Positions 1-64,000 of a stretch of DNA of 64,000 nucleotides are shown here, piece by piece. A model generated the notes under the pieces. The model did no database searches. It was not told where the DNA came from and worked only from the letters and a program-made list of their open reading frames with translations. The stretch is from Candidatus Giovannonibacteria bacterium (GTDB taxonomy: Bacteria > Patescibacteriota > Minisyncoccia > JACPKW01 > UBA11713): NCBI GenBank assembly GCA_016176285.1, contig JACOXM010000002.1, forward strand, positions 10,917 through 74,916, written 5' to 3'. Numbering within the stretch: the first letter of the stretch is position 1; each line of letters starts with the position of its first letter. The position numbers and the translations under genes were made by a program.

Positions 1-230
1 GTAAATAGTGTCAAAAGCCAGAGACGACTTTCCTGACCCCGAAAGGCCCGTCATCACGACAATTTTATTTTTCGGTATGGAAACGGAAATATTTTTCAAG
101 TTATGAACCCGAGCTCCGCGAATATTTAGAAAATCTTTTGATGACCCCGCCATATGTAATATTTAAAGTCTTAATTATATAAACAAAGTCAAGTATTTTC
201 AATAGTCCGCAAGTTCTATATTATATTCGC

Positions 231-1481
231 ATGCTTAGACGTTCTGATTTCAAAAAAGCGCCGTCTGGCGCAGGGATTTATTTTTTCAGGGATAGTCGGG
301 GACGCATCATATATGTAGGCAAGGCACAGAATTTAAAACTGCGCCTTTTGAGTTATGCGGATTTTGGACGCGCGGAAATTCGTAAGCATAAAATGCTTAA
401 AGAAGCCATGACCATTGAATGGCACGAACTCTCAAGCGATATAGAGGCGCTGATAGAAGAAGCAATCGCAATCAAACAACATAGGCCGCGGTACAACATA
501 GTTTTCCGCGACGACAAGCAATATTTCTTCGTCGGATTTTCCAGGGGAAGATTCCCACGAATAATTTTAACGCACCAAAGAATAAAAGAATTTGATCTGA
601 TTGGGCCGTTTACCGACGGGGGTTCTCTGAAAAGCGTTTTAGGAAGTTTAAGGCGAATTTTCCCGTATTGCATCTGCAAGGAAAAGCACAAGCGCCCGTG
701 CGTGCGCTCGGAAATTGGGCGGTGCCTCGAAATATGCTGTCTTAAAAATCCTCCGGAGAACGACCAGCGCGAAAAAATATACAAAAAAAATATTCGCGCT
801 ATAAAAAATGTCCTCCGAGGCAAAAGGCAGGACGTTCTAAAATCACTGGAACGGGAAATGAAAGAATTTTCTAAAAAACAGAATTTCGAAGAAGCTAAAA
901 AACGCCACGATCAAATCCACGCCCTTGAAAATATATTCCGGCATAGGCATATAATCAGGCGCGAATTAAATCCCGAGCGAGCAAAAGCCCTCCTGCTCGC
1001 AAAAGATATTTTGGGCCTTCCCGATATACCCATTAGGATTGAAGGATATGATATCTCAAATCTTCAGGGCACAAATGCGGTCGGATCCATGGTGGTATTC
1101 GAAGAAGGAGAACCTAAAAAATCTGACTACAGATTATTTAAAATTCGTTTAAAAAATACGCCGGACGACACAGCCATGCATCGGGAGGTTTTGTCCCGCC
1201 GATTAAAGCATGAGGAATGGCCTCTGCCGGATTTGATTTTGATAGACGGAGGCCTCGGCCAATGGAATGCCACAAAAAAAGTTTTGAATAATTTCGAGCT
1301 TAATACCCCGCTCGCCTCATTAGCGAAAAAGGAGGAAGAACTATGGCTCGGAAAAAATAAAAAAATCCAGCTTAAAAAAATGCCCGTATCCCTTCTTCAT
1401 TTATTTCAGCATATCCGCAACGAATCCCACCGTTTCGCGATTAATTTCCATAGAAACAGCAGGTCAAAAAATCTATTTTGA
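231..1481 (+). CDS. uvrC: Excinuclease ABC subunit C (UvrC), short form lacking C-terminal (HhH)2 domain
   Basis: N-terminal GIY-YIG motif (GIYFF...IIYVGKAQNLKLRL). Cys cluster KRPCVRSEIGRCLEIC resembling the UvrC RPC..RC..PC motif. UVR-like segment (QNFEEAKKRHDQIHALENI). Endonuclease-domain signature IRIEGYDISNLQG...YRLFKI. Only 416 aa. Confidence 0.75.
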   Translation: MLRRSDFKKAPSGAGIYFFRDSRGRIIYVGKAQNLKLRLLSYADFGRAEIRKHKMLKEAMTIEWHELSSDIEALIEEAIAIKQHRPRYNIVFRDDKQYFFVGFSRGRFPRIILTHQRIKEFDLIGPFTDGGSLKSVLGSLRRIFPYCICKEKHKRPCVRSEIGRCLEICCLKNPPENDQREKIYKKNIRAIKNVLRGKRQDVLKSLEREMKEFSKKQNFEEAKKRHDQIHALENIFRHRHIIRRELNPERAKALLLAKDILGLPDIPIRIEGYDISNLQGTNAVGSMVVFEEGEPKKSDYRLFKIRLKNTPDDTAMHREVLSRRLKHEEWPLPDLILIDGGLGQWNATKKVLNNFELNTPLASLAKKEEELWLGKNKKIQLKKMPVSLLHLFQHIRNESHRFAINFHRNSRSKNLF

Positions 1482-1741
1482 CTTTAGGATTAATAAATGC
1501 TACTTTTAAACATATGTCTTTTCTCGCACGGGTTATGCCTTTTATTCAATTGGGTATATCAATCCTCTTAATTGTGACTATTCTTCTTCAGCAAAAAGGG
1601 TCAGGTCTTTCTGCGACTTTCGGCGGTGAAGGAAATACATATACGACAAAAAGGGGGCTCGAAAAAATCTTATTCAGGGCAACAATAATTCTGGCGATTA
1701 TTTTTTTAGTTTTGGCTTTTCTTAATTTACTGCTTCGTTAA
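1478..1741 (+). CDS. secG: Preprotein translocase subunit SecG (true start probably the internal Met near 1514)
   Basis: Two-TM small protein. LLIVTILLQQKGSGLSATFGGEG closely matches the SecG consensus (LLQ..KG.G....GG). Confidence 0.7.
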   Translation: MTLGLINATFKHMSFLARVMPFIQLGISILLIVTILLQQKGSGLSATFGGEGNTYTTKRGLEKILFRATIILAIIFLVLAFLNLLLR

Positions 1742-1747
1742 ATTTAC

Positions 1748-3457
1748 GTGGGTCTTTTATTAAACAGAATCCGTTATGCCTTGCGCTTAATGGGTGGGAA
1801 AGAGCGGGGGATATTATTAATTCTTTCGCTTCTTCTCTTTATAGGTTTCGTTGGAACGGCAAATTTAATAAACCAGCGTTTTTCGGTTATTGTTCCGGAT
1901 GAAGGGGGTACTATTAAGGAAGGAGTGCTCGGACAGCCGCATTTCCCGAATCCCCTTTTGGCTATTGCAGACACTGATCGCGATATTGTGAACCTTGTAT
2001 ATGGAGGGCTCATGAAGCCCGATGGAAAAGGCAATTTAATTCCGGAACTCGCTGAAAGGTATGAAATTTCATCAGATGGATTGTCTTACACCTTTTTTCT
2101 GCAAAAAAACGCAAAATTTCATGATGGGAAAAAAATTACCGCCGATGACATAATTTTTACAATTGAAAGCGCAAAAAACCCCGCGATAAAAAGCCCTTAT
2201 AGAGCGGGCTGGGAAGGAGTTGGAGTAGAAAAAATAGACGAAAACACAGTACGCTTCTGGCTAAAAAAACCTTACGCCCCGTTTCTTGAAAACACTACTA
2301 TCGGAATTCTGCCAAAACACCTTTGGAAAGATATTACGCCGGAACAAATCAGTCTTTCTGGGCTTACAATAAAGCCGATAGGCTCAGGTCCTTATAAAAT
2401 TTCGAGTATCTCAAGAAATGGATCCGTTATTAAAAAATATAATTTGAATTCTTTCTCCGGATATGTATCGGAAAAATCTTATATAAATAAAATTATTTTT
2501 ATCTTTTATCCATCTGAAGTTGAAATGATAAGCGCTTATGAACGCGGCGAAATTAACGCGATTTCGGCGGTTTCCCCCCAAAATCTGCAAAAAATTAAAA
2601 GAAAGGATGGAATTGTAAAAGGACTGAATCTTCCGAGAGTATTCGGGCTTTTCTTTAATCCAAACGAGCAAAATATATTTACAGAAAAAATTGTAAGACA
2701 AGCGCTTGAAATGTCCGCGGACAAAAAGAAAATTATTAAAGAAGTTCTCGGCGGATATGCCAAAGAAATCTCCTCCCCTATCCCAGAAGGAAGCTTCGGT
2801 GCGCTCACAAATAATGATTCAATTTACGATCCAGTCGGGGCAAAAGCGCTTCTTGAAAAAAACGGATGGAAATTTAACAACGGCTCGAAAACATATGAAA
2901 AAGCGGCAAAGGGCCAGCCAACAAAAGAGCTGAGTTTTTCAATTTCAACTTCCAACGCCCCGGATCTTGTGCGTACAGCAGACATATTGAAAAAAGGATG
3001 GGAAAACATAGGTGTAAAAGTTGAGATACGGGTATTCGAAAATGAAGATCTGAAACAAAATGTAATAAGGACAAGAAAATATGATTCGCTTTTATATGGG
3101 GAGATTGTCGGCCGCGATCCCGATCCGTTCGCTTATTGGCATTCTTCGCAAAGAAATGATCCCGGATTAAATCTTGCGCTTTATACGTCTTCCAAGGTCG
3201 ACAAAATTCTGGAGGATGCAAGAAGCATCGTCTCGCGTGAAGACCGGGCACAAAAATACGCCGACTTTCAAAAAGAAATTGCCGCAGATTCACCAAGTAT
3301 TTTTTTATACTCTCCGGATTTCATTTATGTTATCCCAAAAAGTTTAAAGGGATTCGAAAACATAAATATAGTCACGCCAGCAGAACGATTTAGCAGCGTT
3401 AATAAATGGTATTTCGATACGCGATATGTCTGGAAAGTCCTTTATAAGAAAAGCTAG
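1748..3457 (+). CDS. ABC transporter substrate-binding protein, family 5 (oligopeptide/dipeptide-binding, OppA/DppA-like)
   Basis: GTG start and an N-terminal signal anchor. Region YGGLMKPDGKGNLIPELAERYEISSDGLSYTFFLQKNAKFHDGKKITADDIIFT is typical of SBP_bac_5 proteins. Confidence 0.75.
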   Translation: MGLLLNRIRYALRLMGGKERGILLILSLLLFIGFVGTANLINQRFSVIVPDEGGTIKEGVLGQPHFPNPLLAIADTDRDIVNLVYGGLMKPDGKGNLIPELAERYEISSDGLSYTFFLQKNAKFHDGKKITADDIIFTIESAKNPAIKSPYRAGWEGVGVEKIDENTVRFWLKKPYAPFLENTTIGILPKHLWKDITPEQISLSGLTIKPIGSGPYKISSISRNGSVIKKYNLNSFSGYVSEKSYINKIIFIFYPSEVEMISAYERGEINAISAVSPQNLQKIKRKDGIVKGLNLPRVFGLFFNPNEQNIFTEKIVRQALEMSADKKKIIKEVLGGYAKEISSPIPEGSFGALTNNDSIYDPVGAKALLEKNGWKFNNGSKTYEKAAKGQPTKELSFSISTSNAPDLVRTADILKKGWENIGVKVEIRVFENEDLKQNVIRTRKYDSLLYGEIVGRDPDPFAYWHSSQRNDPGLNLALYTSSKVDKILEDARSIVSREDRAQKYADFQKEIAADSPSIFLYSPDFIYVIPKSLKGFENINIVTPAERFSSVNKWYFDTRYVWKVLYKKS

Positions 3458-4148
3458 CGACCTCTCCCCGGTTTTATTCGTGCCTTCGACGGATAAACGC
3501 GCAATTTATGAAGTCGAAAGGGAGCAAAACGACCCGGAAGAACAAGGGCTTTTACAAAAATTAAAAATAAGGTATGATATAACAACCATTTTCCCAGGAC
3601 TCATTGGAAACGAGCTCCCTAAAACCTTCGGGCATTACCATCCAAGGAATTTAAGCGGCGTTGCTTATCCGGAAATATACGAAGTTATTGAAAACCGCGC
3701 CTGGTATTTGATTCAGCGGCCGAATAAAAATCAGCCAAAAGTAATCGAGGAAGTTTACCTGATCGAAACCAAGCAAAACGAAAAAGCTTTGATTCCCCCG
3801 GGCTTCGGGCATGTAACCATCAACCCAGAAAATAAGAATCTTGTAATGGCAAATTTTGTAGCAAATGGGTTTGATTTTGACTATCAAACTTATGAAAATC
3901 TCAGGGGAAGCGCTTACTACCTTCTTCACGCGGATAAGGACGAGTTAGTACGCCTTGAAAAAAACTCATATTACGATAAAGTTCCTGAAATAATAAAACT
4001 AAAGCCCAAGGAAATACCTGAATTAGGAATCACGTGGGATGTGCCGCTTTATGACATGATAAAAAAGCCGGAGACATTGGATTTTTTGATCCATCCGGAA
4101 AAATATCTGGAATTACTAACAATAAAAAACTGCTTTACGAAAATTTAA
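3426..4148 (+). CDS. Cupin-type (archaeal-type) glucose-6-phosphate isomerase-like protein
   Basis: Metal-ligand pattern GHYHP...PEIYEV and ALIPPGFGHVTIN resembles Pyrococcus cupin PGI (GHFHAK..AEVYV; VPPYWAHRTVN). Overlaps the upstream gene by 32 nt, so the start may be later. Confidence 0.5.
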   Translation: MSGKSFIRKASDLSPVLFVPSTDKRAIYEVEREQNDPEEQGLLQKLKIRYDITTIFPGLIGNELPKTFGHYHPRNLSGVAYPEIYEVIENRAWYLIQRPNKNQPKVIEEVYLIETKQNEKALIPPGFGHVTINPENKNLVMANFVANGFDFDYQTYENLRGSAYYLLHADKDELVRLEKNSYYDKVPEIIKLKPKEIPELGITWDVPLYDMIKKPETLDFLIHPEKYLELLTIKNCFTKI

Positions 4149-4155
4149 TCTTTTA

Positions 4156-4360
4156 GGGCGAGTGGCGAAACTGGCAGATTCACCCTCCCACCAATGCCCT
4201 CCTGGCGGAACTGGTAGACGCGCTGGCTTCAGGAGCCAGTGGGAGAAATCCCGTGGAGGTTCGAATCCTCTGGAGGGCACACGAGGGCATTGGTGGGAGG
4301 GCAAGCGCTTCAGGAGCCAGCGGGGTCAAACCCATGGAGATTCGAATCCTCTCTCGCCCA
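4156..4360 (+). pseudogene. Degenerate/split second tRNA-Leu-like gene whose 5' and 3' parts flank the intact tRNA-Leu
   Basis: The 5' part (4156-4179) has acceptor GGGCGAG + TG + a D-arm-like GCGAAACTGGCAGA. The 3' part (~4306-4360) has TTCAGGA-GCCAGC, variable arm GGGG-TCAA-ACCC, a T-arm with TTCGAAT, and acceptor CTCGCCC + A exactly complementary to the 5' GGGCGAG. It lacks the 3' D-stem strand and the 5' anticodon-stem strand, and has A at the normally conserved G53 position. Confidence 0.45.
4196..4279 (+). tRNA. tRNA-Leu (anticodon CAG), class II with long variable arm, CCA not encoded
   Basis: Hand-folded cloverleaf. Acceptor GCCCTCC/GGAGGGC is perfect. 3-bp D-stem. Anticodon stem CTGGC/GCCAG with loop TTCAGGA. 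Variable arm GGGA-GAAA-TCCC. T-arm GGAGG-TTCGAAT-CCTCT. Discriminator A. Confidence 0.8.
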
Positions 4361-4390
4361 CGTAAATTATTTATCAACTAATAAGAGAAT

Positions 4391-6136
4391 ATGACACCAC
4401 AAAGACAATCCGTCGGACGGATTAAAACAAGAACGGCGCCCGCACTAAACGAAATGCCGAAACAAGCCGAAGGACCCGTTTTAAAATTTCTTCCACTGGG
4501 AGGATGCGGCGAGGTTACCAGAAGCTGCTACGTTTACGAATACAAAGATGACATTGTTATCGTGGACATGGGGCTGCAATTTCCGGAAGAGGATATGCCG
4601 GGAATAGATTACATTATTCCGAACGTGGAATATCTTATTCCAAAAAGAAAAAATATCCGAGGAGTGATCGTCACCCACGGCCACCTCGATCACATCGGGG
4701 CGATTCCCCACTTACTCGAGCCGTTGGGAAACCCCGTTATCTATACGAAACCCCTGACGCGCGGAATGATTTTGAAACGGCAGGAAGATTTCAGAGGAAC
4801 ACCTCACCCGAAAGTTGAACTCGTTGATGAAAACACTAAATTGAAATTAGGTTGTTTCGACGTGGAATTTTTCCATGTAAACCACAACATTCCGGATTCC
4901 ATGGGCGTCGTTCTTCGATCACCCGCGGGCACGGTCGTGCATACGGGCGACTGGAAATTCGATCACACTCCCGTGAATGAGCGTCCCGCCGACGTAGAGC
5001 GGCTCAAACAAATCGGCAAGGACAACGTGCTGCTTTTAGTTGCCGACTCGACCGGATCGCAATCCCCAGGAAAAACAATATCCGAATCGGAAATACAAAA
5101 AAATTTGGATGAAATTTTTACGAAAGCTAAGGGACGAATTATCGCCGCTACATTTTCATCCTTGTTAACGCGCGTACAGCAATTAATTTGGCTAGCGGAA
5201 AAATACGATAGAAAAGTTCTGATCGAGGGAACCTCAATGAAACAAAACGTTCAAGTTGCCCAGGAACTTGGATACCTGAAAATTAAAAAAGGCACAGTAA
5301 TCGGGCGCGAAGACCTCGCCCATACACCCAAAGAAAAAATAATAGTCGTATGCACCGGCGCGCAGGGCGAAGACAGGGCCGCGCTTATGCGCATCGCAAA
5401 CGGCGAGCATAAATACTTGCACTTGGAAAATACGGACTCCGTTATATTCTCTTCATCGGTAGTGCCGGGGAACGAAGCGTCCGTACAAAGATTAAAAGAT
5501 ATCCTATATAAAAAGGCTGAGAAGATTTTTCATTCAGAATCAATGGACATACATGCTTCCGGGCACGCAAAGGGAGACGATCTTAAAGAAATGATTCAAT
5601 TGATAAAGCCGAAATATTTCATTCCAATGCACGGCAATTATTTCATGTTAAAACTTCATTCCGATTTGGCAATTGATGCCGGAATAAAAAAAGAGAATGC
5701 TGTTATCGCGGAAGACGGAGAAATTATAGTTATGGATAAAAATGCCATTCGTAAATCCGGGCAAAAAGCCCCCGTAAACCTGATAATGGTTGATGGATTG
5801 GGCGTGGGAGACGTTAAAGAAGTTGTGCTTCGCGATAGGCAAATGCTCGCGGAAGACGGAATATTCGTAATTATATCCGTTGTAGATTCCGAAACCGGAA
5901 AAGTTAAAGGATCGCCGGATATTATTTCTAGGGGCTTCGTTTATTTGCGCGAATCCCGCGATCTCCTCTCGCAGGCAAGGCATTTAATTAGAAAAGTAAT
6001 CGAAGAATCCACCTCGCAAATGCACCCAATCAACTGGACCTTTCTCAAAGACGAACTCCGTGAAGAACTCGGAAAATTCTTATTCCGCAAAACAGAAAGA
6101 AGACCGATGGTATTGCCGGTGATCATCGAAGTCTAA
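4391..6136 (+). CDS. rnj: Ribonuclease J (metallo-beta-lactamase / beta-CASP RNase)
   Basis: HGHLDHIG zinc motif, beta-CASP region, ~580 aa and the typical RNase J N-terminus. Confidence 0.9.
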   Translation: MTPQRQSVGRIKTRTAPALNEMPKQAEGPVLKFLPLGGCGEVTRSCYVYEYKDDIVIVDMGLQFPEEDMPGIDYIIPNVEYLIPKRKNIRGVIVTHGHLDHIGAIPHLLEPLGNPVIYTKPLTRGMILKRQEDFRGTPHPKVELVDENTKLKLGCFDVEFFHVNHNIPDSMGVVLRSPAGTVVHTGDWKFDHTPVNERPADVERLKQIGKDNVLLLVADSTGSQSPGKTISESEIQKNLDEIFTKAKGRIIAATFSSLLTRVQQLIWLAEKYDRKVLIEGTSMKQNVQVAQELGYLKIKKGTVIGREDLAHTPKEKIIVVCTGAQGEDRAALMRIANGEHKYLHLENTDSVIFSSSVVPGNEASVQRLKDILYKKAEKIFHSESMDIHASGHAKGDDLKEMIQLIKPKYFIPMHGNYFMLKLHSDLAIDAGIKKENAVIAEDGEIIVMDKNAIRKSGQKAPVNLIMVDGLGVGDVKEVVLRDRQMLAEDGIFVIISVVDSETGKVKGSPDIISRGFVYLRESRDLLSQARHLIRKVIEESTSQMHPINWTFLKDELREELGKFLFRKTERRPMVLPVIIEV

Positions 6137-6141
6137 AAAAT

Positions 6142-6178
6142 AAAGAGGCGAGAATTTATTCTCGCCTCTTTATTTTTT
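6142..6178. terminator. Bidirectional rho-independent terminator between convergent rnj and the Cas2-fold gene
   Basis: Perfect hairpin AAAGAGGCGAGAA-TTTA-TTCTCGCCTCTTT, flanked by an A-run upstream and a T-run downstream. Confidence 0.6.
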
Positions 6179-6231
6179 AGAACTTACTCCTATAATACGC
6201 GATAGCGTAAAATAGGAACGGGTGAATAAAA

Positions 6232-6765
6232 TCAAATCAATTTAAATTTTTTTCTAAGATCATCATCTGGACTGATAGGAGCTTCGATATAATAAACATA
6301 ATCGGAAATATTGAAAAAGTTTATAATAAAATTTATTTCGTCTCTACAAAAATAAGGATATATAAAAATACTCTTCTGGAATTCTAAAAATCCGATGTCT
6401 TTTAATTTTTTGCGCAGAGCATCTCTAGCTTTTTTTCTTTGCTCTGGAATATCGAAAAGCACCATACGCCACTTTTTATCCCACCTTTTATTGCTAGGAA
6501 GTTTTAATTGTTTGAATATATACCATAAATTCCGCACCCTTCCCTTTTCTGTAAGGATTATTCTTTTATTATCTATTTGAATATATTTCAAAATTTTGAA
6601 TTTTCTTATTAAACTTTGCAGTTCTTTTTGATCTATCGTATTCCAGATATAATCAGCGTCTCTAATCAACTCTAATCTCTGCTGTTTATTTTTTGTAAAA
6701 CCTAACAAAGCGCCGGTGGCTAGTAGTTCTAAAACTTTTCCAGCAAAAGCACTATACCTAGACAT
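6232..6765 (-). CDS. PaaX-like putative regulator: N-terminal winged-HTH-like domain fused to a C-terminal Cas2-fold domain
   Basis: The C-terminal half (WRMVLFDIPEQRKKARDALRKKLKDIGFLEFQKSIFIYP...YVYYIE) fits the Cas2 / PaaX_C pattern (MLVLVTYDV...[24 protein letters not shown]). The N-terminus looks like a wHTH. There is no cas1 or CRISPR array in the window. Confidence 0.45.
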   Translation of the reverse strand: MSRYSAFAGKVLELLATGALLGFTKNKQQRLELIRDADYIWNTIDQKELQSLIRKFKILKYIQIDNKRIILTEKGRVRNLWYIFKQLKLPSNKRWDKKWRMVLFDIPEQRKKARDALRKKLKDIGFLEFQKSIFIYPYFCRDEINFIINFFNISDYVYYIEAPISPDDDLRKKFKLI

Positions 6766-6839
6766 ATACTTATATTAAGCGATAGCATTGTATAAGTACA
6801 AGTCTTTATGATTATCGGATTTGATAGTAAAATAAGAAA

Positions 6840-7823
6840 ATGGTAAAACCAGTAGCCGTTTCGGGCGTACAGCCCTCCGGGGAAATTCATATAGGAAATT
6901 ATCTAGGTGCGATTAAACAATTCGTAGAATTGCAGGAAAAATATCAAACATATTTTTTCATTGTTGACTTGCACGCGCTTACAGAAAATCCCGACCCGCA
7001 AAAATTAAGGGAACAAACTATTTCTTTGGCGGCCCTGTATCTAGCCTGTGGACTTAACCCAAAAAAGACTACCCTCTTTATTCAATCCCATGTTCCCGCT
7101 CACACTGAGCTCGGGTGGATTTTAAACACCTTAACACCACTCGGCGAACTGCAAAGAATGACGCAGTTCAAGGATAAAAGCGAGAAGCACGGGGTTCTCG
7201 CGGGGTTATTAAATTATCCCACCCTGATGGCCGCCGACATTCTTTTATATCGGCCTGAAGTTGTGCCGGTGGGAGAGGATCAAGTTCAACACTTGGAACT
7301 CACGAGGACGCTCGCAAGAAAATTTAATTCAAAATACGGAAAAACTTTTATCGAACCGAGGGCGCTAGTCGAAAAAGATGTTGCCAGGGTGATGGGACTC
7401 GATGACCCTACCAAAAAGATGTCCAAATCCGCCGCAAATCCGAATAATTATATTAATATTTCAGACAGCCCTGATGTTATCAGAAAGAAAATAAAAGTTG
7501 CTGTTACGGATTCCGGAAGCGAAATAAAATACGACTTGCAAACAAAACTGGGAATCTCGAACTTGCTTTCCATTTACAGCGTCTTCTCGGGAAATTCCAT
7601 AAAAAGCATCGAATTTAAATATTCGGGAAAAAATTACGGCATTTTCAAATCCGATCTCTCGGAATTACTTGTCGAAAAACTCTCCCCCATTCAGAAAAAA
7701 TATGAATCCTTTTTGAAAAATAAAAAAAGTCTGATGAAAATTTTAGACGACGGATCAAAAAAGGCGAATAAAACCGCGGAGAAAACATTAAAGGATGTGC
7801 GCGAAAAAATAGGGTTGATATAA
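6840..7823 (+). CDS. trpS: Tryptophanyl-tRNA synthetase
   Basis: Class I HIGH-type motif (SGEIHIGNYLG) and KMSKS. ~327 aa, typical of TrpRS. Confidence 0.9.
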   Translation: MVKPVAVSGVQPSGEIHIGNYLGAIKQFVELQEKYQTYFFIVDLHALTENPDPQKLREQTISLAALYLACGLNPKKTTLFIQSHVPAHTELGWILNTLTPLGELQRMTQFKDKSEKHGVLAGLLNYPTLMAADILLYRPEVVPVGEDQVQHLELTRTLARKFNSKYGKTFIEPRALVEKDVARVMGLDDPTKKMSKSAANPNNYINISDSPDVIRKKIKVAVTDSGSEIKYDLQTKLGISNLLSIYSVFSGNSIKSIEFKYSGKNYGIFKSDLSELLVEKLSPIQKKYESFLKNKKSLMKILDDGSKKANKTAEKTLKDVREKIGLI

Positions 7824-7831
7824 ATTTTAAC

Positions 7832-9208
7832 TCACGCGGGCTCGATGCCGCGGGAGGCAAACAAGGTGAAAAGTTCCTCCTCTTTTTCGTGAAAAGTTTT
7901 TTCGTCGTTGGCTTCCAGAACAAGCCGCAAAACGTTTTCAGTATTGGAAAATCTCGCATTAAACCACCAGTTTTTGTATCTAAAAGTGATGCCGTCAAAA
8001 TAGTCTCTTTCGGCGTCGGCATATTTTTCTTCGAGCGCCGACATCAATCCTTCCCGGTCTTTAATTGCAAAATTTTTCTCCCCGGAGTGGGTGTAGATAA
8101 AATAGGGCTTTAATAACTCTGAAAGTTTTGCTTTCGAGGAAGAGATGATGTGAAGAACTTTCAGGGCGGCCAAGATAGAGCTTTCGGAAAAAAAGAATTC
8201 CTTGAAATAAAAATGACCCGACAACTCCCCTCCCAAGGCGGAATCTTCCTGGCGCATTAATTCCTTGAAAAATGAATGTCCAACGCGTGATTTATGGCAC
8301 TTGATCCCGTCTTTCGCTAAATCTTCCACTAAAACCCGGGAAGCCCTGACATCATACACGACGCTTTCTCCCGGTTGGACAAATTTTTTTGCCAAAAGCC
8401 ACAGCACGGCATCGCCTCTTATTACATTTCCAAGCTCATCCAATACAATAATTCTGTCGCCATCGGGGTCGAAAATAAAGCCGACTTCGGCTTTATTTTC
8501 GAGCACCGCCTTACGAGCATTAACTTGCGCTTCCGGTAAAAGCGGATTTGGCTCCCTGACTACCATGGAAGGATCTGGTTCGAGGTTTAAATTAATATCG
8601 TGTATTTTTTCTACGCTCTTCAAGAGTTCCGATAAAATCGGGCCCACCGCTCCCCCGCCGGCATCAAAAACGGCTTTAATATCCTTCGGCAAATTAACTC
8701 TTTCCAGAAGAAATGAGATGTAATCTTTTAGAAAATTTTTTTCTTCAAGACTTCCTTTCGGACCCGAGTAATCCGTAATTCCCTTTTTAATTATTTCTTT
8801 GATTTCGGGATAACCATTTTTTTCATTTAAAGGCTGAACCCCCTTATAAACTTTAAAGCCATTATATCTTACGGAATTATGCGAAGCCGTTATCATTATT
8901 CCTGCCGGCATTCCGCTCAAGTAAAGCGAATATGCAAAAAGGGGCGTAGTAGCGGCACCGATATTGACCACATCGATTCCCCTTTCCCGCAGCTTATTTA
9001 TTACTACATTTGAAATTTCCGATGAGCTCCACCTGACGTCTTCGCCGACCAAGCATTTTTTTCCTCCGAATGATTTAAAATATTGCGCTGCGCCCTCAAC
9101 AAAAATTTCGATAGTGTTCAAATCCAGCTCCTCTGGATATAAACCCCTGATATCGTAAGCCTTGAAAACTTTTTCGTTAAAAGCCTTTAACCTGATATTT
9201 ACGTCCAT
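7832..9208 (-). CDS. Phosphoglucomutase/phosphomannomutase family protein (possibly GlmM-like)
   Basis: Active-site TASHNS(V)RYNGFK (TASHNP motif), GGELSGHFYF sugar-binding loop, ~458 aa. Confidence 0.8.
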   Translation of the reverse strand: MDVNIRLKAFNEKVFKAYDIRGLYPEELDLNTIEIFVEGAAQYFKSFGGKKCLVGEDVRWSSSEISNVVINKLRERGIDVVNIGAATTPLFAYSLYLSGMPAGIMITASHNSVRYNGFKVYKGVQPLNEKNGYPEIKEIIKKGITDYSGPKGSLEEKNFLKDYISFLLERVNLPKDIKAVFDAGGGAVGPILSELLKSVEKIHDINLNLEPDPSMVVREPNPLLPEAQVNARKAVLENKAEVGFIFDPDGDRIIVLDELGNVIRGDAVLWLLAKKFVQPGESVVYDVRASRVLVEDLAKDGIKCHKSRVGHSFFKELMRQEDSALGGELSGHFYFKEFFFSESSILAALKVLHIISSSKAKLSELLKPYFIYTHSGEKNFAIKDREGLMSALEEKYADAERDYFDGITFRYKNWWFNARFSNTENVLRLVLEANDEKTFHEKEEELFTLFASRGIEPA

Positions 9209-9235
9209 TGATTAATATTTTACCATAAGAAAATT

Positions 9236-10138
9236 ATGTCGTTAAAAATAGGAATCGTAGGCCTGCCAAATGTCGGAAAATCAACCCTTTTTCAGGCGCT
9301 CACAAAAAAAGAGGTAGATAGGTCTAATTACCCATTCGCCACAATAGACCCGAATGTCGGAGTAGTCGAAGTTCCGGATTCGAGGCTCGAAAAACTTGCC
9401 GAGCTTTCGCACTCAAAAAAAGTAGTTCGGGCGGTAGTTGAATTCGTGGATATAGCCGGGCTTGTAAAAGGGGCGTCCCAGGGAGAAGGGCTTGGCAATA
9501 AATTTTTGGCGCACATAAGGGAAGTTGACGCGATCCTGGAAGTCGTTCGCGCGTTTGAAGACGAAAAAGTAATACACGTCAACGGCAAACCTAATCCGGC
9601 ATCGGATATTGAAACCATCCAAATAGAACTAGAACTGAAAGACCTTGAAACTAAGGAAAAAGCAAAAGATATATCCCAACTGCAGTTACTTTCCTCGAAA
9701 CCTATTCTATATGCCTTCAACACCTCGGATAAAGATAACGCGAAAATTCCCGATATTCCAAATTCTGTATCCTTGGACATAAAAAAAGAATTTGAAATAA
9801 GCGAACTTGATGAAAGCGACAGAAAAGAATTAAATTTGGCTTCCCGCCTGCCGGAATTGATACAAAAGGCCTACGAAATTTTAGGATTGATAACTTTTTT
9901 TACTACCGGAGAGGATGAATCGAGAGCATGGACCATACCCAAAGATTCTAAAGCCCCGAGGGCCGGCCGCGCCATACACGCAGATTTTGAAAATAAATTC
10001 ATCAGAGCGGAGGTTATCTCGTACGAAAAATTCCTGGAAGCAGGCACTTGGTCTAAGGCCCGTGAGATGGGACTGTTAAGGACAGAAGGAAAAGAATACA
10101 TCGTTAAAGATGGCGACATAATTGAATTTAAAATTTAA
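9236..10138 (+). CDS. ychF: Ribosome-binding ATPase YchF (Obg-family GTPase, OLA1)
   Basis: KIGIVGLPNVGKSTLFQALT P-loop, the DPNVGVV motif, and a C-terminal TGS-like domain. Confidence 0.85.
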   Translation: MSLKIGIVGLPNVGKSTLFQALTKKEVDRSNYPFATIDPNVGVVEVPDSRLEKLAELSHSKKVVRAVVEFVDIAGLVKGASQGEGLGNKFLAHIREVDAILEVVRAFEDEKVIHVNGKPNPASDIETIQIELELKDLETKEKAKDISQLQLLSSKPILYAFNTSDKDNAKIPDIPNSVSLDIKKEFEISELDESDRKELNLASRLPELIQKAYEILGLITFFTTGEDESRAWTIPKDSKAPRAGRAIHADFENKFIRAEVISYEKFLEAGTWSKAREMGLLRTEGKEYIVKDGDIIEFKI

Positions 10139-10156
10139 TTTTGCTATACTTCTCCC

Positions 10157-10561
10157 ATGAATTCTGAACCAAAATTATACGAAATTTCCCTGATTTTAAA
10201 GAGCGACGCCGACGAATCTACGGGAAAAGTCTTAGAAAACATAAAAAAAACTTTAGAGACTAAAAACGGCAGAAGCGCCGATGAATCAAGGCTCACAAAG
10301 AAACGGCTTGCGTACCCAATAAATAAATGGACAGAGGGTTCTTTTATCAGCATGAAATTCTTTCTTAAACCGGAGGATCTTTTGGATTTCAGTTCTGTAT
10401 TAAACGCTGATAAGGAAATAATCCGTTATATGATAGCTTCACCCACCCCCCAAAAAGATCACAGGGGAACAGGCAAAAAAATAAAGCGGGTATCAGCAGA
10501 AAAGAAAAACGCAGACATGAAGGAAATTGATAAGAAACTTGAGGAAATACTGGGCCAATAG
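10157..10561 (+). CDS. rpsF: 30S ribosomal protein S6
   Basis: YEISLIL start and the RLAYPINKW motif. Sits immediately upstream of ssb, the canonical operon position. Confidence 0.8.
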   Translation: MNSEPKLYEISLILKSDADESTGKVLENIKKTLETKNGRSADESRLTKKRLAYPINKWTEGSFISMKFFLKPEDLLDFSSVLNADKEIIRYMIASPTPQKDHRGTGKKIKRVSAEKKNADMKEIDKKLEEILGQ

Positions 10562-10573
10562 TATAATTTCTAC

Positions 10574-11023
10574 ATGAATCTCAATAAGGTGCTATTGATC
10601 GGAAATCTTACGCGCGACCCGGAAATGAGGGCGCTCCCCTCCGGCCAGAACGTCGCCACATTTGGAATCGCTACAAACAGAGTCTTCAATCGGGCAGGAA
10701 AACAGGAAAAACAGGCCGAATTCCACAATATCGTTGCCTTCGGAAGGCTCGCGGAGATATCCTCGCAATACTTATCGAGAGGTAAAATGGTTTTTATAGA
10801 AGGGCGAATACAGACAAGGAATTGGGAAGCAAAAGACGGGACAAAAAGAAACCGCACGGAAATAGTCGCGGAAAAAATGCAGATGGGCCCCCGAACGGGC
10901 GGATTTGAGAAGCCAGCCGATAGAGAACCCGCCGCAAATCCTCCAGACAAACAGGCAGATAAGGAGGAAGTCGAGACAATAGACTATTCAGAAGACATAA
11001 ATCCAGACGAAATTCCTTTTTAG
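10574..11023 (+). CDS. ssb: Single-stranded DNA-binding protein
   Basis: OB-fold N-terminus MNLNKVLLIGNLTRDPEMRALPSGQNVATF, the EFHNIVAFGRLAE motif, and an acidic tail ending DEIPF. Confidence 0.9.
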   Translation: MNLNKVLLIGNLTRDPEMRALPSGQNVATFGIATNRVFNRAGKQEKQAEFHNIVAFGRLAEISSQYLSRGKMVFIEGRIQTRNWEAKDGTKRNRTEIVAEKMQMGPRTGGFEKPADREPAANPPDKQADKEEVETIDYSEDINPDEIPF

Positions 11024-11027
11024 TAAA

Positions 11028-11642
11028 ATGAAAAATAAATTTCTGACTTCTAATCCAAGGGTTGTTTCTTTTGTATCAAATTGGTTTCACCACATGATCA
11101 TGCGAAGGGTGAAGCACGGAAAATGGCTCGGCAAACCTATTGTAAAATTTCCGGAAGACTTGATGGTGTTGCAGGAAATTATATGGGAGACCAGACCAGA
11201 TACTATTATCGAATGCGGAACAAAATACGGCGGATCTGCTTTGTTAATGGCCTCTATTCTTGACCAAATCAGCAAGGGTAAAATAATAACTATTGATAAT
11301 AAAAACAGAGGAGAATTAAAGCATCCCCGGATTAACTATATTACGGGTAACAGCTTAGAGCAGGACATCAGGCCGGATGGCGAGACTATGGTTGTCTTGG
11401 ATTCTGACCACAGCTACACGCACGTTTTACATGAATTGGAAAAATACGCGCCAATGGTTACCAAAGGACAGTATCTGATTGTAGAGGACACTACTTATTC
11501 AAGCCAATATGAAGGGGGTGGGCCAGCTAAGGCCGTGAGCGAATTTCTAAAAAATCACAAAGAATTCGAAATTGATCGGAATCGCGAGAAATTTTTGATT
11601 ACCATGAACAGGGGTGGATATTTAAAAAGGCTTAATATATAA
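11028..11642 (+). CDS. CmcI-family class I SAM-dependent methyltransferase (cephalosporin hydroxylase / macrocin-O-MTase-like)
   Basis: WLGKPIVKFPEDL...RPDTIIECGTKYGGSALLMA...GKIITIDNK matches the CmcI family pattern. Confidence 0.6.
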   Translation: MKNKFLTSNPRVVSFVSNWFHHMIMRRVKHGKWLGKPIVKFPEDLMVLQEIIWETRPDTIIECGTKYGGSALLMASILDQISKGKIITIDNKNRGELKHPRINYITGNSLEQDIRPDGETMVVLDSDHSYTHVLHELEKYAPMVTKGQYLIVEDTTYSSQYEGGGPAKAVSEFLKNHKEFEIDRNREKFLITMNRGGYLKRLNI

Positions 11643-11650
11643 TTCGTTTC

Positions 11651-11854
11651 ATGGAAAAACAGTGTTATTTTTGCACATCCAATATAAAAAGCGTAGACCA
11701 CAAAGACGTTGAAAGCTTAAAGCGCTTTTTGGACCCTCAATTTAGAATCGTCCCAAAAAGGCGTTCCGGGCTTTGCTCGCTCCACCAAAGGAACCTAGCA
11801 AGAGCTGTAAAAAGGGCGAGAGTAATGGCAATGCTGCCCTTTGTCGTAAGGTAA
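11651..11854 (+). CDS. rpsR: 30S ribosomal protein S18
   Basis: CYFC...VDHKDVESLKRFL...CSLHQRNLARAVKRARVMAMLPF matches the S18 consensus. Confidence 0.85.
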   Translation: MEKQCYFCTSNIKSVDHKDVESLKRFLDPQFRIVPKRRSGLCSLHQRNLARAVKRARVMAMLPFVVR

Positions 11855-11857
11855 TAT

Positions 11858-12532
11858 CTACCCGGTCCACTCTTTTAGGATAGCTTTTAAATGTTCGGAG
11901 CTGCCCGGGTTTTTTGTGATACCTTCTTCCAAAATAGATTTAGCCCTAACATCATCTTTCAATTTAAAGCGGTATAACTCGTATAGTTTTTGATATAGAA
12001 TGCCCGCTCCGTCATCCACTTTTATGCCCATCTTGTAATTCGCTTCGGCTTTTTTGTAGTCGTTCAGATTATATGTATATAGATCGCCTAAATTGTTGTA
12101 TGGCACGTAATAATTCGGTTTTAAATAACTTGCGTATTCCCAGGCCTCCTTGGCGCCCATAAAGTCCCCTATGAACTTTCTCTGGAGACCTAGATCCACC
12201 CAAAGATCATCTATGCTGGGATCTTGTCTTAATTTATTAGTAATCGTTTCGATTTTGGTAAGCGCCATTTTTTTGGAGTCCTCTGAAAGTTCTGCCCTAA
12301 TCTCAACGGGAAACGGAAGGGCAGGAACGGCTTTTTTAACTACGCTTGGAGTGGGACTTGGTTTATTTTGATTTGATGGCGTTGGTGTCGGGGTTGGCGT
12401 CGGGCCAACGGAAATATTTTCCCCGGGTTTATTAATTTTTCCTATATCTTTCCAGATATAATAAGCACCCCCTAATACGGCTATGGCAATTATAACCGCC
12501 CAAATATAAATGGTTTTATTGTCGCGAATCAT
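11858..12532 (-). CDS. Membrane-anchored TPR-repeat protein with Pro/Thr-rich linker
   Basis: N-terminal TM, a (TP)n linker TPTPTPTPSNQNKPSPTPS, and C-terminal TPR-like repeats (AWEYASYLKPNYYVPYNNLGDLY...). Confidence 0.55.
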   Translation of the reverse strand: MIRDNKTIYIWAVIIAIAVLGGAYYIWKDIGKINKPGENISVGPTPTPTPTPSNQNKPSPTPSVVKKAVPALPFPVEIRAELSEDSKKMALTKIETITNKLRQDPSIDDLWVDLGLQRKFIGDFMGAKEAWEYASYLKPNYYVPYNNLGDLYTYNLNDYKKAEANYKMGIKVDDGAGILYQKLYELYRFKLKDDVRAKSILEEGITKNPGSSEHLKAILKEWTG

Positions 12533-12557
12533 AGGAAAATTATATAGAATTTCACCC

Positions 12558-12594
12558 CTAAAAACAATCCAGCCCCGGCATATGCCGGGGCTGG
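12558..12594 (-). terminator. Rho-independent terminator downstream (minus strand) of the giant surface-protein gene
   Basis: Perfect 26-nt palindrome CCAGCCCCGGCATATGCCGGGGCTGG, followed on the minus strand by ATTGTTTTTAGG. Confidence 0.5.
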
Positions 12595-12632
12595 ATTTGA
12601 GTGACTTGCGTCACCTAGAAACTTCAATCCCT

Positions 12633-13280
12633 TTAGTTAGGAGATGTGAGAGTTTCTGAGGTCATGTTGTTGGTCGGTAGACCAGGCAACTGATAGCCGT
12701 TGGTGTAGTCGAAGTCTGCAACAGTGTTCTGGGTTGTCGTAGAAATCGGCGACCAGATGAAGTCGTTGTTGGTAATGTTGTCGATACCAGTTACCTGGGT
12801 TTCAATAACATTTCCAGACTGACCCATTTCACCACCATAAGTCAAGGCTGCACCTTTTCCTGTTATTGCTGACTGATGTCCTGCCGGGAAAGCGGCATCA
12901 CCCTCAAGTTGGACCGAGAACGATTCCTGACCGGAAACATTCTCTACTGAGCCGACAGTAGCGGCGAATCTGAAGTATCTTGTCTGTCCGGAAGGCACAA
13001 CGTAAGTCGTTGTAGCGTTAGCCGTGTTACAAGCGGTAGCATTTTTGTCCATGAAGATCTCTACAGGCGCGCTGGAATTCGGGTTAACGTCAGTTCCGAT
13101 TCTTTCGCCTACATTGTCCGTAACATTCGGCTTGACTCTCGCACATTGCGATGCGTTCAAGAGACCATCAGAGCTGAATGTTGTATCAGCCTGTGAGAAT
13201 CCTGAATCAGTAAACGCATATAGCGAGAAGAGCGATGTGGTCGCACCGGCTTGGCCAGCAGGAGCAGTTGAAGAGCTCAC
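12633..13280 (-). pseudogene. C-terminal continuation of the surface protein in a different frame (split or frameshifted gene)
   Basis: Same strand, 35 nt downstream of the 1038-aa ORF's stop, with the same T/S/G/N-rich composition. The frame is open from 13346 so a single indel would fuse the two. GTG start in the ORF track. Confidence 0.4.
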
Positions 13281-13315
13281 TAGGAAGCTAAGCTTGAATA
13301 GAGCGACATCGCCAC

Positions 13316-16300
13316 CTACATAACCGAGAACTTGTAGAGAGTCTTGTCAGCCGTTGTACCTGCGGTCAAGGTCTTTTCCGTGGATGATAACGTAATGTGT
13401 GCAAGTTCTGGATACGCTCTGAAGATTCTAACTCCGGAAGAACTTGTGTCTGTCGCGCTCGGGCTTATGTTTGAGCCTGAAGCAACGCCTACACCGTAGT
13501 TTCCGTTAATTCCAACGTTCTGTCCGTCGTAATCCACTTTCAGGAAATCACCGGACTTGTTGTTATCACAAGAGTTACAAATATTCGAGATATCTCCTTT
13601 TACAACCACTACTTTCGAACTGTCTTTAGTAATTCTGAATGTTCCGGAAGCAATTGCTGAAGATGTAGCAAAGTCTTCCTGGGCTGTCGTGAATTCGGCT
13701 GTTCCAAGTGATACGCCGTCGGTTGTCCATAGTGTAACGCGCCTGCCCACAAGGTCATTTGCCGTGTTTGAAGCAGTGCCAGTAAGTTGAAGGGCTACTT
13801 GCCTCAAATCAACATCTTCGTTAGCCGCAGAGAATCTAATTCTCGCGAGCTCAACGTTCGTGGCTCCTGCATTTACAACTTTGTATCCTGGGCTGTTTGC
13901 ATCCAATACAGCGGTTAATGTCCCGCCGGAAGATGCGGCCATGATCTGACCATTTGCCTCTGTCAAAGTTTCAACAATAGTCTGTCCGGAAGTTACACCA
14001 GTGGCGCCGGTAAATGCAGCCTGCTGACCGTTGTCCAGACCCCAGAGGTATGCACCAGTGGATCCGGAACGAACATTACATTTCAAGCTTAATGTCTTTG
14101 CTGTTCCTTTCGTTAAGGTCAAGCCAGTTCCATCAAACGTAAATGTAGTTGAAGAAGATTCAGCTGTCGGGTCAACTATATTCGAAGAATTGACTACAAC
14201 GGGCCCGTCGTAAAGTTTACAACCAGTTAAGTCATTGGCTGCTCCAGTTGTCGGGGCATGTGCAACACCATAAGCCAATGGGATAGTAGTAATTCTGACA
14301 TCCTCACCGGAAGCTGTTGCGTCAAATGTGTATCTGGCGAATTCGAATTGAGATGAGCCAGCAATAACGCTTTGCGCTATCGGTACGGACTGAACGCTAA
14401 CCGATAAGGCTCCTGATTTAACTGTCATTCTCGGTAAGTTTAGAGCCGAAGATGGGCTTGGAGTAATAGTATTTGATGTCGTCAAGCCTCTTACTGTCCC
14501 CCACCCTGATGGAGTGGTTGAAGCAGCAATTGTTGTACCGCCATCAATATCCGATCCTATTTTTGCTTTAAGTGTGTACGTGTGTGCTCCTGTCGGGAAT
14601 GTAATGGTGTCAGTGAATGGAATTGTTCCTTCATTTCCGCTGCTGTCAGTAGCTGAACCATCTACCGGTCCCGCAACCACTGTTCCTGTTTCATCCACCA
14701 GTATGGCATTCGTAATATCGTCAACATCGTCGTTTGCTCCCTCTCCAACCAATGAAACCTGGAAGGTTATGCTGGCAACTGAGATTGGTTCTCCCTTTAC
14801 GTCAACCGAAAGTGCTCCTAACGGCTGGCTCAAAAGATTAACTCCAATGTTTTGCGCGGCAACCGCAGTGGCGACTGAAACGTTCATAGTTCCAGTGTTT
14901 ACGGTTACTTGTGCCGCATCGTAGTAGTAGTCATCCGCATTGTTGAAGGCGGCTCCATCGGCAGAGGCGGCAGAACCAGCTAGAGGAGGAATAATTCCGA
15001 AGCCCCAGTTTGGTCCGCTAGCGCCCTTGCTAATTTCAGCCCCGTAAAGGCCGATATCAGTTCTCTTCGCGATGTCGAAGTCAACAGTTCTTGAAGAACC
15101 CCCGACGATATCACCTTTAATGGAAATATCTACGGAGAATCCTTTGTCAACTAGGATTCCGTTTCCTGGGAATGTTGATGTGTAATATTTACCGTCTGAA
15201 CTGACCACCGTGTCGTAAGCGGTTCCGTCAACGTAAGTTTTTACGTTGGCAAGGTCTGCAGTTCCGACAGAACCTGTCTGGTTCCAGCGAATACTTGATA
15301 GGTAAACTTTTTCAGCCGATCCGGCTGTGATTTTAACTGACGAGAAGGTATAGCCGGTAGTTCCAACATTCTTTGTCTGTGAAGCTCCCGGGTCCAATGA
15401 TCCTCTGGAAGTTGTTACAGATCCAATCGTTAGAGCGGCGTTTATTGTGTGCGCAGCTCCTGTTATCGGAAGTGATCCCGATACGGTTGCCGCCGTGTTT
15501 ATTCCAATTACGGAGAACGTCGCGACGTTTCCAGCGTCGTCAGCCAAGTTGGTCTTGGTGTCCATGTTGCCGCCAATCGTAAGCGTTCTTGTTTGACCAG
15601 CTTTTACGACAAACGGATCTCCAACTACCGCCTGGTGAGTGGAGTTCAAAGTCTTTGCGATTCCGATCTGCGTGCCATTTTCGTCTACAAGCGTTACTCC
15701 AATGAATGCGCCATCGGCAGCAGGTCCACCTCTTTCGACTGTGACCCCGTTTACGGTTATATCGCCATCATTAGAAGCAGTGAGTTTGAATACCGTGAAA
15801 GGTACTCTCGCCGCCGCTCCCGGGGCGATGTGATTAGCGGGCTGCGTTCCAGCGCTAATCATTAAGCCAGTGCCAACAATTGTTGGTGTTGGCGTAGCGC
15901 CGTCGGTCGGGATAGGTGTTGGTGTAGTTCCTCCTGATACAAGTGATACATATTTAGCTCTTGAAATTGGTCCGAAGTATCCAGCCGCAGGGGTAATTCC
16001 ATAATTTTGCTGCCATTTTCCAACGGCTGTTCTTGTCAATGGACCAAAGTAAGTTGTTTCATTTCCGGGGGAGCCAGCGCCGGAAGCAGCAACCGTGAAC
16101 CCCGAAGAGTTCAAATATTGCTGAAGGCATGTGACATCAGAACCGGTAGAACCAACTGTAAGACTTCTTGTGAAGTTGCAGTTTCCAGTCTGTGCTGGAG
16201 GCGTTGTGGTAGGCTGGCCACGCAATGACGCATTTACGTTATTGATAGTGGCTGCATCAGCTCCAAACGACTGAAGCAATTGAAGAATCGACTGGATTTG

Positions 16301-16432
16301 CGATTCCGATAAGGCGGCGTTTGCCACCAACGGAACAGTTAGTGAAGCTCCCGACAGAAATATTGCTGTCGAAAAGCTTAAGAAAGTCACGGCAATTTTA
16401 TTCGCCATGCCATTCTTTGTTCGAATACTCAT
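13316..16432 (-). CDS. Giant secreted cell-surface protein with N-terminal peptidoglycan-binding domain and long Thr/Gly/Ser/Ala-rich beta-rich region
   Basis: Signal peptide, then a PG_binding_1-like segment (GSTGSDVTCLQQYLN...YFGPLTRTAVGKWQ), then ~900 aa of low-complexity T/G/S/A/V-rich sequence. Visibly GC-richer than its neighbours. Confidence 0.65.
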   Translation of the reverse strand: MSIRTKNGMANKIAVTFLSFSTAIFLSGASLTVPLVANAALSESQIQSILQLLQSFGADAATINNVNASLRGQPTTTPPAQTGNCNFTRSLTVGSTGSDVTCLQQYLNSSGFTVAASGAGSPGNETTYFGPLTRTAVGKWQQNYGITPAAGYFGPISRAKYVSLVSGGTTPTPIPTDGATPTPTIVGTGLMISAGTQPANHIAPGAAARVPFTVFKLTASNDGDITVNGVTVERGGPAADGAFIGVTLVDENGTQIGIAKTLNSTHQAVVGDPFVVKAGQTRTLTIGGNMDTKTNLADDAGNVATFSVIGINTAATVSGSLPITGAAHTINAALTIGSVTTSRGSLDPGASQTKNVGTTGYTFSSVKITAGSAEKVYLSSIRWNQTGSVGTADLANVKTYVDGTAYDTVVSSDGKYYTSTFPGNGILVDKGFSVDISIKGDIVGGSSRTVDFDIAKRTDIGLYGAEISKGASGPNWGFGIIPPLAGSAASADGAAFNNADDYYYDAAQVTVNTGTMNVSVATAVAAQNIGVNLLSQPLGALSVDVKGEPISVASITFQVSLVGEGANDDVDDITNAILVDETGTVVAGPVDGSATDSSGNEGTIPFTDTITFPTGAHTYTLKAKIGSDIDGGTTIAASTTPSGWGTVRGLTTSNTITPSPSSALNLPRMTVKSGALSVSVQSVPIAQSVIAGSSQFEFARYTFDATASGEDVRITTIPLAYGVAHAPTTGAANDLTGCKLYDGPVVVNSSNIVDPTAESSSTTFTFDGTGLTLTKGTAKTLSLKCNVRSGSTGAYLWGLDNGQQAAFTGATGVTSGQTIVETLTEANGQIMAASSGGTLTAVLDANSPGYKVVNAGATNVELARIRFSAANEDVDLRQVALQLTGTASNTANDLVGRRVTLWTTDGVSLGTAEFTTAQEDFATSSAIASGTFRITKDSSKVVVVKGDISNICNSCDNNKSGDFLKVDYDGQNVGINGNYGVGVASGSNISPSATDTSSSGVRIFRAYPELAHITLSSTEKTLTAGTTADKTLYKFSVM

Positions 16433-17076
16433 GATGATTCTTTTTTATTAATTAATTAAGCATAGATTTCTCGGATTCGACTCCACCTCATCGGCGGACC
16501 AAAAACTCCATGCGTTAGTAAACAACTGATAAATTTATTCTAATCTTAGGAGCCAAGCCATATTCCTTTGCGATATCTCGAAAATTCGATATATCGAGCT
16601 GGATCGACCGGACTCGAGACTCCAGTTAATTACCAAGGGTTATATATTATTATCTGACACAATAAAACTTCTATTCGTGCAACAGTTGATATTCATATGT
16701 CAAAGTTCCATCTAAAAAAGCAAACCTCCCTAAACATCGGGGGATAAGCTCTGTTGTCTTTTTCATTATAGGTAAACATACCTAAAACACACAAGGGGCA
16801 AAGATAATTTCGTTTGTGGATAACAAACTTCTTACAATAAAACTATCTGGCAAATTCGTCAACGGATTGCCAATTTTTTTAATTTTATCTTTAATTATAA
16901 GAATTTTTAGACAATCAAATTGAAAAATTGTCATTAAATGGAAAAAATTTGCTAAAATTAGAAATTAATTGTGAAATTAATAAAGTTTTTTTTATTTAGA
17001 AAAAAATTGAAAAAATGGCTAATAAATGGTAAAAAAACGAGATAAACGCTAAAAAACGTTTATCATACAATAAAAT

Positions 17077-17150
17077 TGCCGGGTCGTCTAATGGTAGGAC
17101 GTCGCGCTCTGGACGCGAAAATCGGGGTTCGAGCCCCTGCCCGGCAGCCA
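17077..17150 (+). tRNA. tRNA-Gln (anticodon CTG), CCA encoded
   Basis: Hand fold. U1:A72 acceptor TGCCGGG/CCCGGCA. Anticodon stem TCGCG/CGCGA with loop CTCTGGA. T-arm CGGGG-TTCGAGC-CCCTG. Discriminator G, then CCA. Confidence 0.75.
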
Positions 17151-17252
17151 CATAAAGTGGATAATGTGACTTATCCTTGATATAATAATTAAGGATTGTA
17201 AAGGAGCCTTTTTAAAGGTCGTAACTAAGTTTCTAACTAACTTTAAATACAA

Positions 17253-17468
17253 ATGAAAGCACTGCACATGATCGCCTTCGTCTTGTTGGTGGTAGGCGGT
17301 TTAAACTGGTTGCTTGTGGCATTTAACTACAACCTTGTGGATATGATCTTCGGCAAAGGAAGCATAGTAGCGACTATCGTGTACGTTCTCGTCGGACTCT
17401 CCGCGATTTGGGAAGTGATAACGCATTCATCGAACTGCCGGGTCTGCGGAAAACAAGCAGCAATGTAG
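17253..17468 (+). CDS. DUF378-family small membrane protein
   Basis: MKALHMIAFVLLVVGGLNWLLVAFNYNLVDMIFG is the characteristic DUF378 pattern. Two TM segments. Confidence 0.6.
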   Translation: MKALHMIAFVLLVVGGLNWLLVAFNYNLVDMIFGKGSIVATIVYVLVGLSAIWEVITHSSNCRVCGKQAAM

Positions 17469-17480
17469 TAAAAAAGCAAA

Positions 17481-17506
17481 AAACCCCGCATTTGCGGGGT
17501 TTTTTG
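17481..17506 (+). terminator. Rho-independent terminator
   Basis: CCCCGC-ATTT-GCGGGG hairpin followed by TTTTTT. Confidence 0.6.
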
Positions 17507-17531
17507 CTTAAAAACAAGTTTTTATCTAAAT

Positions 17532-18149
17532 ATGGAAAGCCTAATCCCCCTTTTGCTTAAATATAAATATCTTATACTTTTTCCAATTGCAGCTTTTGAG
17601 GGCCCAGTCGTGGCTTTCACTGCCGGGTTCCTGGTCTCGCAAGGATATCTTAATTTTTTTATTACTTACGTAATACTGATATTTGGGGATATTATACCTG
17701 ATTCTACTTACTATTCCCTCGGCAGATTTGCCGAGGGAAATGCTTTTGCCAGTAAATATGCCCGTAAAATTGGGCTTACGCCAAGACGGCTTGAAGCAAT
17801 GAAAAAGCTTTGGCACAAACACACCGCAAAGACTATGATCATTACCAAGCTCGCATACGGGCTAAGCACTCCCCTTTTAATCGCTTCCGGTTACGCGAAA
17901 ATTCCTTTCAAAAAATTTATAACTTATTCGACATTGCAAAGCCTTGTCCAATACGCCATTTTTTTATTCCTGGGCTTTTATTTCGGGAATTCGTATGATC
18001 TTATTTTTAAATATTTTAACAACGTCCAAATGATCGTTGCGGCGGCAGTTATTATCTTTGCCATTATTTACTACGCAGGCACCATTACCTTGAAAAAAGT
18101 TATCGCCAAAAAAGAGAAACTAAACAATGAAAATAGCGATTTGCACTGA
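17532..18149 (+). CDS. DedA/SNARE-associated (VTT-domain) membrane protein
   Basis: VAFTAGFLVSQGYLNF...ILIFGDIIPDS...GRF pattern and ~200-aa polytopic topology. Confidence 0.7.
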   Translation: MESLIPLLLKYKYLILFPIAAFEGPVVAFTAGFLVSQGYLNFFITYVILIFGDIIPDSTYYSLGRFAEGNAFASKYARKIGLTPRRLEAMKKLWHKHTAKTMIITKLAYGLSTPLLIASGYAKIPFKKFITYSTLQSLVQYAIFLFLGFYFGNSYDLIFKYFNNVQMIVAAAVIIFAIIYYAGTITLKKVIAKKEKLNNENSDLH

Positions 18150-19281
18150 TATTTATCTTCCCCAGCTAAGCGGGGTGGCAGATTCAATATACATTCTGTC
18201 TGGGAATCTCAAGAAAAATGGTCACGAGGTGAGAATTTACGCGCCGAATCTAAAAAATGCTGAAAAAGATCCGGATATTTTTAGAGTTCCTTCTTTTTCC
18301 GTTCCTGGCTCTCAAAACAGTCTTTTATTCGCCTTCCCGTTCGGTATGGAGAAAGATTTGGAATTATTCACACCGGATATACTGCATATCCACACGTTTT
18401 CCACAATAGGAATTAAAGCAGTCAAAATCGCAAAAAAACTCAATAAGCCCATACTGGGAACGGATCATACCTTCCCGGCAGATTTTCTCCCGTACATAAA
18501 AATGGATTTCAATTTTTTGCGGACTTATGTCAAAAAAATTGCATCGAAGCACTATAATAACGCCGAGCTAGTAACTGCGCCGAGCCAAAGTATGCTCGAT
18601 GAATTGATAGAATTCGGACTAACAAAGCCAACCCGAGTTATATCTAACGCAATAGACTCAAATTTCTTCAGACCCCCCGATAATAAAAATGAAACGGGCA
18701 AGACAATTATAGTTTTTGGGAGATTGGCGCCAGAAAAAAATCTCAATACAGCTATGGATGCTTATTTGGAAATAATTAAATCTCATCCGGACGCCAAACT
18801 GGTATTTATAGGCGAAGGCCCATACAGAAAAGAGCTTGAGAAAAAAATTAAACAGCTCGGACTCGAAAATAAAATCAAATTACTCGGAGCACTCCAAGGA
18901 GACAGGCTGGTCAAGGCTGTAAATTCTGGTGATATCCTCCTTATTACCAGCACCTCCGACACGCAATCCATGACAACGCTTCAAGCAATGGCCTGTGAAT
19001 TGCCGGTAGTAGCGGCCCGAGCGGGAGGACTCCCCGAGTATGTGGAAAACGATGTAACGGGATTTCTAGTTGAACCAAAGAATATAGCGGGGTTTGCTCA
19101 AAAAATAGTACTTCTCCTAGAAAACCCAAATTTGCGCAAAAAATTAGGCGAAGAAGGGAGAAAGAAGGTTTTGCAATATTCGCCCGAAAATATAACAAAA
19201 AAGTTCGAAGAAGCATATAATGAAGCTATAAACATTTTTATAAAGAGACATGAAAATAAGCCTTATAATACCGGCTCATAA
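18127..19281 (+). CDS. Glycosyltransferase family 4 (GT-B, group 1)
   Basis: C-terminal domain FGRLAPEKN...GEGP...E(x7)E-type pattern, ~384 aa. Confidence 0.8.
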   Translation: MKIAICTDIYLPQLSGVADSIYILSGNLKKNGHEVRIYAPNLKNAEKDPDIFRVPSFSVPGSQNSLLFAFPFGMEKDLELFTPDILHIHTFSTIGIKAVKIAKKLNKPILGTDHTFPADFLPYIKMDFNFLRTYVKKIASKHYNNAELVTAPSQSMLDELIEFGLTKPTRVISNAIDSNFFRPPDNKNETGKTIIVFGRLAPEKNLNTAMDAYLEIIKSHPDAKLVFIGEGPYRKELEKKIKQLGLENKIKLLGALQGDRLVKAVNSGDILLITSTSDTQSMTTLQAMACELPVVAARAGGLPEYVENDVTGFLVEPKNIAGFAQKIVLLLENPNLRKKLGEEGRKKVLQYSPENITKKFEEAYNEAINIFIKRHENKPYNTGS

Positions 19282-19957
19282 CGAAGAGGGATACCTGGAG
19301 AATTGCCTCGAGGGCGCGATTCGGAATATGGAGGACCTTTTCGAAATAATCGTGGTTGATAATGCCAGTACGGATAAAACCGCAGAGGTCGCAAGAAAAT
19401 TCCCTGGAGTTAAAGTCGTACACGAAGCTTCCAAGGGTCTAACCAAGGCGCGGCAAAGAGGATTTTTGGAAGCGAGAGGAGAAATATTGGCCTACGTAGA
19501 TGCCGATACAAAAATGCCGTTGGGGTGGGCGAAAAGAGTGCGGGAAATGTTTGAAAAAGATTCAAAAATTGTCTGTGTTAGCGGGCCGTATAAATATTAT
19601 GATCTTTCGGCAATTGGGAATTTTCTGGTCTGGTTTTATTGGCATCTGGGCATGATTGCCTATTTTTTCACCGGATACATGGTAGTGGGAGGAAATTTCG
19701 CCGCCAGGAAGGACGCGCTTCAAAAAATTGGCGGCTTCGACTTAAATGTAAGTTTTTACGGAGAGGACACTAATATCGCGAGGAGGCTACACAAAGTCGG
19801 AAAAGTTAAATTCAAAAAAAGCCTTTTTATACCGACCTCCGCAAGAAGGTTTCATGGAGAAGGGATTATCGTGACCGCCGCAAGGTATATCCTTAATTTC
19901 GGATCCGAGGTCCTCATTAAAAGGCCACTAACTAAAAAATATCGTGACATACGCTAG
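19250..19957 (+). CDS. Glycosyltransferase family 2
   Basis: N-terminus ISLIIPAHNEEGYLENCL...VVDNASTDKT...YVDADT (the DxD region). Confidence 0.8.
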   Translation: MKISLIIPAHNEEGYLENCLEGAIRNMEDLFEIIVVDNASTDKTAEVARKFPGVKVVHEASKGLTKARQRGFLEARGEILAYVDADTKMPLGWAKRVREMFEKDSKIVCVSGPYKYYDLSAIGNFLVWFYWHLGMIAYFFTGYMVVGGNFAARKDALQKIGGFDLNVSFYGEDTNIARRLHKVGKVKFKKSLFIPTSARRFHGEGIIVTAARYILNFGSEVLIKRPLTKKYRDIR

Positions 19958-20612
19958 CATCGCTATAAAATCCAGATACAAGCCATACGTAATTCATAAA
20001 GGATTTTTATATTCGACCCTCTTCTCTTTCTTTATGTTAGCTGCCGCTATCTTGATAAATTTTCAAGCGGGAACTTATGCAACAGAGAAAGCAAGCAACC
20101 CCGTGACGGATTTAATTCTTGATAATATTCCAGTATTCCAGCTTGATGGCACATTTATTTACGGCGCATTTATACTCTGGGTTTTTTTCACGTTCATCTG
20201 CCTGAAAAATCCGCGGGTTATTCCCTTTTCCTTAAAGAGCGTGGCTTTTTTCACCCTGGTCCGCTCGCTTTTCATAAGTTTGACACACATAGCACCCTTC
20301 CCAACCCAAATTTCCATTGATGTTAAATACAATTTACTTGAAAAGCTTACCTTCGGGGGAGATCTCTTTTTTTCCGGACACACCGGCCTCCCGTTCCTTT
20401 TGGCATTAATTTTTTGGGACAACTTCCGCTTGAGGATAATTTTTATATCTTCTTCAATCCTCTTCGGTGCCGTTGTTCTACTGGGGCACTTGCACTATTC
20501 GATTGATGTTCTTGCGGCATTTTTCATCTCTTACGGAATTTTCCGGATGTGCGAAATTATCTTTAAAAAAGACCGCGAGATATTTTTTAAAGGAGTAGAG
20601 GCTCGAAGCTAA
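19944..20612 (+). CDS. PAP2-superfamily membrane phosphatase-like protein
   Basis: PAP2 motif II/III-like FSGHTG and HYSIDVLA (HxxxD), multi-TM. Confidence 0.5.
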   Translation: MTYASIAIKSRYKPYVIHKGFLYSTLFSFFMLAAAILINFQAGTYATEKASNPVTDLILDNIPVFQLDGTFIYGAFILWVFFTFICLKNPRVIPFSLKSVAFFTLVRSLFISLTHIAPFPTQISIDVKYNLLEKLTFGGDLFFSGHTGLPFLLALIFWDNFRLRIIFISSSILFGAVVLLGHLHYSIDVLAAFFISYGIFRMCEIIFKKDREIFFKGVEARS

Positions 20613-20617
20613 TATAA

Positions 20618-21115
20618 ATGGACATTATTTCGCACGGCCTTTGGGGGTCCTTGGTTTTTGGCAGGAGTAATAAAAAAAGCTTTTGGAAAGCTTTTTTGTT
20701 CGGGGTAGCGCCAGATTTTATTCCTTTTGCGCCCTTTTTTATTTTAATGATCTTCGGTTTTGCAAAATATCCCGGGTTTTCGACGGAACCTCCGGTAGCG
20801 GGTGCTATCCCGGATTATGTCTATTTTCTTTATAAAATAACGCATAGCCTTGTTATATTTGCCGTAGTTTTTTTCGGCGCATGGCTAATAAAAAGAAAAT
20901 TTTTCTGGCCAATGGCTGCTTGGGGTATACATGTACTTCTCGACATCCCCACACATAGTTATAAATTTTTTCCAACTCCGTTTCTTTGGCCAGTCGCAAA
21001 TTTCGAAATAAACGGAATACCCTGGGCCGACCCCATAATATTTTTCCCAAACGTGCTGATACTGGCGATTCTTTATTATTATTTTTTCGTTTACAGAAAA
21101 AGATATGCTAAATAA
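20618..21115 (+). CDS. Membrane-bound metal-dependent hydrolase-like protein (YdjM/DUF457-like)
   Basis: N-terminal MDIISHGLWG and a later DIPTHS His-containing motif. Polytopic. Confidence 0.4.
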   Translation: MDIISHGLWGSLVFGRSNKKSFWKAFLFGVAPDFIPFAPFFILMIFGFAKYPGFSTEPPVAGAIPDYVYFLYKITHSLVIFAVVFFGAWLIKRKFFWPMAAWGIHVLLDIPTHSYKFFPTPFLWPVANFEINGIPWADPIIFFPNVLILAILYYYFFVYRKRYAK

Positions 21116-21677
21116 TATTTCCGCAAAAAATTATATCTTGGCGAGCCTCGTGTTACTCGGCTTGTTTGCGCTGGCGCTGAATTTCATGGGACAAATCTGG
21201 ATTTGCAAATGCGGATATGTGAAATTCTGGCACGGCATAACTTACAGCTCGGAAAATTCCCAGCATTTAACAGATTGGTATACGTTCTCGCATATAATCC
21301 ACGGATTTATTTTTTACTGGATCGCTTGGCTCGTCGGCAAAAGATATGGCTGGCCCATCGGCTTTCGCCTCTTATTAGCATTACTTGCGGAAATATCGTG
21401 GGAACTATTCGAAAACACGGATTTCGTGATAAACCGCTACCGTGAAGTTACAATTTCACTAGATTATTACGGGGACACCGTAATTAATTCCGTTATGGAT
21501 GTTCTGGCGATGGTATTTGGATTTTTTCTGGCTTATCGCCTGCCGGTATGGTCCATAGTGGCCCTTACAATCGCTATGGAAATATTCGTAGGCTACACTA
21601 TCCGCGACAATCTTACGCTCAACATAATAATGCTTATTTTCCCATTAGACTTTATTTTAAAATGGCAGAGCGGTTAA
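21105..21677 (+). CDS. UPF0314/DUF2585-like membrane protein
   Basis: Recalled family pattern CKCGYVKFWHG...SSENSQH..DWYTFSHIIHGF. ~190 aa, polytopic. Confidence 0.4.
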   Translation: MLNNISAKNYILASLVLLGLFALALNFMGQIWICKCGYVKFWHGITYSSENSQHLTDWYTFSHIIHGFIFYWIAWLVGKRYGWPIGFRLLLALLAEISWELFENTDFVINRYREVTISLDYYGDTVINSVMDVLAMVFGFFLAYRLPVWSIVALTIAMEIFVGYTIRDNLTLNIIMLIFPLDFILKWQSG

Positions 21678-22750
21678 CATTTTTATTTTTATTTGTTCTT
21701 GCCGCATTCCCGCTCGTATCTACCGGACAAGAACTTTACCAAGACACAAAAGGAACCTTTCGAGCAAAGGTTCTTGAAATTATTTCTGAAGAAAAAACTA
21801 TATTGCCGGTAACGGAAACAGAAGTCCTGGTTCAGACGCTTAGCGCGGAAATTCTTGACGGCAATAAAAAGGGCGAGATAATCACTATCGAAAATGACTT
21901 CGTTAAGCTCTCGAAAGGAGATGAATTTTTTGTTAATTATCTCGTAACTATCGACGGACAAGAAATATACAGCGTATTCGAGCCCGACCGGCGGCAAACT
22001 CTCTGGATATTTTTAGTGATCTTCATGGTGGTTGTGATTTTTTTCGGTGGATTTCAGGGAATCAGATCTTTATTCAGTCTCGCGGCAGGTTTTTTTGTAA
22101 TAATTTATTTTCTCCTTCCCTCTATTTTGCGCGGCGTCTCGCCTCTCCTTGCCGGAATCGGATTTTCTATCCTGATTCTCGCGTTCGCGATGTATCTCAC
22201 ACACGGATTTAAGAGAAGAACGCATGCCGCCTTCATCGGAACGGTTTTAACCATCATAATTGTCGGTATACTCGCGTCTCTCGCCGTCTCATCCGCAAAA
22301 TTGAGCGGCTTCGCATCCGACGAAGCTGTTTATTTAAATCTGGACACCCGGGGAAAGCTGAATTTCGCCGAATTGCTTGTGGTCGCCATAATTATCGGGG
22401 CCCTGGGTATTTTGGATGACATTGCGATAACTCAAGCATCTGTAATCGAAACCCTTAAAAATAACTTGCCAGACATAAAAAGAAGGAAAGCTTACCTGGA
22501 AGCCCTAAAAGTCGGCAGAGAACACGTTGGGGCGCTAGTAAACACATTGGCGCTTGCATATGTTGGAGCATCCTTGCCGCTCCTGTTGCTCTTTTATGGG
22601 ACAGACCAAACTCAAAGCTGGTCCATTATTACAAACAGAGAAATTTTCGCGACAGAGATAATCCGCACGATAGCCGGTTCCATCGGCTTGATCCTTGCCG
22701 TCCCCATCACAACCGCCCTCGCGGTATTGATGCTTATAAGAAAAAGCTAG
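21662..22750 (+). CDS. YibE/F-family membrane protein (start corrected to the internal Met at 21662)
   Basis: The ORF-track start (21548) overlaps the upstream gene. MAERLTFLFLFVLAAF is a plausible signal. The YibE/F-like TM bundle follows. Confidence 0.55.
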   Translation: MAERLTFLFLFVLAAFPLVSTGQELYQDTKGTFRAKVLEIISEEKTILPVTETEVLVQTLSAEILDGNKKGEIITIENDFVKLSKGDEFFVNYLVTIDGQEIYSVFEPDRRQTLWIFLVIFMVVVIFFGGFQGIRSLFSLAAGFFVIIYFLLPSILRGVSPLLAGIGFSILILAFAMYLTHGFKRRTHAAFIGTVLTIIIVGILASLAVSSAKLSGFASDEAVYLNLDTRGKLNFAELLVVAIIIGALGILDDIAITQASVIETLKNNLPDIKRRKAYLEALKVGREHVGALVNTLALAYVGASLPLLLLFYGTDQTQSWSIITNREIFATEIIRTIAGSIGLILAVPITTALAVLMLIRKS

Positions 22751-23270
22751 TCTTTAAAAAATTTTCTATATTCTTCACAACTACGGGAATTTGAATATTG
22801 GTCGTATCGATTGTGAAATCAAAATTCTTGTCAGAGAAGTCATCAATTCCGTAATAATTTTTATATCTCTCGAAAATCGCATCTTCACGGAAAACTGTGT
22901 GCTCTTTCGCGGTTTCGAAAAAAATCGCTTCGCGGTTCGCGATACGGTTTATCCTAGTATCAAAATCGCAGTCCAATTTTATTTTTACCGAATCCGGTAT
23001 AAAGTGCCACGCAAGGCGGCTTTCAATTATAAAATTATCATTTTCTTCGCCGAATTTCTTTATTCTCTGGTCAAGCTCCAGATCAAATTTATGCTCTTTT
23101 TTGCACAAGTCTTCGAATTCGCCGAGGGTCATTTTGTTTTCTTCGGCCATTTTCCTAAAAATATTTCCCGAAGACAGAAATTGGTACCCCATGTCCCCTG
23201 CTAAAATTTTACCCACGGACGTCGTTCCCGTTCCCGCAAGCCCGAATATCGTAATTTTCGCCATAATCAA
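22734..23270 (-). CDS. Archaeal-type cytidylate kinase-like P-loop kinase
   Basis: ITIFGLAGTGTTSVGKILA P-loop, ~178 aa. Confidence 0.55.
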   Translation of the reverse strand: MIMAKITIFGLAGTGTTSVGKILAGDMGYQFLSSGNIFRKMAEENKMTLGEFEDLCKKEHKFDLELDQRIKKFGEENDNFIIESRLAWHFIPDSVKIKLDCDFDTRINRIANREAIFFETAKEHTVFREDAIFERYKNYYGIDDFSDKNFDFTIDTTNIQIPVVVKNIENFLKTSFFL

Positions 23271-23944
23271 TTCTTATCCCCTCTCGTTCCCATTAAATTG
23301 CCTATCAAAAAAGTCAGCACAGCTAGACCGAAAGAGTAGTAAGCCGACTGGGCATAAAAAGGACTTTTCACGGGAAAATAAAAATAAATAGGTAACGCCA
23401 TTAATAAAGCCGAAAAGGCTAATATAAAACTCCGTATTTTTAGTCGAGTGCTGTTTAGTTTTGAAATTGATGAAAAAAACTTAACAGCGAAACCTAGTGC
23501 CGAGATTAAAAGGGGAACCCTTGCGAGAATTCCAATAAAATAATTTTGCTGCCATAAAATAAAACCCGAATTAATTACTGGTATTTCAAAAAGAAAAATA
23601 TAAAGCAAAATTATAAAAAGACCATATAAAAGAAATAGCAAGTTAATAGTAAAAATTATTTTTTTATTCTGTAATGTAAGCCTCAGCGCGACTTGAAACG
23701 CAGAAAAGGCGCAGAGTACAAGAAAAAAATAAGCTATGATAAAACTCACACCCCACACCCAATTAACGGGGTAAAAAAACATCGGAATAAATAAGAAAAA
23801 ATTATAAAAACTTATTAAAAGAAAGAAAAGAAAGTAATAATTGATTGTAGAGTTTTGTTTCCGCCTGGGATACAAATATAAAACACTTCCTAAAGTAAGT
23901 AGTAGTGCAAGCCCCCTAAACCAGAAATCTAAAGAGTAGACCAT
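23267..23944 (-). CDS. Polytopic membrane protein, unknown function
   Basis: Six or more hydrophobic segments. No recognisable motif. Confidence 0.4.
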   Translation of the reverse strand: MVYSLDFWFRGLALLLTLGSVLYLYPRRKQNSTINYYFLFFLLISFYNFFLFIPMFFYPVNWVWGVSFIIAYFFLVLCAFSAFQVALRLTLQNKKIIFTINLLFLLYGLFIILLYIFLFEIPVINSGFILWQQNYFIGILARVPLLISALGFAVKFFSSISKLNSTRLKIRSFILAFSALLMALPIYFYFPVKSPFYAQSAYYSFGLAVLTFLIGNLMGTRGDKN

Positions 23945-24131
23945 AAAACTATTATTGAAAATTTTTCGAATTTTTGCTAGACCGAAGGATCTAGTTTTCT
24001 ATTGTTTATCAGGCCGATTATTATTACCGCAATAATTGATGCGATAAGCCCGCCGATTGCAAACCAAAATGCATAAATAGTTCCCTAGAAGACGCTCAAA
24101 GAGAGAATTCCCATAATCAAATGGAGTAAAA

Positions 24132-24599
24132 TTGTGTTTGGCGCTATCATTTTTCCATTATATCCTTAAATTAATGATAATAAATTGCCCGTTTTGCAGT
24201 ATAGATGAGGATAAAACACGAATAATAGAGGAAAAAGAGAGAATCGTGGTGATTTTAAGCAGTCCCAGCCTTATGCCTGGGCATATTTTAGTTATTCCCA
24301 AAAGGCATATTGAGAAAATTTCCGAATTAAATCCAGACGAAAGGGCTGATCTTTTTGATACTGCGATCGAATACCATAAAAAAATAATTGAACGTTTTTC
24401 AAAGGGCTGCGACATGCGCCAGCATTATCGCCCATTTTTAGCCCAAAGCGACGTTAAAGTTGACCATGTGCATATCCACCTCCTTCCACGTGAAAACGAA
24501 GACGAACTTTACCAAAAAAGCATGCAGTTCGAAAGAGATATGTGGCAGCGCCCCGACGAAATCGAATTACAAAAATTTGTTGAGCTTTTCGGAAAATGA
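24132..24599 (+). CDS. HIT-family hydrolase
   Basis: Histidine triad HVHIHLLP and upstream HILVIPKRH. Confidence 0.75.
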   Translation: MCLALSFFHYILKLMIINCPFCSIDEDKTRIIEEKERIVVILSSPSLMPGHILVIPKRHIEKISELNPDERADLFDTAIEYHKKIIERFSKGCDMRQHYRPFLAQSDVKVDHVHIHLLPRENEDELYQKSMQFERDMWQRPDEIELQKFVELFGK

Positions 24600-25198
24600 T
24601 AGAAGTTGAAAAAAAATTCACCTTAACCGAAGAGGAGCGGGAAAGATTGTTGGATAGCGCCGAGCTTATTGCGGAGAAAAGCTTTACGGATGCTTATTAT
24701 GATGACGAAAAATATTCTTTAACCACACAAGATATCTGGCTGCGGCAGCGCGATGGGGATTGGGAGTTAAAAATCCCGCTTCACAAAGGCGGAGCAGACC
24801 GTATCGGCGATCAGTACGAAGAACTCACTACGGAAATCGAGATAAGAAATTTTTTGAAAATACCGAAAATAGAAAACCTTGAATCAGATTTGAATCAAAA
24901 AGGGTTTTCAATTTTTTCAAAATTCACAACAGGAAGAAAAAAATATGAGAAAGACGGATTCACGATCGATCTCGACCTTGTTGACTTCGGGGATTTCAAG
25001 TTCGAGATTGGAGAAATAGAGCTGATGGTAAATAAGCACGAAGAAATGGGAGAGGCTCTCGAAAAAATAAAAAATTTTGCAAAAGAAAACGGCCTCCAAA
25101 TAACACACGTACGCGGAAAAGTAATGGAATATCTTAAGCGCAAACGCCCCGAACATTTCAGAAAATTAGTCGAAGCGAATGTAGCTAAAGACAACTGA
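24596..25198 (+). CDS. CYTH-domain protein (triphosphate tunnel metalloenzyme)
   Basis: N-terminal EVEKKF (the ExExK motif) and acidic patches. ~200 aa. Confidence 0.6.
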   Translation: MIEVEKKFTLTEEERERLLDSAELIAEKSFTDAYYDDEKYSLTTQDIWLRQRDGDWELKIPLHKGGADRIGDQYEELTTEIEIRNFLKIPKIENLESDLNQKGFSIFSKFTTGRKKYEKDGFTIDLDLVDFGDFKFEIGEIELMVNKHEEMGEALEKIKNFAKENGLQITHVRGKVMEYLKRKRPEHFRKLVEANVAKDN

Positions 25199-25218
25199 TC
25201 GTTTTATAATCCCGATAT

Positions 25219-25788
25219 ATGAACCGCGCTATTATTATCCATTGCTGGGAAGGGTATCCGGAATATTGCTGGTATCCTTACGTAAAAAAGGAACTCGAAG
25301 CAAAGGGGTTCGAAGTAAAAGTTCCCGCATTTCCCGATACAGATAATCCCAAACAAGATGCCTGGGTTGCTTTGCTTGAGCAAGAAATCGGAATTCCAGG
25401 CGAAAATCTTTACCTTATAGGGCATAGCATCGGGTGCGCGGCAATTTTGAGATATTTGGAAATAATAGACGAATCTGAAAAAATCGGCGGAGCCGTTTTT
25501 GTGGCAGGATTCACGGAAGAAATCGGCTATAAAGAAATAGAAAACTTTTTCGAAAATCCCTTCGATTTTGAAAAAATAAAACGCGCATCAAAAAATGGCT
25601 TTGTCGCCATACATTCGGACGATGATCCTTATGTAGACTTAAGATTTTCGGATATTTTCAAAGAGAAACTGGACGCTGAGGTTATTGTTAAGAAAAATAT
25701 GGGGCACTTCTCCGGGGCAATAGAAAATGAAAAAGCCTGCCTGGAATTGCCAGATGTCGTCGAGGGCATATTAAAAATAGCAAAATAA
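25219..25788 (+). CDS. RBBP9/YdeN-like alpha/beta serine hydrolase
   Basis: IIIHCWEGYPEYCWYPYV... and the nucleophile elbow LIGHSIGC. ~190 aa. Confidence 0.6.
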   Translation: MNRAIIIHCWEGYPEYCWYPYVKKELEAKGFEVKVPAFPDTDNPKQDAWVALLEQEIGIPGENLYLIGHSIGCAAILRYLEIIDESEKIGGAVFVAGFTEEIGYKEIENFFENPFDFEKIKRASKNGFVAIHSDDDPYVDLRFSDIFKEKLDAEVIVKKNMGHFSGAIENEKACLELPDVVEGILKIAK

Positions 25789-25792
25789 TAAA

Positions 25793-26248
25793 ATGAAAAA
25801 GAAAATTATTATTGCAGTTGGGATAATTATAATAGCGGCACTGACCGGGTTCTTTCTTATTAAGAACAAAATCAAAAATGACAATGCCCGCTACAAGGAC
25901 TACACAACAAGAGCTTCTGTAAAAGCATTATTCAATATGAACGCCTCGCAAAAATGCACTGTGCGGCCGCAGGGGTCATTAAGGGAAGGGAATATTTTTG
26001 TTGGGGGCGGGAAACTCCGCGGAGACTTTAAAACATCCTCTTCAAGAACTTCTTTCGGGCATATTATTATGGATCGCGAGAATGTATATACCTGGACGGA
26101 TTCGGGCGACACGGGCGCAAAAATCCCAATCGGCTCTTTCCAGCTAAACCAGTCGAGCGAAAGCTTTCAGTGGAAATGCGAAATATGGGAGCCGGAAAAA
26201 TCTTTATTCGAACTGCCAAAAAATATCAATTTTTCCGAAACTAGTTAA
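25793..26248 (+). CDS. Membrane-anchored hypothetical protein
   Basis: N-terminal TM (IIIAVGIIIIAALTGFFLI). No motif recognised. Confidence 0.35.
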   Translation: MKKKIIIAVGIIIIAALTGFFLIKNKIKNDNARYKDYTTRASVKALFNMNASQKCTVRPQGSLREGNIFVGGGKLRGDFKTSSSRTSFGHIIMDRENVYTWTDSGDTGAKIPIGSFQLNQSSESFQWKCEIWEPEKSLFELPKNINFSETS

Positions 26249-26251
26249 TCC

Positions 26252-27208
26252 GTGAAAAAAGGTATCGATGAAAAATTATCAAAAAAGCTCGTCCTGGATG
26301 AGCTTTTTGACTTAACGCTTTATAGGGCTCTCGCGAGATTCGCGGGAAAGGATGAAAAAATAATTCTGGATAAATTAATCCCCGTCGAAGAAAGGCACTT
26401 TGAATTCTGGAAAAGTTTTTTTGGAATCACTGAAGTATATCTTAATCTCGGGAGAAAAATTAGGCTTAAAATTATCACACTTTTTTGCAGAATTTTCGGT
26501 CAGGCCGGAATACATATAGTGCTCGAAGCAATCGAAATCTACGGTATAAAAAAATATCTGAATGTCTGGAATCATTACAAAGACGAGGAATTGGGTTCTG
26601 CCGTCAGGCGCGTCCTTGAAGACGAGTTTAAGCATGAGGATGAAATAGTTTCCGCTTCAAAACGAACAAAAATTTTTCCGGAGCGGGTACGGGATATTTT
26701 TTTGGGACTTAACGACGGCCTAGTTGAAATTCTTGGCGCTGTTTCGGGATTTTTCGCCGCCTTTTCCAATACAAGTTCTGTTTTAATAGCCGCGCTCACA
26801 GTTGCGGTTGCGGGTTCAATCTCAATGGCGGCAAGCGCTTTCGCGGCGCTAAGCTCCGCCCTCGAAGTGGAAAGCACGGAGAACGAAAAGCAAAAATTTC
26901 TCGGCACTGCCACCGAAGACGATGGGAGTAAAATTAATCCTTATGGATCCGCCCTTGTTGTCGGCATATCTTATCTTTTCGGAGCGCTTGTGCCGGTAAT
27001 TCCAGTCATATTCGGAGCAAAAAATATCCTCATTTCTATGATAGCGTCCACAATTGTAATAATAGCCGTATCCTACATAGTGGCATTTCTATCCGGAATG
27101 GACGCAAAAAAGCGTATTTTACTTAATCTCCTTATCATTTTCCTGGCCGTTGGAATATCATATATTTTGGCAACAACGGCGAAGCAAGTATTCCATATTG
27201 ATATTTAG
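26252..27208 (+). CDS. Ferritin-like (erythrin) domain fused to VIT1/CCC1 iron-manganese transporter domain (MbfA-like)
   Basis: N-terminal ferritin-like helices, then VIT1 signature GLNDGLVEILGAVSGF and C-terminal TM helices. Confidence 0.65.
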   Translation: MKKGIDEKLSKKLVLDELFDLTLYRALARFAGKDEKIILDKLIPVEERHFEFWKSFFGITEVYLNLGRKIRLKIITLFCRIFGQAGIHIVLEAIEIYGIKKYLNVWNHYKDEELGSAVRRVLEDEFKHEDEIVSASKRTKIFPERVRDIFLGLNDGLVEILGAVSGFFAAFSNTSSVLIAALTVAVAGSISMAASAFAALSSALEVESTENEKQKFLGTATEDDGSKINPYGSALVVGISYLFGALVPVIPVIFGAKNILISMIASTIVIIAVSYIVAFLSGMDAKKRILLNLLIIFLAVGISYILATTAKQVFHIDI

Positions 27209-27285
27209 CGGAGTCCGTGCTATACTGCCTGTAATAATTAACTCTAGTCAAGTGTAATTATTTTTAGTCAATTAGTGCGCAATAA

Positions 27286-27618
27286 ATGGCAACTAAACTA
27301 TTTGTTGGAGGATTATCTTGGGACACTACGGACGACAAGCTTCGTGAGTTTTTCTCATCGGCTGGAACCGTTGTTTCCGCAAATGTAATCACTGATAAAT
27401 TCACCGGTAAATCCAAGGGTTTTGGATTCGTAGAAATGTCTTCGGATACAGAAGCTGAAGAAGCAACCCAGAAATTGAACGGACAGAATTTGGACGGCCG
27501 CAAAATCGTTGTTAACGAAGCGCGCCCGTTGGCGCCAAGAGAAAACCGCTTTAGAGGCGGTGGCTTCTCAAGAGGCGGCGGCGACAGGCGAGAATTCGGA
27601 AACAGGGACCGAGGCTAA
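27286..27618 (+). CDS. RRM-type RNA-binding protein with RGG tail
   Basis: RNP2 KLFVGGLSW and RNP1 KGFGFVEM, then RGGGFSRGGGDRR. Confidence 0.85.
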   Translation: MATKLFVGGLSWDTTDDKLREFFSSAGTVVSANVITDKFTGKSKGFGFVEMSSDTEAEEATQKLNGQNLDGRKIVVNEARPLAPRENRFRGGGFSRGGGDRREFGNRDRG

Positions 27619-27639
27619 GTGATATAAATCCAACACAAA

Positions 27640-27667
27640 ACACCCCGCAGCTCTGCGGGGTGTTTTA
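27640..27667 (+). terminator. Rho-independent terminator
   Basis: ACACCCCGCAG-CT-CTGCGGGGTGT hairpin followed by TTTT. Confidence 0.6.
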
Positions 27668-27689
27668 ATTTATTATTATTTAATTACGT

Positions 27690-28661
27690 CTATTTCTCCC
27701 GCAAATAACGCCTCGTCGCAATTAAGCTCGAAATAACTCCGAGAACTATTCCAACCGCGAGCAGCATCAATGTTATCCAAATAATATTAGACAGGAAATA
27801 TACAAATAAATCCGGACCGCCAAAAAATTGCGAGGTACTCACGCCTGAAACGTTGAAAACCGGGGAAAGCGGAACAAAGAGAAATAAAAGCTGCTCGTGC
27901 CCCAGCCACAATAAAACCCAAAAAATCGCCATGGCGGCAGCTGTTGCCAAAATACCGTGTATAACGCCTTCAACTATAAAAGGTCCGCGAATGTAATTAT
28001 TAGTAGCCCCCACAAGGCGCATAACGGAAATCTCATCCCGGGAAGTATAAATAGCAAGCCGTATAGTATTAAATGCGACAAGAGTCGCTATTATAGCGAG
28101 GACTATCGTGGAAGTAAGCCCCGACGCCCTCGAAGATTGTATCATGGAATTAATCCCGTCAATTACAACCTGATTTTTTTTGTAATTTATTTCGTCAACT
28201 ATACTTTGATTATTTTGGGATTCTAAAAATTTTGAAATTGACTCGTATTGGCTTGGGTCTTTCGCCGTAATATTTATACTCGCCCCCAAAGGATTCGACC
28301 CAAGTTCTTCTAGCGATTGGGTTATTAATGCGTTTTCCTTATGCCTTTCTTTGAAATTTTCGAGCGCCTGATCCCTCGTAACATAGTTTACGCTTTTCAC
28401 TTCTGAAAGTTTTTCAACGGAAGATTTCATCGCTAAAATTTCTTCTTCGGGGGCAGTGGATTTGAAATAAACGCTAATGTCGACCTTGTCCCCCAGATTT
28501 TTAAGCGCGGAGGTCAAAAGAACATTTGAAAAGAAAAGCGACCCGAAAACAAAAAGAGTTAAAACCATAACCAGAACCGTAGCCAGAGAGACCCAGCCAT
28601 TTCTCCAGAAATTAATAAACCCCTGTTTTATATTTCTCTTAAACTGTACAACAATTGCCAT
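27690..28661 (-). CDS. ftsX: Cell division permease FtsX
   Basis: FtsX topology (N-terminal TM, periplasmic domain, C-terminal three TMs) and position downstream of ftsE. Confidence 0.8.
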   Translation of the reverse strand: MAIVVQFKRNIKQGFINFWRNGWVSLATVLVMVLTLFVFGSLFFSNVLLTSALKNLGDKVDISVYFKSTAPEEEILAMKSSVEKLSEVKSVNYVTRDQALENFKERHKENALITQSLEELGSNPLGASINITAKDPSQYESISKFLESQNNQSIVDEINYKKNQVVIDGINSMIQSSRASGLTSTIVLAIIATLVAFNTIRLAIYTSRDEISVMRLVGATNNYIRGPFIVEGVIHGILATAAAMAIFWVLLWLGHEQLLFLFVPLSPVFNVSGVSTSQFFGGPDLFVYFLSNIIWITLMLLAVGIVLGVISSLIATRRYLREK

Positions 28662-28677
28662 AATTCAATAATATAAT

Positions 28678-29358
28678 TTATAAAACGTAGCGCCCGCGCT
28701 TTTCATCCCGAACCATTCGCCCATTTTCGAGGGTTATTACGCGACGCTTCAAAGAGTTAATAACGTCTTTGTCGTGCGTAGCGAGGATTACGGTAGTCCC
28801 AAGTTCGTTAATTTTTTCAAGAAGATTAATAATTTCCCAAGTGTTTATCGGGTCCAAGTTTCCCGTAGGCTCGTCCGCGATAATTACGTCCGGACGGTTT
28901 ACAATTGCCCTAGCAATTGCGACCCTCTGTAACTCCCCCCCAGAAAGTTCCGAAGGAAAATGCCAGGCCTTATCCATCAAGCCCACTAACTCCAAAACCT
29001 GCGGAACATCCTGCTGTATCTCCTCTTCGATCTTTCCCGCAGCTTCCATCGCAAAAGCGATATTTTCATAAGCTGTTTTTGTGGGCAGAAGTTTGTAATC
29101 CTGGAAGATAACGCCCATACGCCTCCGGACTTTCGGCAAATCGCTGTTTCTCACTCTATGCATGTCCAAAGATTCAAAAAAAACTTTTCCAGACGAGGGC
29201 TTTTCCTCTGCGAGCAGAAGTTTCAATAAGGTGGATTTGCCCGCCCCTGATTGTCCGACAATGGAAAGAAATTCCTGCGGCTCGATAGAAAAAGAAACTT
29301 CTTCCAGGGCGACGGAAGTCGGAGAATATATTTTTGAAACGCGGTCAAAATAAATCAT
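28678..29358 (-). CDS. ftsE: Cell division ABC ATPase FtsE
   Basis: Walker A GQSGAGKST, ABC signature LSGGELQRVAIARA, Walker B IIADEPT. Confidence 0.85.
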   Translation of the reverse strand: MIYFDRVSKIYSPTSVALEEVSFSIEPQEFLSIVGQSGAGKSTLLKLLLAEEKPSSGKVFFESLDMHRVRNSDLPKVRRRMGVIFQDYKLLPTKTAYENIAFAMEAAGKIEEEIQQDVPQVLELVGLMDKAWHFPSELSGGELQRVAIARAIVNRPDVIIADEPTGNLDPINTWEIINLLEKINELGTTVILATHDKDVINSLKRRVITLENGRMVRDEKRGRYVL

Positions 29359-29390
29359 CGTATTAACATATAATGCCTAAATTTTTGTCT

Positions 29391-30474
29391 CTAATCAATG
29401 CCTAGTTCAGCTTCAACAAACATATCAAGCTTTCCGTCAAATATTCCTTCTATATCCGATGCTTCCGCGCCAGTTCGCGTATCTTTCACTAATTTATAAG
29501 GATGCAAGACGTATGACCTTATCTGGTGTCCCCATTCAATTTCCAGAGATTTCGATGTTCTTAAAAAATCCTTTTCCTCTTTTTGGCTCTTGGCGCGGAG
29601 TTTATAAAGGTGTCCCCTCAAAAGTTCGAGAGCCTTTTTTCTGTTTTGGTCCTGCGAGCGCTCGGTTGAAATATGAACTTGTATGCCTGTGGGCTTGTGA
29701 ACCACGCGCACCGCAGTCTCTCTTTTATTCACATTTTGCCCGCCTGCGCCGCCGGAACGCGCAAAACTAAACTCGATGTCTTCATCTTTTATCTCCACTT
29801 CTCCGGGATCCACAAATTTAGGCATAACTTCGACGAGCGCAAAAGAAGTATGCCTGCGCTTATTGGAGTCAAAGGGTGAAATCCTGACCAAGCGATGCAC
29901 GCCGGATTCGTTTTTTAAATACCCGTATGCAAATTTTCCTTCTATTTCGGTTGAAGCATTTTTAATTCCGTTCATGTCGTTAAAGTGCTGGTGAATTATT
30001 TTCACTTGCCACCGTTGCCGCGCCGCATATTTTTGATACATTTCTAAAAGAATCCTCGCCCAATCTTCCGCATCATCCCCTCCGGCGCCCGCCACGATTG
30101 TTATGACTGCGTCCCCCTTGTCATATTTTCCGGAAAGAAATGCTTCCTTTTTAGATCTCTCAAATTTCAGATTCAGTTCATTTATCCTCTGCTCTATTTC
30201 TTTTTCATCCTCTTCACTTTTAGAAATCGAAGCTAGTTCCGACAAAGAAAAAATATCGGAAGATAAATTTTCCCAAAAAGAAACGAATTCTTTCAGTTCG
30301 GAAATTTTTTGAGTTATTTCGCCCGCGCGCTTGGGATTATCCCAAAAATTGGGGTGAATTGTTTCAGATTCAAGTTTTATTAATTCCTCTTTTTTTCTAG
30401 CTAAGTCAAAGGCGGTCCGTTAAGCGACGGACTTCGCCCTCCAACTTTTCAATTTTTTCTTTCGGTATTTCCAT
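29391..30474 (-). CDS. prfB: Peptide chain release factor 2 with +1 programmed ribosomal frameshift
   Basis: ORF1 (30474-30406) encodes [22 protein letters not shown] and ends at the canonical CTT TGA C shifty site (30411-30405, minus strand). The +1 frame continues [31 protein letters not shown]..., joining the 284-aa ORF that carries the GGQ motif ([17 protein letters not shown]) and SPF. Confidence 0.85.
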
Positions 30475-30507
30475 AAATTCATTATAACACGGCTTGGAGT
30501 ATTTATA

Positions 30508-30551
30508 TGACTGCGCTCGCAGTTGACACAGAATGTAGTTGGGAGTAAGAT
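30508..30551 (+). promoter_or_regulatory. Putative sigma70-type promoter with overlapping inverted-repeat operator upstream of the ArsR gene
   Basis: Inverted repeat ACTGCG-CT-CGCAGT at 30510-30523. Perfect -35 TTGACA at 30523-30528. A 17-nt spacer, then TAAGAT at 30546-30551. The ArsR ATG is at 30581. Confidence 0.4.
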
Positions 30552-30580
30552 TTAAGTAATTACGCAAGTGCTTAACTGAT

Positions 30581-30910
30581 ATGCTAACAAAAGAACAAAT
30601 AAATAAAATAAAGAAAGAGTTGCCGGATGAAAAAGATCGAATGCCTATCATTCTTGGCGCATTGGGCGACCCTGGCAGGTTTCGGATTTTCAAACTGCTC
30701 TCGGAACACCATGATATTTGCGTGACGGATGTCTCAAATATCTTTGATATTACGGTATCGGCGGCGTCCCAACAATTACGGGTTCTGGAAATGCTGGAAC
30801 TGGTAGAAAAAATGAGAATGGGACAAATGGTCTGCTATGAATTAAAGAAAGACAATCCCACCGTTAAACAACTGATACAATTTATAAAGGTCGGGCGAAT
30901 AAATAATTAA
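30581..30910 (+). CDS. ArsR/SmtB-family metalloregulatory transcriptional repressor
   Basis: wHTH segment CVTDVSNIFDITVSAASQQLRVLEMLELV, ~109 aa. Confidence 0.7.
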   Translation: MLTKEQINKIKKELPDEKDRMPIILGALGDPGRFRIFKLLSEHHDICVTDVSNIFDITVSAASQQLRVLEMLELVEKMRMGQMVCYELKKDNPTVKQLIQFIKVGRINN

Positions 30911-30919
30911 AATAAAAAT

Positions 30920-31156
30920 ATGCAAAAAGTAACTATCTATACAACCCCGACATGCGTGTACTGCAAAATGACCAAAGCGTTCTTCAAAGAGAATAATGTT
31001 CAGTACGAGGAAAAAGACGTGTCGACTGACCGCACCGCGGCGGATGAAATGATCAAAAAATCTAACCAGATGGGTGTGCCTGTCGTTGATATTGACGGGC
31101 AGATTCTTGTCGGTTTCGATAAGGAAGGCTTATCTCGTCTGCTCAATATTAAGTAA
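30920..31156 (+). CDS. Glutaredoxin-like protein (NrdH/Grx fold)
   Basis: CVYC active site in a ~78-aa thioredoxin-fold protein (TIYTTPTCVYCKMTKAFF). Confidence 0.7.
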   Translation: MQKVTIYTTPTCVYCKMTKAFFKENNVQYEEKDVSTDRTAADEMIKKSNQMGVPVVDIDGQILVGFDKEGLSRLLNIK

Positions 31157-31202
31157 CACAATATCGTTAAAAAACAACGTGAATGAAATAAAAAATACTC
31201 AT

Positions 31203-31560
31203 ATGACGGTGTCGGCCGCGATTATTGTCGATGTGGATATAAAGAACGAACCCTTTATCGGCGATCCGAATGCCCCTGTGACGATTGCCTACTGGTCTGA
31301 TTTTCAGTGTCCGTTCTGCCAACGCTTTGAACAAAACACACTGCCGACTCTTGTCGATCAATATGTAAAAACAGGCAAGGTCAAGATCGTGTTTAAGGAT
31401 TTTCAATTCCTCGGACCCGATTCACAGGACGCCTTCTATAGACGCGGATAAGATCGCAAGGCAGGTGGACGAGCAACGTGCCGCCTATCAGCAAAGCTGG
31501 ATGCCGATAAAGCCGAGGGCGCAAAATTTGGCATATTGAGTGTTATTATTTTGAGCGCAT
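31203..31560 (+). pseudogene. DsbA-family thiol:disulfide oxidoreductase remnant (truncated/frameshifted)
   Basis: The N-terminal part with its CPFC active site is intact (PVTIAYWSDFQCPFCQRFEQNTLPTL...KIVFKDFQFLGPDS), but it stops after ~85 aa. The downstream sequence in another frame still reads like a DsbA C-terminus (LDADKAEGAKFGI). Confidence 0.5.
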
Positions 31561-31621
31561 CCATCTATTTGGTTTACCGGAAGATAAATGATCCTCTTAT
31601 CTGTAAACCATCACAAAGAAT

Positions 31622-32239
31622 ATGAATGAACAAATAATGAAACAAGAAAAGCGAGAAATTCGCAGACAAGAAAAAGAAACGGGACAGCACGCGCGGCGGC
31701 GCAATCTTTTTGTGCGCAAAATCAGAAACTACGCAATCATTTTTGGAGTCATTGCTTTTGCGGGTTACGGCCTGTATTTATTGTCACAAAGCAGTGCGAC
31801 GAAGGGAGAAGATTCGAGCCGCGTGATTCCTTTAATGGAAGCAACTCATGTCACTGTGGGTAGTCAACTGCCCGAATATACCTCCAATCCGCCGACGTCG
31901 GGACCGCATTACGGCCAAACTGCTCATTCCGGGTTCCGTGAAGAAACAATTCCTGACCAGCATATTATTCACAATCTTGAACATGGCGATATTTGGATTG
32001 CGTATCATCCGCGTGTCGCAGACGAGATAAAAGAAGAGTTGAAACAATTCGGAGCGGCAAAAGTCATCATCACGCCGCGCGAAGCAAATGAAACCGATAT
32101 CGCGCTTGCCGCGTGGGGACGACTTGATGTGTTTAATATAGAAAATAATACCTTGCCGGTTGAAAGAATAAAAGATTTTATTAAGCGATACACCAATAAA
32201 GGCCCCGAGAAAGTGCCTGGGGCAAGCGGAGGAATATAA
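31622..32239 (+). CDS. Membrane-anchored protein, DUF3105-like (recalled family; unverified)
   Basis: N-terminal TM, then TSGPHY and HNLEHGDIWIAYHP His-rich motifs. Confidence 0.4.
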   Translation: MNEQIMKQEKREIRRQEKETGQHARRRNLFVRKIRNYAIIFGVIAFAGYGLYLLSQSSATKGEDSSRVIPLMEATHVTVGSQLPEYTSNPPTSGPHYGQTAHSGFREETIPDQHIIHNLEHGDIWIAYHPRVADEIKEELKQFGAAKVIITPREANETDIALAAWGRLDVFNIENNTLPVERIKDFIKRYTNKGPEKVPGASGGI

Positions 32240-32305
32240 TTAGTAATCTAAAAGATAGATGGATAATTAGTGGGAAATGTAATCGCGAAGAGTTAAAAAT
32301 AAAAT

Positions 32306-33304
32306 ATGATTTCTCAACAAAAGACGGTCATTATTATAGCGACAATTATAGGAATTTCAGCGATTTTTATTTTATCGCGCGCGGTTTTTAGAAATGATTT
32401 TAAGGATAATGGCAATCAATCTTTTTCAACAAAAGAAATCATGATAACCGATGGCGTAAAACACAGTGTTCCGCTTGATGAGATTCTGGGCGGCGGACCG
32501 CCAAAGGACGGTATTCCATCCATAGATAATCCCAAATTTGTTTCTATTGCTGACGCAGGAAACTTTTTAAGTGATAGTGAGCCGGGTATTGCTCTCGATA
32601 TCAATGGCACCGCACGATTCTATTCATTCCAAATTTTGGTCTGGCATGAAATCGTCAACGACACGATAAATGGCGAGCGCGTGCTCGTAACCTACTGTCC
32701 GCTGTGCCTTTCAGGTATTGTGTTTGATCCTGCGGTGCAAGGCGAGCGCGTCGAATTCGGTACGTCCGGAAAATTGTGGAATTCTAATTTGGTAATGTAC
32801 GACCGCAAAACCGATTCGCTCTGGTCGCAGATTTTAGGCGAGGCGATTGTCGGAGAGATGACCGGTATAGAGCTCAAAGTCCTTCCCTCGGACATGATCA
32901 GATTCGGCGAGTTTAAAAAACAGCATCCGAAGGGCTTCGTGCTTTCGCGCGACACGGGAGCAACGAGATTTTACGGCCAGGATCCTTATGGGAATTACTA
33001 TACTACCCCGGGTACTTTTTTTCCGGTTGACAATAAAGATAACAGGCTTCCAGAGAAGGATTTTATCTTGGGTATCGTGGTAAATGGAAAAGCAAAAGCA
33101 TACTGGCCGGAAGCGATCAAAAAAGTCGGCGAAGTTATAGACCAGTTTGAAGGAAAAACCATTATCGCCAGATATGAAAAAGATATCGACGCAGTCAGGC
33201 TTTTTGAGAAAAAAACCGATGGCACGCTCGAGCGCTTAAATCCATTCGGCGCATTCTGGTTTTCGTGGGCGGCCGCGCATCCTGAAACGGAATTGTATAA
33301 ATAA
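32306..33304 (+). CDS. DUF3179-like secreted protein (recalled family; unverified)
   Basis: N-terminal TM, then the PKDGIPSIDNPKF motif that I associate with DUF3179. Confidence 0.45.
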   Translation: MISQQKTVIIIATIIGISAIFILSRAVFRNDFKDNGNQSFSTKEIMITDGVKHSVPLDEILGGGPPKDGIPSIDNPKFVSIADAGNFLSDSEPGIALDINGTARFYSFQILVWHEIVNDTINGERVLVTYCPLCLSGIVFDPAVQGERVEFGTSGKLWNSNLVMYDRKTDSLWSQILGEAIVGEMTGIELKVLPSDMIRFGEFKKQHPKGFVLSRDTGATRFYGQDPYGNYYTTPGTFFPVDNKDNRLPEKDFILGIVVNGKAKAYWPEAIKKVGEVIDQFEGKTIIARYEKDIDAVRLFEKKTDGTLERLNPFGAFWFSWAAAHPETELYK

Positions 33305-33390
33305 TTTAACGTCACTTATATATATTGCGCCTTCTTTACAAGACTGAGACTTTAAAAAGGTCGATAAAATTAATAAAAAAACAAAAAAAT

Positions 33391-33828
33391 ATGTCAATAA
33401 TAAAAATTGAATCAGAGCATATAAATGCAGGCGTGATTTCGGGACTTATTGCCGGAGTTGTTTTCGGGGCCATGATGGCCATGATGGGGATGCTGCCTAT
33501 GATTGCAAAACTTCTCGGGGGCAGTTCGGCGCTGTTCGGATTTGTTTTGCATCTTATCTTCAGCATGGTCATTGGAGCTATCTTTGCAATTTTTCTTGGA
33601 CACGCCGCAGCGGATAGAATGAAAGGAATAACGCTGGGAATTATATACGGAGTAATATGGTGGTTTTTGGGGCCTCTTACCCTCATGCCTTTATGGCTTG
33701 GAATGGGAATACAACTGTCGCCGGAAGGAATGCAAGCGGCTTTGCCAAGTTTGTGGGGACACTTGGTTTATGGTTTTATCTTGGGCCTCATCTATCCAAT
33801 GATAGTGGGATTAAAACCAAAAAATTAA
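33391..33828 (+). CDS. Small glycine-rich four-TM membrane protein
   Basis: Start corrected to the internal Met (MSIIKIESEH). Four hydrophobic helices. No motif recognised. Confidence 0.4.
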   Translation: MSIIKIESEHINAGVISGLIAGVVFGAMMAMMGMLPMIAKLLGGSSALFGFVLHLIFSMVIGAIFAIFLGHAAADRMKGITLGIIYGVIWWFLGPLTLMPLWLGMGIQLSPEGMQAALPSLWGHLVYGFILGLIYPMIVGLKPKN

Positions 33829-33839
33829 TCGAGAGATAA

Positions 33840-35093
33840 ATGGTAAACGGAAAAAAACCTGTAAGAATTGTGATTCTGGGCGCGGGATTCGGGGGATCTT
33901 ATGCGTTTAAACGCCTGCATAAATTCTTCCATAAAGACCAAAGCGTCGAACTTATTCTCGTGGATGCCAGAAATTACTTTCTCTTCACGCCCTTACTTCA
34001 TGAAGTCGCGACAGGCAGCGTAGCGAGGGAAAACATCGTCGAGCCTCTTAGAAAAGTGCTGGGGTGCTGCCTGGCGGAGTTTTGCTTGGCTGATGTTAAA
34101 AGAGTTGAATTACAGAGCCGCCGTGTCATTACAACAAATGGATCCATTTCTTATGATTATTTGATTATGGCTTTAGGAGCTGAGACAAATTTCTATAATA
34201 TTCCCGGAGCACGGGAACACTCTTTCACTTTGAAATCACTCGAAAATGCGGTCCGCCTGAAAAATCACTTTATTAAAAAATTCGAAGAAGCGGCTGCAAC
34301 CGACGACGAAAATCTTCTGAAAAATAAGCTTTGCTTTGTTGTCGTCGGAGGCGGGCCAACGGGCGTTGAATTAGCCGCAGAGATGTCCGAATTGTTTTAC
34401 CACACATTCAGCAAATATTACGGACGCCATTTCTTTTATCAAAAAGTAAAAATAGCCTTAGTGCAAAACAATAAAGAACTCCTGCCTCGATTCTCCAAAA
34501 AACTTAGAGACAAAAGCCTTTCTGTTTTGCAAAGCAAAAAAATCGACGTCAAGCTCGGTGTAAATGTAAAAAGAGTTGTAAAAACTTTTATTGAGCTAAG
34601 CACCGGAGAAATACTCCCGACAGAAACCGTAATCTGGGTTGCGGGAGTAAAACCGCGGGATGTGCTTTTTGACCGAAAAATTGAACGCGATTCTAAGGGA
34701 AGAATACGCGTAAACGAATACTTGCAAATGTATGAGTCGCCCGAAGTGTTCGCATTAGGGGATATAGCGGCGTTCGCTCAAAATAAAAAAGAACTGCCGG
34801 AATTTGCTCAAGTCGCAACCAAGCAGGCTCGAGGCGTGGCGGAAAATATTAAAAATTTAATTGACGGAAAACCAGCCAGACCTTTTCATTACAGACATAC
34901 CGGAGATTTAATTTCTTTGGGACAGTGGATGGCAATCGGAGAGATTGGAGGTTTTCCATTCTGGGGCCGCTTTACCTGGTGGCTATGGAGAACAGTGTAT
35001 CTTTCAAAACTCATATCGTTCCCAAAAAAAGTTAAAGTGGCGGTCGACTGGACGTTTAATCTATTCATGCCTCGGGATATATCGCAATTATAA
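33840..35093 (+). CDS. ndh: Type II NADH:quinone oxidoreductase (NDH-2) / FAD-dependent pyridine nucleotide-disulfide oxidoreductase
   Basis: Two Rossmann motifs (RIVILGAGFGGSY and FVVVGGGPTGVELAAE), ~417 aa. Confidence 0.75.
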   Translation: MVNGKKPVRIVILGAGFGGSYAFKRLHKFFHKDQSVELILVDARNYFLFTPLLHEVATGSVARENIVEPLRKVLGCCLAEFCLADVKRVELQSRRVITTNGSISYDYLIMALGAETNFYNIPGAREHSFTLKSLENAVRLKNHFIKKFEEAAATDDENLLKNKLCFVVVGGGPTGVELAAEMSELFYHTFSKYYGRHFFYQKVKIALVQNNKELLPRFSKKLRDKSLSVLQSKKIDVKLGVNVKRVVKTFIELSTGEILPTETVIWVAGVKPRDVLFDRKIERDSKGRIRVNEYLQMYESPEVFALGDIAAFAQNKKELPEFAQVATKQARGVAENIKNLIDGKPARPFHYRHTGDLISLGQWMAIGEIGGFPFWGRFTWWLWRTVYLSKLISFPKKVKVAVDWTFNLFMPRDISQL

Positions 35094-35164
35094 AAGATAT
35101 GAAGAATGATATTATTAATTTATAAGGTCAAAAGGCGAATTAAAAGCTAATTTTTATTAAGAAT

Positions 35165-35548
35165 ATGTTATTCGAACTAAATCAATACAGTGATATTGCG
35201 TTTCTAATCTTGCGCTTGGCAATAGCGGCAATTTTTATTTATCACGCACTGCCGAAACTAAAGGGCGCAAAAATAATGTCGCAGGAGATGGGCATGCCCG
35301 CCGGAATGATATTTATGCTTGGCGGAATAGAACTTCTGTCGTCCGCAGGATTGGCGCTCGGTGTCTATACGCAACTTGCCTCGGCACTCCTTGCTTTCGT
35401 GATGATTGGAGCCATTTACTTTAAAATGGTGAAATGGCACGTGCCGTTTGGGGCAATGGATAAAACCGGATGGGAGTTTGATCTTATTCTCTTGGCAGCC
35501 AGCATCTTCATCCTCGTGAACGGCGGAGGTGCGATAGGAATACAGTAA
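35165..35548 (+). CDS. DoxX-family membrane protein
   Basis: ~127 aa, four TMs, and the LRLAIAAIFIYHALPKL pattern typical of DoxX. Confidence 0.65.
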   Translation: MLFELNQYSDIAFLILRLAIAAIFIYHALPKLKGAKIMSQEMGMPAGMIFMLGGIELLSSAGLALGVYTQLASALLAFVMIGAIYFKMVKWHVPFGAMDKTGWEFDLILLAASIFILVNGGGAIGIQ

Positions 35549-35552
35549 TTTT

Positions 35553-36518
35553 ATGCAATACGATCTTATTATCATAGGCTCTGGCGCGGCCGGTCTGGGG
35601 GCCGCAATCTATAGCGGTCGCTACCGCATGAAAGTTCTTGTTGCGAGCAAAGAATTCGGCGGCGAGACTGCGAAAGCGGGCGTTATTGAAAATTATCCCG
35701 GCATCAAAGCCATCGATGGCTATGAGCTTATGGGGGCGATGTGGGAACAGACAAAAAGTCTCGCAGTTGAGATAATTGACGAGGAAGTTAAAGACGTTAA
35801 GCGGCAAGGACATTGTTTTGAAGTCTCGACAAAAAATGCGACGTATCAAACGCACGCAATTATTTTTGCTTTAGGTGCCGAACGCCGCCGGCTTGGTTTG
35901 CCTAACGAAAAAGAATTGACCGGCAAAGGCGTGCATTATTGTGTGACTTGCGACGGTCCAGTATACGGCGGAAAAACCATAGCCATGGCCGGCGGAGGTG
36001 ATGCTTCAGTAAAAGGCGCGATTCTTGCGGCCGAATATGTTAATAAGGTATTTCTGATCGTCCGCGGCAAAGAAGTTCAAGCAGAGCCGGTTAATCTGGA
36101 GCGAATGAAAAAACTCGGAGATAAAATTGAACTGCTCTTGGATACAGAAGTTAAAGAAATTGCAGGCGAAAAGAAACTTGAAAAGCTGATTCTTTCGCGC
36201 GAATTTAAAGGGTCATCCGAGCTGGTTGTTGACGGCTTGTTCGTAGAAATAGGCGCGGTACCTAATGTCGAACTTACAAAATCGATTGGCGTGGAACTTG
36301 ATGAACGCGGATACATTAAAACTGACGCCATGATGCAAACGAATATTGATGGAGTGTTTGCGGCCGGTGACGCGGTCAATCATTTCGGCTCTTTCAAGCA
36401 GTGTATTACTTCCGCGGCCATGGGAGCAGTCGCTGCTACCTCCGCTTACAACGACCGCAAAATTCACGGCGAAATTTGTCCGATACACGCCAAACCGCAA
36501 TTAACATTAAAAAAATAA
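35553..36518 (+). CDS. trxB: Thioredoxin-disulfide reductase
   Basis: FAD motif YDLIIIGSGAAGLGAAIY, redox-active CVTCDG (CxxC), and NADPH motif AMAGGGDAS. Confidence 0.85.
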   Translation: MQYDLIIIGSGAAGLGAAIYSGRYRMKVLVASKEFGGETAKAGVIENYPGIKAIDGYELMGAMWEQTKSLAVEIIDEEVKDVKRQGHCFEVSTKNATYQTHAIIFALGAERRRLGLPNEKELTGKGVHYCVTCDGPVYGGKTIAMAGGGDASVKGAILAAEYVNKVFLIVRGKEVQAEPVNLERMKKLGDKIELLLDTEVKEIAGEKKLEKLILSREFKGSSELVVDGLFVEIGAVPNVELTKSIGVELDERGYIKTDAMMQTNIDGVFAAGDAVNHFGSFKQCITSAAMGAVAATSAYNDRKIHGEICPIHAKPQLTLKK

Positions 36519-36553
36519 AGGCCGAAAATTAATAATTTAAAATTTAATTTATT

Positions 36554-36727
36554 ATGAACGAATCAGAAAAAAAATGCTCAACATGCGGCGGCAAAGCCGC
36601 GGGATACAAGTGCGATTCGTGCGGCGTTGAAGCCGCAGAGCACGACGAGAAGCATAGCTGCGGCGGGAATCATTGCGTAGCAAAATGTGCAAACTGCAAT
36701 CAAGCGGAAACTAAATGCGCTTGCTAA
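36554..36727 (+). CDS. Unannotated small cysteine-rich protein (57 aa, 10 Cys), possible metal-binding / metallothionein-like
   Basis: Not in the ORF track. Translation is MNESEKKCSTCGGKAAGYKCDSCGVEAAEHDEKHSCGGNHCVAKCANCNQAETKCAC. Its stop overlaps the next gene's start. Confidence 0.4.
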   Translation: MNESEKKCSTCGGKAAGYKCDSCGVEAAEHDEKHSCGGNHCVAKCANCNQAETKCAC

Positions 36728-37248
36728 ATGTGAAAAAATCTTTAGTAATCGCGAGTATTGTCACATTAAGCCTCGTAGGCATCGGCTTGTTAGTAATTTC
36801 TAACCGCAACGTCCCCGACCAGTCAGATCGCCAAACTCCCGAAAAAGCGCCTGACTTTAATTTGCAGAATTTTGAAGGCAAGATTGTGCGCCTTACGGAT
36901 TTTACAGGGAAGCCGCTTGTGATAAATTCGTGGGCCGCATGGTGTCCGTTCTGTCGCAAAGAACTGGTTGATTTTGCAGCGGCGCAAAAGGAATTTGGCG
37001 ACAAAGTAACAATTATAGCGATTGACCGATCGGAAGCGCTGAATGTGGCGAAAAAATATACAGACGAACTGGGAGTAACCAATGAGCTTATCCTTCTTCT
37101 TGATCCATCGGACAACTTTTATCAATCAATTGGAGGTTTTTCGATGCCGGAGACGATTTTTATAGATAAAAATGGGGAGATAATCGAACACAAGCGCGGA
37201 CCAATGGACGTAAATGAGATGCGCTTAAAAATAGAAAAGATCTTGTAA
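36715..37248 (+). CDS. TlpA/ResA-like periplasmic thiol-disulfide oxidoreductase (thioredoxin fold)
   Basis: Signal anchor, then WAAWCPFC (the WCxxC motif) in a redoxin-fold context. Confidence 0.75.
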   Translation: MRLLNVKKSLVIASIVTLSLVGIGLLVISNRNVPDQSDRQTPEKAPDFNLQNFEGKIVRLTDFTGKPLVINSWAAWCPFCRKELVDFAAAQKEFGDKVTIIAIDRSEALNVAKKYTDELGVTNELILLLDPSDNFYQSIGGFSMPETIFIDKNGEIIEHKRGPMDVNEMRLKIEKIL

Positions 37249-37254
37249 CAAAAT

Positions 37255-37914
37255 ATGTATCACCCAAAACCTTATCAGAAATGCGAAATGCCGGAGTTTA
37301 GCGGAACTCTTGGCGTTTTGGTGCTGAACGGCTCACTGAAACATAAAAGCGAATCATCAAATACGGAAGAATTAGCCGAATTAGTTATAGAAAACATGAA
37401 AAGCCATTCGGAAATCGATTATGAAATCATTAGGCTCGCGGATAAAAATATTCCGGCTGGCCTTGGTTTTAAAGAAAGCGAAGATGACGAGTGGCCGAAG
37501 ATTGCGGAGAAAATTAAAAAAGCTGATATTGTTTTGTTCGCGTCGCCTATCTGGTGGGGTGGAAGATCAAGTCTTATGCAGCGAATCATTGAACGTATGG
37601 ATGCGTTCGATGAGGAATATATACATGGCGGCAGAAACACTTTACTCAACAAAGTCGCCGGTATTGTCATAACCGGTAGCGAAGACGGAGCGCAAGCAAC
37701 CCTTAGCTCCCTTATGAGTATGCTGACATTTATGAATTTCGCTTTGCCGCCGCAATGCGCCGCTTACTGGGTAGGCGAAGTCGGTCAAGATCCGAAAGAT
37801 GACCGCGAGAGAAGGCTCAAAAATAAAGCGGTTGAAAACATGGCCAAAACCATGGCAAGGAATTTAGTTTTTTATGCCAAATTATTAAAAGATCATCCTA
37901 TCATTGAAAAATAA
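37255..37914 (+). CDS. NAD(P)H-dependent FMN reductase / flavodoxin-like fold protein
   Basis: LGVLVLNGSLK..., then VLFASPIWWGGRSS and IVITGSEDGAQ, typical of the FMN_red family. Confidence 0.6.
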   Translation: MYHPKPYQKCEMPEFSGTLGVLVLNGSLKHKSESSNTEELAELVIENMKSHSEIDYEIIRLADKNIPAGLGFKESEDDEWPKIAEKIKKADIVLFASPIWWGGRSSLMQRIIERMDAFDEEYIHGGRNTLLNKVAGIVITGSEDGAQATLSSLMSMLTFMNFALPPQCAAYWVGEVGQDPKDDRERRLKNKAVENMAKTMARNLVFYAKLLKDHPIIEK

Positions 37915-37918
37915 CATC

Positions 37919-38080
37919 ATGGTTAAAACAATAAAAAATCAAAATAGGGAGCTGTATCAGTGCGAAGAATGCGGCTTGAAATACGAATCTAAAGAAATCG
38001 CGGAGAAATGCCAAGCATGGTGCAATGAACATAAAAGCTGCAATCTGGATATTATAAAAAACGCTGTGAAGGATTTATGA
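37919..38080 (+). CDS. Unannotated small zinc-ribbon-like protein (53 aa)
   Basis: Not in the ORF track. Translation is MVKTIKNQNRELYQCEECGLKYESKEIAEKCQAWCNEHKSCNLDIIKNAVKDL (CxxC...CxxxC...C). It shares an ATGA overlap with the next gene. Confidence 0.35.
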   Translation: MVKTIKNQNRELYQCEECGLKYESKEIAEKCQAWCNEHKSCNLDIIKNAVKDL

Positions 38081-38565
38081 GCGTCAATCACACGCAAGTT
38101 CAAGAGTTGGAATACAACTACATCACTGACGGCATTTATATCGGCACAAACCAGTGCTGCCAAACGCATTTCGACGAGAAACTAAAGAAAGAAGGTATCA
38201 TCGCCGACATTTCCTTGGAAGAAGACCGGCTCGACGCGCCCTTCGGCGTTGATTTTTATGTTTGGATTCCTGTAAAAAATCATGCGGCACCCAAACCTGA
38301 TCAACTTGAATTTGGAGTTTCAGTTCTGGAAAAACTGGTGTTGATGAAAAAGAAAGTATATGTGCATTGCAAAAACGGCCACGGCAGAGCGCCGACGCTC
38401 GCCGCCGCCTATCTCATTATAAAAGGAAAAAGTCCGGAAGAAGCTGAAGCATTTATTAAATCAAAACGTCCTTCCATGCATCTTCAAAAAATCCAAAAAA
38501 CTGTGCTTCAAAAATTTAGTCAAAAAAATAAATGGAATTTTCACTTATCATCCCGGCATTTATAG
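38077..38565 (+). CDS. Dual-specificity / protein-tyrosine phosphatase-like protein
   Basis: CX5R P-loop VHCKNGHGRAPT, ~160 aa. Confidence 0.6.
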   Translation: MSVNHTQVQELEYNYITDGIYIGTNQCCQTHFDEKLKKEGIIADISLEEDRLDAPFGVDFYVWIPVKNHAAPKPDQLEFGVSVLEKLVLMKKKVYVHCKNGHGRAPTLAAAYLIIKGKSPEEAEAFIKSKRPSMHLQKIQKTVLQKFSQKNKWNFHLSSRHL

Positions 38566-39287
38566 CCGGCATCCTTACCTTTCTTGCCCCCTGTACGCTT
38601 CCTTTGGTGCCGGGGTATTTGGGATTCATCAGTGGCGTTTCGGCAAACGACTTACAAGATCCGAATAAAGCAAAAATTGTGCGAGGAAAAATCTTTTTTA
38701 ACGGAGTTTTTTATGTAATTGGTTTTAGCTTGGTTTTCATAATTCTCGGAAGCCTTTTTGGACTCGGCGGCGCTGCTCTTTTTAAATACCGGATTTGGCT
38801 CTCGCGAATCGGCGGCATTTTTGTGATATTTTTCGGGCTCTTTATGACGGGCATTTTAAAACTTCCGTTTTTGAATTTTGAAAAACATCTCGGGGGCATA
38901 AAAGCCTTAAAACCCGGAAACCCTACAAGTTCACTGATTTTCGGAGCGACATTTGCTTTTGGATGGACTCCGTGCGTCGGTCCGATTCTTGGATCAATCC
39001 TTACGCTCGCTGCGGCATCGGCAACGGTCGGTCAGGGAGCGTTTCTTCTTTCGGTTTTCTCTCTTGGACTTGCGGTACCGTTCCTTATAATCGCTGCGGG
39101 CATAGGTTCTGCATCAAGCTATATCTCAAAACTGAACAAGTATCTCAATGTTGTTTCGATTATCGGAGGTCTTTTTCTTATTTTTCTTGGCATCCTTCTT
39201 TTCACAAACAAGCTCGGCGTGTGGATCGCATACTTTTATCAATGGTTCGATTTTACTAACTACGAACGATTGCTTGATTATTTATAA
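38532..39287 (+). CDS. ccdA: Cytochrome c-type biogenesis / thiol-disulfide transfer membrane protein CcdA (DsbD family)
   Basis: AGILTFLAPCTLPLVPGYLGFISG and a second Cys in TPCVGPILGSIL. Six TMs. Confidence 0.85.
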   Translation: MEFSLIIPAFIAGILTFLAPCTLPLVPGYLGFISGVSANDLQDPNKAKIVRGKIFFNGVFYVIGFSLVFIILGSLFGLGGAALFKYRIWLSRIGGIFVIFFGLFMTGILKLPFLNFEKHLGGIKALKPGNPTSSLIFGATFAFGWTPCVGPILGSILTLAAASATVGQGAFLLSVFSLGLAVPFLIIAAGIGSASSYISKLNKYLNVVSIIGGLFLIFLGILLFTNKLGVWIAYFYQWFDFTNYERLLDYL

Positions 39288-39494
39288 TTATGATTAGGAC
39301 GATAAAACAAAACGAAAAAGAGACACACACACAACCTTTTTAGCCAACCGCGAAGCGCGCCTCTGCGCGCCGAGCGGAAAGGATTCGTCGTTCAAAAATC
39401 GGAATCTCTAATCTTGGAGCCACCTCCCGGATTCCTCGCCTGTAAAAGCTATGCTTTAGCATTGTGGGCAGGGAACCGGCGACTTCTTAATTTG

Positions 39495-39566
39495 AGCCGG
39501 AGAGAGGATTTGAACCCCCGACCTTACCCTTACGAAGGGTCTGCTCTACCACTGAGCTACTCCGGC
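39495..39566 (-). tRNA. tRNA-Thr (anticodon CGT)
   Basis: Hand fold of the reverse complement. Acceptor GCCGGAG/CTCCGGC, D-arm GCTC-AGTGGTA-GAGC, anticodon loop TTCGTAA, T-arm GGGGG-TTCAAAT-CCTCT. Confidence 0.75.
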
Positions 39567-39584
39567 TTGTATTTTTTAATACAG

Positions 39585-39655
39585 TGCGAGTGGCGGGAAT
39601 TGAACCCGCGTCCCTTGCTTGGGAAGCAAGTATATTGCCACTATACTACACTCGC
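39585..39655 (-). tRNA. tRNA-Gly (anticodon CCC)
   Basis: Hand fold. Acceptor GCGAGTG/CACTCGC, anticodon stem CTTGC/GCAAG with loop TTCCCAA, T-arm GCGGG-TTCAATT-CCCGC. Confidence 0.75.
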
Positions 39656-39660
39656 AATTT

Positions 39661-40200
39661 TTAAAACCTCCTTTTTAATTCATTATCCGACCATTTCCAT
39701 CGTAAAAGATATATAGAAATATTAGCTTCACTCATGGATTTTTCAAGCCATTTCTGGGGATCCCTTTTTTCTTTTTGAAGCTCTTCCATCCAAAGTATCC
39801 TACGGGCTTGCGGATATAAAACAAAATTCTTAAAATCCTCAACCGTCCAGCCGTAAAGATCGCCGATGGATTTCTCTAATTTAACGGAGTCCCTTTCGGA
39901 TATCGTACCATTAACGATTTTATCTTCCGTTTCACTGCTGCTGCCCGCCTTTTTTAGTTCATTTTTGATAAAAGCGTCTTCGATAAGTGAAAGCAGGATC
40001 CCCTTTTCAATATCCAAATCGGATGCATTTTCTCTGTTTAAATCTCGAAATCGGACTAAACCTTCCTTATTTTTTTTAAAATTTTCATAAGATAAATTCA
40101 CGCCCTGCGCCCTCAGGACAGGTAAAGAGTTGCGAACTTTAAAAAAAAGCGCGGTAAGCAATATTAGGCACAATAATGATACAACAAGCTTGCGATTCAT
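39661..40200 (-). CDS. Secreted hypothetical protein
   Basis: N-terminal signal peptide (MNRKLVVSLLCLILLTALFF). No motif recognised. Confidence 0.35.
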   Translation of the reverse strand: MNRKLVVSLLCLILLTALFFKVRNSLPVLRAQGVNLSYENFKKNKEGLVRFRDLNRENASDLDIEKGILLSLIEDAFIKNELKKAGSSSETEDKIVNGTISERDSVKLEKSIGDLYGWTVEDFKNFVLYPQARRILWMEELQKEKRDPQKWLEKSMSEANISIYLLRWKWSDNELKRRF

Positions 40201-40201
40201 C

Positions 40202-40582
40202 TTATCTGAAAATATTCTTAATATAGTCCCATAATCGCGCGATTGGCGGTTTCGCGGTTTCTTTGTCCTCCAGGGGCTTGTTTTCCACTATAACTAAAAC
40301 CTTCTCCCCTGGCGCTGTTTTATTAAAGCGTTTTTTTGCCTCTTTTTCCAGGTTATCCGGATCCCCCAAATATTTTATTTTTCCATCAATTCTTTCTTTC
40401 TGGGAAAGCAGTTTTTCGTATTCCGCTTCCGTACTTTTTTTGGCTTTGTAAGATTGGTATGCCCTTAAGCCGATATTTAGTGAGGCAACCAATAAGATTA
40501 GAACAAAAACTCCGAGTGCCGACAAAAAAATCCTCGAATGAAGAAATCTGTTGATTTTTTTTCGTTCTTGATAAATCTGCAT
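40202..40582 (-). CDS. Septum formation initiator-like protein (FtsB/DivIC/FtsL family)
   Basis: Single TM followed by a coiled-coil (YQSYKAKKSTEAEYEKLLSQKERIDGKIKYL). ~126 aa. Confidence 0.45.
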   Translation of the reverse strand: MQIYQERKKINRFLHSRIFLSALGVFVLILLVASLNIGLRAYQSYKAKKSTEAEYEKLLSQKERIDGKIKYLGDPDNLEKEAKKRFNKTAPGEKVLVIVENKPLEDKETAKPPIARLWDYIKNIFR

Positions 40583-40707
40583 ACTTAAACTAAAATTTTC
40601 TTATGGCAACCCAACGCCAAAAAAGAAGAAATCAATTCATTTGGACTACTATAACTATTCTAGCTGTTTTATCGATGGTTGTTTACCTCTTTAATCCGGT
40701 TTTATAA

Positions 40708-42492
40708 TTATTTTTTTATCATCTGAACAAAAACATCCGGCGGGATTGTAAAGCGCGCCTCTTCCTCAAGGCGTTTTTTCCCCTCTTTCTGCTTTTTCCA
40801 TAATTTCATTTTTCTCGATCTGTCGCCCCCGTAAAGGTAGCCGGTAACATCTTTGCGCAAAGCTTTCAGCGTCCTTGAAGATAATATCCTTCCCATGGCT
40901 TTTGCCTGGATTTTGAGCGAGAAAAGCGCTTGTGGGAGAATTTTATATAATTTTTCCACGGCCCTCTCCGCTTCCTCCTCTACACGTTTCTTGGGAACAA
41001 TTTTCGAAAATGCTGGGACAATTTCATCAGCAATCAAAATATCAAGCCTCAAAAGATTTCCAGGGCGGTTTTCCAGAAATTCGTAATTTAAGGACGCATA
41101 ACCCTGCGAGACGCTTTTTAAATCGTCAAAAAAATCCCTCATCAGCTCCCGGAGAGGCATTTGCGCCTCAAGCTTCAAGCGCGATTCGGAAAATTTATGT
41201 GTTTCTCCTACTATCGCTTCATGCTCCTGCAAAAGTTTCAGCGCCGGTGAAATTTTTTCAGGCGGAAGAAGAATTTCGAGCTTCAGCCAAGGCTCTTCGA
41301 CCTCGAGAACCTCCCCCTCGTCCGGAAATTTGTGCGGCGAATATACTTCCATGGTATTTTTTTTAGTCTTGACGGAATAGCGCACGGTCGGCGTGGCTAC
41401 AATTGTTTTTACCCCAAAATCCCTTCTCAAGCGCTCAACCACTATTTCCAAATGCAGCATCCCCAAAAATCCGCAGCGAAATCCTCTTCCCAAAACTCCT
41501 GATGATTCTTCCTCAAAAGAAAGGGAGGCATCTGAAAGTTTCAGCCTCTCGAGCGATCTTCGAAGCTCTTCAAAATCATCCTGCTCTTCCGGGAATAAAG
41601 AAGAAAAAACTACGGGCTTTACATCTTTGTAGCCGGGCAAAGGCTCCAAAGACGGGTCAAGGACAGTATCGCCTACCCGCACTATTCTAGCCTCTTTAAT
41701 ACTTGTAACAACGTATCCTATTTCGCCTGCGGAAATTTTTTCAGACAGCTTTAACTCCGGCTTAAAAAACCCCGTCTCGCCGACAATAAAATCCTCGCGG
41801 GACGCGAATAAGCGCAAGCGCTCCCCCCTTTTTATTTCTCCGTCAAAAACTCGCACATGGGCGATAACGCCACGATGAAGGGAATAATCGAAATCAAATA
41901 TTAAGGCCCTTGTTTTCTTGGAAACCGAGTTTCCACTTGGAAACTCGGTTTCCAAGTGTTTCGGGGCAGGAATTTCTTTTATTATTTCGCTAAGTAAATT
42001 TTCAACCCCATCTCCCGTCCTCGCAGAAACTTTCAAAATTTTGGAAGATTCCCCTAATAAATTTCTTATTTCCTCCTCCGTTTCCTCCACCCTTGCGTGC
42101 GCAAGATCAATTTTATTAATCACCGGGATTATTTTCAGATTTTGCGCCCTCGCCTGTTCCACGGTTGAAAGCGTCTGCGCCTGCACCCCCTGCGTCGCGT
42201 CCACAAGCAAAACCGCCCCCTCCACAGCGGCAAGAGCTCTCGAAACTTCATAAGAAAAATCTATGTGCCCGGGGGTATCAATTAAATTTAAAATATAGCC
42301 CTTCCACTCCATCCTTACGGGCTGCATTTTTATCGTAATCCCGCGCTCCCGCTCCAGGGGCATCTGATCCAAAAACTGCTCCTTCATTTTCCGCGCTTCC
42401 ACGGTTTTCGTAACCTCAAGCATCCTATCCGCGAGAGTAGACTTACCGTGGTCAATATGGGCAATTATAGAAAAATTGCGTATTTCAGACAT
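40708..42492 (-). CDS. lepA: Elongation factor 4 (LepA)
   Basis: IRNFSIIAHIDHGKSTLADR G-domain, ~594 aa, and a LepA-type C-terminus. Confidence 0.9.
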   Translation of the reverse strand: MSEIRNFSIIAHIDHGKSTLADRMLEVTKTVEARKMKEQFLDQMPLERERGITIKMQPVRMEWKGYILNLIDTPGHIDFSYEVSRALAAVEGAVLLVDATQGVQAQTLSTVEQARAQNLKIIPVINKIDLAHARVEETEEEIRNLLGESSKILKVSARTGDGVENLLSEIIKEIPAPKHLETEFPSGNSVSKKTRALIFDFDYSLHRGVIAHVRVFDGEIKRGERLRLFASREDFIVGETGFFKPELKLSEKISAGEIGYVVTSIKEARIVRVGDTVLDPSLEPLPGYKDVKPVVFSSLFPEEQDDFEELRRSLERLKLSDASLSFEEESSGVLGRGFRCGFLGMLHLEIVVERLRRDFGVKTIVATPTVRYSVKTKKNTMEVYSPHKFPDEGEVLEVEEPWLKLEILLPPEKISPALKLLQEHEAIVGETHKFSESRLKLEAQMPLRELMRDFFDDLKSVSQGYASLNYEFLENRPGNLLRLDILIADEIVPAFSKIVPKKRVEEEAERAVEKLYKILPQALFSLKIQAKAMGRILSSRTLKALRKDVTGYLYGGDRSRKMKLWKKQKEGKKRLEEEARFTIPPDVFVQMIKK

Positions 42493-42587
42493 GACTAGAG
42501 TTTATATAAAAATTAAGAAATAAAAAAGGTACGAATATTAAAAACGCAAACCGTAAAAATACTTGCGATAGCAAACAAATTTACGAT

Positions 42588-44276
42588 TTATGGCAGCTTC
42601 TCCGGTTCGGAGGCGACGACAAATATCATCTTCCAAATCCTATCCCGGAATGCCTCATAGAATTCCGTGAATTCGCGGTTATTGAGCCACATTAATATGG
42701 CGCCTGCGAAGGCAAGGCCGAATATTCCCGCAATAAATCCCTGCAGAAAAATTCCTATAAACGTTTCTAAATTTAAGTAGGGGGCTAAAAGATTTAGGCT
42801 AACGTAAGAGACAATCCCCAAAACCGCGCTCGCGAGAACCGAATCGCGAAAAGACTTTGCCATAAATGAAAATGATTCTTCTTTATGAAAAATATTTTTG
42901 AATGATACGGCCAGAACAAGAAGGTTAATTAAACTCCCCAAGGAAACGGCTAAAGGCAGAACCAGAACCCCTCCCGCCCGAATGTCCCCAACTCTCAATA
43001 TTTCCAAAAACCACATGCGAAAAATTTCTGAATTATTAAAAAGATTTAGCAGCCACCAAGCGGAAAAAACCGTAACCGCAGAAGATATGATATTAACGAG
43101 TACAGGCAAAAAAGTGCGCCCGGCGGCGTAAAAAGCGCGTATATAAAGCATCATTAACCCCTGCGTAAGGATGGATAGCGCTAAAAGGAAAAGCGCCGCC
43201 GCGGTGAGTCTTGTATCAAGCCAGGAAAATGCCCCTACTCCTAGAATCACGCGGACAATTTGCGCACGCAAAATAATAAACATAACGGTTACGGGCAAAG
43301 ACCAGAAAAAAATGTGCCTGAATGCGAGCGAAAAATGGCCCAAGAAATCTTTATTTCCATTTTTTGCGTATGACGATGCGAGAGTCGGGAAAGCTGATAC
43401 GGAATAAGAAAGCGCAATAACTGAAAGCGGCACGGATTGAAGATTGAAAGCAAAATTCAAAATTGATACCGCACCCGCGCCTAAGGTGCTCGCGAAAGCC
43501 GTTATGACACTCATCACAATTTGGTTTAACGAAAGCCCGAGAGTCCTCGGTAATGAAAATTTCAAAAGCCTAATTACATCGTATGAAAATTTAGGCCTGC
43601 GGAATTTCAAAGAAAACCCCAAGGAAAAAAGCGTCGGAATTTGTATTGCAAAATGCATAACGGAACCTATTACAACACCCCAGACTATTCCTTCGATCCC
43701 CTTTGAAGGAACGAAAAAGATTATGCCGATTATTATTCCCAAATTATAGAAAAGGGGCGAGGCGGCATAGACATAAAACCTGCGGAATGACTGGATTACC
43801 GATGACAAAAGGTTCGAAAGCCCGAGAAAAAAGGGAGAAACAAGCAATAGGCGGCTTAAATTCACCACCTGAATTTTTTCTTCTCCGGAAAAACCTGGCG
43901 CAAAAAGCGGGACAAGCTCCTTCATAAAAATAAAAGCGAGAGAGACCAGCAAAACCGTGGCAATACTGAAAAATGAAAAAATATTTCCAAAAAATTCTTC
44001 GGCATCTTTCCTATCCTCGGAAATTTTTTTGAGAAGTACGGGAATAAGCGCAGTGGAAGCCGCAAAAAAAAGCGTGAGGGTGTAAATAAAGTCGGGTATT
44101 CTAAATGAGGCGTAATAAACATCAAGCGATCTTGATGCTCCAAATTCCGAAGCTAGAAGCCTGTCGCGAAAAAGCGAAAGAATATCCGCAAATATTCCAG
44201 CCAACGCCAAAACAAGAGCGGTTCTTGTGACGCTTTTAAGCTCACCCCCAAAAAGAGAAAATAATTTTTTAGCCAT
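42588..44276 (-). CDS. murJ: Lipid II flippase MurJ (MviN)
   Basis: FGASRSLDVYYASFRIPDFIYTLTLFFAASTALIPVL, plus the 14-TM MOP-superfamily pattern. Confidence 0.85.
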   Translation of the reverse strand: MAKKLFSLFGGELKSVTRTALVLALAGIFADILSLFRDRLLASEFGASRSLDVYYASFRIPDFIYTLTLFFAASTALIPVLLKKISEDRKDAEEFFGNIFSFFSIATVLLVSLAFIFMKELVPLFAPGFSGEEKIQVVNLSRLLLVSPFFLGLSNLLSSVIQSFRRFYVYAASPLFYNLGIIIGIIFFVPSKGIEGIVWGVVIGSVMHFAIQIPTLFSLGFSLKFRRPKFSYDVIRLLKFSLPRTLGLSLNQIVMSVITAFASTLGAGAVSILNFAFNLQSVPLSVIALSYSVSAFPTLASSYAKNGNKDFLGHFSLAFRHIFFWSLPVTVMFIILRAQIVRVILGVGAFSWLDTRLTAAALFLLALSILTQGLMMLYIRAFYAAGRTFLPVLVNIISSAVTVFSAWWLLNLFNNSEIFRMWFLEILRVGDIRAGGVLVLPLAVSLGSLINLLVLAVSFKNIFHKEESFSFMAKSFRDSVLASAVLGIVSYVSLNLLAPYLNLETFIGIFLQGFIAGIFGLAFAGAILMWLNNREFTEFYEAFRDRIWKMIFVVASEPEKLP

Positions 44277-46591
44277 TATTGCTCGATTGGCGCGCCTTTT
44301 CTTTTTTCCGGCAATGGTCCTGGCGGAGAAATGCCCGCGAGGGGTTCCTTTCCTTCTGAAAGATTGGCTACGATTCTCCTGACTTCGCTATTATTAGGGT
44401 TGAGTTCGCCTATTTTTTTAAACTCGTCAAGCGCCTTTGGTTTGTCACCCTGTTTGTAATAGATAAGTCCGAGAAAATAACGCGCATTTGAATAATTAGG
44501 GGCAATACTAACCGCCCTCTCAAAGACAAACCTTGATTCGTTTAATTTATTTTCCTGATAATACAACAGACCCAACTGGAACAATACGCCTATGTCATTT
44601 GGCTGAAGAAAAGCTGTGGTTTCGGCGCTCTTTATTGCCAAATCAATATTCCCGGTTGTTGCCTCAAGTTGGGCAAGAAGAAAATGCGCCTGAGCATAAT
44701 CATTTTTAAGCCCGATGGCTTTTTTAAGGAAGTCGCGCGCGCGAGGAAGATCATTTTTCAAAATTTCCACCCTCGCCGAAGCAAGAAAAACATCAGGACT
44801 TGTCGGTGATTTCTCTGCTGCTTTGACATAAGAATCCTGCGCCCTCTCAACAACGCCCTGAATTTGAAACGGCATAACGGATTCAAAAACTCTGCCTAAG
44901 TTAATCCAATTTAATCCGTCAGCTGGATTTAGCTTTACCGCCTCGTCCGCATTTTGAATCGTTTGAGTAAGCGCATTCTGAAATTTTATCCTTATCTCAT
45001 CAGGATTTCCGCCAGACCCTACAATTTGCTGAAGCTTTAGCATGCCAAGATCAGTAAAACTTCTTAAATAAGCGTCTCTCTTATCGAATTTCAACGCGCG
45101 CCTGTACAGATCTTCCGTCTTTTCCAAATTGCCCGCGGCAAGTGCCTTATTTCCTTCTCCAAAAAGAATAGCCGCGTAATATTTTTGGGCCATAATAGAA
45201 AACCAAGAAGCGCCGAGAACAATCAGGAGAATTAACACAAGCGCGCCTATAAACCCCGCGCCGGAACGCTCAAATATAAAAATTTCATACTCTTCAATCA
45301 CGCCCTTTTCCATTGCCAAACCTACAAATAATCCGGTCAAAAGAAACATTGGAAAAATCAAAGAAAAACTTCCCGGATAGATGAAAGAAAAAATCCACAA
45401 ATATAAAGCCCCGCCAAAAGTAGCTAAAATCAAAAAGGATGAAGCCGCAGAGGATTTTATCAAAGATTTGAATCCGTAATACAAAAACATTCCAAGAAAT
45501 GCGAGCAGGGCTAACAGGCCTATAAGCCCAGACGTGACAAGGAGCGTAGGAATAAATCCAAAACCGGCGTTAAAACGAGTCTGCCAAAAAGGAGTTGATA
45601 AAATGTCCGAGGGGCGGAAATTAAACCAAGCATAGGTAAAGGTATTGGGCCCGTATCCGAAAGCCGCATTCCCTCCAAGAGACTTCGAAGCTGTTATCAT
45701 CGTAAATTCAAGATTCGGGCGGGCTTCCAAAAAAGTTATTCCGAAATTTTCCAGAAGGTCGGTTACGATACCTCCTGAAAAAATCATTATCAGGGAAAAT
45801 ATCAAAACAGCAAATGAAACTCTAAAAATGCTTTCGGAATTTCTCTTCCGGGAATAATGGTAAGCCAAAAAGATTGTTAGGATCACCGTAAGCACCCACC
45901 AGACAAAACTGAAATTCACTAGAATTGAAATAACCAAAGATAGGGCGAAAACAAACCACAGTGCGACTTTCACATAAGATTTGGGGACATATTCCAAGAA
46001 AATCGAAGAAAGCAAAAGAATAAGCCCGGAAAATATTCCAAGCTCATTCCAGGATCCGAAAAGATTAAATACTAAATCCTTTCCAAATAGCGCAATTGGC
46101 GGGACCCTCAAAATGGTCTGGAAAATCTGGAAGATCGCAAGAACGGCAAAAGAGCCAAAAAGAGCCAAAAATGCCCTAAAAACTTTTTCCTCCGCATCAA
46201 AAACTAGAAAACCAATAATCAGCGCCGAAATAAAAATCCCTATAGCGCTTAATGTCCCCGACTCTGAACCCAGACCCAAAAAAGAAACATGCGGAGATAC
46301 AGAAAGAAGACTCGACACCGCTAAACAGGCAAGAAATGCAAAAAGAAAAATTCCGGCAATTGTTTTTGGAATTTTAACCTTGCCCGACTGTAAAGTTGAA
46401 ATAAGATAAATAATTCCAGCCAAAAGCAACCCGAAGTAGATTAAATAGCTTTTATTTAAATCAACGGGCAAAATTGTGAGCGGAAGCGCAAAAAAAGAAA
46501 AAACGAATATCAACGAATACAGCAGCCATTCTGACGCCTTTGATCCTAGCCCTGTAACGTAAGCAACTTGTTCACGAAATCCATCCGCCAT
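44276..46591 (-). CDS. Polytopic membrane protein with O-antigen ligase/Wzy-like region and C-terminal TPR repeats
   Basis: ~14 TMs, then a cytoplasmic or periplasmic TPR-rich C-terminus (AYLRSFTDLGMLK...NYAQAHFLLAQ...NYSNARYFLGLIYY). Confidence 0.5.
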   Translation of the reverse strand: MADGFREQVAYVTGLGSKASEWLLYSLIFVFSFFALPLTILPVDLNKSYLIYFGLLLAGIIYLISTLQSGKVKIPKTIAGIFLFAFLACLAVSSLLSVSPHVSFLGLGSESGTLSAIGIFISALIIGFLVFDAEEKVFRAFLALFGSFAVLAIFQIFQTILRVPPIALFGKDLVFNLFGSWNELGIFSGLILLLSSIFLEYVPKSYVKVALWFVFALSLVISILVNFSFVWWVLTVILTIFLAYHYSRKRNSESIFRVSFAVLIFSLIMIFSGGIVTDLLENFGITFLEARPNLEFTMITASKSLGGNAAFGYGPNTFTYAWFNFRPSDILSTPFWQTRFNAGFGFIPTLLVTSGLIGLLALLAFLGMFLYYGFKSLIKSSAASSFLILATFGGALYLWIFSFIYPGSFSLIFPMFLLTGLFVGLAMEKGVIEEYEIFIFERSGAGFIGALVLILLIVLGASWFSIMAQKYYAAILFGEGNKALAAGNLEKTEDLYRRALKFDKRDAYLRSFTDLGMLKLQQIVGSGGNPDEIRIKFQNALTQTIQNADEAVKLNPADGLNWINLGRVFESVMPFQIQGVVERAQDSYVKAAEKSPTSPDVFLASARVEILKNDLPRARDFLKKAIGLKNDYAQAHFLLAQLEATTGNIDLAIKSAETTAFLQPNDIGVLFQLGLLYYQENKLNESRFVFERAVSIAPNYSNARYFLGLIYYKQGDKPKALDEFKKIGELNPNNSEVRRIVANLSEGKEPLAGISPPGPLPEKRKGAPIEQ

Positions 46592-46635
46592 AAAATTTCC
46601 TTACCAATTAACTAATGATATCATAATCCTATAAA

Positions 46636-46845
46636 ATGTCTGCGAGAGAGTATAGTGAATATCTGAAAATACAAGAAGCGGCTTTTTTTCTTGGGGTAAG
46701 CAACGCCACAATGCGCCTTTGGGATAAAAATAAAAAATTAGAACCTTCCAGGCATCCAAAAAGTAAATACAGGCTATATAAAATCAGCATTCTTCAGAAG
46801 TTTAAAGAAAAAAGAAAAAAGAAATATCACAAGTCAGACAAATAA
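46636..46845 (+). CDS. Small MerR-superfamily / excisionase-like HTH DNA-binding protein
   Basis: HTH segment LKIQEAAFFLGVSNATMRLWDKNKKL, ~69 aa, basic tail. Confidence 0.5.
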   Translation: MSAREYSEYLKIQEAAFFLGVSNATMRLWDKNKKLEPSRHPKSKYRLYKISILQKFKEKRKKKYHKSDK

Positions 46846-46846
46846 A

Positions 46847-46878
46847 TCAAAAACCGCTCCTTTAAAGAGCGGGTTTTT
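46847..46878. terminator. Bidirectional rho-independent terminator (serves the HTH gene on + and rnpB on -)
   Basis: ACCGCTCC-TTTAAA-GGAGCGGT 8-bp hairpin flanked by CAAAAA and TTTTT. Confidence 0.6.
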
Positions 46879-46886
46879 GATTTATA

Positions 46887-47294
46887 GATACGCCTGTAAG
46901 CCGAATTCTGTTCACCTTCGCTTTTGCAAAGGATCGGCGATCATTTATCTCGAATCCATCTTGCGATGGAAGCTGAAGCGGCACTTCCCACTCGATATAT
47001 CGATATTCGAAATTTCGAGCGGGACACGGCCTTGCACCGGGCAGGGTTTTCCACGATATGGCGTTGCCGACATATCGATCCCGCTTTTAGCGGGAACTTT
47101 TCACCTTTTATCTCGACTTTATATCAAGATTAGTATTGTCTCTGTGGCACTATTCCCGTCCCGACTTGCATCGGGAGGTGGGCGTTACCCACTGCCTTTT
47201 TCATCAACAAGAAGGGATCTTGCCCTCGGCTTGTCGAAGGGTGTTCGGACTTTCCTCTCTAATTTTTTGAATTAGAGCGATCGCCAAGCGTATC
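46887..47294 (-). ncRNA. rnpB: RNase P RNA, bacterial type A
   Basis: The minus strand contains GAGAGGAAAGTCCGAACACCC (the P4 5' strand GGAAAGUCCG) preceded by a P3 hairpin, the 3' conserved GGTGAACAGAATTCGGCTTACAGG (ACAGAAxxCGGCUUA), and a P1 helix GATACGC/GCGTATC. ~410 nt. Two spurious plus-strand ORFs overlap it. Confidence 0.8.
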
Positions 47295-47301
47295 AATTCG
47301 C

Positions 47302-47329
47302 ATTATATACAAAAAACAGAAATTGTCAA
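47302..47329 (-). promoter_or_regulatory. Strong sigma70-like promoter for rnpB
   Basis: Minus strand reads TTGACA (47329-47324), a 16-nt spacer, then TATAAT (47307-47302), ~8 nt upstream of the inferred P1 5' end. Confidence 0.55.
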
Positions 47330-48468
47330 ATCTTCTTAGACCTTCTTAAAAAAGCCGGAATTGAATCCCATTCGGAGCTTTCCGGTTCGGAATTTTCCGC
47401 TTCTTCCGGGGAATTAGATTTTTCAATTCTGGCAAACTGCGAATCCTGGGAAAAAAGCGAAGCGTTTCTGCCGAAACTGTTAGGAAATCCCGAAGCAATT
47501 ACCGTTACTTTAACCTGCCCGTTCTTAAGCCTGTCGTCGCGTACCGCTCCGAAAATAATTTTCGCCTCCTTGTCCACATTTTCCGTTATCAGTTTGGCGG
47601 CTTCCTGCACTTCCCACATCGAAAGGTCTTCCTTTCCTGAAATCGTAAATAAAACTCCCTTAGCCCCTTCGGCGGAAACTTCAAGCAAAGGCGAATGTAT
47701 TGCGAGGCGCGCCGCTTCCTGCGCGCGGTTTTTACCCTGGGAAATTCCAATTCCAATTATTGCCGAACCTGAATTGGATAAAACCGTCCTCACGTCCGCA
47801 AAATCAACATTTATTATTCCCGGCGTTATGATCAAATCCGCAATTCCTTCCACGGCTTGCCGTAAAACTTCATCACACATCGCAAAAGCCTCCAAAAAAG
47901 GAGTGTCTCTTTCGACTATGTTTAAAAGCCGGTCATTGGGGATTACAATCATCGCGTCCACTGCTTTTCGCAAACGCACCAACCCTTCATCCGCAATACT
48001 TCTTCTGACATCTCCTTCGAAAGAAAATGGTTTCGTTACAATCGCAATCGTAAGCGCTCCTAAATTTTTTGCCGTCTCCGCAACAATCGGCGCACCTCCC
48101 GTACCGGTGCCGCCTCCAAAACCGCACGTTACAAATACCAAGTCAGCGCCCCTGACAAGTTCCTCAATTTCGCGCTTTGATTCCTCCGCAGCCATTCTTC
48201 CCAAATCCGGATTCATCCCCGCGCCAAGCCCCCGTGTAACTTCTTTCCCCATATGGAACTTTCTCGTAGCTAGGGAATTGTGAAGATCCTGGGCATCCGT
48301 ATTAATGGAAATAAAGTCCACTCCCTTTACTTTGGAACGAATCATGTGGTCCACTGCATTCTGTCCGGAACCACCGACTCCGATCACTTTTAGCCTTGCG
48401 GCTGTTTCAAATTCTGGCTTAACTTGCGGCATAATATTAAATCGTATACCTAAGAGTAGCCTCCCCAA
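47326..48468 (-). CDS. ftsZ: Cell division GTPase FtsZ
   Basis: Tubulin signature GGGTGTGGAPIVAE and IKVIGVGGSGQNAV. The true start is probably the internal Met (MPQVKPE). Confidence 0.9.
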   Translation of the reverse strand: MGRLLLGIRFNIMPQVKPEFETAARLKVIGVGGSGQNAVDHMIRSKVKGVDFISINTDAQDLHNSLATRKFHMGKEVTRGLGAGMNPDLGRMAAEESKREIEELVRGADLVFVTCGFGGGTGTGGAPIVAETAKNLGALTIAIVTKPFSFEGDVRRSIADEGLVRLRKAVDAMIVIPNDRLLNIVERDTPFLEAFAMCDEVLRQAVEGIADLIITPGIINVDFADVRTVLSNSGSAIIGIGISQGKNRAQEAARLAIHSPLLEVSAEGAKGVLFTISGKEDLSMWEVQEAAKLITENVDKEAKIIFGAVRDDRLKNGQVKVTVIASGFPNSFGRNASLFSQDSQFARIEKSNSPEEAENSEPESSEWDSIPAFLRRSKKI

Positions 48469-48508
48469 AAAAACCAGTCAAGGAGGATTTTTGAATTTAA
48501 TTTTTTAT

Positions 48509-48808
48509 CTATTTTACGCCCAAAACCGTTCTCAAGCGCAAGATTTCTTCTGATATAGCGTGTTCGATTTTGTCCGCGAGTCCGGGAACCCTTACGGCAA
48601 TTTGGGCCACCGTTTCCTCTAGATCAACTCCTTCATGAAGAGCATTTTGAATTTTGACCGCGTCTTCATCCGAAATATTCGAAACCAAAACGCTTATCAA
48701 AACTTCATTGAGCCTCTCATCAACTTTTTTTAAAATCTCCTCCCGGTCGTTCTCCGGAAGTTTTTCGAGATTCAAAGCTTCGGCAAGTTTATTTAGGTTT
48801 CTTGGCAT
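48509..48808 (-). CDS. Hypothetical small acidic protein
   Basis: ORF only. Overlaps the upstream ORF's end by 20 nt on the same strand. Confidence 0.3.
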   Translation of the reverse strand: MPRNLNKLAEALNLEKLPENDREEILKKVDERLNEVLISVLVSNISDEDAVKIQNALHEGVDLEETVAQIAVRVPGLADKIEHAISEEILRLRTVLGVK

Positions 48809-51647
48809 TTCTTCTTTCGTTAATAATATCGCGAATCATTCCTAATCTCGGATTATAAGCTTCTAACATTCCATCGATTCTAATAGTTCTTTCGTCTTTC
48901 TGACCTGCTTTAACATTTTTGTCCGCCGGAATTGCATCTCTAATATCACTTATCAAACCATCCCTCTCCCCTCTAAGTCTTTGCTCTTCAGTGGAAAGAT
49001 CGAGATCACTCATGCTTTCATATCTAGCTTTTTGCTCCGATATTTCTTTTACTCTTTTTTCTTCCAGATCTTTTAGCAATTCCTCCGAACTTTTTTCGGG
49101 TATTTTTTCTTCGTCTGAATTAATAGGTATCTTAACCGTTTTAGACTTTTTTATTTTTATTTGCTCCCTTTTCTTAGTAGCAATTTCGCCAAAAGAAGCC
49201 GTTAATGGCGGGGAATATTCGTTTTTCGTTCCGATATTTATCGCATCCGCAACACCCCTTATCGTTCTTTCCATATCTTTCATTTCTATATCCTTATTTA
49301 TTTTATTATTTTCGATATTAACGGTCTTAGAGTTATAATCGTTTCCCATTTCAGGATTTCTCAAACCCTCGTCTCCTTCGTATGGCGGCGGCTTTTTAAA
49401 TTGCTCATCAATCGTCGCTCCCGAGTCGCCAAGCCCATATTGCGAACCGAACGCATCACCCATTCCCCGCCTTAAGGCGCGCGCTCCGTCCTCGTCTTCG
49501 ATCCTATTCTCAACCTTCAGATCCTTCCCCTCGTTTCCCATATCCGGGCTTCGTGTTTCTTCATCCGGATGAAAGGGGCGCGAAGAAGCCGCTTTTTTAA
49601 AATCGCTGAAGAGTTCCCTATTCATTTTTTTCATCTGATTAAAAAAACCTTTTCTAATTTCCGCGTGATTTTTTAAATAGTTCTGCAAGGGCTGCGGTAT
49701 AGATAGATATATCGGTTTATTTTTTGCATCCTTATTCTTATTAATGACCCATTTTCTTTCCTCCTCCGGAAGCGTTCCATACCACTCAACAACCTCGCCG
49801 TAATTTCCCTTCCTCATATAATTTCCGGACGAGTGATCAAGAACATAATATTCTATGTCCCCCGGCATTAATTTATGAATTTTTCCATCCCGCTCGGTTT
49901 TCAAATCAATATTTTTTCCTTCAAGATATTCATAAAGCGGGTCTTCTTTTACATTATCCAAATACTCATCGGACTCGCGGACGGTTTTCATGGGCTCGTC
50001 GAAGTATGGTTCATCGGATTCAATATCCGATTCTTTCAGATCAATAATCTCTGGTTCCGGTTTTTTCTTTTCCTCTGTTTTTCTAAAACTTTTTACCTTT
50101 TCTTTCGCTCCATTATATATTTCTTTAGTTTCTTCTTTGTACGCGTAAACTCCTGCCGCACCGATTCCCGCCCCGTAAACCAAATACTGCTTCCAATTTT
50201 GAGATAGCCAGGACTCCGCCGCCGCCTCGACTGCTTTTTTCTCCCCCGCACTTGCGTACGCTATTTCCGGAGGAATACTTTTTACCGCTTCTTTCGCCGC
50301 GGCAAGACCCTTTTCCTCTGCCTCCTTTAAAATCGCGCCCGAAAAATCATTTGCGGAGTTATATTTCAGGTCATAATTTGTGACTTCCTCCCACACCCTT
50401 TCTCCAATTTTTGAAACGTATTCATTTTTAATGTGTTCCTTCCCGGCGTCAGTTAATAATTTCGCCTTATCAATCGCGGATGAGATTTCTCCTCCGGTTA
50501 ATTGGAAAGGGTCACCCGGGCGAATAACTTGCCCCCCGAAAAGATTTTTCAGAGAATCTTCGGCGTAAATAAGCTGGCTTTTATCAAGATTTAGATCAAT
50601 GCCCAATTCCTGTTTTTGCGAAATATAATCGTGTATTAATTTTCTTGAAATGTGCGTAAATCCATCGCCCTTATCCGCAACTGCGGTAAAAGTTTCTCCA
50701 TCGAGCCCCGCGGCACCCGCAGATTTTACACCCTCGACAGTTTCTCCGTATGAACTATATGCAATCCCCTTCGTATCTTCGCTGATGTTTTCGCCTATGC
50801 CGCCTGCAATAGCCTCCTTCGGACCCGCGGAAACATCACTATGAGAGAAATAATCCCCGACAATTCCCGCGACGTAAGCCCCTGCCGCCCCAACCACGGC
50901 TCCCTTCAAAGCGCCCTTCGCAACTTTTTTCCATTTATTTGAATCTAGCTTTAATTCTTTTCTAAGACTTTTAAATAAATCCTCCTTTTCTTTGCCCATC
51001 TCCGGCAATATTTTTTCCATCCGCCCCAGCTCCAAATATTTTTCAAGTTTTTCCTTGGTACTGGCGTTTTCCGCGCCGAGGCCATCCACAATTTTTTGAA
51101 GTTCATTCTGATTTTCTGCAAATTCCCGAATTTTCCTAGACTCCCTAACATAAATCTTGCTACCTTCCCAAATCGCGCCGGCGGAAGCTCCCGCGAGGAT
51201 GCCGTAGCCAAAAGCACTATTCGCGATCCATCTTACCGCCGATCCCGCCGCCATGCCGCCTAAAAAAGTTCCTATTTTTGATCCAAAAATTTTTTTCTTC
51301 TCTAATTTGGCAAGCGCTTCCTCCGGATTAAAATTGAAATTTTTAATTTTTTCTTTGGCGTTTTTTCCGAACGCCAAAAAATCTCTACCAAGTTCTTTCC
51401 AAGCCTCTTTTGCCCCTATCCCGAGGCCGCTCTCATCAAAAAAATCTTTAATTTTGCCTTGCGTATTTTTTATTGACGCGAAAAATTTGCCCCACCTACC
51501 ATCCTTTTTTTCTTCCTCGATCCGAAATTCCGCATCCTCGGCGTTATTTTTTTCTTCTTCGGTCAGCGGTTTAACCTTCTCCGCGGCATGTACCCTTTGT
51601 CCTTTTACATCTTCAAAATTATTTGCGTTCGGAGATTCTACTGTCAT
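48789..51647 (-). CDS. Large (952 aa) membrane protein with three Gly/Ala-zipper hydrophobic segments and long charged low-complexity regions
   Basis: Segments GGMAAGSAVRWIANSAFGYGILAGASAGAIWEG, GALKGAVVGAAGAYVAGIVG and YLVYGAGIGAAGVYAY. The rest is K/E/D-rich. No catalytic motif recognised. Confidence 0.4.
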   Translation of the reverse strand: MTVESPNANNFEDVKGQRVHAAEKVKPLTEEEKNNAEDAEFRIEEEKKDGRWGKFFASIKNTQGKIKDFFDESGLGIGAKEAWKELGRDFLAFGKNAKEKIKNFNFNPEEALAKLEKKKIFGSKIGTFLGGMAAGSAVRWIANSAFGYGILAGASAGAIWEGSKIYVRESRKIREFAENQNELQKIVDGLGAENASTKEKLEKYLELGRMEKILPEMGKEKEDLFKSLRKELKLDSNKWKKVAKGALKGAVVGAAGAYVAGIVGDYFSHSDVSAGPKEAIAGGIGENISEDTKGIAYSSYGETVEGVKSAGAAGLDGETFTAVADKGDGFTHISRKLIHDYISQKQELGIDLNLDKSQLIYAEDSLKNLFGGQVIRPGDPFQLTGGEISSAIDKAKLLTDAGKEHIKNEYVSKIGERVWEEVTNYDLKYNSANDFSGAILKEAEEKGLAAAKEAVKSIPPEIAYASAGEKKAVEAAAESWLSQNWKQYLVYGAGIGAAGVYAYKEETKEIYNGAKEKVKSFRKTEEKKKPEPEIIDLKESDIESDEPYFDEPMKTVRESDEYLDNVKEDPLYEYLEGKNIDLKTERDGKIHKLMPGDIEYYVLDHSSGNYMRKGNYGEVVEWYGTLPEEERKWVINKNKDAKNKPIYLSIPQPLQNYLKNHAEIRKGFFNQMKKMNRELFSDFKKAASSRPFHPDEETRSPDMGNEGKDLKVENRIEDEDGARALRRGMGDAFGSQYGLGDSGATIDEQFKKPPPYEGDEGLRNPEMGNDYNSKTVNIENNKINKDIEMKDMERTIRGVADAINIGTKNEYSPPLTASFGEIATKKREQIKIKKSKTVKIPINSDEEKIPEKSSEELLKDLEEKRVKEISEQKARYESMSDLDLSTEEQRLRGERDGLISDIRDAIPADKNVKAGQKDERTIRIDGMLEAYNPRLGMIRDIINERRNAKKPK

Positions 51648-51669
51648 TAATATTATTAAATCACAAAAA

Positions 51670-52056
51670 TCACCCTAAGTCATTCAAATCCTGTGCAATG
51701 CCTTCTTTGATTACGGTCAATTCTTCTTCTGGAACGGAGAGAAGACTTGTAAAAAATTCAAAGCGCTCTTTATCGTCTAAATTCGGGTTTAAAAGCATTT
51801 CTGCTATTTTTTCTCTTTCCTCTTCGAAAATAAAAACTCTATAATTTCCGCTCCGAAGATTACCCACTACCGCCCAAAAATAATTTTCATCGTCCGCCGT
51901 AATTTCTTCGGATAAAATCGTGCCACCTTCGTCCCTCATCAGGGAAACCGGCCCCGAAACCAATCTTTTTATTAAAAAATTGCCACCAAGATTCTCATCT
52001 TTTAAAAAACTCCCCAAATATTTTTCTTCCTTGTCGAATATATATGCTTTCATCAA
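51670..52056 (-). CDS. Hypothetical protein
   Basis: ORF with a 4-nt overlap to the downstream gene, which suggests an operon. Confidence 0.3.
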   Translation of the reverse strand: MMKAYIFDKEEKYLGSFLKDENLGGNFLIKRLVSGPVSLMRDEGGTILSEEITADDENYFWAVVGNLRSGNYRVFIFEEEREKIAEMLLNPNLDDKERFEFFTSLLSVPEEELTVIKEGIAQDLNDLG

Positions 52057-53072
52057 TATAACTTTTTATTAGGATTGCCTAATTTTATTTCGGGAATATT
52101 CTGTTTATTTTCTTTATCAAGGTAATCACCAACAAGCTCTCGATCCTTTTTAGGGAGGGCATTTCCGTAGAATAAACTAACTTTTACTATTTCAGCCCAA
52201 TATTCATTGGTTTTATGCATCAACTCCGCTTTTTTATCCTTATTATTAATTGCCTCCACATATTCGGAAAAGTAGCGATCTTTCGAGGTGACCCTCTCTA
52301 TTGTTCTTGCAAACAAATCGATCCTGGATGGCATATCGCGTCTTCTATTCACCCAGCTATTCGCATGGCCCATTTCATGATGAAGAGTAGCTATGACTCC
52401 AGTTTCGGTCCAATAATTTTTATAATAACTAATTTTAGATCTGTGTTTTTCATTATTGAAATTAAAGTTAGCTATCGGTATTCTTCTTTTGACCCCATAC
52501 TCTTTTAACATTTCTAAATCTTTATTTATAAAATTTATTTCATCCACGCTTTCAATCCACGAATGGGGGAAATGATTTAATTCCTCCTGGATAGTACGGG
52601 GATCAATGCCAATTTTCCCGGCTTCGATGGAATTAATATTTGGAAAATTTAATATCTTATCCTTGAATCTCCCCTTTACTTCTTCATCCTCCCCAGCAGT
52701 TCCAAAATAAATATCAAAATTGTCGCGGCCAATTTTTTTTTCGATATATCTCGCTTGTTTTATAGTTTTTTCGATTTTGTTTCTTTCTTTGACATCCATC
52801 CCGCCTTCTTTAACAGATTTATCCGCGTTTTTCACATATTCCGTAACGCTCTGCTTTTGCCCTAGCATCCCCTCAACGGCCTCCCTATTAAAACCGATAG
52901 TCGCCGGGGATATGAGAGACGAAGCCACATAAATAGAAGAAATTGCCACTGTTCTTGAAATCGCCCTTTTAAACCTTCCTCGAATTGAAGTAATCGCCCC
53001 TTCACGTTTTTCTTTTCCGGATGGCTTTTCCGGTGTTACTGGCGTTATATCTCTAGCATTTTCGAAACTCAT
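52053..53072 (-). CDS. Membrane-anchored putative zinc metallopeptidase (HExxH)
   Basis: N-terminal TM (VAISSIYVASSLISPATIGF) and an ATLHHEMGHANSW zincin-like HExxH motif. Confidence 0.45.
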   Translation of the reverse strand: MSFENARDITPVTPEKPSGKEKREGAITSIRGRFKRAISRTVAISSIYVASSLISPATIGFNREAVEGMLGQKQSVTEYVKNADKSVKEGGMDVKERNKIEKTIKQARYIEKKIGRDNFDIYFGTAGEDEEVKGRFKDKILNFPNINSIEAGKIGIDPRTIQEELNHFPHSWIESVDEINFINKDLEMLKEYGVKRRIPIANFNFNNEKHRSKISYYKNYWTETGVIATLHHEMGHANSWVNRRRDMPSRIDLFARTIERVTSKDRYFSEYVEAINNKDKKAELMHKTNEYWAEIVKVSLFYGNALPKKDRELVGDYLDKENKQNIPEIKLGNPNKKLY

Positions 53073-53073
53073 A

Positions 53074-53325
53074 TCATCTGTAAATGTCTTTTCTATGACC
53101 TAATCTCAAAACAAAAATATTATCGCCGGAAACATCAAAAATAATTCTATAATCCCCGATTCGAAAACGGAATTGCCCAAATTGACTGTCTTTGAGCTGT
53201 TCGGAATAACGAAGTGGATTTTTTTGAGAAATAAAATATTCGAGTTTTGCGCGAATCTGATCTCTTACCTTACGATCGAGCTTAAGCCAGTCTTTTTTTG
53301 CCCGATTCGTAAAAAATACTTTCAT
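53074..53325 (-). CDS. Type II toxin, RelE/ParE family
   Basis: MKVFFTNRAKKDWLKLDRKVRDQIRAKLEYF...FRFRIGDYRIIFDVSGDNIFVLRLGHRKDIY is the canonical RelE/ParE pattern. Start corrected to the Met 4 nt after the antitoxin stop. Confidence 0.75.
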   Translation of the reverse strand: MKVFFTNRAKKDWLKLDRKVRDQIRAKLEYFISQKNPLRYSEQLKDSQFGQFRFRIGDYRIIFDVSGDNIFVLRLGHRKDIYR

Positions 53326-53329
53326 CTTT

Positions 53330-53575
53330 TTATTTATATTTAGTTTTTTTGAAACGTCCCGTTTTAAAGTCGAGTTCAAATAATTTCCCATGTGCTATAT
53401 CCCGCCTTCCTTCTTTTACGGCCTTCTGAAAAGATAAAGAATTTCGCATTTCCTCTTCTTCCATTAATAGTTCCAATTTTTTCCAATCTTTTAGGGAAAC
53501 TATAACTACCGGCTCTCCTTTAAAGTGGGTTTTCTCAATTTTTCTATTTAACATTGTGATGTTTCTCGAAGCCAT
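53330..53575 (-). CDS. Type II antitoxin, Phd/YefM-like
   Basis: GEPVVIVSLKDWKKLELLMEEEE resembles the Phd/YefM core. Sits immediately upstream of the toxin. Confidence 0.6.
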   Translation of the reverse strand: MASRNITMLNRKIEKTHFKGEPVVIVSLKDWKKLELLMEEEEMRNSLSFQKAVKEGRRDIAHGKLFELDFKTGRFKKTKYK

Positions 53576-53670
53576 ATATCAACTATAGACGAAAAATCCC
53601 CCAAAGTCCAACGCGGATTTTTGTCCGCGTCAGAGGGAAATAGAAATCCTCACTCTCAAAACTTATAGAC

Positions 53671-54921
53671 TTATTTTTTTCTCAACAATTCTTTACTTTG
53701 TTTATAATCAGAAACGTGTTTCCTAATTTCTTCCGCGCTCACAGAGCCATCTATTACAGATCCGTCCTTATTGACATCATAAACCCCAAAAGACGTAATA
53801 CCTATAATTTCCGGTTCGCCTTCGCTATCTAATAAGATTAAGGGACCTCCGCTCATTCCCGGTATATTGTCACCCTTTTTAGCAGAAAGGGAGGAGTTAT
53901 TTTCTTCGCTTGGAGGAATGTCAAATACCTGCAATTTTGAAAATCTCTTATCAGCTTTATGTAAAATCGCGTTCGGCTTAGAACGTTCGGTATAATCAAA
54001 TAAGCCTCCTGTGATTTTTTCTTTGCGTTCGAATTCTTTTATGGAAACTTCAAATGGAAAGCCGAAAGGATGCCCCACCGAGGCAAGTTTACTTCCGCGC
54101 TTTAATTTGCCTACGGATTTTTCCGAAGCGATTTTCAAGGCTTTTGCAGTTTCCCCGCCTATAGTTTTTTCAAAATTCTCCTCCGGCTCCACTATAGCGA
54201 GATCATTTGCCTCATCGGAAAAAACCCGTCGTCCTTTAAAATTTTTACCATCGATTGTAAAAAAAGAAAAATCATTTTCGTCGTTCATCGCAACATGATA
54301 ATTTGTAATGATGACTTTGCGTTCGTCCGCATCAATTATCGCTCCGCTTCCAGCAAATTTATTTCCTTTGAATAAGATAACCGTTCCCTTCATAACTTTC
54401 TGTATTCTTTCCATATACCTATGTGCCTCTTTGGGATGACTGTAGATAAACTCCTTTCCTAAAATGATATCCGGCTTCGAAAAATAAGGAACCTCACCAT
54501 TGGCAGCCTTACTAATCGCCAGCATTCTAACCACATCAGGTAAAATTTTGTAAGTCGTTTCTAGCTGCGGAGAAACTTCCAAACCGCCGCGCTCTTCGAA
54601 TGCTTTATTCACACGCTTGAATAACTCCATATTTTCATCGTCCAAAATCGTACGTTCAAATTCTCTTGGGTTCGATTGAGCTACTACGTATTCCTCCGTA
54701 GTTTCCGGTGCTACCGCTTCTTTTTTTGCCGGTGAGAAAACCGTAATTCCCGCCAAAACCAAAGCAGCTCCTAGGCGTGAAATTTTTTTTAAGAATGAAC
54801 CATCTTCAGGTTTTTCTAAAATCTGGGCAAACCTTTCCTTTAATTCAATGATCTCTCTCGACTCCGTTTGTGAATTTCTTTCCGGACCAGTTTCTTGTGG
54901 TTTTTCTGGATTAAACGCCAC
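53671..54921 (-). CDS. Membrane-anchored trypsin-like (S1/chymotrypsin-fold) serine protease
   Basis: Catalytic triad contexts: TNYHVA (His), ANDLAIV (Asp) and GMSGGPLIL (Ser, the GDSGGP-like motif). N-terminal TM. Confidence 0.6.
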   Translation of the reverse strand: MAFNPEKPQETGPERNSQTESREIIELKERFAQILEKPEDGSFLKKISRLGAALVLAGITVFSPAKKEAVAPETTEEYVVAQSNPREFERTILDDENMELFKRVNKAFEERGGLEVSPQLETTYKILPDVVRMLAISKAANGEVPYFSKPDIILGKEFIYSHPKEAHRYMERIQKVMKGTVILFKGNKFAGSGAIIDADERKVIITNYHVAMNDENDFSFFTIDGKNFKGRRVFSDEANDLAIVEPEENFEKTIGGETAKALKIASEKSVGKLKRGSKLASVGHPFGFPFEVSIKEFERKEKITGGLFDYTERSKPNAILHKADKRFSKLQVFDIPPSEENNSSLSAKKGDNIPGMSGGPLILLDSEGEPEIIGITSFGVYDVNKDGSVIDGSVSAEEIRKHVSDYKQSKELLRKK

Positions 54922-55056
54922 TTTCTTCAGTTAAAAATTTATCGATGGCTTCGGCCATCTCCATCAAAGAGATTTCGTCCTTTTTTAATTTCTCTGCCAA
55001 TTCCTTGGAAAGTTTTCTTGCTTCTTCCTCTTTTTTTAAATTTTTCTTGTCCATAA

Positions 55057-57498
55057 TTATCCTGAATTAATCAAACTCGCCCCTGCATGCCTAATTCTAA
55101 TCTCCTCCTCCACTTCCTCGCGGGGGCGGGCGTATTTGGAGCGGGAAAGCTGTTTAATATATTGCGCCATTTCGGGGTTGCCGGTTTCGGGGCGGATTGT
55201 TTTAAGGTTAAACGGCTTCGAGGTTTGGCCGTCAATTAAAAGTTTCATGTAAGCGTTAAAGTTATCGATATTTAAGAGATCGTAAGAATTAAATACCGGC
55301 TCGAATTGTTTTTCCATATATTCCCCGTCGTCGGAGCCGATTCTAAAAGAGCAAATCGAACCTACGTTTCCAAAGACAGCTTTTTTAATATCCTCGTCGA
55401 GCTGTCCTATAAATTGATGCACTAGAGTCAGATTCAATTTATACTTTCTCGCCTCGGAAAGAATTGTGGCAATGGATTTTGTGGTCACGTTTTGGAACTC
55501 ATCAATATATAGATAAAAATCTTTGCGGTCCTCCTCCGCGCTGTCTACGCGGGATAATGCCGCCATCAGAATTTTCCCGACCATTATTAATCCTAGGAGG
55601 CTCGCGTTAAGTTCGCCAAGCCGCCCCTTGGATAAATTCAACAAAAGAATTTTTTTCTGGTCCATCGCCTCGCGGACATTGAACGCTGATTTTTCCTGCG
55701 CGATAATCGGGCGCATAATTTCGTTCGCGAGGAAAGTATCGAATTTCGAAACCACATAAGGAACCATATTTTGCAAAGATGCTTCGCCCCCCGCCTTCTC
55801 CGCGATCTGCTTCCAAAAAGTGTCAACGACGATATTTTTCGAACGCGAAAGCTTATAGTCCCGGTATGCCTTATCCGCGAGCACCCGTTCGATTTCAAGA
55901 AGAGTATTTCCGGATTCCGGGTCCTCCATTACAAGCAAAGTCGCGTTTCTGAAATATTGCTCGAACATCGGCCCGCCAGAGACCGACATATTGAAAAGTT
56001 TATTGAAAATTTCCAAAAGTTCATTCACTATCATAGTCTTCTGTTCGGGACGCATAGGATCATATTCGAGCATGTTGAGGCCCATCGGATATTGAACATC
56101 ACCCGGATCAAAATAAATTACATCTTCGGCTCTTTCTTGTGGTATTAATCCCAAAATTTTTTCTATCAACTCTCCGTGCGGATCAATTACCGCAACACCT
56201 TCGCCATTTTTAATATCTTGCGCGATCATATTATGCATAAGCGCGGATTTCCCGGTGCCGGTCTGCCCGATGATATAGAAGTGCCGCCTCCGGTCGTCTT
56301 TTTTTATGTAAACATTTCCCAGTTCGCCGCGGAAAGAACTATTCCCCAAAAGAACGCCCTCCCTCGGCATATTTACGGGCGGGGTCGCTTCGCGGGCCTT
56401 AAGCATCCTAACCTGCGGGGCGGCTTTTTTTGAATAAGGGAAATGATACAAGCTTGAAATTTCCTCCACATTCATAGGCATCGCCTCGCTTTCATCAAAG
56501 AATCGGAAAGAAAAATTTTCAGTTAATTTTTTAAGCCCTGCGCCAAAAACATTTTTTATTTTAAAGGCATTCCCCTCGGGAATCGAAAATTGGTAAAACC
56601 CGGCTTCGAACTCTTTCATTATCCTGTCAACTTCCTCGTTATTTTCGGCGGAAACTATCAGGCGTACATTTACGTCGAAAGTGATTTTAGAAACTTTTTC
56701 CTCAAGAAGCTTCACCAATTCCTCGTCGTAAACGGGGGCATTGGTTTTTTCTTCTGGTTTAGGTTTTTTCTGCTGTTTGAAAACGTCTATCGTGTGCTCC
56801 GCGATATTCTTCTCACCCAAAACATCCCGCCTTTTCTTCCCTTCTTTTAACCTTTCTATAACTTTGTGGATGGGCTTCTCTAATTTTTTCCCCGCCGGGC
56901 GCAAAACTATCTGCAGCGCCGCACCCTCTCCGAATTCCTTGATTTTTGAAAAAGCGGAAGTGATGGTCTCGACCGGATCGGACTCAATTTTCTGGTAAGT
57001 TTTAATGGGAAGAAATTTATTTCTCTCTAACCCCAAAAGTGCCCCGCGAGAAACTCCGTTCGGATGAAAAATATTATAATCCTCCACTTTTTCGATTTTC
57101 GCGTCGGGGTAAGCGCCATGAATCTGGCTTTCAAGCAATTTCGCAAATTTCCTTGGAAACGCTACATAAAAAAAGATCTCCGACCCGTCGTTGTGCGCGG
57201 CGAGTTCCAGCGCGAAAGAATTGCCCTTGCCGAAAATTTCCCCGAAAATAGTTCCGCTCTTTAAACCCGAAAGTCCCATGAGAAATTTTTCCATATGCGC
57301 GATGAAATTTTTCCTGGCTTCCGTTGGATTTTCGTTTTTTTCTTCGCGGTTTTCCGGAAGCGAAACTAAAAAAAGCTGCTCCGAGAGGCTCGAAGAGATC
57401 GAATTTATCCGCTTATATCTTAAAAAAACGTATAAAATTAAAAGGATCGGCAGAGCCGCGAAAAACAAAATCGTGAGAAGCAGATAATCAGAACTCAT
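55057..57498 (-). CDS. Membrane-anchored FtsK/HerA/VirB4/TraG-superfamily P-loop ATPase (813 aa)
   Basis: N-terminal TM. Walker A HFYIIGQTGTGKS followed by VAVIDPHGE (DPxGE, as in HerA/TraG-type ATPases). Walker B FYLYIDEFQN. Post-Walker-B segment KYKLNLTLVHQ. Confidence 0.5.
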   Translation of the reverse strand: MSSDYLLLTILFFAALPILLILYVFLRYKRINSISSSLSEQLFLVSLPENREEKNENPTEARKNFIAHMEKFLMGLSGLKSGTIFGEIFGKGNSFALELAAHNDGSEIFFYVAFPRKFAKLLESQIHGAYPDAKIEKVEDYNIFHPNGVSRGALLGLERNKFLPIKTYQKIESDPVETITSAFSKIKEFGEGAALQIVLRPAGKKLEKPIHKVIERLKEGKKRRDVLGEKNIAEHTIDVFKQQKKPKPEEKTNAPVYDEELVKLLEEKVSKITFDVNVRLIVSAENNEEVDRIMKEFEAGFYQFSIPEGNAFKIKNVFGAGLKKLTENFSFRFFDESEAMPMNVEEISSLYHFPYSKKAAPQVRMLKAREATPPVNMPREGVLLGNSSFRGELGNVYIKKDDRRRHFYIIGQTGTGKSALMHNMIAQDIKNGEGVAVIDPHGELIEKILGLIPQERAEDVIYFDPGDVQYPMGLNMLEYDPMRPEQKTMIVNELLEIFNKLFNMSVSGGPMFEQYFRNATLLVMEDPESGNTLLEIERVLADKAYRDYKLSRSKNIVVDTFWKQIAEKAGGEASLQNMVPYVVSKFDTFLANEIMRPIIAQEKSAFNVREAMDQKKILLLNLSKGRLGELNASLLGLIMVGKILMAALSRVDSAEEDRKDFYLYIDEFQNVTTKSIATILSEARKYKLNLTLVHQFIGQLDEDIKKAVFGNVGSICSFRIGSDDGEYMEKQFEPVFNSYDLLNIDNFNAYMKLLIDGQTSKPFNLKTIRPETGNPEMAQYIKQLSRSKYARPREEVEEEIRIRHAGASLINSG

Positions 57499-57891
57499 TT
57501 ATTTCAGTTTTCTCGCGTCCAAAAGCTTTTGATAATATTTATCCGCCAAAGTGTCATGGAATTCGTCCATTAAATGGGGGTTATTAAGAGACCGGGCAAC
57601 CTTAAAGGCGGAAGCCAGATCTTTTGAAAGCGCCACATTCACGAGCCCTTCGATTATTTCGTGATGCTTTTTTTCCTGTAAATCCGCCGAAGTTTTTTTT
57701 GCATCATCGTCGGAAATAGTTGATCTTGCCGGAGGCGGCAGAGTCGTCGCCGTGGGAACTTCTTTAATTACGTCTTTTACAATTTCCCTCTCTTCTTTTG
57801 ACTCCACGCCGGAAGCCACAAGCTCGCGTTTTTTTGCCTCGAGCCGCTCCTCAAGCCATTTTATATCTTCATGTATTTGTTCCTGTGCCAT
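57499..57891 (-). CDS. Hypothetical coiled-coil protein, translationally coupled to the ATPase gene
   Basis: Its stop abuts the ATPase start codon. Charged, helical composition. Confidence 0.3.
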   Translation of the reverse strand: MAQEQIHEDIKWLEERLEAKKRELVASGVESKEEREIVKDVIKEVPTATTLPPPARSTISDDDAKKTSADLQEKKHHEIIEGLVNVALSKDLASAFKVARSLNNPHLMDEFHDTLADKYYQKLLDARKLK

Positions 57892-57924
57892 AGACTTATT
57901 TTAACCTATTGTTAAAATTAACGC

Positions 57925-58482
57925 ATGGAAAAAACACCAGGCCCTGAACAGCCACCCACACAGGAGGAGATTATTCAAAAAGAGGCCTTAAGAACTGAAA
58001 AAATCTCATCTAACTTATTAAATATAAGCACCGATAGGGAAAAGAATAAATTTTATCCTCTCTTAAATTTAAATTTTGACTTAAAACCATATATAAAAGA
58101 AATTATTCCGGAGAAAAAAGGGAATGAAATACAAGGTGAAAGTGAACTAAGGGATGCGCAGAACAAAACTATAAGTCTCATCTTTGAATCTGCCGCGCAG
58201 ATCGCGATGGATAAAAAATCGCAGATAAAAATAGTTCGAGATGATCCTAATTCTCTAATGGCCTTATACCAAGCAATGAATGTGGGACAAAGATATTATG
58301 AAGAACTTAGCCATAGCCGACCGGAAGAAATTAAATCGGTTTTGGAAAACCTACTCATTAAGAGCAAAAGAAAAGAAAAACCAAAGGAAAATGAAATTAT
58401 AGAATTTTCTAAAATACTTACTAAGGCACAACTATCATTGAGAAAAAGAATAGAAGCTCTGCGCGGATATCAAGGCAGATAA
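57925..58482 (+). CDS. Hypothetical protein
   Basis: ORF only. Divergent from the ATPase operon. Confidence 0.3.
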   Translation: MEKTPGPEQPPTQEEIIQKEALRTEKISSNLLNISTDREKNKFYPLLNLNFDLKPYIKEIIPEKKGNEIQGESELRDAQNKTISLIFESAAQIAMDKKSQIKIVRDDPNSLMALYQAMNVGQRYYEELSHSRPEEIKSVLENLLIKSKRKEKPKENEIIEFSKILTKAQLSLRKRIEALRGYQGR

Positions 58483-58484
58483 AC

Positions 58485-59648
58485 TTACGGAATCAGCGAT
58501 CTCAGCCAGGCGGAAATTTTTTGGCGCCACTCCGACGGTTTTTTCGATTCCGGCAGAGATTCCTGATCTAAGCCTATGAGCGCAGCTCCCAGGGCGGAAG
58601 ACCAAACCGGATCCTGCAATCTGTGCCCGCTTGCCAGCTCTTCACATGTCCCAAGAGTTACAGGAAGCCTTAATGCGTATTTTGAGAATTCTTCAAGCCC
58701 CGTGAGCTTGGAAGCACCGCCGGACAAAACCACTCCACCCGGCAAAAGCCCCTGCCGCCCAATTTTTTTCAGGTGATTATCTATAAGCTCGAAGGTGTCT
58801 TCAAGCCTCGCTTCAACAATATGCTGAAATTTTTTCTTTGCCTGCGCCGTTTCGTCCGGAAGCTTCATCTCCATTTTAATTTCCTCGGCTTTATCCAGGC
58901 TTATTTGAAAGCCAAGCGCGATGTCATTCGTAATGTGCGATCCCCCATACGGGAAAACCGCGACGGAATAAGGCATATTCTCCTCAAAAACTGCTAGATC
59001 GGTCGTATCTGACCCGATATCCAAAACAAGCGCTCCCGCTTCCTTCTGCCTCTGCGTGAGTAATGATCTCGCCGCGGCTATCGGACCCGGTATTACGTCA
59101 TCAATTATTACGCCCGCCTCCTCAACCACAGAAATCATTTCTTTTAGCGGCTTTAACATAGAAGTTATGAATAACACCTCCGCCTCCAAATTTTCTCCCC
59201 TGATACCGACGGGGTCCCTGAAGGCCAATTCCGAATCAACGCTATAATTAAGTCCGTATGTATCTAAAATTTCCTTGTTTGATAAATCTTTGGAGGAAGG
59301 CTTCGCCTGCGCCAAAACCCTTTCTACGTCATAATGCCCAACCTCCCCGGATGCTTGGGCAATAGCGATACGCGCCCTTACTTTGTTAAAACTTATTGCC
59401 GGGGTTCCAAAAGCCAAAAAGGCATGTTTAAAAGGGATCCCGGAGAATCTTTCAACTTCCTCAATTGCCGACTTTAACCTTTTTAATAGAAGCTGTGGGG
59501 AATTAACCATCCCTCTCCTAACCCCCTGCGAAGGCACTAGGGAAGCGCCCAAAATATGAATGCCGGAATCAGGCGACTTCCTTTCCGCAGTTAATACTTT
59601 AATTCCGTGTGAACCGATATCTAAAACGTGGACTATATTCCTAGGCAT
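58485..59648 (-). CDS. Actin-like ATPase, FtsA-like (alternatively PilM-like)
   Basis: HVLDIGSHGIKVL phosphate-1 motif, then VLDIGSDTTDLAVF and GVVLSGGASKLTGL. Confidence 0.55.
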   Translation of the reverse strand: MPRNIVHVLDIGSHGIKVLTAERKSPDSGIHILGASLVPSQGVRRGMVNSPQLLLKRLKSAIEEVERFSGIPFKHAFLAFGTPAISFNKVRARIAIAQASGEVGHYDVERVLAQAKPSSKDLSNKEILDTYGLNYSVDSELAFRDPVGIRGENLEAEVLFITSMLKPLKEMISVVEEAGVIIDDVIPGPIAAARSLLTQRQKEAGALVLDIGSDTTDLAVFEENMPYSVAVFPYGGSHITNDIALGFQISLDKAEEIKMEMKLPDETAQAKKKFQHIVEARLEDTFELIDNHLKKIGRQGLLPGGVVLSGGASKLTGLEEFSKYALRLPVTLGTCEELASGHRLQDPVWSSALGAALIGLDQESLPESKKPSEWRQKISAWLRSLIP

Positions 59649-60001
59649 AACTTATTCTCTAACACTTCCATTTTTTTTCCATGTGAATACCCCTTTAAAT
59701 GCAAAAGTCCGTGTATGTAAAGCGCCCAAAGGTGCTTTTTATAACTTCTATTGTATTTTAATAATTCTTTTTTGATAAAATCTGGTTCGAGAACTATCTG
59801 GCCATGCCCGGAATCAATATTAAACGACAAAACGTTGGTACTCTTCGGAATATTTCTGTAAATAGTTGAAATCTTTTTCATATAACTGGGGGTTGCAAAA
59901 ATAAGGTCTAATTCATATTTTTTCCCAAACATTTTACGAAGCGCCTTTTCATACGGCAAAAATGGCGTCTTCGCCCTCGTCATTCTTACAAAAGTTAACA
60001 C
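59633..60001 (-). CDS. ybeY: rRNA maturation RNase YbeY
   Basis: HGLLHLKGYSH metal-binding motif, ~122 aa. Confidence 0.85.
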   Translation of the reverse strand: MLTFVRMTRAKTPFLPYEKALRKMFGKKYELDLIFATPSYMKKISTIYRNIPKSTNVLSFNIDSGHGQIVLEPDFIKKELLKYNRSYKKHLWALYIHGLLHLKGYSHGKKMEVLENKLCLGI

Positions 60002-60471
60002 TAGTTTATAAGGAGCTTTTTTAACAATGTGGAAATTCTGTCGCCGGAAGCCTTTCCCTTCAATATCGGCATTGATGACTTCATAACTTTTCCAAAATCT
60101 TTTTCTCCGGAAGCTCCTGTTTCCCGTATACCCTCTTTTAAAATCCTTTCGAGCTCCGCATCGGAAATTTCAGCCGGGAGATAAGCTTGAATGATTTTAA
60201 GCTCGTCATTTTCTTTATCCGCAAGATCATCCCTTCCTGCCTTATGAAATTCTTGGGCGGCATCCTTTCTCTTTTTTGCCTCACCCTTTAAAACTTCGGC
60301 AGTCTCTTCATCGGAAAGGCCAGTCTCCTTTTTTAGGAGCTGGATCGCTTTGTTATGGATGGCATTTTGCGACATCCGCAGAGTTGATACCTTGAGAGAT
60401 TCCCCGGCCTTCAGCGCCGATTTCAAATCATCTTCAATTTTCTGGGAAAGCTCTCCTGGCATATTATTCAA
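60001..60471 (-). CDS. GatB/YqeY-domain protein
   Basis: N-terminal pattern LKSALKAGESLKVSTLRM and the usual YqeY helical bundle size. Confidence 0.65.
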   Translation of the reverse strand: MNNMPGELSQKIEDDLKSALKAGESLKVSTLRMSQNAIHNKAIQLLKKETGLSDEETAEVLKGEAKKRKDAAQEFHKAGRDDLADKENDELKIIQAYLPAEISDAELERILKEGIRETGASGEKDFGKVMKSSMPILKGKASGDRISTLLKKLLIN

Positions 60472-60682
60472 TTTTACCTAATTTCCTCTGCTTCTCCATG
60501 TCTTTCTGCCAAGCCATCCGCCTTAGCGCCTCTTTTTTCTTTTTATAGTTGGACTTGCTTCTCGCCCTGTATTGGCGCGATCTGGCTTCGACTAAAACTT
60601 TGGAACGCATTATTTTTTTTGTGAATCTCCGAAGAAGCCCTCCGATTGACTCACTATCCCTTCTTTTAACTTCTACTGCCAT
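60464..60682 (-). CDS. rpsU: 30S ribosomal protein S21
   Basis: MAVEVKRRDSESIGGLLRRFTKKIMRSKVLVEARSRQYRARSK fits S21. Confidence 0.75.
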   Translation of the reverse strand: MAVEVKRRDSESIGGLLRRFTKKIMRSKVLVEARSRQYRARSKSNYKKKKEALRRMAWQKDMEKQRKLGKIE

Positions 60683-60684
60683 AA

Positions 60685-61026
60685 TTATACTTCAATATTA
60701 TCTGGCTTATCATTCCATCCCCCCAAAAGATGGAGATGGACATGATCAACTACCTGCCCACCCTTTCGACCTACGTTAAAAACTAATTTATAACCTTCTA
60801 AATTCCGTGATTTGGCTATTTCTTTCGCCGCCAGAATCATTTCTCCTGGTAAGCGCGGATCGGAAGAATCCAAATTCTCTACAGATGATATATGCTCTTT
60901 AGGAATAATTAAAGCATGAAACGGCGCTTTTGGCATTATATCTTTAAAAGCCAAAAGGCCCTCTTTTTCATAAATAATTTCCGCCGGCATTTCTTTATTT
61001 GATATTTTACAAAATACGCAATCCAT
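60685..61026 (-). CDS. HIT-family protein (Hint-like)
   Basis: FHALIIPKEH and the histidine triad HVHLHLLGG. Confidence 0.8.
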   Translation of the reverse strand: MDCVFCKISNKEMPAEIIYEKEGLLAFKDIMPKAPFHALIIPKEHISSVENLDSSDPRLPGEMILAAKEIAKSRNLEGYKLVFNVGRKGGQVVDHVHLHLLGGWNDKPDNIEV

Positions 61027-62353
61027 CAGCCGATGATTCCTTTAGTTTTAATTTAAGTCTTTCGATCGCCCTATCGACAGGGAGAGTTTCCTGCATGCCG
61101 GAATCCATATCCCGCAAGATTATACTTCCATCCAAAGCTTCCTTCTGTCCAATTATCAAACTGTATAGAACCCCGAGTTTTGAAGCGAGCCGCAGCTGTC
61201 CGCGGATTGAATCCTTTGAAAGGGACTGCGCTAAAGGTATTTTTGCTTTTCTTAAATCTTCCATTAAACCAAGCGTCCTTCTTTTAGCCGCCACCCCGAG
61301 CTGAATCAAAAAGACCTTAGGTTTTTCCTTTTTTGTAAATTCTTCGCGGCCATTTTCGTCCAACTTTTCCATCAAAACCGAAACAACGCGGTCAAGGCCG
61401 ATGCCCCCTCCCGCTCCCGGCAAATCTTTTCCGCCTAAAACTTGCGCCAAATAGTCATAGCGCCCGCCCCCAGCCACGGAAAGATTTTTCACCTCTTCAG
61501 TACCATCCTCTTTTACGGTTTTTATATTCGCGACAAATTCAAAAACCGTCCGGGTGTAATAATCAAAGCCCCGCACGAGATTGCCATTCAGCCTGTATGG
61601 TATTTCAAGCGCGTCCATAAATTCCAAAACCTCCTTGAAATGCGCCTTGCATTCATCGCATACATATTCGAGCATTTGGGGAGCTTTCGCCTTAAATTCC
61701 TGGCATACCGCCTCCTTGCAATCAAGGAGCCTCATGGGGTTTTCTTTAAATCTGCGCTTGCAGTCCTTGCAAAGTTTTTCCAAGTGTTTGCGGTAGTAAG
61801 ATGTAAGTTCTTTTCTCCAGGATCCGCGGCATTCCTTGTCGCCCAATGTGTTTAATTCGAGGCTCGTATCAATTCCCAGTTCTTTGAATATGATGCTGAA
61901 AACCCGGATGACAGTTGCCTCCGCCACGGCTAAATCTTCACCCAAAATTTCAACATCGAACTGCCCGAACTCCCTGAACCTTCCCCGCTGGGGAGATTCG
62001 TGCCTAAAAAAAGAACCGTTCTCGTAGAGTAAAACCGGTTGCGGGAGTGACTGCATTCCATGTTCAAAATATGCCCGTACAATCGGAACGGTCGCCTCCG
62101 GCCTTAAAACAAGTGAATCGCCTCCCCTCGTTTTAAAAGTGTACATTTGTTTTTCAACAACATCAGTCGTGTCTCCAAGTGAAGCCGAAAAAAGTTCCGA
62201 GTGTTCAAAATGCGGAGTTTGGATTTCCGAAAAACCGTAATAACGCGCAATTTCTTCCGCTATACCCGAAACTCTTTTCCAAATTTCTAATTCTTCGCCG
62301 ATCAAATCCCTCGTCCCCCGCGGAGTCTGCAGCAGCTCTTTCTTTACTTTCAT
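61007..62353 (-). CDS. hisS: Histidyl-tRNA synthetase
   Basis: Class II motifs, including motif 3 GGGRYDYL. ~448 aa with an HisRS-type anticodon-binding C-terminus. Confidence 0.9.
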   Translation of the reverse strand: MKVKKELLQTPRGTRDLIGEELEIWKRVSGIAEEIARYYGFSEIQTPHFEHSELFSASLGDTTDVVEKQMYTFKTRGGDSLVLRPEATVPIVRAYFEHGMQSLPQPVLLYENGSFFRHESPQRGRFREFGQFDVEILGEDLAVAEATVIRVFSIIFKELGIDTSLELNTLGDKECRGSWRKELTSYYRKHLEKLCKDCKRRFKENPMRLLDCKEAVCQEFKAKAPQMLEYVCDECKAHFKEVLEFMDALEIPYRLNGNLVRGFDYYTRTVFEFVANIKTVKEDGTEEVKNLSVAGGGRYDYLAQVLGGKDLPGAGGGIGLDRVVSVLMEKLDENGREEFTKKEKPKVFLIQLGVAAKRRTLGLMEDLRKAKIPLAQSLSKDSIRGQLRLASKLGVLYSLIIGQKEALDGSIILRDMDSGMQETLPVDRAIERLKLKLKESSADGLRIL

Positions 62354-62904
62354 AAACTATAATTAAAATTTCCTGGTAAAAAATCAATTCTTGGCGGCGG
62401 CCATAATCTTATAAAGGCCCTGCCCACAATTAAGCTCTCGTTCAATATGCCCCATTTTCTGGAATCATGCGAAAATAATCGATTGTCTCCGAGCATGAAA
62501 TATTCTTTTTCTCCAAGATTAAAAATTCCATCAGGAGTGGTAAGCGCTTCCCTTAAAAAGGGCTCTCTAAGCTCCTCGTCCTTATCTCCTTTTACGAGAA
62601 AAATCTTATTATCTTTTATTCTAATCGTCTCTCCGGGAAGCCCGATAACTCTTTTTATAAAAAATTTAGAAGGATCCACCGGGTACCTGAAAACCAATAC
62701 TTCCCCGCGCTCGGGAGAACGCAAGTTAAGAGTCAATTCATCTATAATCAAATACTCCCCATCCTCAAATGTGGGCTCCATGGATGCCCCTTTTACTAAA
62801 AAAGGCTGGGCTACCCAGGTCCTTACAGGAATTATTATGATAGCGGCAACTATGATAAAGCGCAGAAAATCCCTCCAAAAAGAATTTTGAGACATATTTA
62901 ACAA
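62350..62904 (-). CDS. lepB: Signal peptidase I
   Basis: N-terminal TM, catalytic Ser context VKGASMEPTF and Lys box GDNRLFSHDSR. Confidence 0.8.
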   Translation of the reverse strand: MLNMSQNSFWRDFLRFIIVAAIIIIPVRTWVAQPFLVKGASMEPTFEDGEYLIIDELTLNLRSPERGEVLVFRYPVDPSKFFIKRVIGLPGETIRIKDNKIFLVKGDKDEELREPFLREALTTPDGIFNLGEKEYFMLGDNRLFSHDSRKWGILNESLIVGRAFIRLWPPPRIDFLPGNFNYSL

Positions 62905-62953
62905 AAGTAATAAATTTCTTCGAAATAATCAAGAGCCATGATAAAATTCGCTT

Positions 62954-63496
62954 ATGTCTGCTTATTGTATAGTGGGTCTCGGGAATCCAGGAACGGAATA
63001 TGACGACACTCCGCATAATACGGGGAAGTTTATGGCCGAGCTTTTTTCTAAGAAATACGAGGAGAAAAAGGCTAAAATAATCTTGCCTAGTGTTTTTATG
63101 AACCAGTCCGGGAAAGCAGTTAAAGGAATCCCCGCAAAGTGGCTTATTTTACTGCATGACGATATTGATTTGCCTCTTGGGAAATTCAAAATAGTCTTTA
63201 ATCGCGGCTCAGGCGGGCATAAGGGGGTGGAATCCGTGATCCGCGCGATTGGATCGCAGAAGTTTCTCCGGATAAGGATTGGGATTTGTCCGCCCAAGAA
63301 ACCTGCCCGCAATGCTACGCATAGCGTTGCAGGCGGGAAACCGAACCACAGGGAACTTATGAAATTCCTCACACATAAATTCAAACCGTCTGAATCGGCC
63401 GCGATCAAAAAAATATCCAAAAAAATCCTAGAAGCTCTCGAGACAATCATCACCGAAGGGCCCGAAAAAGCGATGACGCTTTATAATAATAATTAA
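62954..63496 (+). CDS. pth: Peptidyl-tRNA hydrolase
   Basis: IVGLGNPGTEYDDTPHNTG N-terminal signature. Confidence 0.85.
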   Translation: MSAYCIVGLGNPGTEYDDTPHNTGKFMAELFSKKYEEKKAKIILPSVFMNQSGKAVKGIPAKWLILLHDDIDLPLGKFKIVFNRGSGGHKGVESVIRAIGSQKFLRIRIGICPPKKPARNATHSVAGGKPNHRELMKFLTHKFKPSESAAIKKISKKILEALETIITEGPEKAMTLYNNN

Positions 63497-63500
63497 TTAT

Positions 63501-64000
63501 ATGAATGGGCCCTCCTAAAACACTCAACGAAATAATAATTTTTGCACCTACCCCGTCTTTTCTGGAACGGGGTGATTTGAGTTTGGATAAAAATTTGGCT
63601 GAATATAAAAAACTTCGCGCGCACAATAATTTTTGGCGAAGAAATACTATTTTTATAGAAATAGGAGAAACAAGAAAGCCTTCTGAATTAATCCGCGAAT
63701 TGTCGGACATGGGCTACGCTCGGCACATGGGGGATTTGCACAAAGGCGAATTTTTTCAGCAGGGCGGACTCATCACCATTTTCCCGATCAATAGCGAAGC
63801 GCCAGTAACTATCGAGTTTAATGGAAATATAATTGCGCATATCCGCGAAGCAAAAATAATTCCGCATGAGAAAAAATTACCGAAGATCGCGAAGCACGAC
63901 TTACAACCAGGCGATTATGTGGTCCATGAAGACCATGGGATTGGCATTTTTAGAGGAAAAGTTAATGGTTATTTGGTGCTCGAGTATGCTCCGGCTAGAA
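63501..64000 (+). CDS. mfd: Transcription-repair coupling factor (Mfd), N-terminal part; runs off window end
   Basis: Not in the ORF track because it has no stop within the window. Contains GDYVVHEDHGIGIFRG, the Mfd GDYVVHxxHGIG motif. Sits in the canonical pth-mfd position. Confidence 0.6.

Follow-up and report, generated by a model that had tools for sequence, protein, structure and literature searches.

The segment at positions 30520–39322 (plus strand) of the window, the 64,000-nucleotide stretch of a Candidatus Giovannonibacteria genome analyzed here, is a horizontally acquired, lineage-specific insertion without an integrase. By its gene content, the block is one expanded variant of a modular redox cassette that circulates among CPR/Patescibacteria; this cassette, common to many CPR lineages, was previously undescribed, and its probable role is to hold proteins at the cell surface in the reduced state during oxidative or metal stress. 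As a whole, acquisition of a CPR cassette together with a predicted reducing relay is the best explanation, and we regard it as fairly probable. The features of the locus are as follows.

29391–30474, minus: prfB, release factor 2, 360 aa (Pfam PCRF and RF-1); conserved left border of the site
30520–39322, plus: acquired block, with its left end (30518–30520) and right end (39322) set from cassette homology
30520–30580, plus: cassette-borne regulatory region (promoter scan, 10/12 matches)
30581–30910, plus: ArsR/SmtB-family repressor, 109 aa (HTH_5, 6e-10; NF033788, 63.9 bits)
30920–31156, plus: glutaredoxin-like protein of the YruB family, 78 aa, CVYC (PF00462, 1.3e-19)
31203–31553, plus: DsbA-like pseudogene (positions 3–61 of 165 of the Thioredoxin_4 profile only)
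31622–32239, plus: DUF3105 protein, 205 aa, optional module (PF11303, 1.7e-23)
32306–33304, plus: DUF3179 protein, 332 aa (PF11376, 2.2e-89)
33391–33828, plus: integral membrane protein, 145 aa, 4–5 TM, optional (hydropathy)
33840–35093, plus: NDH-2-type flavoprotein, 417 aa, optional (Pyr_redox_2, 1.2e-44)
35165–35548, plus: DoxX-family membrane protein, 127 aa, 4 TM (PF07681, 2.2e-12)
35553–36518, plus: low-Mr thioredoxin reductase TrxB, 321 aa, optional (TIGR01292, 6.5e-89)
36554–36727, plus: Cys-rich peptide, 57 aa, 10 Cys and 3 His (ORF translation)
36715–37248, plus: TlpA/ResA-like membrane-anchored thioredoxin-fold protein, 177 aa (AhpC-TSA and Redoxin, ~1e-21)
37255–37914, plus: NAD(P)H-dependent FMN reductase/flavodoxin-like fold, 219 aa, optional (PF03358, 6.3e-23)
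37919–38080, plus: DUF7128 zinc-ribbon mini-protein, 53 aa (PF23447, 25.1 bits)
38077–38565, plus: DSP/PTP-fold protein, 162 aa (Tc-R-P, PTP-SAK, and DSPc, ~1e-12)
38532–39287, plus: CcdA, 251 aa, 6 TM (DsbD_TM, 1e-15)
39290–39322, plus: truncated second DUF7128 gene, first 11 codons (MIRTIKQNEKE), broken off at 39322
39323–39414, no strand: 92 unassigned nt with a GC-rich palindrome, absent from empty sites
39415–39463, minus: 3′ fragment of a tRNA-Thr of the GCCACCT type, decayed, covering the anticodon arm through the CCA end
39494–39566, minus: intact tRNA-Thr(CGT) (ARAGORN; Rfam, 64.4 bits)
39584–39655, minus: tRNA-Gly(CCC), conserved right border of the site

The block spans 8.8 kb, and its 15 ORFs (30581–39287) all lie on the plus strand with intergenic gaps of −34 to +170 nt; their Pfam and NCBIfam assignments agree with the initial annotation, which had placed a one-strand redox gene set here. 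The insertion is called from synteny and synonymous-site identity, not from composition. In six Giovannonibacteria relatives (LepA identity 89, 80, 80, 76, 71, and 68%), the order TPR–MurJ–LepA–DivIC–(hyp)–tRNA-Gly–tRNA-Thr–PrfB–FtsE–FtsX is kept without exception, prfB being syntenic in 6/6, and block genes are absent from all six within 10 kb on either side of the site. The synteny check between prfB and the tRNA pair suggested earlier thus came out on the side of insertion. In the relatives L019 and L020, the end of tRNA-Thr is ~25–30 nt from the prfB ATG, which represents the empty site, and L018 and L022 carry unrelated cargo in the slot. The slot between the tRNA-Gly/tRNA-Thr pair and prfB is a variable position in Candidatus Giovannonibacteria.

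On the left, prfB has a programmed +1 frameshift site (CTT TGA C, 30405–30411) and a −10 box, GTGTTATAAT, at 30481–30490. Because blastn homology to the cassettes L024, L032, and L052 begins at 30520, this position is taken as the point where the acquired DNA starts on the left. On the right, the second DUF7128 gene is intact after ccdA in the alignment of L030, L032, and L052, and its truncation at 39322 is the right end. The block junctions were not covered by the independent assemblies examined. As had been noted, the 3′ ends of tRNA-Thr(CGT) and tRNA-Gly(CCC) point toward the block. The acceptor stem of the intact tRNA-Thr (GCCGGAG/CTCCGGC) is of the same type as in L024, whereas 6/6 Giovannonibacteria relatives have the GCCACCT type; its D and anticodon arms match the closest relative, L018, exactly over 31 nt, and the tRNA-Gly differs from that of L018 by 1 nt. 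The fragment of the other type lies beside the intact gene, at the end of the block that faces the tRNAs; its final 20 nt, GAATCCGGGAGGTGGCTCCA, are the same in a fragment of L024 and match the L019 tRNA-Thr exactly at 18 of 20 nt. In L024, a GCCGGAG-type tRNA-Thr is likewise followed, 43 nt on, by the equivalent fragment. This different-type fragment, common to our block and L024, is a mark of past recombination. A tRNA integration point, as initially proposed, is supported only in part: the fragment agrees with it, but no flanking repeat was found at the prfB end, and only 5/41 cassette loci are within 2.5 kb of a tRNA. The reported lack of an integrase holds: profile searches of the block ORFs (Pfam/NCBIfam) found no integrase or transposase, nor was one present among the 25 commonest families of 145 ORFs flanking other cassettes.

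The cassette proteins are 70–90% identical across many CPR lineages, in contrast to 45–62% for core proteins. On the single contig of L024, cassette proteins show 69–87% identity versus 50, 62, and 45% for PrfB, FtsE, and FtsX, respectively. Over 10 named CPR lineages have DUF3179 and CcdA at 71–88% identity, and no second Giovannonibacteria is among the best 120 matches of either protein; LepA identity outside Giovannonibacteria is at most 62%. Fourfold-site identity of the core genes to the nearest relative is saturated at 0.353 (269/761), and that of the L024 core genes is 0.34. Against L024, L030, L032, and L052, CcdA reaches 0.56–0.63 (p = 1e-8 to 3e-5) and ArsR 0.61–0.63 (p about 0.003). 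This comparison shows that the genes at the two ends (CcdA, and ArsR together with its promoter) were exchanged with distantly related CPR after the split from the closest sampled relative. The middle genes are near synonymous saturation (TlpA, 0.35; DSP, 0.39; DUF3179, 0.40–0.46); recent exchange is demonstrable only at the block ends. The block is a mosaic. A cassette near prfB also occurs in L024, L038, L058/L060, and L064, so the cassette may have resided at the prfB locus for longer and undergone allelic replacement later. The preferred reading is still acquisition by insertion, with the block missing from this position in the six relatives. The relatives of the cassette genes are other CPR/Parcubacteria and not Actinobacteria or Firmicutes, which settles the donor question raised earlier in favor of CPR; no donor above 88–90% identity was found among the homologues listed.

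The initial annotation had regarded the block as visibly GC-richer and argued for an acquired island partly on that basis; the island stands, but this argument does not. The GC content of the block is 0.434 versus 0.418 for the remainder of the window (a difference of 1.3–1.6 points), and 9.5% (about 9%) of segments of equal length are as GC-rich or richer. Per-gene GC does not clearly differ from the rest (p = 0.06), GC3 is 0.451 versus 0.412 (p = 0.04), and the codon-usage distance (3.30) falls among the values seen for the other gene runs of 9 kb. The codon-usage outlier of the window is at 12.6–16.4 kb (distance 4.7–4.95). The impression of GC richness probably stems from the AT-rich immediate neighbors, hyp179 and DivIC (GC 0.37–0.38). 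Across 17 loci, cassette GC follows host GC (mean difference −0.002), and composition neither aids nor contradicts acquisition.

The cassette was defined by the linkage of DUF3179 to ArsR, TlpA, and CcdA. DUF3179 served as the query, and all block proteins were mapped onto the 83 loci that it defined. Where DUF3179 identity was at least 70% and at least 3 kb was available on both sides, ArsR, TlpA, and CcdA were each present in 6/6 loci, and Grx and DSP in 5/6; the linkage is lost below 50% identity (CcdA, 1/11). The backbone is ArsR, Grx-like, DUF3179, (DoxX), (Cys-rich peptide), TlpA-like, (DUF7128), (DSP-phosphatase), and CcdA, with optional members in parentheses; TrxB, NDH-2, FMN reductase, and DUF3105 are further optional modules. 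The extras in this copy are the DsbA pseudogene, DUF3105, the membrane-protein/NDH-2 pair, TrxB, and FMN reductase. Fe/Mn-SOD is among the commonest cassette neighbors.

In the regulatory region, which is near-invariant in a four-locus alignment, a promoter (−35 TTGACA at 30523; −10 TAAGAT, to 30551) is followed at 30552–30575 by an imperfect 10-4-10 inverted repeat, TTAAGTAATT-ACGC-AAGTGCTTAA, a candidate ArsR operator. ArsR is 87–90% identical to those of L024, L032, and L052. It lacks the alpha5 metal site, and two Cys residues, C47 (CVTD) and C85 (GQMVCYE), are invariant in 17 cassette copies; it is a candidate thiol-based sensor. The Grx-like protein (TIGR02196, 97.8 bits; cut-off 88.55) retains its CxxC in 97% of 33 copies and is a candidate for the cytoplasmic dithiol carrier that would link TrxB to CcdA. 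TrxB has a CVTC redox motif at residue 130 and scores 297.7 bits with TIGR01292, below the equivalog cut-off of 343; copies with 72–78% identity occur in L026, L028, L029, and L038. In CcdA, a predicted transmembrane thiol-disulfide electron transporter, C21 and C148 are invariant; all 120 homologues listed are 250–270 aa (nearly all 251) and 71–88% identical, with named ones from at least 10 CPR lineages. The TlpA-like protein (ResA NF002854, 83 bits) has an N-terminal TM and a WCPFC motif whose CxxC is invariant in 27 copies. DUF3179, 70–84% identical in many CPR lineages, carries an invariant YCPLC motif, is anchored by an N-terminal TM segment, and is proposed to be the extracytoplasmic terminal redox protein.

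Among the accessory genes, the DsbA remnant is a true pseudogene, as initially described: its TM anchor is lost, an in-frame stop lies at 31449–31451, and similarity continues to ~31553 (tblastn); intact cassette homologues are 218–268 aa. DUF3105 (N-terminal TM 37–55; invariant HNLEHGD motif; conserved His residues) occurs in 1/14, 1/17, and 6/24 cassette loci over three identity bins. The slot of the 57-aa peptide holds Cys/His-rich peptides of 54–65 aa in other cassettes (Cys-rich ORFs in L024, L026, L028, L035, L042, L052, and L063); with only a weak zf-HIT match in profile searches, it is a candidate metal-binding or zinc-ribbon protein. Five Cys residues of DUF7128 are conserved in 18 copies. 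Independent assemblies contain its 53-aa gene call and a same-length call of the 145-aa membrane protein. The P-loop of the DSP protein, HCX5R(T), is invariant, and the protein also carries a vicinal NQCC pair; its gene is usually directly 5′ of ccdA (L024, L026, L030, L032, L035, L040, L043, and L052).

We propose that the ArsR-type repressor, with its two cysteines, occupies the inverted repeat that separates the −10 box from the start codon and would let go once its thiols are oxidized or have reacted with an electrophile or taken up a thiophilic metal. The operon(s) would then supply a relay in which electrons enter from NAD(P)H at TrxB (CVTC) and pass through the Grx-like dithiol protein to CcdA, which would move them via C21/C148 across the membrane to its extracytoplasmic acceptor, the TlpA-like protein (WCPFC). 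From there, DUF3179 (YCPLC) may receive them, as may further exposed cysteine proteins, so that surface proteins would stay reduced, or oxidants or soft metals would be detoxified at the surface of the cell. Metal may be buffered by the Cys/His-rich peptide. This function is suggested by the redox cysteines, invariant in each relay member, the prediction that the anchors of TlpA, DUF3179, and DUF3105 face outward, the CVTC motif of TrxB, the selenoprotein-family membership of DUF3179, the Fe/Mn-SOD neighbors, and the conserved promoter and palindrome. The TrxB–CcdA–TlpA relay of the initial annotation is thus plausible from its parts and conserved linkage, but the constant partner DUF3179 had been missed.

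The emphasis placed there on quinone-linked, respiratory partners is weak because these are optional add-ons: among 31 loci with DUF3179 identity of at least 57%, NDH-2 occurs in 1, DoxX in 5, and FMN reductase in none. NDH-2 (NDH2_C, 37.5 bits; cut-off 27.7) has GxGxxG motifs at residues 14 and 170 and AQVATKQ at 323. Its best GTDB homologues (50–55%, Nomura- and Zambryskiibacteria) are non-syntenic, and the membrane-protein/NDH-2 pair recurs in L026 (TM167, 65%; adjoining NDH-2, 55%). DoxX is a frequent module (76–80% identity in L024, L027, L029, and L052), and an FMN reductase homologue (47%) is present in L058/L060. Assignment of the latter protein as ArsH was rejected, as NCBIfam gave a weak MsuE match and no ArsH. 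As optional modules, these three proteins may get rid of oxidants that are NAD(P)H-linked or of the quinone type.

Neither structure model of DUF3179, both poor at pLDDT 60, gave a fold match; DUF3179 appears as a UxxC/T selenoprotein family in PMC9312934 and PMC13188914. The nearest solved relatives of ArsR are Lmo1102, SmtB, CadC, and CzrA, and those of the DSP protein are a DSP-family protein and the PRL phosphatases.

The gene set of the initial annotation was reproduced as 15 head-to-tail ORFs on the plus strand (30581-39287), and their redox-related identities were upheld by Pfam and NCBIfam. The gaps between them range from -34 to +170 nt, and the DsbA-like gene is a pseudogene. The block occupies the slot between prfB and a tRNA-Thr/tRNA-Gly pair, whose 3' ends face the block, as had been annotated. 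Plain ORF calling shortens prfB to 284 aa (full product, 360 aa) because of its programmed +1 frameshift site.

Features of the block and its flanks
Start at 30474: prfB, left flank, with the classic +1 frameshift site CTT TGA C at 30405-30411
30581-39287, plus strand, order part 1: ArsR/SmtB regulator, YruB-type glutaredoxin-like protein (Grx), truncated DsbA-like ORF, DUF3105, DUF3179
Order part 2, plus strand: protein with 4-5 TM segments, NDH-2, DoxX, TrxB, 57-aa peptide with 10 Cys
Order part 3, plus strand: TlpA/ResA-like redoxin (TlpA), FMN reductase, DUF7128 zinc-ribbon protein, HCX5R phosphatase-fold protein (DSP), CcdA
39494-39566, minus strand: tRNA-Thr(CGT)
39584-39655, minus strand: tRNA-Gly(CCC)

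The block is an expanded copy of a modular gene set of CPR, hereafter the cassette. The compositional deviation proposed for it did not hold. Its GC content is 0.434 against 0.418, and 9.5% of equal-length windows reach the same value; the GC3 difference is marginal (p = 0.04), and the codon-usage distance lies inside the range of other gene runs in the window. With no significant deviation, GC, GC3, and codon usage were dropped as evidence for an island. The true compositional outlier has a GC of 0.48-0.50, a GC2 of 0.53, and the largest codon-usage distance.

Compositional outlier of the window
12633-16432, minus strand: PG_binding_1-domain protein of 1038 aa; ORF of 215 aa without a family match

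Across 17 loci, the GC content of the cassette tracks that of the host (mean difference, -0.002), so composition says nothing about the origin of the block. Base composition is blind to transfer within CPR, and GC-based island finders therefore miss such events.

The insertion site was compared in relatives ranked by LepA identity, and six neighborhoods were taken (89, 80, 80, 76, 71, and 68%, the last from a complete 651-kb genome). The window belongs to a Candidatus Giovannonibacteria bacterium (CPR/Patescibacteria), and its LepA equals an NCBI protein of this group at 100% identity. LepA matches named outside Giovannonibacteria did not exceed 62% identity. The gene order TPR-MurJ-LepA-DivIC-(hypothetical)-tRNA-Gly-tRNA-Thr-PrfB-FtsE-FtsX is kept in all six relatives, and none carries any block gene within 10 kb on either side, which bears out the view of the block as a lineage-specific insertion. 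The same slot is empty or near-empty in four relatives and holds other cargo in two. L019 and L020 have clean empty sites, with ~25-30 nt from the tRNA-Thr end to the prfB start codon. In the closest relative, L018, the slot is filled by ~5 kb with genes unrelated to the block, which encode a DedA/VTT protein, an ABC ATPase, a fragment of an MFS protein, and hypothetical proteins; in L022, it contains a 410-aa ORF and an inverted tRNA-Thr. These varied contents mark the tRNA/prfB junction as a variable hotspot, and the comparison with the six relatives indicates that the redox block is specific to the genome of the window. A search of genome contigs with a lineage-specific 179-aa neighbor protein returned no match.

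Other features were observed in and around this conserved neighborhood. A ~230-aa Y1 (IS200/RAYT-like) transposase gene lies between murJ and lepA, overlapping the lepA start, in four relatives (L018 9358-10050, L019 9316-10008, L020 9331-10008, and L021 9334-10026), whereas the window has a gap of only 95 nt there. In L018, a HicB antitoxin gene is inserted at the spot equivalent to a hairpin of the window that looks like a bidirectional terminator.

Other features of the window
27637-27666: perfect 14-bp GC-rich hairpin flanked by A/T runs, between convergent RRM-protein and ftsX genes
41917-41956: perfect 19-nt inverted repeat with a 2-nt spacer (CTTGGAAACCGAGTTTCCA / TGGAAACTCGGTTTCCAAG), within the lepA coding sequence
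42493-42587: murJ-lepA gap
46881-47296, minus strand: RNase P RNA, bacterial class A (171.8 bits); a 132-aa ORF on the opposite strand is spurious

The ends of the acquired DNA were placed by nucleotide homology to cassette loci elsewhere. On the left, homology (82-86%) to L024, L032, and L052 starts at 30518-30520, where the ArsR promoter has its -35 box, and spans a near-invariant promoter and a 10-4-10 inverted repeat before ArsR (TTAAGTAATT-ACGC-AAGTGCTTAA), which is a candidate operator. On the right, homology stops at 39322, after the first eleven codons of a second DUF7128 gene; L030, L032, and L052 have this gene in intact form. In L024, where cassette and flank lie on a single contig, the cassette proteins are 69-87% identical to those of the window, and PrfB, FtsE, and FtsX are 50, 62, and 45% identical. 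As a synonymous clock, we used 4-fold degenerate sites under identical amino acids.

Identity at 4-fold degenerate sites
Core genes, window versus the nearest relative L018: 269/761 = 0.353 (saturated)
Core genes, window versus L024: 0.34
CcdA versus L032/L030/L024/L052: 0.63/0.61/0.56/0.56 (p = 1e-8 to 3e-5)
ArsR versus L024, L032, and L052: 0.61-0.63 (p about 0.003)
Cassette Grx: 0.53
Cassette DoxX: 0.49
Cassette DUF3179: 0.40-0.46
Cassette DSP: 0.39
Cassette TlpA: 0.35

According to these identities, the cassette ends share a later ancestor with foreign cassettes than the split between the window and its nearest sampled relative. The cassette is also a mosaic, and incongruence of its gene trees with the ribosomal-protein tree is indicated. 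Horizontal acquisition of the block is thus regarded as well supported and highly probable. Import of prfB together with the cassette, as a mosaic prfB, was rejected: the dip in N-terminal identity occurs in all pairs, L018 versus L019 included, and therefore reflects weaker constraint and not a recombination boundary.

Three other accounts of the locus were weighed against this acquisition. The cassette might be a slow-evolving ancestral element between tRNA-Thr and prfB in Parcubacteria that was lost repeatedly in other Giovannonibacteria. It does adjoin prfB, and sometimes tRNA-Thr, in L024, L038, L058/L060, and L064 as well, its composition is the same as that of the host, and some age is shown by the DsbA pseudogene and the truncated DUF7128 gene. 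However, all six relatives lack the cassette, clean empty sites included, and no second Giovannonibacteria appeared among the top 120 matches of either DUF3179 or CcdA. Moreover, purifying selection does not keep synonymous sites, yet those of ArsR and CcdA stand at 0.56-0.63 against 0.34-0.35 in core genes; vertical inheritance is very improbable. Foreign DNA might instead have been joined into the contig during assembly or binning, since tRNA genes are repeats where assemblers can mis-join and both junctions lie outside the coverage of independent assemblies. Exact-protein look-ups of CcdA and ArsR for independent junction-spanning contigs gave no records. Against L018, however, PrfB, FtsE, and FtsX are 85, 97, and 92% identical on one side and LepA and MurJ 89 and 85% on the other; with both flanks syntenic with the same relatives, two chimeric joins would be required, the left one in unique sequence. 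The segment 33086-38157 is also matched at 100% by five assemblies from different runs, and L024 independently holds tRNA-Thr, a tRNA fragment, the cassette, and prfB on its single contig. A chimeric assembly is therefore unlikely, and we assign it almost no probability.

The third account is a classical integrase-mediated tRNA island that later lost its integrase and its distal att site by deletion, and it bears on the integration point that the initial annotation placed at the tRNA genes. The tRNA pair does carry scars. The acceptor stem of the window tRNA-Thr(CGT) is GCCGGAG, in contrast to the GCCACCT type of all six relatives, and its D and anticodon arms match those of L018 exactly over 31 nt. 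The intact gene is followed, 60 nt downstream, by the decayed 3' part of a tRNA-Thr of the GCCACCT type (39415-39463), a fragment that begins at the anticodon arm and was not recognized by Rfam. The distantly related L024 has the same composite of a GCCGGAG-type tRNA-Thr and the fragment (2032-2180), followed by ~35 nt of similar sequence, the cassette, and prfB; its intact gene and fragment share an exact 18-nt direct repeat, TTTCGTAAAGCAAAGGTC, beginning in the anticodon loop. In L021, a 38-nt exact 5' fragment of the window/L018-type tRNA-Gly (12383-12420) lies just upstream of that genome's own tRNA-Gly of a different type, which makes this the second instance at the locus of a tRNA being replaced and a piece of it left behind. 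These scars and the different cargos of L018 and L022 speak for such an island. On the other hand, the tRNA-Thr fragment sits between the tRNA and the block and not at the far end. Repeat searches of the window found only chance 11-mers as att-like repeats of its tRNAs, no tRNA-derived repeat of ≥12 nt besides the fragment, nothing that bounds the block, and no repeat at the prfB end. The block has no integrase, as had been annotated. None of its ORFs has an integrase, resolvase, or transposase domain, and no integrase or transposase was found in the alternative cargos or in the 25 commonest families of the 145 ORFs that flank cassettes elsewhere. Of 41 cassette loci, only 5 lie within 2.5 kb of a tRNA. 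An island of this type is consequently considered unlikely. Of the tRNA-side insertion without integrase, the parts that stand are the absence from the relatives' sites and the tRNA-Thr fragment, whereas bounding repeats are lacking and the composition is ordinary. The scars look like relics of integrase activity at the tRNA pair, though they do not bound the block, and the tRNA-Thr composite may stem from co-transfer with the cassette, gene conversion, or an integrase relic.

The acquired block belongs to a gene set that is widespread in CPR. Proteins homologous to DUF3179, at 70-84% identity, are present in Colwell-, Lipton-, Taylor-, Niyogi-, Azam-, Brenner-, Yanofsky-, and Magasanikbacteria and others. 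The 120 CcdA matches listed are 71-88% identical and have lengths of 250-270 aa, with 251 aa in nearly all cases; at least 10 lineages are represented among the named matches. The cassette was mapped in three named contexts and 80 metagenomic loci, each checked with every block protein. Its backbone is ArsR, Grx, (a second redoxin), DUF3179, (DoxX), (a Cys/His-rich peptide), TlpA, (DUF7128), (DSP), and CcdA, and further optional genes are TrxB, DUF3105, an intact DsbA-like gene, FMN reductase, and a membrane-protein/NDH-2 pair. All block genes recur in one or another variant, and the window copy corresponds to a backbone of the L024/L052 type with four additions. Among loci with DUF3179 at ≥70% identity and ≥3 kb of sequence on either side, 6/6 contained ArsR, TlpA, and CcdA, and 5/6 contained Grx and DSP; at <50% identity, the DUF3179 gene is mostly alone. 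Gene linkage depends on the DUF3179 subfamily. Among the flanking ORFs, the commonest neighbors are PrfB, FtsE/X, and Fe/Mn superoxide dismutase (SOD); prfB adjoins the cassette in at least four other loci, and SOD genes adjoin it in three of the loci L024-L085. Peptides of 54-65 aa rich in Cys and His recur with motifs such as CMACSCPCExHKEHxH and CGHEHKxDGxCDCGC. No family of Pfam or NCBIfam matched them, and they may be a new kind of metal-binding peptide.

Cys/His-rich peptide ORFs in cassette loci
L024: 5372-5542
L026: 12388-12564
L028: 4703-4873
L035: 11205-11375
L042: 1405-1569
L052: 11493-11690
L063: 4040-4231

Here, we propose an inducible reducing relay that would carry electrons from NAD(P)H to the cell surface as the best-supported model for the function of the cassette. 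Redox cysteines are kept in all relay members: CxxC in Grx, CVTC in TrxB, C21/C148 in CcdA, WCPFC in TlpA, and YCPLC in DUF3179. CcdA (38532-39287) matches PF02683 (DsbD_TM) at 1e-15, and its C21 and C148 are invariant in 23 copies. In NCBI, "sulfite exporter TauE/SafE family protein" is the name given to it and to many homologues in CPR; Pfam and NCBIfam gave DsbD_TM, DsbD_2, DsbD, and ArsG-family matches and no TauE/SafE. The name is probably misleading, and the two invariant TM cysteines also favor CcdA. TlpA has an N-terminal TM segment, matches Redoxin/AhpC-TSA at about 1e-21, and has a WCPFC motif that does not vary among 27 copies; N-terminal anchors are also present in DUF3179 and DUF3105. 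As to the cytoplasmic supply, TrxB is present and no classical thioredoxin was found in the block; the Grx (TIGR02196, 97.8 bits) is a candidate carrier. DUF3179 would be the terminal partner, the small Cys-rich proteins may be metal or redox accessories, and an oxidant, an electrophile, or a soft metal is a candidate trigger. This mechanism is moderately supported, with about even chances of being correct.

DUF3179 is a full-length match to PF11376 (300.2 bits, profile positions 1-292 of 292), and its YCPLC motif is invariant in 120 homologues. The family has neither an assigned function nor a solved relative and is known only as an occasional selenoprotein. It is listed as a UxxC/T selenoprotein family (PMC9312934, PMC13188914), which suggests that the motif is catalytic or redox-type; UxxC/T is taken from these literature tables, and YCPLC is its candidate counterpart. 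The literature retrieved on DUF3179 nowhere discusses its function, and PMC9312934 and PMC13188914 only tabulate the family. Two AlphaFold2 runs, with 44 and 120 sequences that are all ≥68% identical, gave models with a pLDDT of 60 and a pTM of 0.48/0.57. Foldseek against the PDB returned no match at E ≤0.001 (TM about 0.1), a PDB profile search was also empty, and the PDB search with DUF3105 gave only spurious matches to designed proteins. DUF3179 is proposed as a client of the relay from gene linkage only. More tentatively, it could be the terminal extracytoplasmic redox enzyme of a new envelope-defense system that has spread through CPR as an integrase-less, mix-and-match cassette. Such a system may combine a dedicated regulator, the ArsR sensor with two Cys, with the Grx-like carrier, CcdA, TlpA, and DUF3179, and may often land beside prfB or tRNA-Thr. 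If true, the cassette would be a shared mobile "oxygen/metal tolerance kit" for ultra-small episymbiotic bacteria.

Two other functional readings were weighed against the thiol relay. The initial annotation emphasized quinone-linked partners, that is, a respiratory module of NDH-2 and DoxX coupled to the thiol relay in an otherwise non-respiring organism. NDH-2 has both Rossmann motifs (GAGFGG at residue 14 and GGGPTG at residue 170) and the C-terminal membrane-anchoring domain NDH2_C (PF22366; 37.5 bits, above the cut-off of 27.7), and DoxX and a flavoprotein of the FMN/quinone-reductase type are adjacent. However, among 31 other cassette loci (DUF3179 ≥57%), NDH-2 was found in one, DoxX in five, and FMN reductase in none, and this scarcity indicates that the relay is independent of them. 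The quinone-binding motif of NDH-2 is AQxAxQ, and the corresponding region here is the variant AQVATKQ. Among GTDB species representatives, the loci that carry NDH-2 show no synteny with the block, and in the other CPR genomes examined NDH-2 occurs alone; it is rare in CPR (bioRxiv 10.1101/2025.10.14.682086). The block also has no quinone-biosynthesis, oxidase, or cytochrome gene. The respiratory emphasis was therefore rejected as improbable, with NDH-2, DoxX, and FMN reductase being optional and the defining respiratory genes absent from the block. The other reading sees the block as an island dedicated to resistance against metal(loid)s (Cu, Hg, Cd, or As), with an ArsR/SmtB metal sensor and a Cys-rich metallothionein in place of envelope thiol-redox chemistry. 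The regulator has a winged-helix HTH_5 domain (PF01022, 6e-10) and matches NF033788 (63.9 bits, above the cut-off of 55). It has two invariant Cys and lacks the classical ligand sets. The solved proteins closest to it are metal sensors, namely SmtB, CadC, CzrA, and NmtR. The recurrent Cys/His-rich peptides, a MerA-like Pyr_redox_dim protein near the L026 cassette, and the resemblance of the TlpA-like/DsbA-like/DsbD-family trio to the copper-induced Scs system (PMC10907172) also favor metals. Against this, the regulator has neither the α5 D/H/H/E set nor an α3 CxC pair, but a single Cys in the α3 helix (CVTD) and a second in the wing (GQMVCYE). The block contains no efflux pump (P-type ATPase, ArsB/Acr3, or CDF) and no ArsC, its FMN reductase is not ArsH, and the SOD neighbor suggests oxidative stress. 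A metal(loid) island is thus possible but doubtful. In particular, an ars operon was rejected, as the block has no pump, no ArsC family match, and no ArsH match of FMN_red; the ArsG match of CcdA (53 bits) is far under the cut-off of 200.

Overall, what was initially observed at this locus was partly confirmed and its interpretation partly supported. The genomes of CPR/Patescibacteria are minimal, and there is little understanding of how these bacteria deal with oxygen, oxidants, and metals; dated, clear cases of gene transfer among them are scarce. At this locus, a gain is documented cleanly, with empty sites as controls and synonymous sites as a clock. From the conserved linkage, DUF3179 and its small DUF7128, DSP-fold, and Cys-rich partners acquire a function that can be tested. 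As a caution for readers of similar blocks, the presence of NDH-2 and DoxX is no ground for inferring respiration.

Several known systems resemble parts of the cassette. Like tRNA-associated genomic islands, the block was inserted in one lineage, directly behind the 3' end of a tRNA gene and next to a partial copy of a tRNA, and the cargo of the slot varies among relatives. Unlike them, it lacks an integrase, bounding direct repeats, and compositional deviation, and the cassette in other genomes is usually not tRNA-linked. As in SmtB-SmtA, a winged-helix ArsR/SmtB repressor is encoded with a small Cys/His-rich peptide, and SmtB is among the closest solved relatives of the sensor. The cassette sensor differs in lacking the α5 and α3N ligand sets and having two invariant Cys instead, the peptide has no detectable homology to known metallothioneins, and thiol-disulfide oxidoreductases dominate the operon.

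Scs is a stress-induced envelope thiol-reductase set with a DsbD-family transporter, the TlpA-like ScsD, and the DsbA-like ScsC (PMC10907172, PMC5524982, bioRxiv 10.64898/2026.05.22.727170), and the comparison covers ScsABCD of Salmonella, Proteus, and Caulobacter. A ScsD-like TlpA is present in the cassette, and the DsbA-like gene is intact in some variants and a pseudogene in the window. In contrast to ScsB with its periplasmic thioredoxin-like domains, the block CcdA is a minimal 251-aa TM core; the cassette also lacks ScsA, DUF3179 has no Scs counterpart, and the predicted regulator is of the ArsR type versus CpxR/CueR for Scs. The CcdA core is shared with CcdA-ResA (System II) and CcdA-StoA of Bacillus subtilis, and ResA is the best NCBIfam match of the cassette redoxin (83 bits, below the cut-off of 170). 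Unlike System II, the conserved partner is DUF3179. Neither ResB/ResC (CcsBA) nor c-type cytochrome genes were found in the 15 block proteins or the mapped cassette variants, and cytochrome c maturation was rejected as a reading, its defining genes being absent from the block.

In Streptococcus pneumoniae and Streptococcus gordonii, which lack c-type cytochromes, CcdA passes electrons from cytoplasmic thioredoxin to a surface thioredoxin-fold protein (PMC3914529, PMC7034828). In this CcdA-Etrx-MsrAB2 system, that protein reduces a surface redox enzyme, and the genes are clustered (PMC3914529, PMC7034828). The cassette likewise links the genes of CcdA, an anchored TlpA (WCPFC), and a third anchored CxxC protein. 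Its terminal partner is DUF3179 versus a methionine sulfoxide reductase, and its redoxin is membrane-anchored versus a lipoprotein. It further adds an ArsR-type regulator, a Grx-like carrier, a DSP-fold protein, DUF7128, and Cys-rich peptides. The cassette is described nowhere in the literature retrieved on CcdA, thioredoxin, genomic islands, and NDH-2 in Patescibacteria/CPR. The kinds of component, namely CcdA/TlpA pathways, ArsR regulators, and tRNA-side islands, are already known, and the DUF3179-centered, integrase-less, CPR-wide cassette is a new variant.

Follow-up and report, generated by a model that had tools for sequence, protein, structure and literature searches.

The Patescibacteria are rich in ATPases of the VirD4 kind: 5,713 VirD4-like homologues occur in 2,918 of 3,035 genomes, only 148 of these homologues lie near virB4 and their function has possibly been exapted, while the canonical VirB4 of these bacteria is located in type IV secretion system (T4SS) clusters near dnaA/dnaN (PMC12102498). 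The 813-aa ATPase considered here, encoded between ftsA and ftsZ in a Candidatus Giovannonibacteria genome (CPR/Parcubacteria, ultra-small), fits none of the closest described systems. Unlike VirB4 (TrwK/TraC/PrgJ-type), it matches neither CagE_TrbE_VirB nor AAA_10 in Pfam, its sequence profiles favour VirD4/TraD/TraG, it has a conserved 130-aa soluble partner of its own, and in more than 90 loci it never adjoins a channel, pilin, VirB3, VirB6, VirB8, TrsD or relaxase gene. Type IV coupling proteins (T4CPs: VirD4/TrwB/TraD/TraG/DotL) usually have two transmembrane (TM) helices, whereas this ATPase has one, together with an extra 320-residue VirB4-like N-domain found in no T4CP; it has no relaxase or T4SS neighbourhood, and the NCBIfam T4CP models score it far under their cutoffs. 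It differs from HerA and HerA-like ATPases in its membrane anchor, in an N-domain that is VirB4-like and not a HAS barrel, and in having no NurA, Sir2 or DUF4297 partner.

In the window, by which we mean the whole stretch of 64,000 nucleotides analysed, 10 kb lie between ftsA and ftsZ, both on the minus strand. We consider it probable, at roughly 0.6, that this DNA is a lineage-specific mosaic gene island corresponding to no single described system. From ftsZ to ftsA, it reads:

47326-48468, minus: ftsZ, right flank of the insertion (Pfam Tubulin 1.8e-46, FtsZ_C 2e-29)
48453-48481, minus: promoter-like element of ftsZ, TTGACT-17 nt-TACTCT, from junction comparison; putative promoter
48509-48808, minus: helical acidic protein of 99 aa (pI 4.8), whose gene overlaps the 952-aa gene by 20 nt
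48789-51647, minus: 952-aa K/E-rich, fast-evolving protein with three Gly/Ala-zipper segments
51670-52056, minus: 128-aa acidic protein (pI 4.4), always paired with the 339-aa gene, which its own gene overlaps by 4 nt
52053-53072, minus: 339-aa basic protein of an uncharacterised family; its N-terminus has a signal-anchor-like segment, its C-terminus a zincin-like HExxH...EY domain
53074-53391, minus: RelE/ParE-family toxin, 105-aa ORF (ParE_toxin 1.1e-12, 48.7 bits against a cutoff of 23)
53330-53575, minus: candidate antitoxin of 81 aa, basic and Phd/YefM-RelB-like, sharing 53% identity with the gene 5' of ParE in locus L001
53671-54921, minus: 416-aa membrane-anchored trypsin-like serine protease (S1/HtrA-type, no PDZ; Trypsin_2 4e-11)
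54944-54959, minus: terminator-like hairpin in the 135-bp gap 3' of the ATPase gene (consensus scan only)
55057-57498, minus: P-loop ATPase of 813 aa, anchored in the membrane by a single TM helix and continuing with a DUF8128 N-domain and a motor
57499-57891, minus: 130-aa soluble acidic helical protein, the ATPase partner; the ATPase ATG directly follows its stop codon
57925-58482, plus: 185-aa orphan ORF in the gap between ftsA and the 130-aa gene (GC 0.344; hypothetical in NCBI)
58485-59648, minus: ftsA, left flank of the insertion (Pfam FtsA 3e-25, SHS2_FTSA 2.9e-12)

The interrupted junction is unusual, as the preliminary description had supposed. Among 68 related species-representative loci with both genes, 58 have a gap of at most 400 bp, and in three Giovannonibacteria (L010, L012, L013) ftsA and ftsZ are adjacent with full flank synteny; adjacency is the ancestral state in Parcubacteria. 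The block occurs only in the window and in L001/L002/L009, L006, L008, L087 and L170, which form one Giovannonibacteria sub-clade with islands of 7.6-10 kb, and is therefore a lineage-specific insertion. Since L012, which has no block, nests among the carriers in a neighbour-joining (NJ) tree without support values, the block must either have been lost cleanly or have been gained twice. The spacer takes other small inserts too; in L048, for instance, it holds an MNT-HepT gene. The island sits downstream of the ftsA stop codon and upstream of the promoter-like element of ftsZ, which is kept with or without the block (window, L001, L087, L008, L010, L012, L013); translation of ftsZ most likely starts at the ATG at 48432, since homologue alignments begin at residue 12-13. 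At the other end, the 185-aa ORF matches no family and has no homologue in any fetched relative locus, where only 28-40 bp separate ftsA from the 130-aa gene.

The ORFs of the block listed in the preliminary description were all recovered on the minus strand at their coordinates, and the dense packing it reported holds, with gaps or overlaps of 0-22 nt at the 130/ATPase, RelE/339, 339/128, 128/952 and 952/99 junctions. Base composition is that of a mosaic: GC is 0.44 in the ATPase and 130-aa genes, the ATPase gene equalling the genome mean, 0.42 in the 952-aa and 99-aa genes, and 0.33-0.375 in the 339-aa (0.369), 128-aa and toxin-antitoxin (TA) genes and the 185-aa ORF.

The proposed membrane-anchored HerA/VirB4/TraG-like ATPase does belong to the VirB4/VirD4/HerA clade. 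Its single strong TM helix (residues 6-24) is followed by a cytoplasmic DUF8128 N-domain with the VirB4 N-domain fold (~40-350) and by a VirB4/VirD4/HerA-type P-loop motor (~380-800) with intact catalytic motifs, including Walker A GQTGTGKS at 411. Pfam matches are T4SS-DNA_transf (6e-10), TrwB_AAD_bind (1e-9) and DUF87 (2e-9), with no FtsK match and no gamma or multi-TM domain, and PHROG 5156 is matched over the full length (6e-81). The 130-aa protein matches nothing in Pfam, NCBIfam or PADLOC; its family shares a C-terminal motif, L..A..KG...A...A....P...D..HD.L...Y..L, and homologues lie directly 5' of the ATPase gene in L001, L003, L004, L005, L008, L086, L087, L171 and L180 and accompany it in at least 46 of 80 metagenomic loci. 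The hairpin after the ATPase gene suggests that the two can form a separate transcription unit. Their usual home runs PMT_2, 130-aa gene, ATPase, gtrA, dnaX (L086, L171, L003-L005 and ~20 metagenomic loci); the pair turned up wherever we looked, is inherited vertically across Parcubacteria, and is the only widely conserved component of the island. The earlier view that none of these genes is housekeeping thus fails for this conserved Parcubacteria core pair. An NJ tree without support values groups the island-type ATPases in a single clade, with the ancestral-context Giovannonibacteria as its sister, and ATPase divergence parallels that of FtsZ, TPR and MurJ. Distant homologues occur in Firmicutes phages without a T4SS (Bacillus phage G gp156; Geobacillus TP-84, whose match extends into the N-domain region), which argues that the family is able to function independently. 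Parcubacteria also have a shorter, T4CP-like paralogue (L074, 621 aa) that lacks the N-domain and matches TrwB_AAD_bind and TraG-D_C over a greater length; as a candidate for the true coupling protein it is the stronger of the two.

Where the ATPase is at least 69% identical to that of the window, the pair has left its place beside PMT_2 and gtrA-dnaX and is followed by genes for ~900-aa and ~99-aa proteins. This four-gene cassette was verified at two chromosomal sites, the second of which (L180/L181) lies next to a DUF192 gene and reads 134aa-ATPase-911aa-100aa; there the large protein (911 aa) is a match to the 952-aa one at E 1e-44, and the small one (100 aa) shares 56% identity with the 99-aa protein. 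A probable third site, judged by gene sizes only, has the same order upstream of dnaG-rpoD on contig P0016, and in L001/L009 the island is present without the 952-aa/99-aa pair. The 952-aa protein itself matches no family in Pfam, NCBIfam, PADLOC or PHROG, and a word-indexed search returned only four homologues; in alignment (28-51% identity in L006, L008, L087, L170 and L180) its central domain (~300-440) is conserved and its C-terminal half variable, and in one homologue, P0123, a HopA1 effector domain is inserted (6e-13). It had been called a Gly-zipper membrane protein: the three Gly/Ala-rich segments are there, but at only ~1.5 on the Kyte-Doolittle scale they do not uphold membrane insertion. 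Directly downstream of the large protein in each of these five loci is a homologue of the 99-aa protein (53-82% identity), for which we found no family or PDB match. A large, modular, fast-evolving protein, a small acidic helical one and a secretion-type ATPase recall the effector-chaperone pairs of T3SS, T4SS and T7SS; with no identifiable secretion signal, chaperone family or channel, however, the likeness is one of arrangement only.

Between the ATPase and the large Gly-zipper gene lies variable cargo: the S1 protease, the Phd/RelE pair, and the HExxH and 128-aa genes. The membrane-anchored S1 protease was correctly recognised, with TNYHV at 206, NDLAIV at 239 and GMSGGP at 355 (His206/Asp240/Ser357), a hydrophobic anchor at 47-65 and partial matches to DegP/HtrA; homologues exist only in L006 (37% identity) and L170 and are absent from L001, L008 and L087. 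So was the TA pair, since the toxin scores above the Pfam and NCBIfam cutoffs (RelE_StbE 8.6e-8; PHROG RelE-like 3e-19) and a small basic candidate antitoxin gene lies upstream. This candidate has no Pfam match of its own, and its 76-aa equivalent in L087 has weak PhdYeFM/RelB-like matches. The toxin probably starts at M23 (53325), giving 83 aa, and as in Phd/YefM-RelE/ParE type II modules a basic antitoxin gene lies 4 nt upstream of an 83-105-aa toxin; against such modules the pair is nothing unusual. L001 carries HicAB plus ParE, and TA pairs are interchangeable cargo in the island, not machine parts. The HExxH assignment of the 339-aa protein also stands: the motif begins at residue 232, and across 46 family members E233, H236, E290 and Y291 are invariant and H232 is kept in at least 90%. 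The protein has no Pfam or PDB match, faint SprT-like/MPTase-PolyVal matches appear in three of the 46, and the family comprises 319 clusters in a library of 1.84 billion proteins. Homologues of the 128-aa protein, itself without family or PDB match, follow the HExxH gene in L001, L008 and L087; a 126-aa gene in this position in L088 was not scored as one, because its ~20% identity comes from a forced alignment and BLAST does not detect it. L001 lacks the S1, 952-aa and 99-aa genes, L008 and L087 lack S1, L006 and L170 have no detectable 339-aa or 128-aa genes, and L180 lacks both proteases. Across 80 metagenomic loci, the surroundings of the ATPase gene hold no gene of the block other than that of its 130-aa partner, and so neither the S1 nor the HExxH protease.

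Could the nine genes nonetheless be one apparatus, in which the ATPase exports or inserts the Gly-zipper protein, the proteases mature it or remodel the surface, and acidic proteins act as chaperones? The genes are co-directional and tightly packed or overlapping; the ATPase, 952-aa and 99-aa genes are linked at a second and probably a third site; S1-952-99 recur in L006 and L170, and 339-128-952-99 in L008 and L087; three small proteins are acidic (pI 4.4-5.8), and an effector domain sits in one 952-like homologue. The linkage of the ATPase, Gly-zipper and 99-aa genes away from ftsA lends some weight to the secretion-like apparatus first suggested, but not as a nine-gene unit: S1, HExxH, 128-aa and TA genes are gained and lost among close relatives (L001, L006, L008, L087, L170, L180), the 80 more distant ATPase loci hold no such genes, and the terminator-like hairpin and the GC mosaic also tell against it. 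Every co-occurrence falls within a single narrow clade; common descent could account for much of it. We regard a single apparatus as unlikely.

Much less probable still is a decayed integrative conjugative element, prophage or other mobile island, although the T4SS-type annotation, the PHROG match and phage homologues of the ATPase, the TA module and low-GC segments, the patchy distribution with L012 inside the clade, the differing sites of the cassette and the receptiveness of the spacer all speak for it. Hallmarks are lacking: we found no integrase, relaxase, transposase, replication, capsid, tail, VirB4-cluster, VirB6 or VirB8 gene in the block, no tRNA, and no direct or inverted repeats at its flanks. 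The GC of the ATPase gene is that of the genome as a whole, its divergence parallels that of FtsZ, TPR and MurJ, and its tree agrees with an origin by descent from the orthologue in the ancestral context, so the suggested remnant of a conjugative or secretion element finds no backing. We give very little credence to an anti-phage island (the preliminary description had named a defence system) in which a HerA/VirB4-like ATPase would work with protease effectors and a TA abortive-infection module: PADLOC finds no complete system and no match for seven of ten proteins, only isolated weak ones (mad8 1e-15; HerA; the protease against LmuA, 4e-7); defence genes are patchy, whereas the ATPase pair is almost universal and in most Parcubacteria keeps to one context, in synteny with gtrA-dnaX; and both proteases appear extracytoplasmic, whereas abortive-infection effectors would belong on the other side of the membrane. 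That an ATPase of the FtsK-HerA superfamily was recruited to the division cluster to handle chromosome or DNA at the division site is equally hard to credit, considering that the ftsA/ftsZ site is limited to one sub-clade while sister lineages keep the cassette at DUF192 or dnaG, that FtsK features are missing and the ftsZ promoter is independent, and that the VirB4-type N-domain points to secretion-machine ancestry.

The mosaic island thus remains our preferred reading; because its only widely conserved part is a VirB4-like ATPase, it is neither a conjugative element nor a known defence system. It would be tolerated between ftsA and ftsZ because ftsZ retains its own promoter, and probably has no function in division. 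The TA pair may only stabilise the island, and the two membrane-anchored proteases would be active outside the membrane. In the island clade the Gly-zipper protein is the best candidate client of the ATPase, and the 99-aa acidic protein may be its chaperone or adaptor, roles proposed only from adjacency and acidity. The ATPase itself would form a ring tethered to the membrane on the cytoplasmic side, with its built-in TM helix in the role that VirB3 plays for VirB4. Since no T4SS genes lie near it in those >90 loci, its tie to a T4SS is one that we purely infer; perhaps it spends ATP passing on a polymer, which would be protein or possibly DNA, to a channel in the envelope whose genes lie elsewhere; the most plausible such channel would be the chromosomal T4SS of monoderm type present in most Patescibacteria.

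Every open reading frame named in the preliminary description was found on the minus strand where it had been placed, and both flanking genes carry the identities proposed for them: the FtsA-like gene (58485-59648) is ftsA (FtsA 3e-25, SHS2_FTSA 2.9e-12), and ftsZ (47326-48468; Tubulin 1.8e-46, FtsZ_C 2e-29) most likely has the ATG at 48432 as its start codon, not the TTG at 48468. The two lie 10,017 bp apart, with ybeY, yqeY, a HIT protein gene, hisS and lepB upstream of ftsA, and RNase P RNA, a TPR membrane protein gene, murJ and lepA downstream of ftsZ. Such a separation had been suspected to be unusual, and a survey of 80 ftsZ loci from species-representative Parcubacteria genomes bears this out: ftsA lies upstream on the same strand in 68, with a gap of at most 400 bp in 58 of these, 0.4-2.1 kb in nine and 7.6 kb in one (L009). 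In two further relatives (L006, L008) the block genes upstream of ftsZ take up more than 8.9 kb.

In three Giovannonibacteria-type relatives (L010, L012, L013) ftsA abuts ftsZ, and one of these, L012, shares 86% FtsZ and 74% FtsA identity with the window. The window has the flanking order lepB-hisS-HIT-yqeY-ybeY-ftsA-ftsZ...TPR-murJ in common with L010 and L012, and in L012 the match extends as far as lepA; L013 matches the upstream part only. Among the loci compared, the block is carried only by the window, L001/L002/L009, L006, L008, L087 and L170. FtsZ and TPR-protein neighbour-joining trees (drawn without support values) group these genomes together, with the blockless L012 nested among them; the history is therefore one gain followed by a clean loss, or two gains.

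The island sits between the ftsA stop codon and a promoter-like element (TTGAC-17 nt-TA(G/C)(G/T)CT; window 48423-48481, minus strand) located ~20 nt upstream of the ftsZ ATG. This element is kept regardless of the block in each of the Giovannonibacteria loci compared: the window, L001, L008, L010, L012, L013 and L087. Other Parcubacteria have small, unrelated inserts at the same spot: a fused MNT-HepT gene (nucleotidyltransferase plus HEPN RNase; L048 7039-7887), an SPFH/Band-7 protein gene with an OMP-decarboxylase-like gene (L052 8049-9671), and a recurring single-pass membrane protein (L014 6174-6833, with a weak PsbP_2 match; L080 4690-5397; L016 9490-9900). Inserted genes are thus tolerated in the ftsA-ftsZ spacer of Parcubacteria, a permissive site because ftsZ has a promoter of its own. 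In the window the spacer also holds a 185-aa ORF (57925-58482) on the strand opposite to the block, an orphan when compared with the loci of relatives.

The region from ftsZ to rnpB and the TPR gene varies as well. It measures ~0.5 kb in the window and is longer in relatives that have no ftsA-ftsZ island, with 4.2-6.3 kb of unrelated DNA in L012 (11110-15330) and L010 (11116-17430). A single Rfam match was obtained, outside the block:

46881-47296, minus strand: RNase P RNA class A (rnpB), directly downstream of ftsZ; Rfam RF00010, 171.8 bits, full length

Because it overlies this RNA, a 132-aa ORF on the plus strand (46877-47275) is spurious, and its tblastn 'homologues' in relatives are rnpB itself. 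Relative to ftsZ, rnpB is oriented as in the window in L001/L009/L012 and inverted in L006-L008. Elsewhere, L170, the closest relative with a 953-aa homologue of the 952-aa protein, has an IS200/IS605-type Y1 transposase gene between murJ and lepA (11156-11848) that is absent from the window, and the window itself encodes a 1038-aa ORF (13316-16432, minus strand), a large uncharacterised envelope protein whose sole recognisable feature is PG_binding_1 (5e-9).

The island encodes the 813-aa ATPase. Pfam and NCBIfam recovered the domains that had been proposed for it, for the S1 protease and for the RelE/ParE toxin. Its own profile matches are weak and confined to the P-loop domain, led by VirD4/TraD/TraG models with HerA and VirB4 weaker; T4SS-DNA_transf (38.9 bits, cutoff 20.1) and TrwB_AAD_bind (38.0 bits, cutoff 20.5) exceed their gathering scores, the latter spanning the P-loop region 392-448 only. 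The motor is C-terminal, RecA-like and of the VirB4/VirD4/HerA clade, with intact Walker A and B motifs and conserved arginines. An AlphaFold2 model (pLDDT 82.5) has a long TM helix at its N-terminus, then an alpha/beta N-domain (~40-350; DUF8128 in Pfam) and the RecA-type motor, with a helical insertion at 485-613. As the single strong TM helix is followed by R-Y-K-R, most of the protein is expected to lie in the cytoplasm. A full-length fold search could not separate VirB4 from VirD4 and HerA; modelled alone, the N-domain settles on VirB4 and matches in fold the N-terminal domain specific to that family.

The ATPase hence resembles VirB4 in its motor and N-domain, yet it escapes VirB4 sequence models: Pfam gave no CagE_TrbE_VirB/AAA_10 match, and in NCBIfam VirB4_plasma (3.8e-5) reached 21.6 bits against a cutoff of 590, with TraC at 0.004. 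Type IV coupling proteins (VirD4/TraG/TraD) pass from a TM domain directly to a nucleotide-binding domain with an all-alpha domain, whereas here a 320-residue VirB4-like domain stands between the single TM helix and the motor. HerA would be expected to begin with a HAS-barrel, but the N-domain matches VirB4 instead, and no NurA, nuclease or defence-effector partner of the HerA type is encoded in the window. The PF01580 motor, polytopic N-terminus and gamma domain of FtsK/SpoIIIE are not those of this protein. No T4SS cluster genes (VirB3, VirB6, VirB8 or monoderm equivalents) were found in the 64-kb window or among the genes that flank homologues at more than 90 loci, nor was a relaxase or T4SS gene seen in any ATPase neighbourhood examined. 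The ATPase is not the canonical Patescibacteria VirB4, which is encoded within T4SS clusters close to dnaA/dnaN; VirB4 is recorded as present in Giovannonibacteria (PMC12102498). The same survey counted 5,713 VirD4-like T4CP homologues in 2,918 of 3,035 genomes, only 148 of them near virB4, and its authors proposed exaptation as possible (PMC12102498). To judge from Pfam and NCBI names, our ATPase most likely belongs among these.

The ATPase has an obligate small soluble partner in the 130-aa protein. Homologues of the ATPase number more than 7,600 (53-79% identical across Giovannoni-, Sung-, Colwell- and Tagabacteria), and in every neighbourhood obtained by exact look-up the gene directly upstream encodes a homologue (128-149 aa) of the 130-aa protein, often with a 4-nt overlap between the two genes. 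Among 80 additional loci from metagenomes (ATPase 46-63% identical), tblastn placed the partner upstream in at least 46; ~20 have gtrA and/or dnaX downstream, and ~20 have a divergent PMT_2 glycosyltransferase gene upstream. The ancestral arrangement is therefore a divergent PMT_2 followed by 130aa-ATPase-gtrA-dnaX, and it is kept in Giovannonibacteria whose ATPase is 66-67% identical to that of the window (L086, L171). An empty PMT_2-gtrA-dnaX site is not present in the window, which holds none of these genes. As an aside, the NCBI tags HYT00_00770 to HYT00_00785 (window 54921-57499) imply by their numbering two features between the S1 protease and 130-aa genes, where the ATPase is the only ORF we see; NCBI may have annotated a small extra CDS or pseudogene there.

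The family has wider relations. A shorter T4CP-like paralogue of 430-620 aa opens with the P-loop domain, has no DUF8128 N-domain, gives TrwB_AAD_bind and TraG-D_C matches, shares 31-43% identity with the ATPase C-domain and sits on Parcubacteria chromosomes ~6-9 kb from ftsA, for example:

L074 708-2573, minus strand: shorter paralogue, 621 aa, also with a treble-clef zinc finger
L055 4-1050, minus strand: shorter paralogue, T4CP-like, starting at the P-loop

T4CP-like proteins of 430-580 aa also occur on eight IMG/VR contigs classified as viral (L172-L179). Distant homologues of the ATPase (19-26% identity), all annotated as hypothetical, are found in 55 Firmicutes phage genomes, including JN638751 (Bacillus phage G gp156), KY565347 (Geobacillus phage TP-84), CP-51 and SP-10. 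The TP-84 homologue (L089 5728-7992), which lacks a TM helix, is matched in the DUF8128 region too; its gene is one of the early region and comes after that of a small membrane protein. PHROG 5156 matches the window ATPase over its full length (6e-81) and leads only to uncharacterised Firmicutes-phage proteins.

What distinguishes the clade studied here is the pair of genes for the 952-aa and 99-aa proteins. Neither these nor the 130- and 128-aa proteins belong to a family in Pfam, NCBIfam, PADLOC or PHROGs, and PDB sequence and profile searches with the 339-, 99-, 128- and 952-aa families gave no meaningful match. The Gly/Ala-zipper segments described for the 952-aa protein are present; the membrane insertion also ascribed to it is putative. 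The protein evolves fast (28-51% identity among close relatives), with the zipper segments and a central domain conserved, and the acidic 99-aa protein (53-82% identical) is always encoded directly after it. In L180/L181, loci with an ATPase 69% identical to ours, such a pair directly follows the ATPase gene and a DUF192 gene, not ftsA, lies alongside. The P0016 contig (ATPase 70% identical) may hold a similar arrangement, 128aa-ATPase-651-81-81-121-865-98 upstream of dnaG-rpoD, as read from gene sizes alone. The island-type ATPases form one clade in a neighbour-joining tree of the ATPase, sister to the ATPases in the ancestral context. With the pair following the ATPase at a site other than ftsA, and with a single ATPase clade, the four genes therefore act here as a relocatable cassette. 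One homologue of the 952-aa protein, P0123 (1348 aa), bears an inserted HopA1 effector-family domain (residues 751-924, PF17914, 6e-13), which suggests that the family is a modular carrier of effector-like domains. We considered whether the pair could be a polymorphic toxin with its immunity protein, and rejected this: the 99-aa protein is well conserved, whereas the C-terminus of its large neighbour varies freely.

The remaining genes come and go. The S1 protease is present in the window, L006 and L170, the HExxH and 128-aa proteins in the window, L001, L008 and L087, and the toxin-antitoxin pairs are interchangeable (Phd/RelE in the window, HicAB plus ParE in L001); assorted orphan genes also lie between the ATPase and 952-aa genes in relatives. 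The RelE/ParE toxin scores above family cutoffs (ParE_toxin 48.7 bits against 23, RelE_StbE 32.6 against 27.9), most likely starts at M23, and follows the end of the antitoxin ORF after 4 nt, as in a type II pair. The S1 protease (Trypsin_2 44.4 bits against 27.6) has the His/Asp/Ser triad in TNYH206, D240 and GMS357GG; it is without a PDZ domain and so not a canonical HtrA. The HExxH motif reported for the 339-aa protein is real and conserved, with a downstream E290-Y291 invariant in 46 members, three of which give faint SprT-like or MPTase-PolyVal matches; the PDB contains no sequence match. This family comprises 319 clusters and its distant members recur elsewhere, as in L088, where the HExxH gene is followed by a same-sized 126-aa gene of no significant similarity to the 128-aa protein, and where the stretch of contig examined yielded no ATPase. 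Both the S1 and the zincin-like proteins have predicted N-terminal signal-anchor segments. Base composition agrees with a mosaic block: GC is 0.44 in the ATPase and 130-aa genes, 0.42 (the window mean) in the 952- and 99-aa genes, and 0.33-0.375, in the lowest ~6% of 1-kb windows, in the 339- and 128-aa genes, the TA pair and the 185-aa ORF. Downstream of the ATPase gene, at 54944-54959, is a terminator-like hairpin.

These observations weaken the idea that all nine genes build one machine, since gene content varies among relatives and the genes do not co-occur outside one clade. The two proteases had been envisaged as possible conserved neighbours of the ATPase; by tblastn, the S1, 339-, 128-, 952- and 99-aa genes were found in none of the 80 metagenomic loci. 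The remnant of an integrative conjugative element or prophage has likewise become a weaker explanation: Pfam, NCBIfam and PHROGs detected no recombinase, relaxase, replication or structural gene domains, there are no significant flanking repeats, the nearest tRNA is 8.8 kb away, a scan of large ORFs elsewhere in the window revealed nothing mobile, and the ATPase carries a vertical signal.

A defence island, also entertained in the preliminary description, has lost ground through the universality of the ATPase and through the PADLOC results. The PADLOC-DB v2 profiles produced isolated, sub-threshold-type matches only (mad8, HerA, LmuA, CARF_RelE), with no match for seven of the ten block proteins and no full system complement, and PADLOC, PHROGs and NCBIfam together made no system-level assignment for the ten. 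A role in division, which the position between ftsA and ftsZ might bring to mind, is weakened by the presence of the cassette at alternative sites; indeed, nothing links the island functionally to division.

How, then, might the cassette work? We envisage the ATPase as a membrane-tethered ring that would energise the transfer or assembly of a polymer substrate, handled at an envelope channel encoded elsewhere. The adjacent Gly-zipper protein could be its client in this clade, with the acidic 99-aa protein as adaptor; the S1 and zincin-like proteins would have their activity outside the membrane, and the TA pair would serve as an addiction or stabilisation module. Taken to its furthest extent, the DUF8128 ATPase and its 130-aa partner would be a hitherto overlooked VirB4 paralogue, present across Patescibacteria, that works independently of the canonical T4SS, and in this Giovannonibacteria clade it would be the engine of a self-contained, relocatable cassette that exports or inserts a giant, rapidly diversifying Gly-zipper protein, pore-forming or effector-carrying, into the cell's own or the host's envelope, with the 99-aa protein as a dedicated chaperone and the membrane proteases as processing enzymes. 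We regard this full reading as a long shot, with a probability of roughly one in eight.

The machinery by which Patescibacteria (CPR bacteria), as obligate epibionts, interact with their hosts is largely unknown, and in Saccharibacteria T4SS genes are essential for epibiotic growth. Orphan VirD4-like ATPases lie far from any T4SS in nearly every genome, and what they do is acknowledged to be an open question (PMC12102498). The TA and S1 protease families are already known, and DUF8128 and 'T4CP-like' proteins are catalogued but uncharacterised; a full-text literature search for DUF8128 returned no paper. Three points are absent from PMC12102498: the orphan ATPase has an architecture of VirB4 type and a partner of its own, it is linked to the Gly-zipper/99-aa pair in a relocatable cassette, and the ftsA-ftsZ spacer is a permissive insertion site. 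Current views are not overturned by these results; for one orphan family, DUF8128, an architecture of VirB4 and not VirD4 type comes with a dedicated small partner, and a Gly-zipper protein that evolves fast and a small acidic one, both tied to the ATPase in one clade, offer concrete candidate clients, turning the vague notion of an 'exapted T4CP' into a testable hypothesis. If the T4SS-independent cassette does operate in this way, CPR bacteria would possess in it a new minimal system for secretion or host interaction.

Follow-up and report, generated by a model that had tools for sequence, protein, structure and literature searches.

The two-gene locus and its features

The window, the whole 64-kb stretch of DNA that was analysed, carries on its minus strand a two-gene unit from the chromosome of Candidatus Giovannonibacteria, an ultra-small bacterium of groundwater, in which a 130-aa open reading frame (p130) is followed by the gene for an 813-aa ATPase. 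The unit comprises the following features.

57499..57891, minus strand: 130-aa partner protein p130; open reading frame whose TAA stop abuts the ATPase ATG
55057..57498, minus strand: 813-aa ATPase, predicted to belong to the coupling-protein (T4CP; VirD4/TrwB) branch; transmembrane (TM) anchor, VirB4-type N-domain as modelled, nucleotide-binding domain with helical insert
57418..57486, minus strand: N-terminal TM helix, residues ~5-27, from the sequence; AF2 helix at 3-38
56449..57393, minus strand: N-domain, residues 36-350, Pfam DUF8128 in precomputed annotation; alpha/beta, structural homologue of the VirB4/TrwK N-terminal domain
55189..56352, minus strand: nucleotide-binding (motor) domain, residues 383-770; T4CP-like by sequence
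56245..56268, minus strand: Walker A GQTGTGKS, residues 411-418; G411, Q412, T413, G414, G416 and K417 invariant
56170..56190, minus strand: VIDPHGE strand motif, residues 437-443; aligns with TrwB VIVDPNGD
55699..56043, minus strand: all-helical insert, residues 486-600; located where T4CPs have their all-alpha domain
55489..55509, minus strand: Walker B YIDEFQN, residues 664-670; aligns with TrwB LFIDELASL...GRKAGLRVVAGLQSTSQL
54944..54959, minus strand: terminator-like hairpin with a T-run, after the ATPase stop and before the next gene; weak evidence only

The minus-strand junction reads ...AAA CTG AAA TAA ATG AGT TCT..., with the p130 stop directly against the ATPase start, as the initial annotation had described. 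The GC content of the ATPase gene was typical of the window, and a promoter/terminator scan of the region yielded a number of sites not above shuffled expectation. A variable AT-rich stretch with a toxin-antitoxin (TA) module adjoins the locus, and the genes downstream of the ATPase encode a trypsin-like protease, an HExxH protein, and a ParE toxin that is preceded by an 81-aa ORF. The nearest tRNAs are ~15 kb or more away. An identical ATPase protein is present in NCBI under the name 'type IV secretory system conjugative DNA transfer family protein'; the class of the gene was known already (a T4SS DNA-transfer family protein), and this basic classification is unchanged by our analysis. No description of the domain make-up or of the obligatory p130 helper was found in the searchable literature.

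Domain architecture and family assignment of the ATPase

The single N-terminal TM segment proposed earlier was recovered as a hydrophobic helix at residues ~5-27 (YLLLTILFFAALPILLILYVFLRY), after which comes the basic stretch RYKR, and the AF2 model placed a helix over residues 3-38. The basic residues after the TM helix suggest that the C-terminal bulk of the ATPase is cytoplasmic. Walker A (GQTGTGKS) and Walker B (DEFQN, here taken as YIDEFQN), both of which the initial annotation had named, were located at residues 411-418 and 664-670. VIDPHGE was also present as claimed, although not immediately after Walker A but as the next strand, ~19 residues further on. Invariant EARKY and HQF.GQ motifs lie downstream of Walker B, and the Walker A, DPxG, Walker B, RK and Q motifs of the motor align with those of TrwB. 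These motifs were invariant or almost invariant in an alignment of 25 sequences, and the family-wide counts (82 members) gave Walker A in 82/82, DPHG in all, DEFQ in 80/83, and EARK[YF] in 82/82. Such near-invariance across the family indicates that the motifs are not degenerate, a possibility that had been raised against the assignment, and the motor is predicted from them to be catalytically intact.

The placement of the protein in the HerA/VirB4/TraG-type translocase superfamily, put forward in the initial annotation, was right and could be narrowed to a probable VirD4/TrwB motor joined to a VirB4-type N-domain. The Pfam families T4SS-DNA_transf (PF02534; 38.9 bits, cut-off 20.1) and TrwB_AAD_bind (PF10412; 38 bits, cut-off 20.5) both matched the ATPase, with DUF87 also above its cut-off, and CagE_TrbE_VirB and AAA_10 were not matched in the same scan. 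The best NCBIfam matches were TraD and VirD4-like CD1115; the ATPase stayed below their full-length equivalog cut-offs and is therefore no equivalog of TraD or VirD4. Sequence and profile searches of the PDB gave TrwB and DotL as best matches, and VirB4 chains were absent from the PDB profile matches. In pairwise hhalign comparisons, TrwB aligned over 254 columns (Prob 95.7, E 9e-9), whereas TrwK/VirB4 aligned in the Walker A region only (Prob 12.5). The all-helical insert (residues 486-600) qualifies as a T4CP all-alpha domain, and the ATPase did not qualify by the FtsK_SpoIIIE motor profile and gamma domain. The motor fold alone was equally close to the VirB4 CTD, DptH, TrwB and HerA. The sequence-level comparisons place the motor in the VirD4/TrwB coupling-protein branch of the FtsK/HerA superfamily.

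A different relationship was suggested by the N-domain. Full-length Foldseek searches with the ATPase returned TrwK/VirB4 as top matches, and the model indicates that the N-domain has the VirB4-type N-terminal domain fold, a match to a single PDB representative; the HAS barrel of HerA is not its fold. The N-domain family comprises 1,644 clusters at 50% identity. The two-domain build is common to the ATPase and large Firmicutes plasmid ATPases annotated 'DUF87 domain-containing protein', such as an 885-aa protein of the B. subtilis plasmid NZ_CP154917.1, whose N-domain gave a strong hhalign match (Prob 97.1, E 5.9e-11) and whose motor is 28-30% identical. Likewise, phrog_5156 from Bacillus/Geobacillus phages matched ATPase residues 65-800 (E 5.7e-81). 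Hhalign comparisons of the N-domain with the second large ATP-binding protein of the Bacillus plasmid and with the N-terminal region of a Thermococcus pT33-3 ATP-binding protein gave no signal.

Conservation of the ATPase gene and its link to p130

Members of the ATPase family occur in at least 578 GTDB species, and identity exceeded 50% across many candidate phyla of Parcubacteria. More than 7,677 homologues were scored, which together with the identical NCBI entry puts the observation well beyond chance. Compared with the closest relative, the ATPase was 78.5% identical, a value lying between those of FtsZ (83%) and HisRS (71.5%), with FtsA at 67%. These identities point to a vertically inherited, slowly evolving chromosomal core gene of Parcubacteria. 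Looking up the clusters to which 10 distant members of the family belong yielded almost no names.

The genomic surroundings were far less conserved than the gene. Neither a relaxase nor T4SS genes (VirB4, VirB6, VirB8, pilins) occurred in the window or within +/-10 kb of 83 homologous loci, VirB3, VirB6 and VirB8 homologues were not found beside the ATPase, and scanning 20 large ORFs of the window against Pfam revealed housekeeping genes only. A local secretion or conjugation cluster is absent from the 64-kb window, and a local T4SS, conjugation or ICE context was rejected, given the housekeeping ORFs and the distant tRNAs. The earlier argument from the adjacent proteases and toxin-antitoxin pair did not survive the comparison either: tblastn did not match the trypsin-like protease to any of the 83 loci, and matches to the TA and HExxH genes were restricted to the closest relatives, L001 and L002. 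These neighbours are lineage-specific filler. In the window and in L001/L002, the module lies between ftsA and ftsZ. A conserved cell-division link was rejected, as this arrangement is confined to those loci; FtsA and FtsZ were near the ATPase in only 2 of the 83 loci, and FtsQ lay within ~5 kb in 15.

The sole conserved neighbour of the ATPase is p130, and the genetic link between the two is obligate. An HMM-detected p130 homologue was directly upstream of the ATPase or fused to it in 78/83 loci, which strongly supports the functional link that had been proposed for the 130-aa ORF. Where the genes are split, the gap measured -10 to +20 nt in 20 of 41 loci and less than 300 nt in 38 of 41. Where they are fused, p130 stands at the ATPase N-terminus in place of the TM helix; with a Kyte-Doolittle maximum of at least 1.6 as the TM call, the helix was absent in 36/36 fused forms and present in 45/46 split forms. 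All but one of the fused forms (35/36) fell within one clade, in which the gene is set after secY-adk-map and before ndk. In p130, a Pro-rich linker separates a charged helix at the N-terminus from a conserved helical domain at the C-terminus (motif NPHLLDEFHDTLAD); the first 30 residues form a conserved, charged, heptad-like helix, and the protein has no TM segments. Searches of p130 against Pfam, PDB and PADLOC gave no significant match (for Pfam and PDB even by profile at E up to 10), and the nuclease or Sir2-like partner domain for which the initial annotation had advised a search was not among its features. DUF5663 proteins precede p130 in 14 loci; a 99-aa ORF at 48509-48808 of the window showed no BLASTP similarity to them.

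Possible roles of the module and comparison with known systems

On balance, we lean towards the reading that p130 and the T4CP-branch ATPase form a chromosomal module, most likely serving a T4SS encoded elsewhere in the genome. The ATPase is translationally coupled to p130, a soluble helical protein, and would act close to the membrane, by analogy with its relatives, as a hexameric NTP-driven translocase or substrate receptor. The VirB4 N-terminal domain binds VirB3 and VirB8 and dimerises, and the VirB4-like N-domain may by analogy provide a docking surface to partner membrane proteins. As a bound regulator or adaptor, p130 could play a role akin to that of CagZ on Cagbeta or of the DotL adaptors. 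The module would then most likely feed protein or DNA substrates to the chromosomal, relaxase-less, monoderm-type T4SS of most Patescibacteria. According to PMC12102498, the T4SS of this group is nested in the monoderm MPF-FATA class, its VirB4 forms a separate, well-defined clade, and VirD4-type homologues, which are counted apart, number 5,713 in 2,918 of 3,035 Patescibacteria genomes (96%), only 148 of them near virB4. Because T4SS and relaxase genes are absent from the window and the 83 loci, the T4SS link comes from family membership alone; the fused forms that have no membrane anchor, unusual for a T4CP, speak against it.

The same forms are compatible with exaptation for a T4SS-independent housekeeping task, such as DNA translocation in segregation or division, DNA uptake, or other export, with p130 replacing the T4SS contacts. 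This is a genuine but less probable alternative. It would accommodate a gene that evolves as slowly as FtsZ or HisRS and sits within housekeeping arrays (ftsA/ftsZ; secY-adk-map/ndk; FtsQ in the 15 loci mentioned above), as well as orphan relatives in Bacillus phages and on non-mobilizable plasmids. In PMC12102498, moreover, T4CP homologues occur in more genomes (2,918) than VirB4 (2,417) and almost never adjoin it, and authors of published work on a homologue did not exclude exaptation. Against exaptation, division-gene synteny is not conserved, and no particular alternative substrate is backed by positive evidence. A bolder reading, which we regard as speculative and rather improbable, takes the DUF8128 family as a third, hybrid lineage of T4SS-type ATPases with a VirB4 N-terminal domain on a VirD4-like motor, maybe an intermediate that survived from the VirB4/VirD4 split. 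Domestication in Parcubacteria would have made this lineage, with p130 as a new recruit, a near-essential chromosomal machine independent of conjugation and possibly of T4SS. If true, the fused clade, which lacks the anchor, would demonstrate that the machine can do without membrane tethering.

The remaining explanations agree less well with the data. That the protein is a true VirB4, a T4SS assembly or pilus ATPase mislabelled by sequence models, appears unlikely. Its length and two-domain build, the Foldseek ranking, and the small upstream, sometimes N-terminally fused protein, which recalls VirB3-VirB4 (2 nt apart in R388), would all fit, but the hhalign, PDB profile and Pfam results described above point to TrwB instead. 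Other observations against a VirB4 identity are the separate Patescibacteria VirB4 clade recorded in PMC12102498, the Bacillus plasmid homologue, which lies beside a relaxase-family gene while a different large ATP-binding protein is in the transfer cluster, and the missing TM segments of p130, unlike VirB3. A HerA-type anti-phage defence ATPase with neighbouring effectors, the HerA-Sir2/DUF4297 role entertained at the outset, is largely refuted and very improbable. PADLOC did return partial, ATPase-only matches (mad8, 1.1e-15; HerA models, 2.5e-8), which with the DUF87 match and the downstream protease, ParE toxin with its 81-aa ORF, and HExxH protein had made defence worth considering. However, these matches were confined to the generic P-loop region, no other neighbour had a PADLOC match fitting the MADS system, Sir2, DUF4297 and NurA-like partners were not found, and p130 had no defence match. 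The VirB4-like rather than HAS-barrel N-domain, the neighbours unconserved beyond L001/L002, and a family that is near-universal, vertically inherited and slowly evolving, unlike defence islands, argue further against it. Least probable of all is that the locus is the remnant of a decaying prophage or integrated conjugative element. Homologues on plasmids and in phages and the adjoining variable AT-rich, TA-bearing stretch might recall one, yet the ORF is intact with all motifs invariant, its GC content is genome-typical, no integrase, relaxase or flanking tRNA was found at the window locus, and such a remnant is contradicted by the conservation across Parcubacteria candidate phyla.

Patescibacteria live in dependence on host cells and make up much of the diversity of bacteria. 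In Saccharibacteria, T4SS genes were found to be essential for epibiotic growth (PMC10633639). To our knowledge, no relaxase or cluster-encoded coupling protein is recognised there. A near-universal, housekeeping-like, partner-locked T4CP-like ATPase would offer a handle on what these bacteria move across the membrane. The combination of a VirB4-type N-domain with a VirD4-type motor, common to Firmicutes plasmid and phage proteins, could bear on the divergence of VirB4 and VirD4, and also on the docking site of coupling proteins at the T4SS inner-membrane complex, which is called unresolved in PMC12857230.

Among known systems, the ATPase resembles the VirD4/TrwB T4CPs (TrwB of R388, DotL, Cagbeta) in its motor sequence, shared motifs, helical insert, and N-terminal anchor. 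The N-terminal TM domain of T4CPs typically has two helices, whereas the window protein has one and the fused forms none. The ATPase further differs from T4CPs in the 350-aa VirB4-type domain between anchor and motor, in standing alone in housekeeping arrays with no relaxase or T4SS genes nearby, in its vertical, slow evolution, and in the substitution of the anchor by a fused partner in one large clade. A small dedicated partner is shared with CagZ-Cagbeta (PDB 8dol) and the DotL adaptors, here encoded beside the ATPase. A tightly coupled small upstream gene, sometimes fused N-terminally, is likewise found in VirB3-VirB4; unlike VirB4/TrwK, the ATPase has a motor sequence that is not VirB4-like and no T4SS cluster, and Patescibacteria possess a separate VirB4.

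The B. subtilis plasmid protein, unlike the ATPase, lies beside a replication-relaxation family protein, a conjugal transfer cluster, and the second large ATP-binding protein; a p130 homologue is not detectable there, whereas p130 accompanies the Parcubacteria ATPase. The plasmid and phage homologues are mobile-element genes, in contrast to the chromosomal core gene described here. By description, chromosomal and rarely near virB4, the ATPase fits the orphan T4CP homologues of Quinonero-Coronel et al. 2025 (PMC12102498), and the DUF8128/VirB4-like N-domain, p130, and the split/fused dichotomy do not appear in the searched passages of that paper.

Motor and N-terminal domain of the ATPase

Two open reading frames in the window sequence form the module, and three motifs mark its motor:

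57499-57891, minus strand: p130, the 130-aa partner ORF
55057-57498, minus strand: the 813-aa ATPase
ATPase residues 411-418: Walker A, GQTGTGKS
ATPase residues 437-443: VIDPHGE, one strand beyond Walker A
ATPase residues 664-670: Walker B, YIDEFQN

At the junction, read on the minus strand as AAA TAA followed by ATG AGT, the p130 stop codon directly abuts the ATPase start codon, as the initial annotation had described. The single N-terminal transmembrane (TM) segment that it had assigned to the 813-aa protein is also seen, as a hydrophobic helix at residues ~5-27; because this helix is followed by the basic sequence RYKR, the bulk of the protein is predicted to be cytoplasmic. The residues of all three motifs were invariant in a 25-sequence alignment. 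Homologues in other genomes retain Walker A (82/82), DPHG (all), EARK[YF] (82/82), and DEFQ (80/83), showing that the catalytic motifs are intact. The Walker A and B motifs noted initially thus proved conserved across 82 homologues, with no sign of the degeneracy raised as a possible objection; VIDPHGE is likewise present, albeit one strand later rather than immediately after Walker A.

The identical protein in NCBI is named 'type IV secretory system conjugative DNA transfer family protein [Candidatus Giovannonibacteria]'. The initial assignment to HerA/VirB4/TraG-type translocases is right. In Pfam, T4SS-DNA_transf (38.9 bits; cut-off 20.1), TrwB_AAD_bind (38.0 bits; cut-off 20.5), and the generic DUF87 all exceeded their cut-offs. 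The best NCBIfam matches were partial (TraD, VirD4-like CD1115, and CedD), none reaching an equivalog cut-off. Sequence searches of PDB, using either the single protein or the family profile, ranked TrwB and DotL best and HerA weaker, with VirB4 not among the matches. Profile-profile comparison (hhalign) of the family alignment with R388 proteins taken from the plasmid record matched TrwB with a probability of 95.7% (E 9e-9) over 254 columns, from Walker A to the Q motif and including the helical insert, versus 12.5% for TrwK/VirB4, limited to the Walker A region. Taken together, these sequence comparisons place the motor in the VirD4/TrwB branch.

Residues ~36-390 carry the label PF26449/DUF8128 in precomputed Pfam annotation, and the local Pfam copy gave no match over this region. 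Foldseek searches with the full-length AF2 model (pLDDT 79.5) returned TrwK/VirB4 of R388 as top matches, with ~900 columns aligned, ahead of Cagbeta, HerA, and DotL. On the strength of this modeled structure, DUF8128 is a VirB4-type N-terminal domain, detectable through its fold and not its sequence. The ATPase is a VirB4-like N-domain joined to a VirD4-like motor; it shares the N-domain fold of VirB4, but not its motor sequence.

The p130 partner and distribution of the family

The claimed coupling to the 130-aa ORF extends well beyond this genome. An HMM of p130 detected a homologue in 78 of the 83 loci carrying the ATPase, either as a separate ORF just upstream (split form) or as the ATPase's own N-terminal ~140 residues (fused form). 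In split loci the gap was -10 to +20 nt in 20/41 and below 300 nt in 38/41. An N-terminal TM helix was present in 45/46 split-form ATPases, the exception being truncated by a contig end, and in none of the 36 fused forms; membrane anchor and fused p130 are therefore mutually exclusive. All but one of the fused forms (35/36) fell into a single clade of a neighbor-joining tree. p130 is an obligate genetic partner of the ATPase, and since the genes are fused or tightly coupled, there is strong genetic evidence for a physical complex, whose nature we infer. p130 had no match in Pfam, PDB, or PADLOC, so that the initially proposed search of this ORF for a nuclease or Sir2-like partner found none.

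More than 7,677 homologues of the ATPase were scored, and the family occurs in at least 578 GTDB species genomes; nearly all of the 80 loci listed were labeled as Parcubacteria or Paceibacteria lineages. The N-domain alone recovered 1,644 clusters at 50% identity. Identity of the ATPase to its closest relative (78.5%) was exceeded, among the proteins compared, only by FtsZ (83%), with Pth (74%), HisRS (71.5%), LepB (68%), and FtsA (67%) lower in the same genome pair; p130 evolves faster (55.6%). This wide distribution and high identity indicate that the ATPase behaves as a core gene, not as a mobile or defense gene.

Genomic surroundings

The window is ordinary chromosome, encoding UvrC, RNase J, TrpRS, FtsX, RF2, LepA, MurJ, FtsZ, FtsA, HisRS, LepB, and Pth, with four tRNAs each at least ~15 kb from the ATPase gene and even GC content around it. 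It also encodes a large, otherwise unannotated envelope protein of 1,038 aa (13316-16432, minus strand), in which PG_binding_1 is the sole recognized domain. The genes around the module are as follows:

58485-59648: ftsA
53671-54921: trypsin-like protease with an N-terminal TM
53330-53575: 81-aa ORF without a Pfam match, presumably the antitoxin
53074-53391: ParE toxin, overlapping the 81-aa upstream ORF
52053-53072: 339-aa HExxH (HEMGH-motif) protein without a Pfam match
51670-54921: variable islet containing the preceding four, AT-rich (GC 0.36 at 52-54 kb)
47326-48468: ftsZ

Within 47326-59648, ftsA and ftsZ stand some 10 kb apart, parted by inserted genes that, with the exception of one ORF, are on the minus strand. 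This arrangement around the module is common only to the window and the loci of the two closest relatives (L001 and L002), and is absent from the 81 other ATPase loci. The islet also holds a 128-aa ORF overlapping that of the HEMGH-motif protein by 4 nt. The adjacent protease and toxin-antitoxin genes, initially taken as support for a defense or secretion role, lend none: the protease has a counterpart in none of the 83 loci, and the ParE module and HExxH protein recur only in L001/L002, which carry a HicAB pair beside ParE at the islet position and lack the protease. These genes constitute a variable islet outside the ATPase system.

Two further ORFs lie between ftsZ and ftsA. In a 952-aa protein (48789-51647), several hydrophobic segments rich in Gly/Ala are found alongside long, charged stretches of low complexity; searches of Pfam, NCBIfam, PHROG, and PADLOC gave no match to it, and tblastn matched it in only one of 83 loci, L001/L002 having an ORF of 267 aa in the corresponding place. 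On the opposite strand, a 185-aa ORF (57925-58482, plus strand) fills the 590 nt that separate ftsA from p130, its start lying 33 nt from that of p130; neither Pfam nor PADLOC gave a match to it, nor did tblastn in the 83 loci, and in L001 ftsA and p130 are 27 nt apart. This ORF could represent an insertion specific to the lineage, or might not be a gene.

When the ORFs lying up to 10 kb to either side in 82 loci were clustered all against all, no widely conserved neighbor besides p130 emerged. Those neighbors that are specific to a clade are housekeeping genes: the fused clade has SecY-Adk-Map upstream and Ndk downstream, and other loci have GtrA, DnaX, PMT-type glycosyltransferases, FtsQ, or DUF5663.

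Mobile-element relatives and probable role

The motor matched 374 plasmid records (tblastn). Bacillus plasmids of 24-28 kb encode as homologue an 885-aa 'DUF87 domain-containing protein' (3558-6215 on B. subtilis plasmid NZ_CP154917.1). The next gene downstream specifies a replication-relaxation family protein, and beyond it come genes for conjugal transfer and for another large ATP-binding protein, of 847 aa. The 885-aa protein shares homology with the ATPase N-domain over its N-terminal region (hhalign probability 97.1, E 5.9e-11, 289 columns; hmmsearch E 3.6e-17); the plasmid's other large ATPase gave no match to that domain, and no p130 homologue was detectable beside the 885-aa protein. 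Among the further plasmid matches were 'TraM recognition domain' proteins of haloarchaea, plasmids of Sulfolobus, and, on a 103-kb Thermococcus nautili plasmid, an ATP-binding protein of 1,370 aa. In phages, phrog_5156 matched residues 65-800 (E 5.7e-81), and Bacillus/Geobacillus homologues include phage G gp156, TP-84, CP-51, and SPO1 gp27.4. Firmicutes mobile elements thus already have the N-domain plus motor build as an ATPase variant, encoded at the position expected for a coupling protein.

phrog_5156 is annotated 'unknown function', and some Bacillus plasmid and phage homologues have the VirB4-like N-domain. Many Bacillus/Geobacillus phages, lytic ones included, encode such coupling-protein-like homologues. 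Outside the CPR, the motor's closest relatives are 395-aa motor-only orphans on alphaproteobacterial plasmids (33-35% identity, E ~1e-65); the one on Sulfitobacter plasmid NZ_CP081110.1 (7929-9116) adjoins transposases and lacks the N-domain.

Far more confidence attaches to the family assignment than to the role. A HerA-type defense function, suggested initially, is very unlikely given the core-gene behavior, the lack of a conserved effector neighbor, and the absence of a PADLOC match for p130; local secretion fares no better, as no VirB4, VirB6, or relaxase (nor integrase) was found in the 64-kb window. The best overall explanation, to which we give somewhat better than even chances, is a type IV coupling protein (T4CP)-branch motor with a VirB4-type N-domain and p130, most likely delivering substrates to the chromosomal, relaxase-less type IV secretion system (T4SS) of Patescibacteria encoded elsewhere. 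Judging from what is established for the family, it would work as a hexamer on the cytoplasmic side of the membrane, as an NTP-driven translocase or a substrate receptor, with p130 as a putative regulator or adaptor; the N-domain may provide a docking or dimerization surface, since its VirB4 counterpart contacts both VirB3 and VirB8 and connects protomers (PMC12857230). The main rival, an exapted role independent of any T4SS, is less likely, albeit with evidence of its own: fused forms without an anchor exist, the S. epibionticum t4cp homologue was reported to be non-essential for epibiotic growth, and PMC12102498 gives T4CP homologues in 2,918 of 3,035 Patescibacteria genomes versus VirB4 in 2,417, with only 148 T4CP homologues near virB4.

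The searchable literature yielded neither DUF8128 as a VirB4-type N-domain, nor its sharing with Firmicutes plasmid and phage ATPases, nor an obligate p130 partner with a split/fused, anchor/no-anchor dichotomy. The locus itself is of a known kind, because the gene is so annotated and orphan VirD4-type homologues of Patescibacteria are already published (PMC12102498). The same paper reports a monoderm (MPF-FATA) ancestry for the Patescibacteria T4SS, with which the variant found on Firmicutes mobile elements is consistent.
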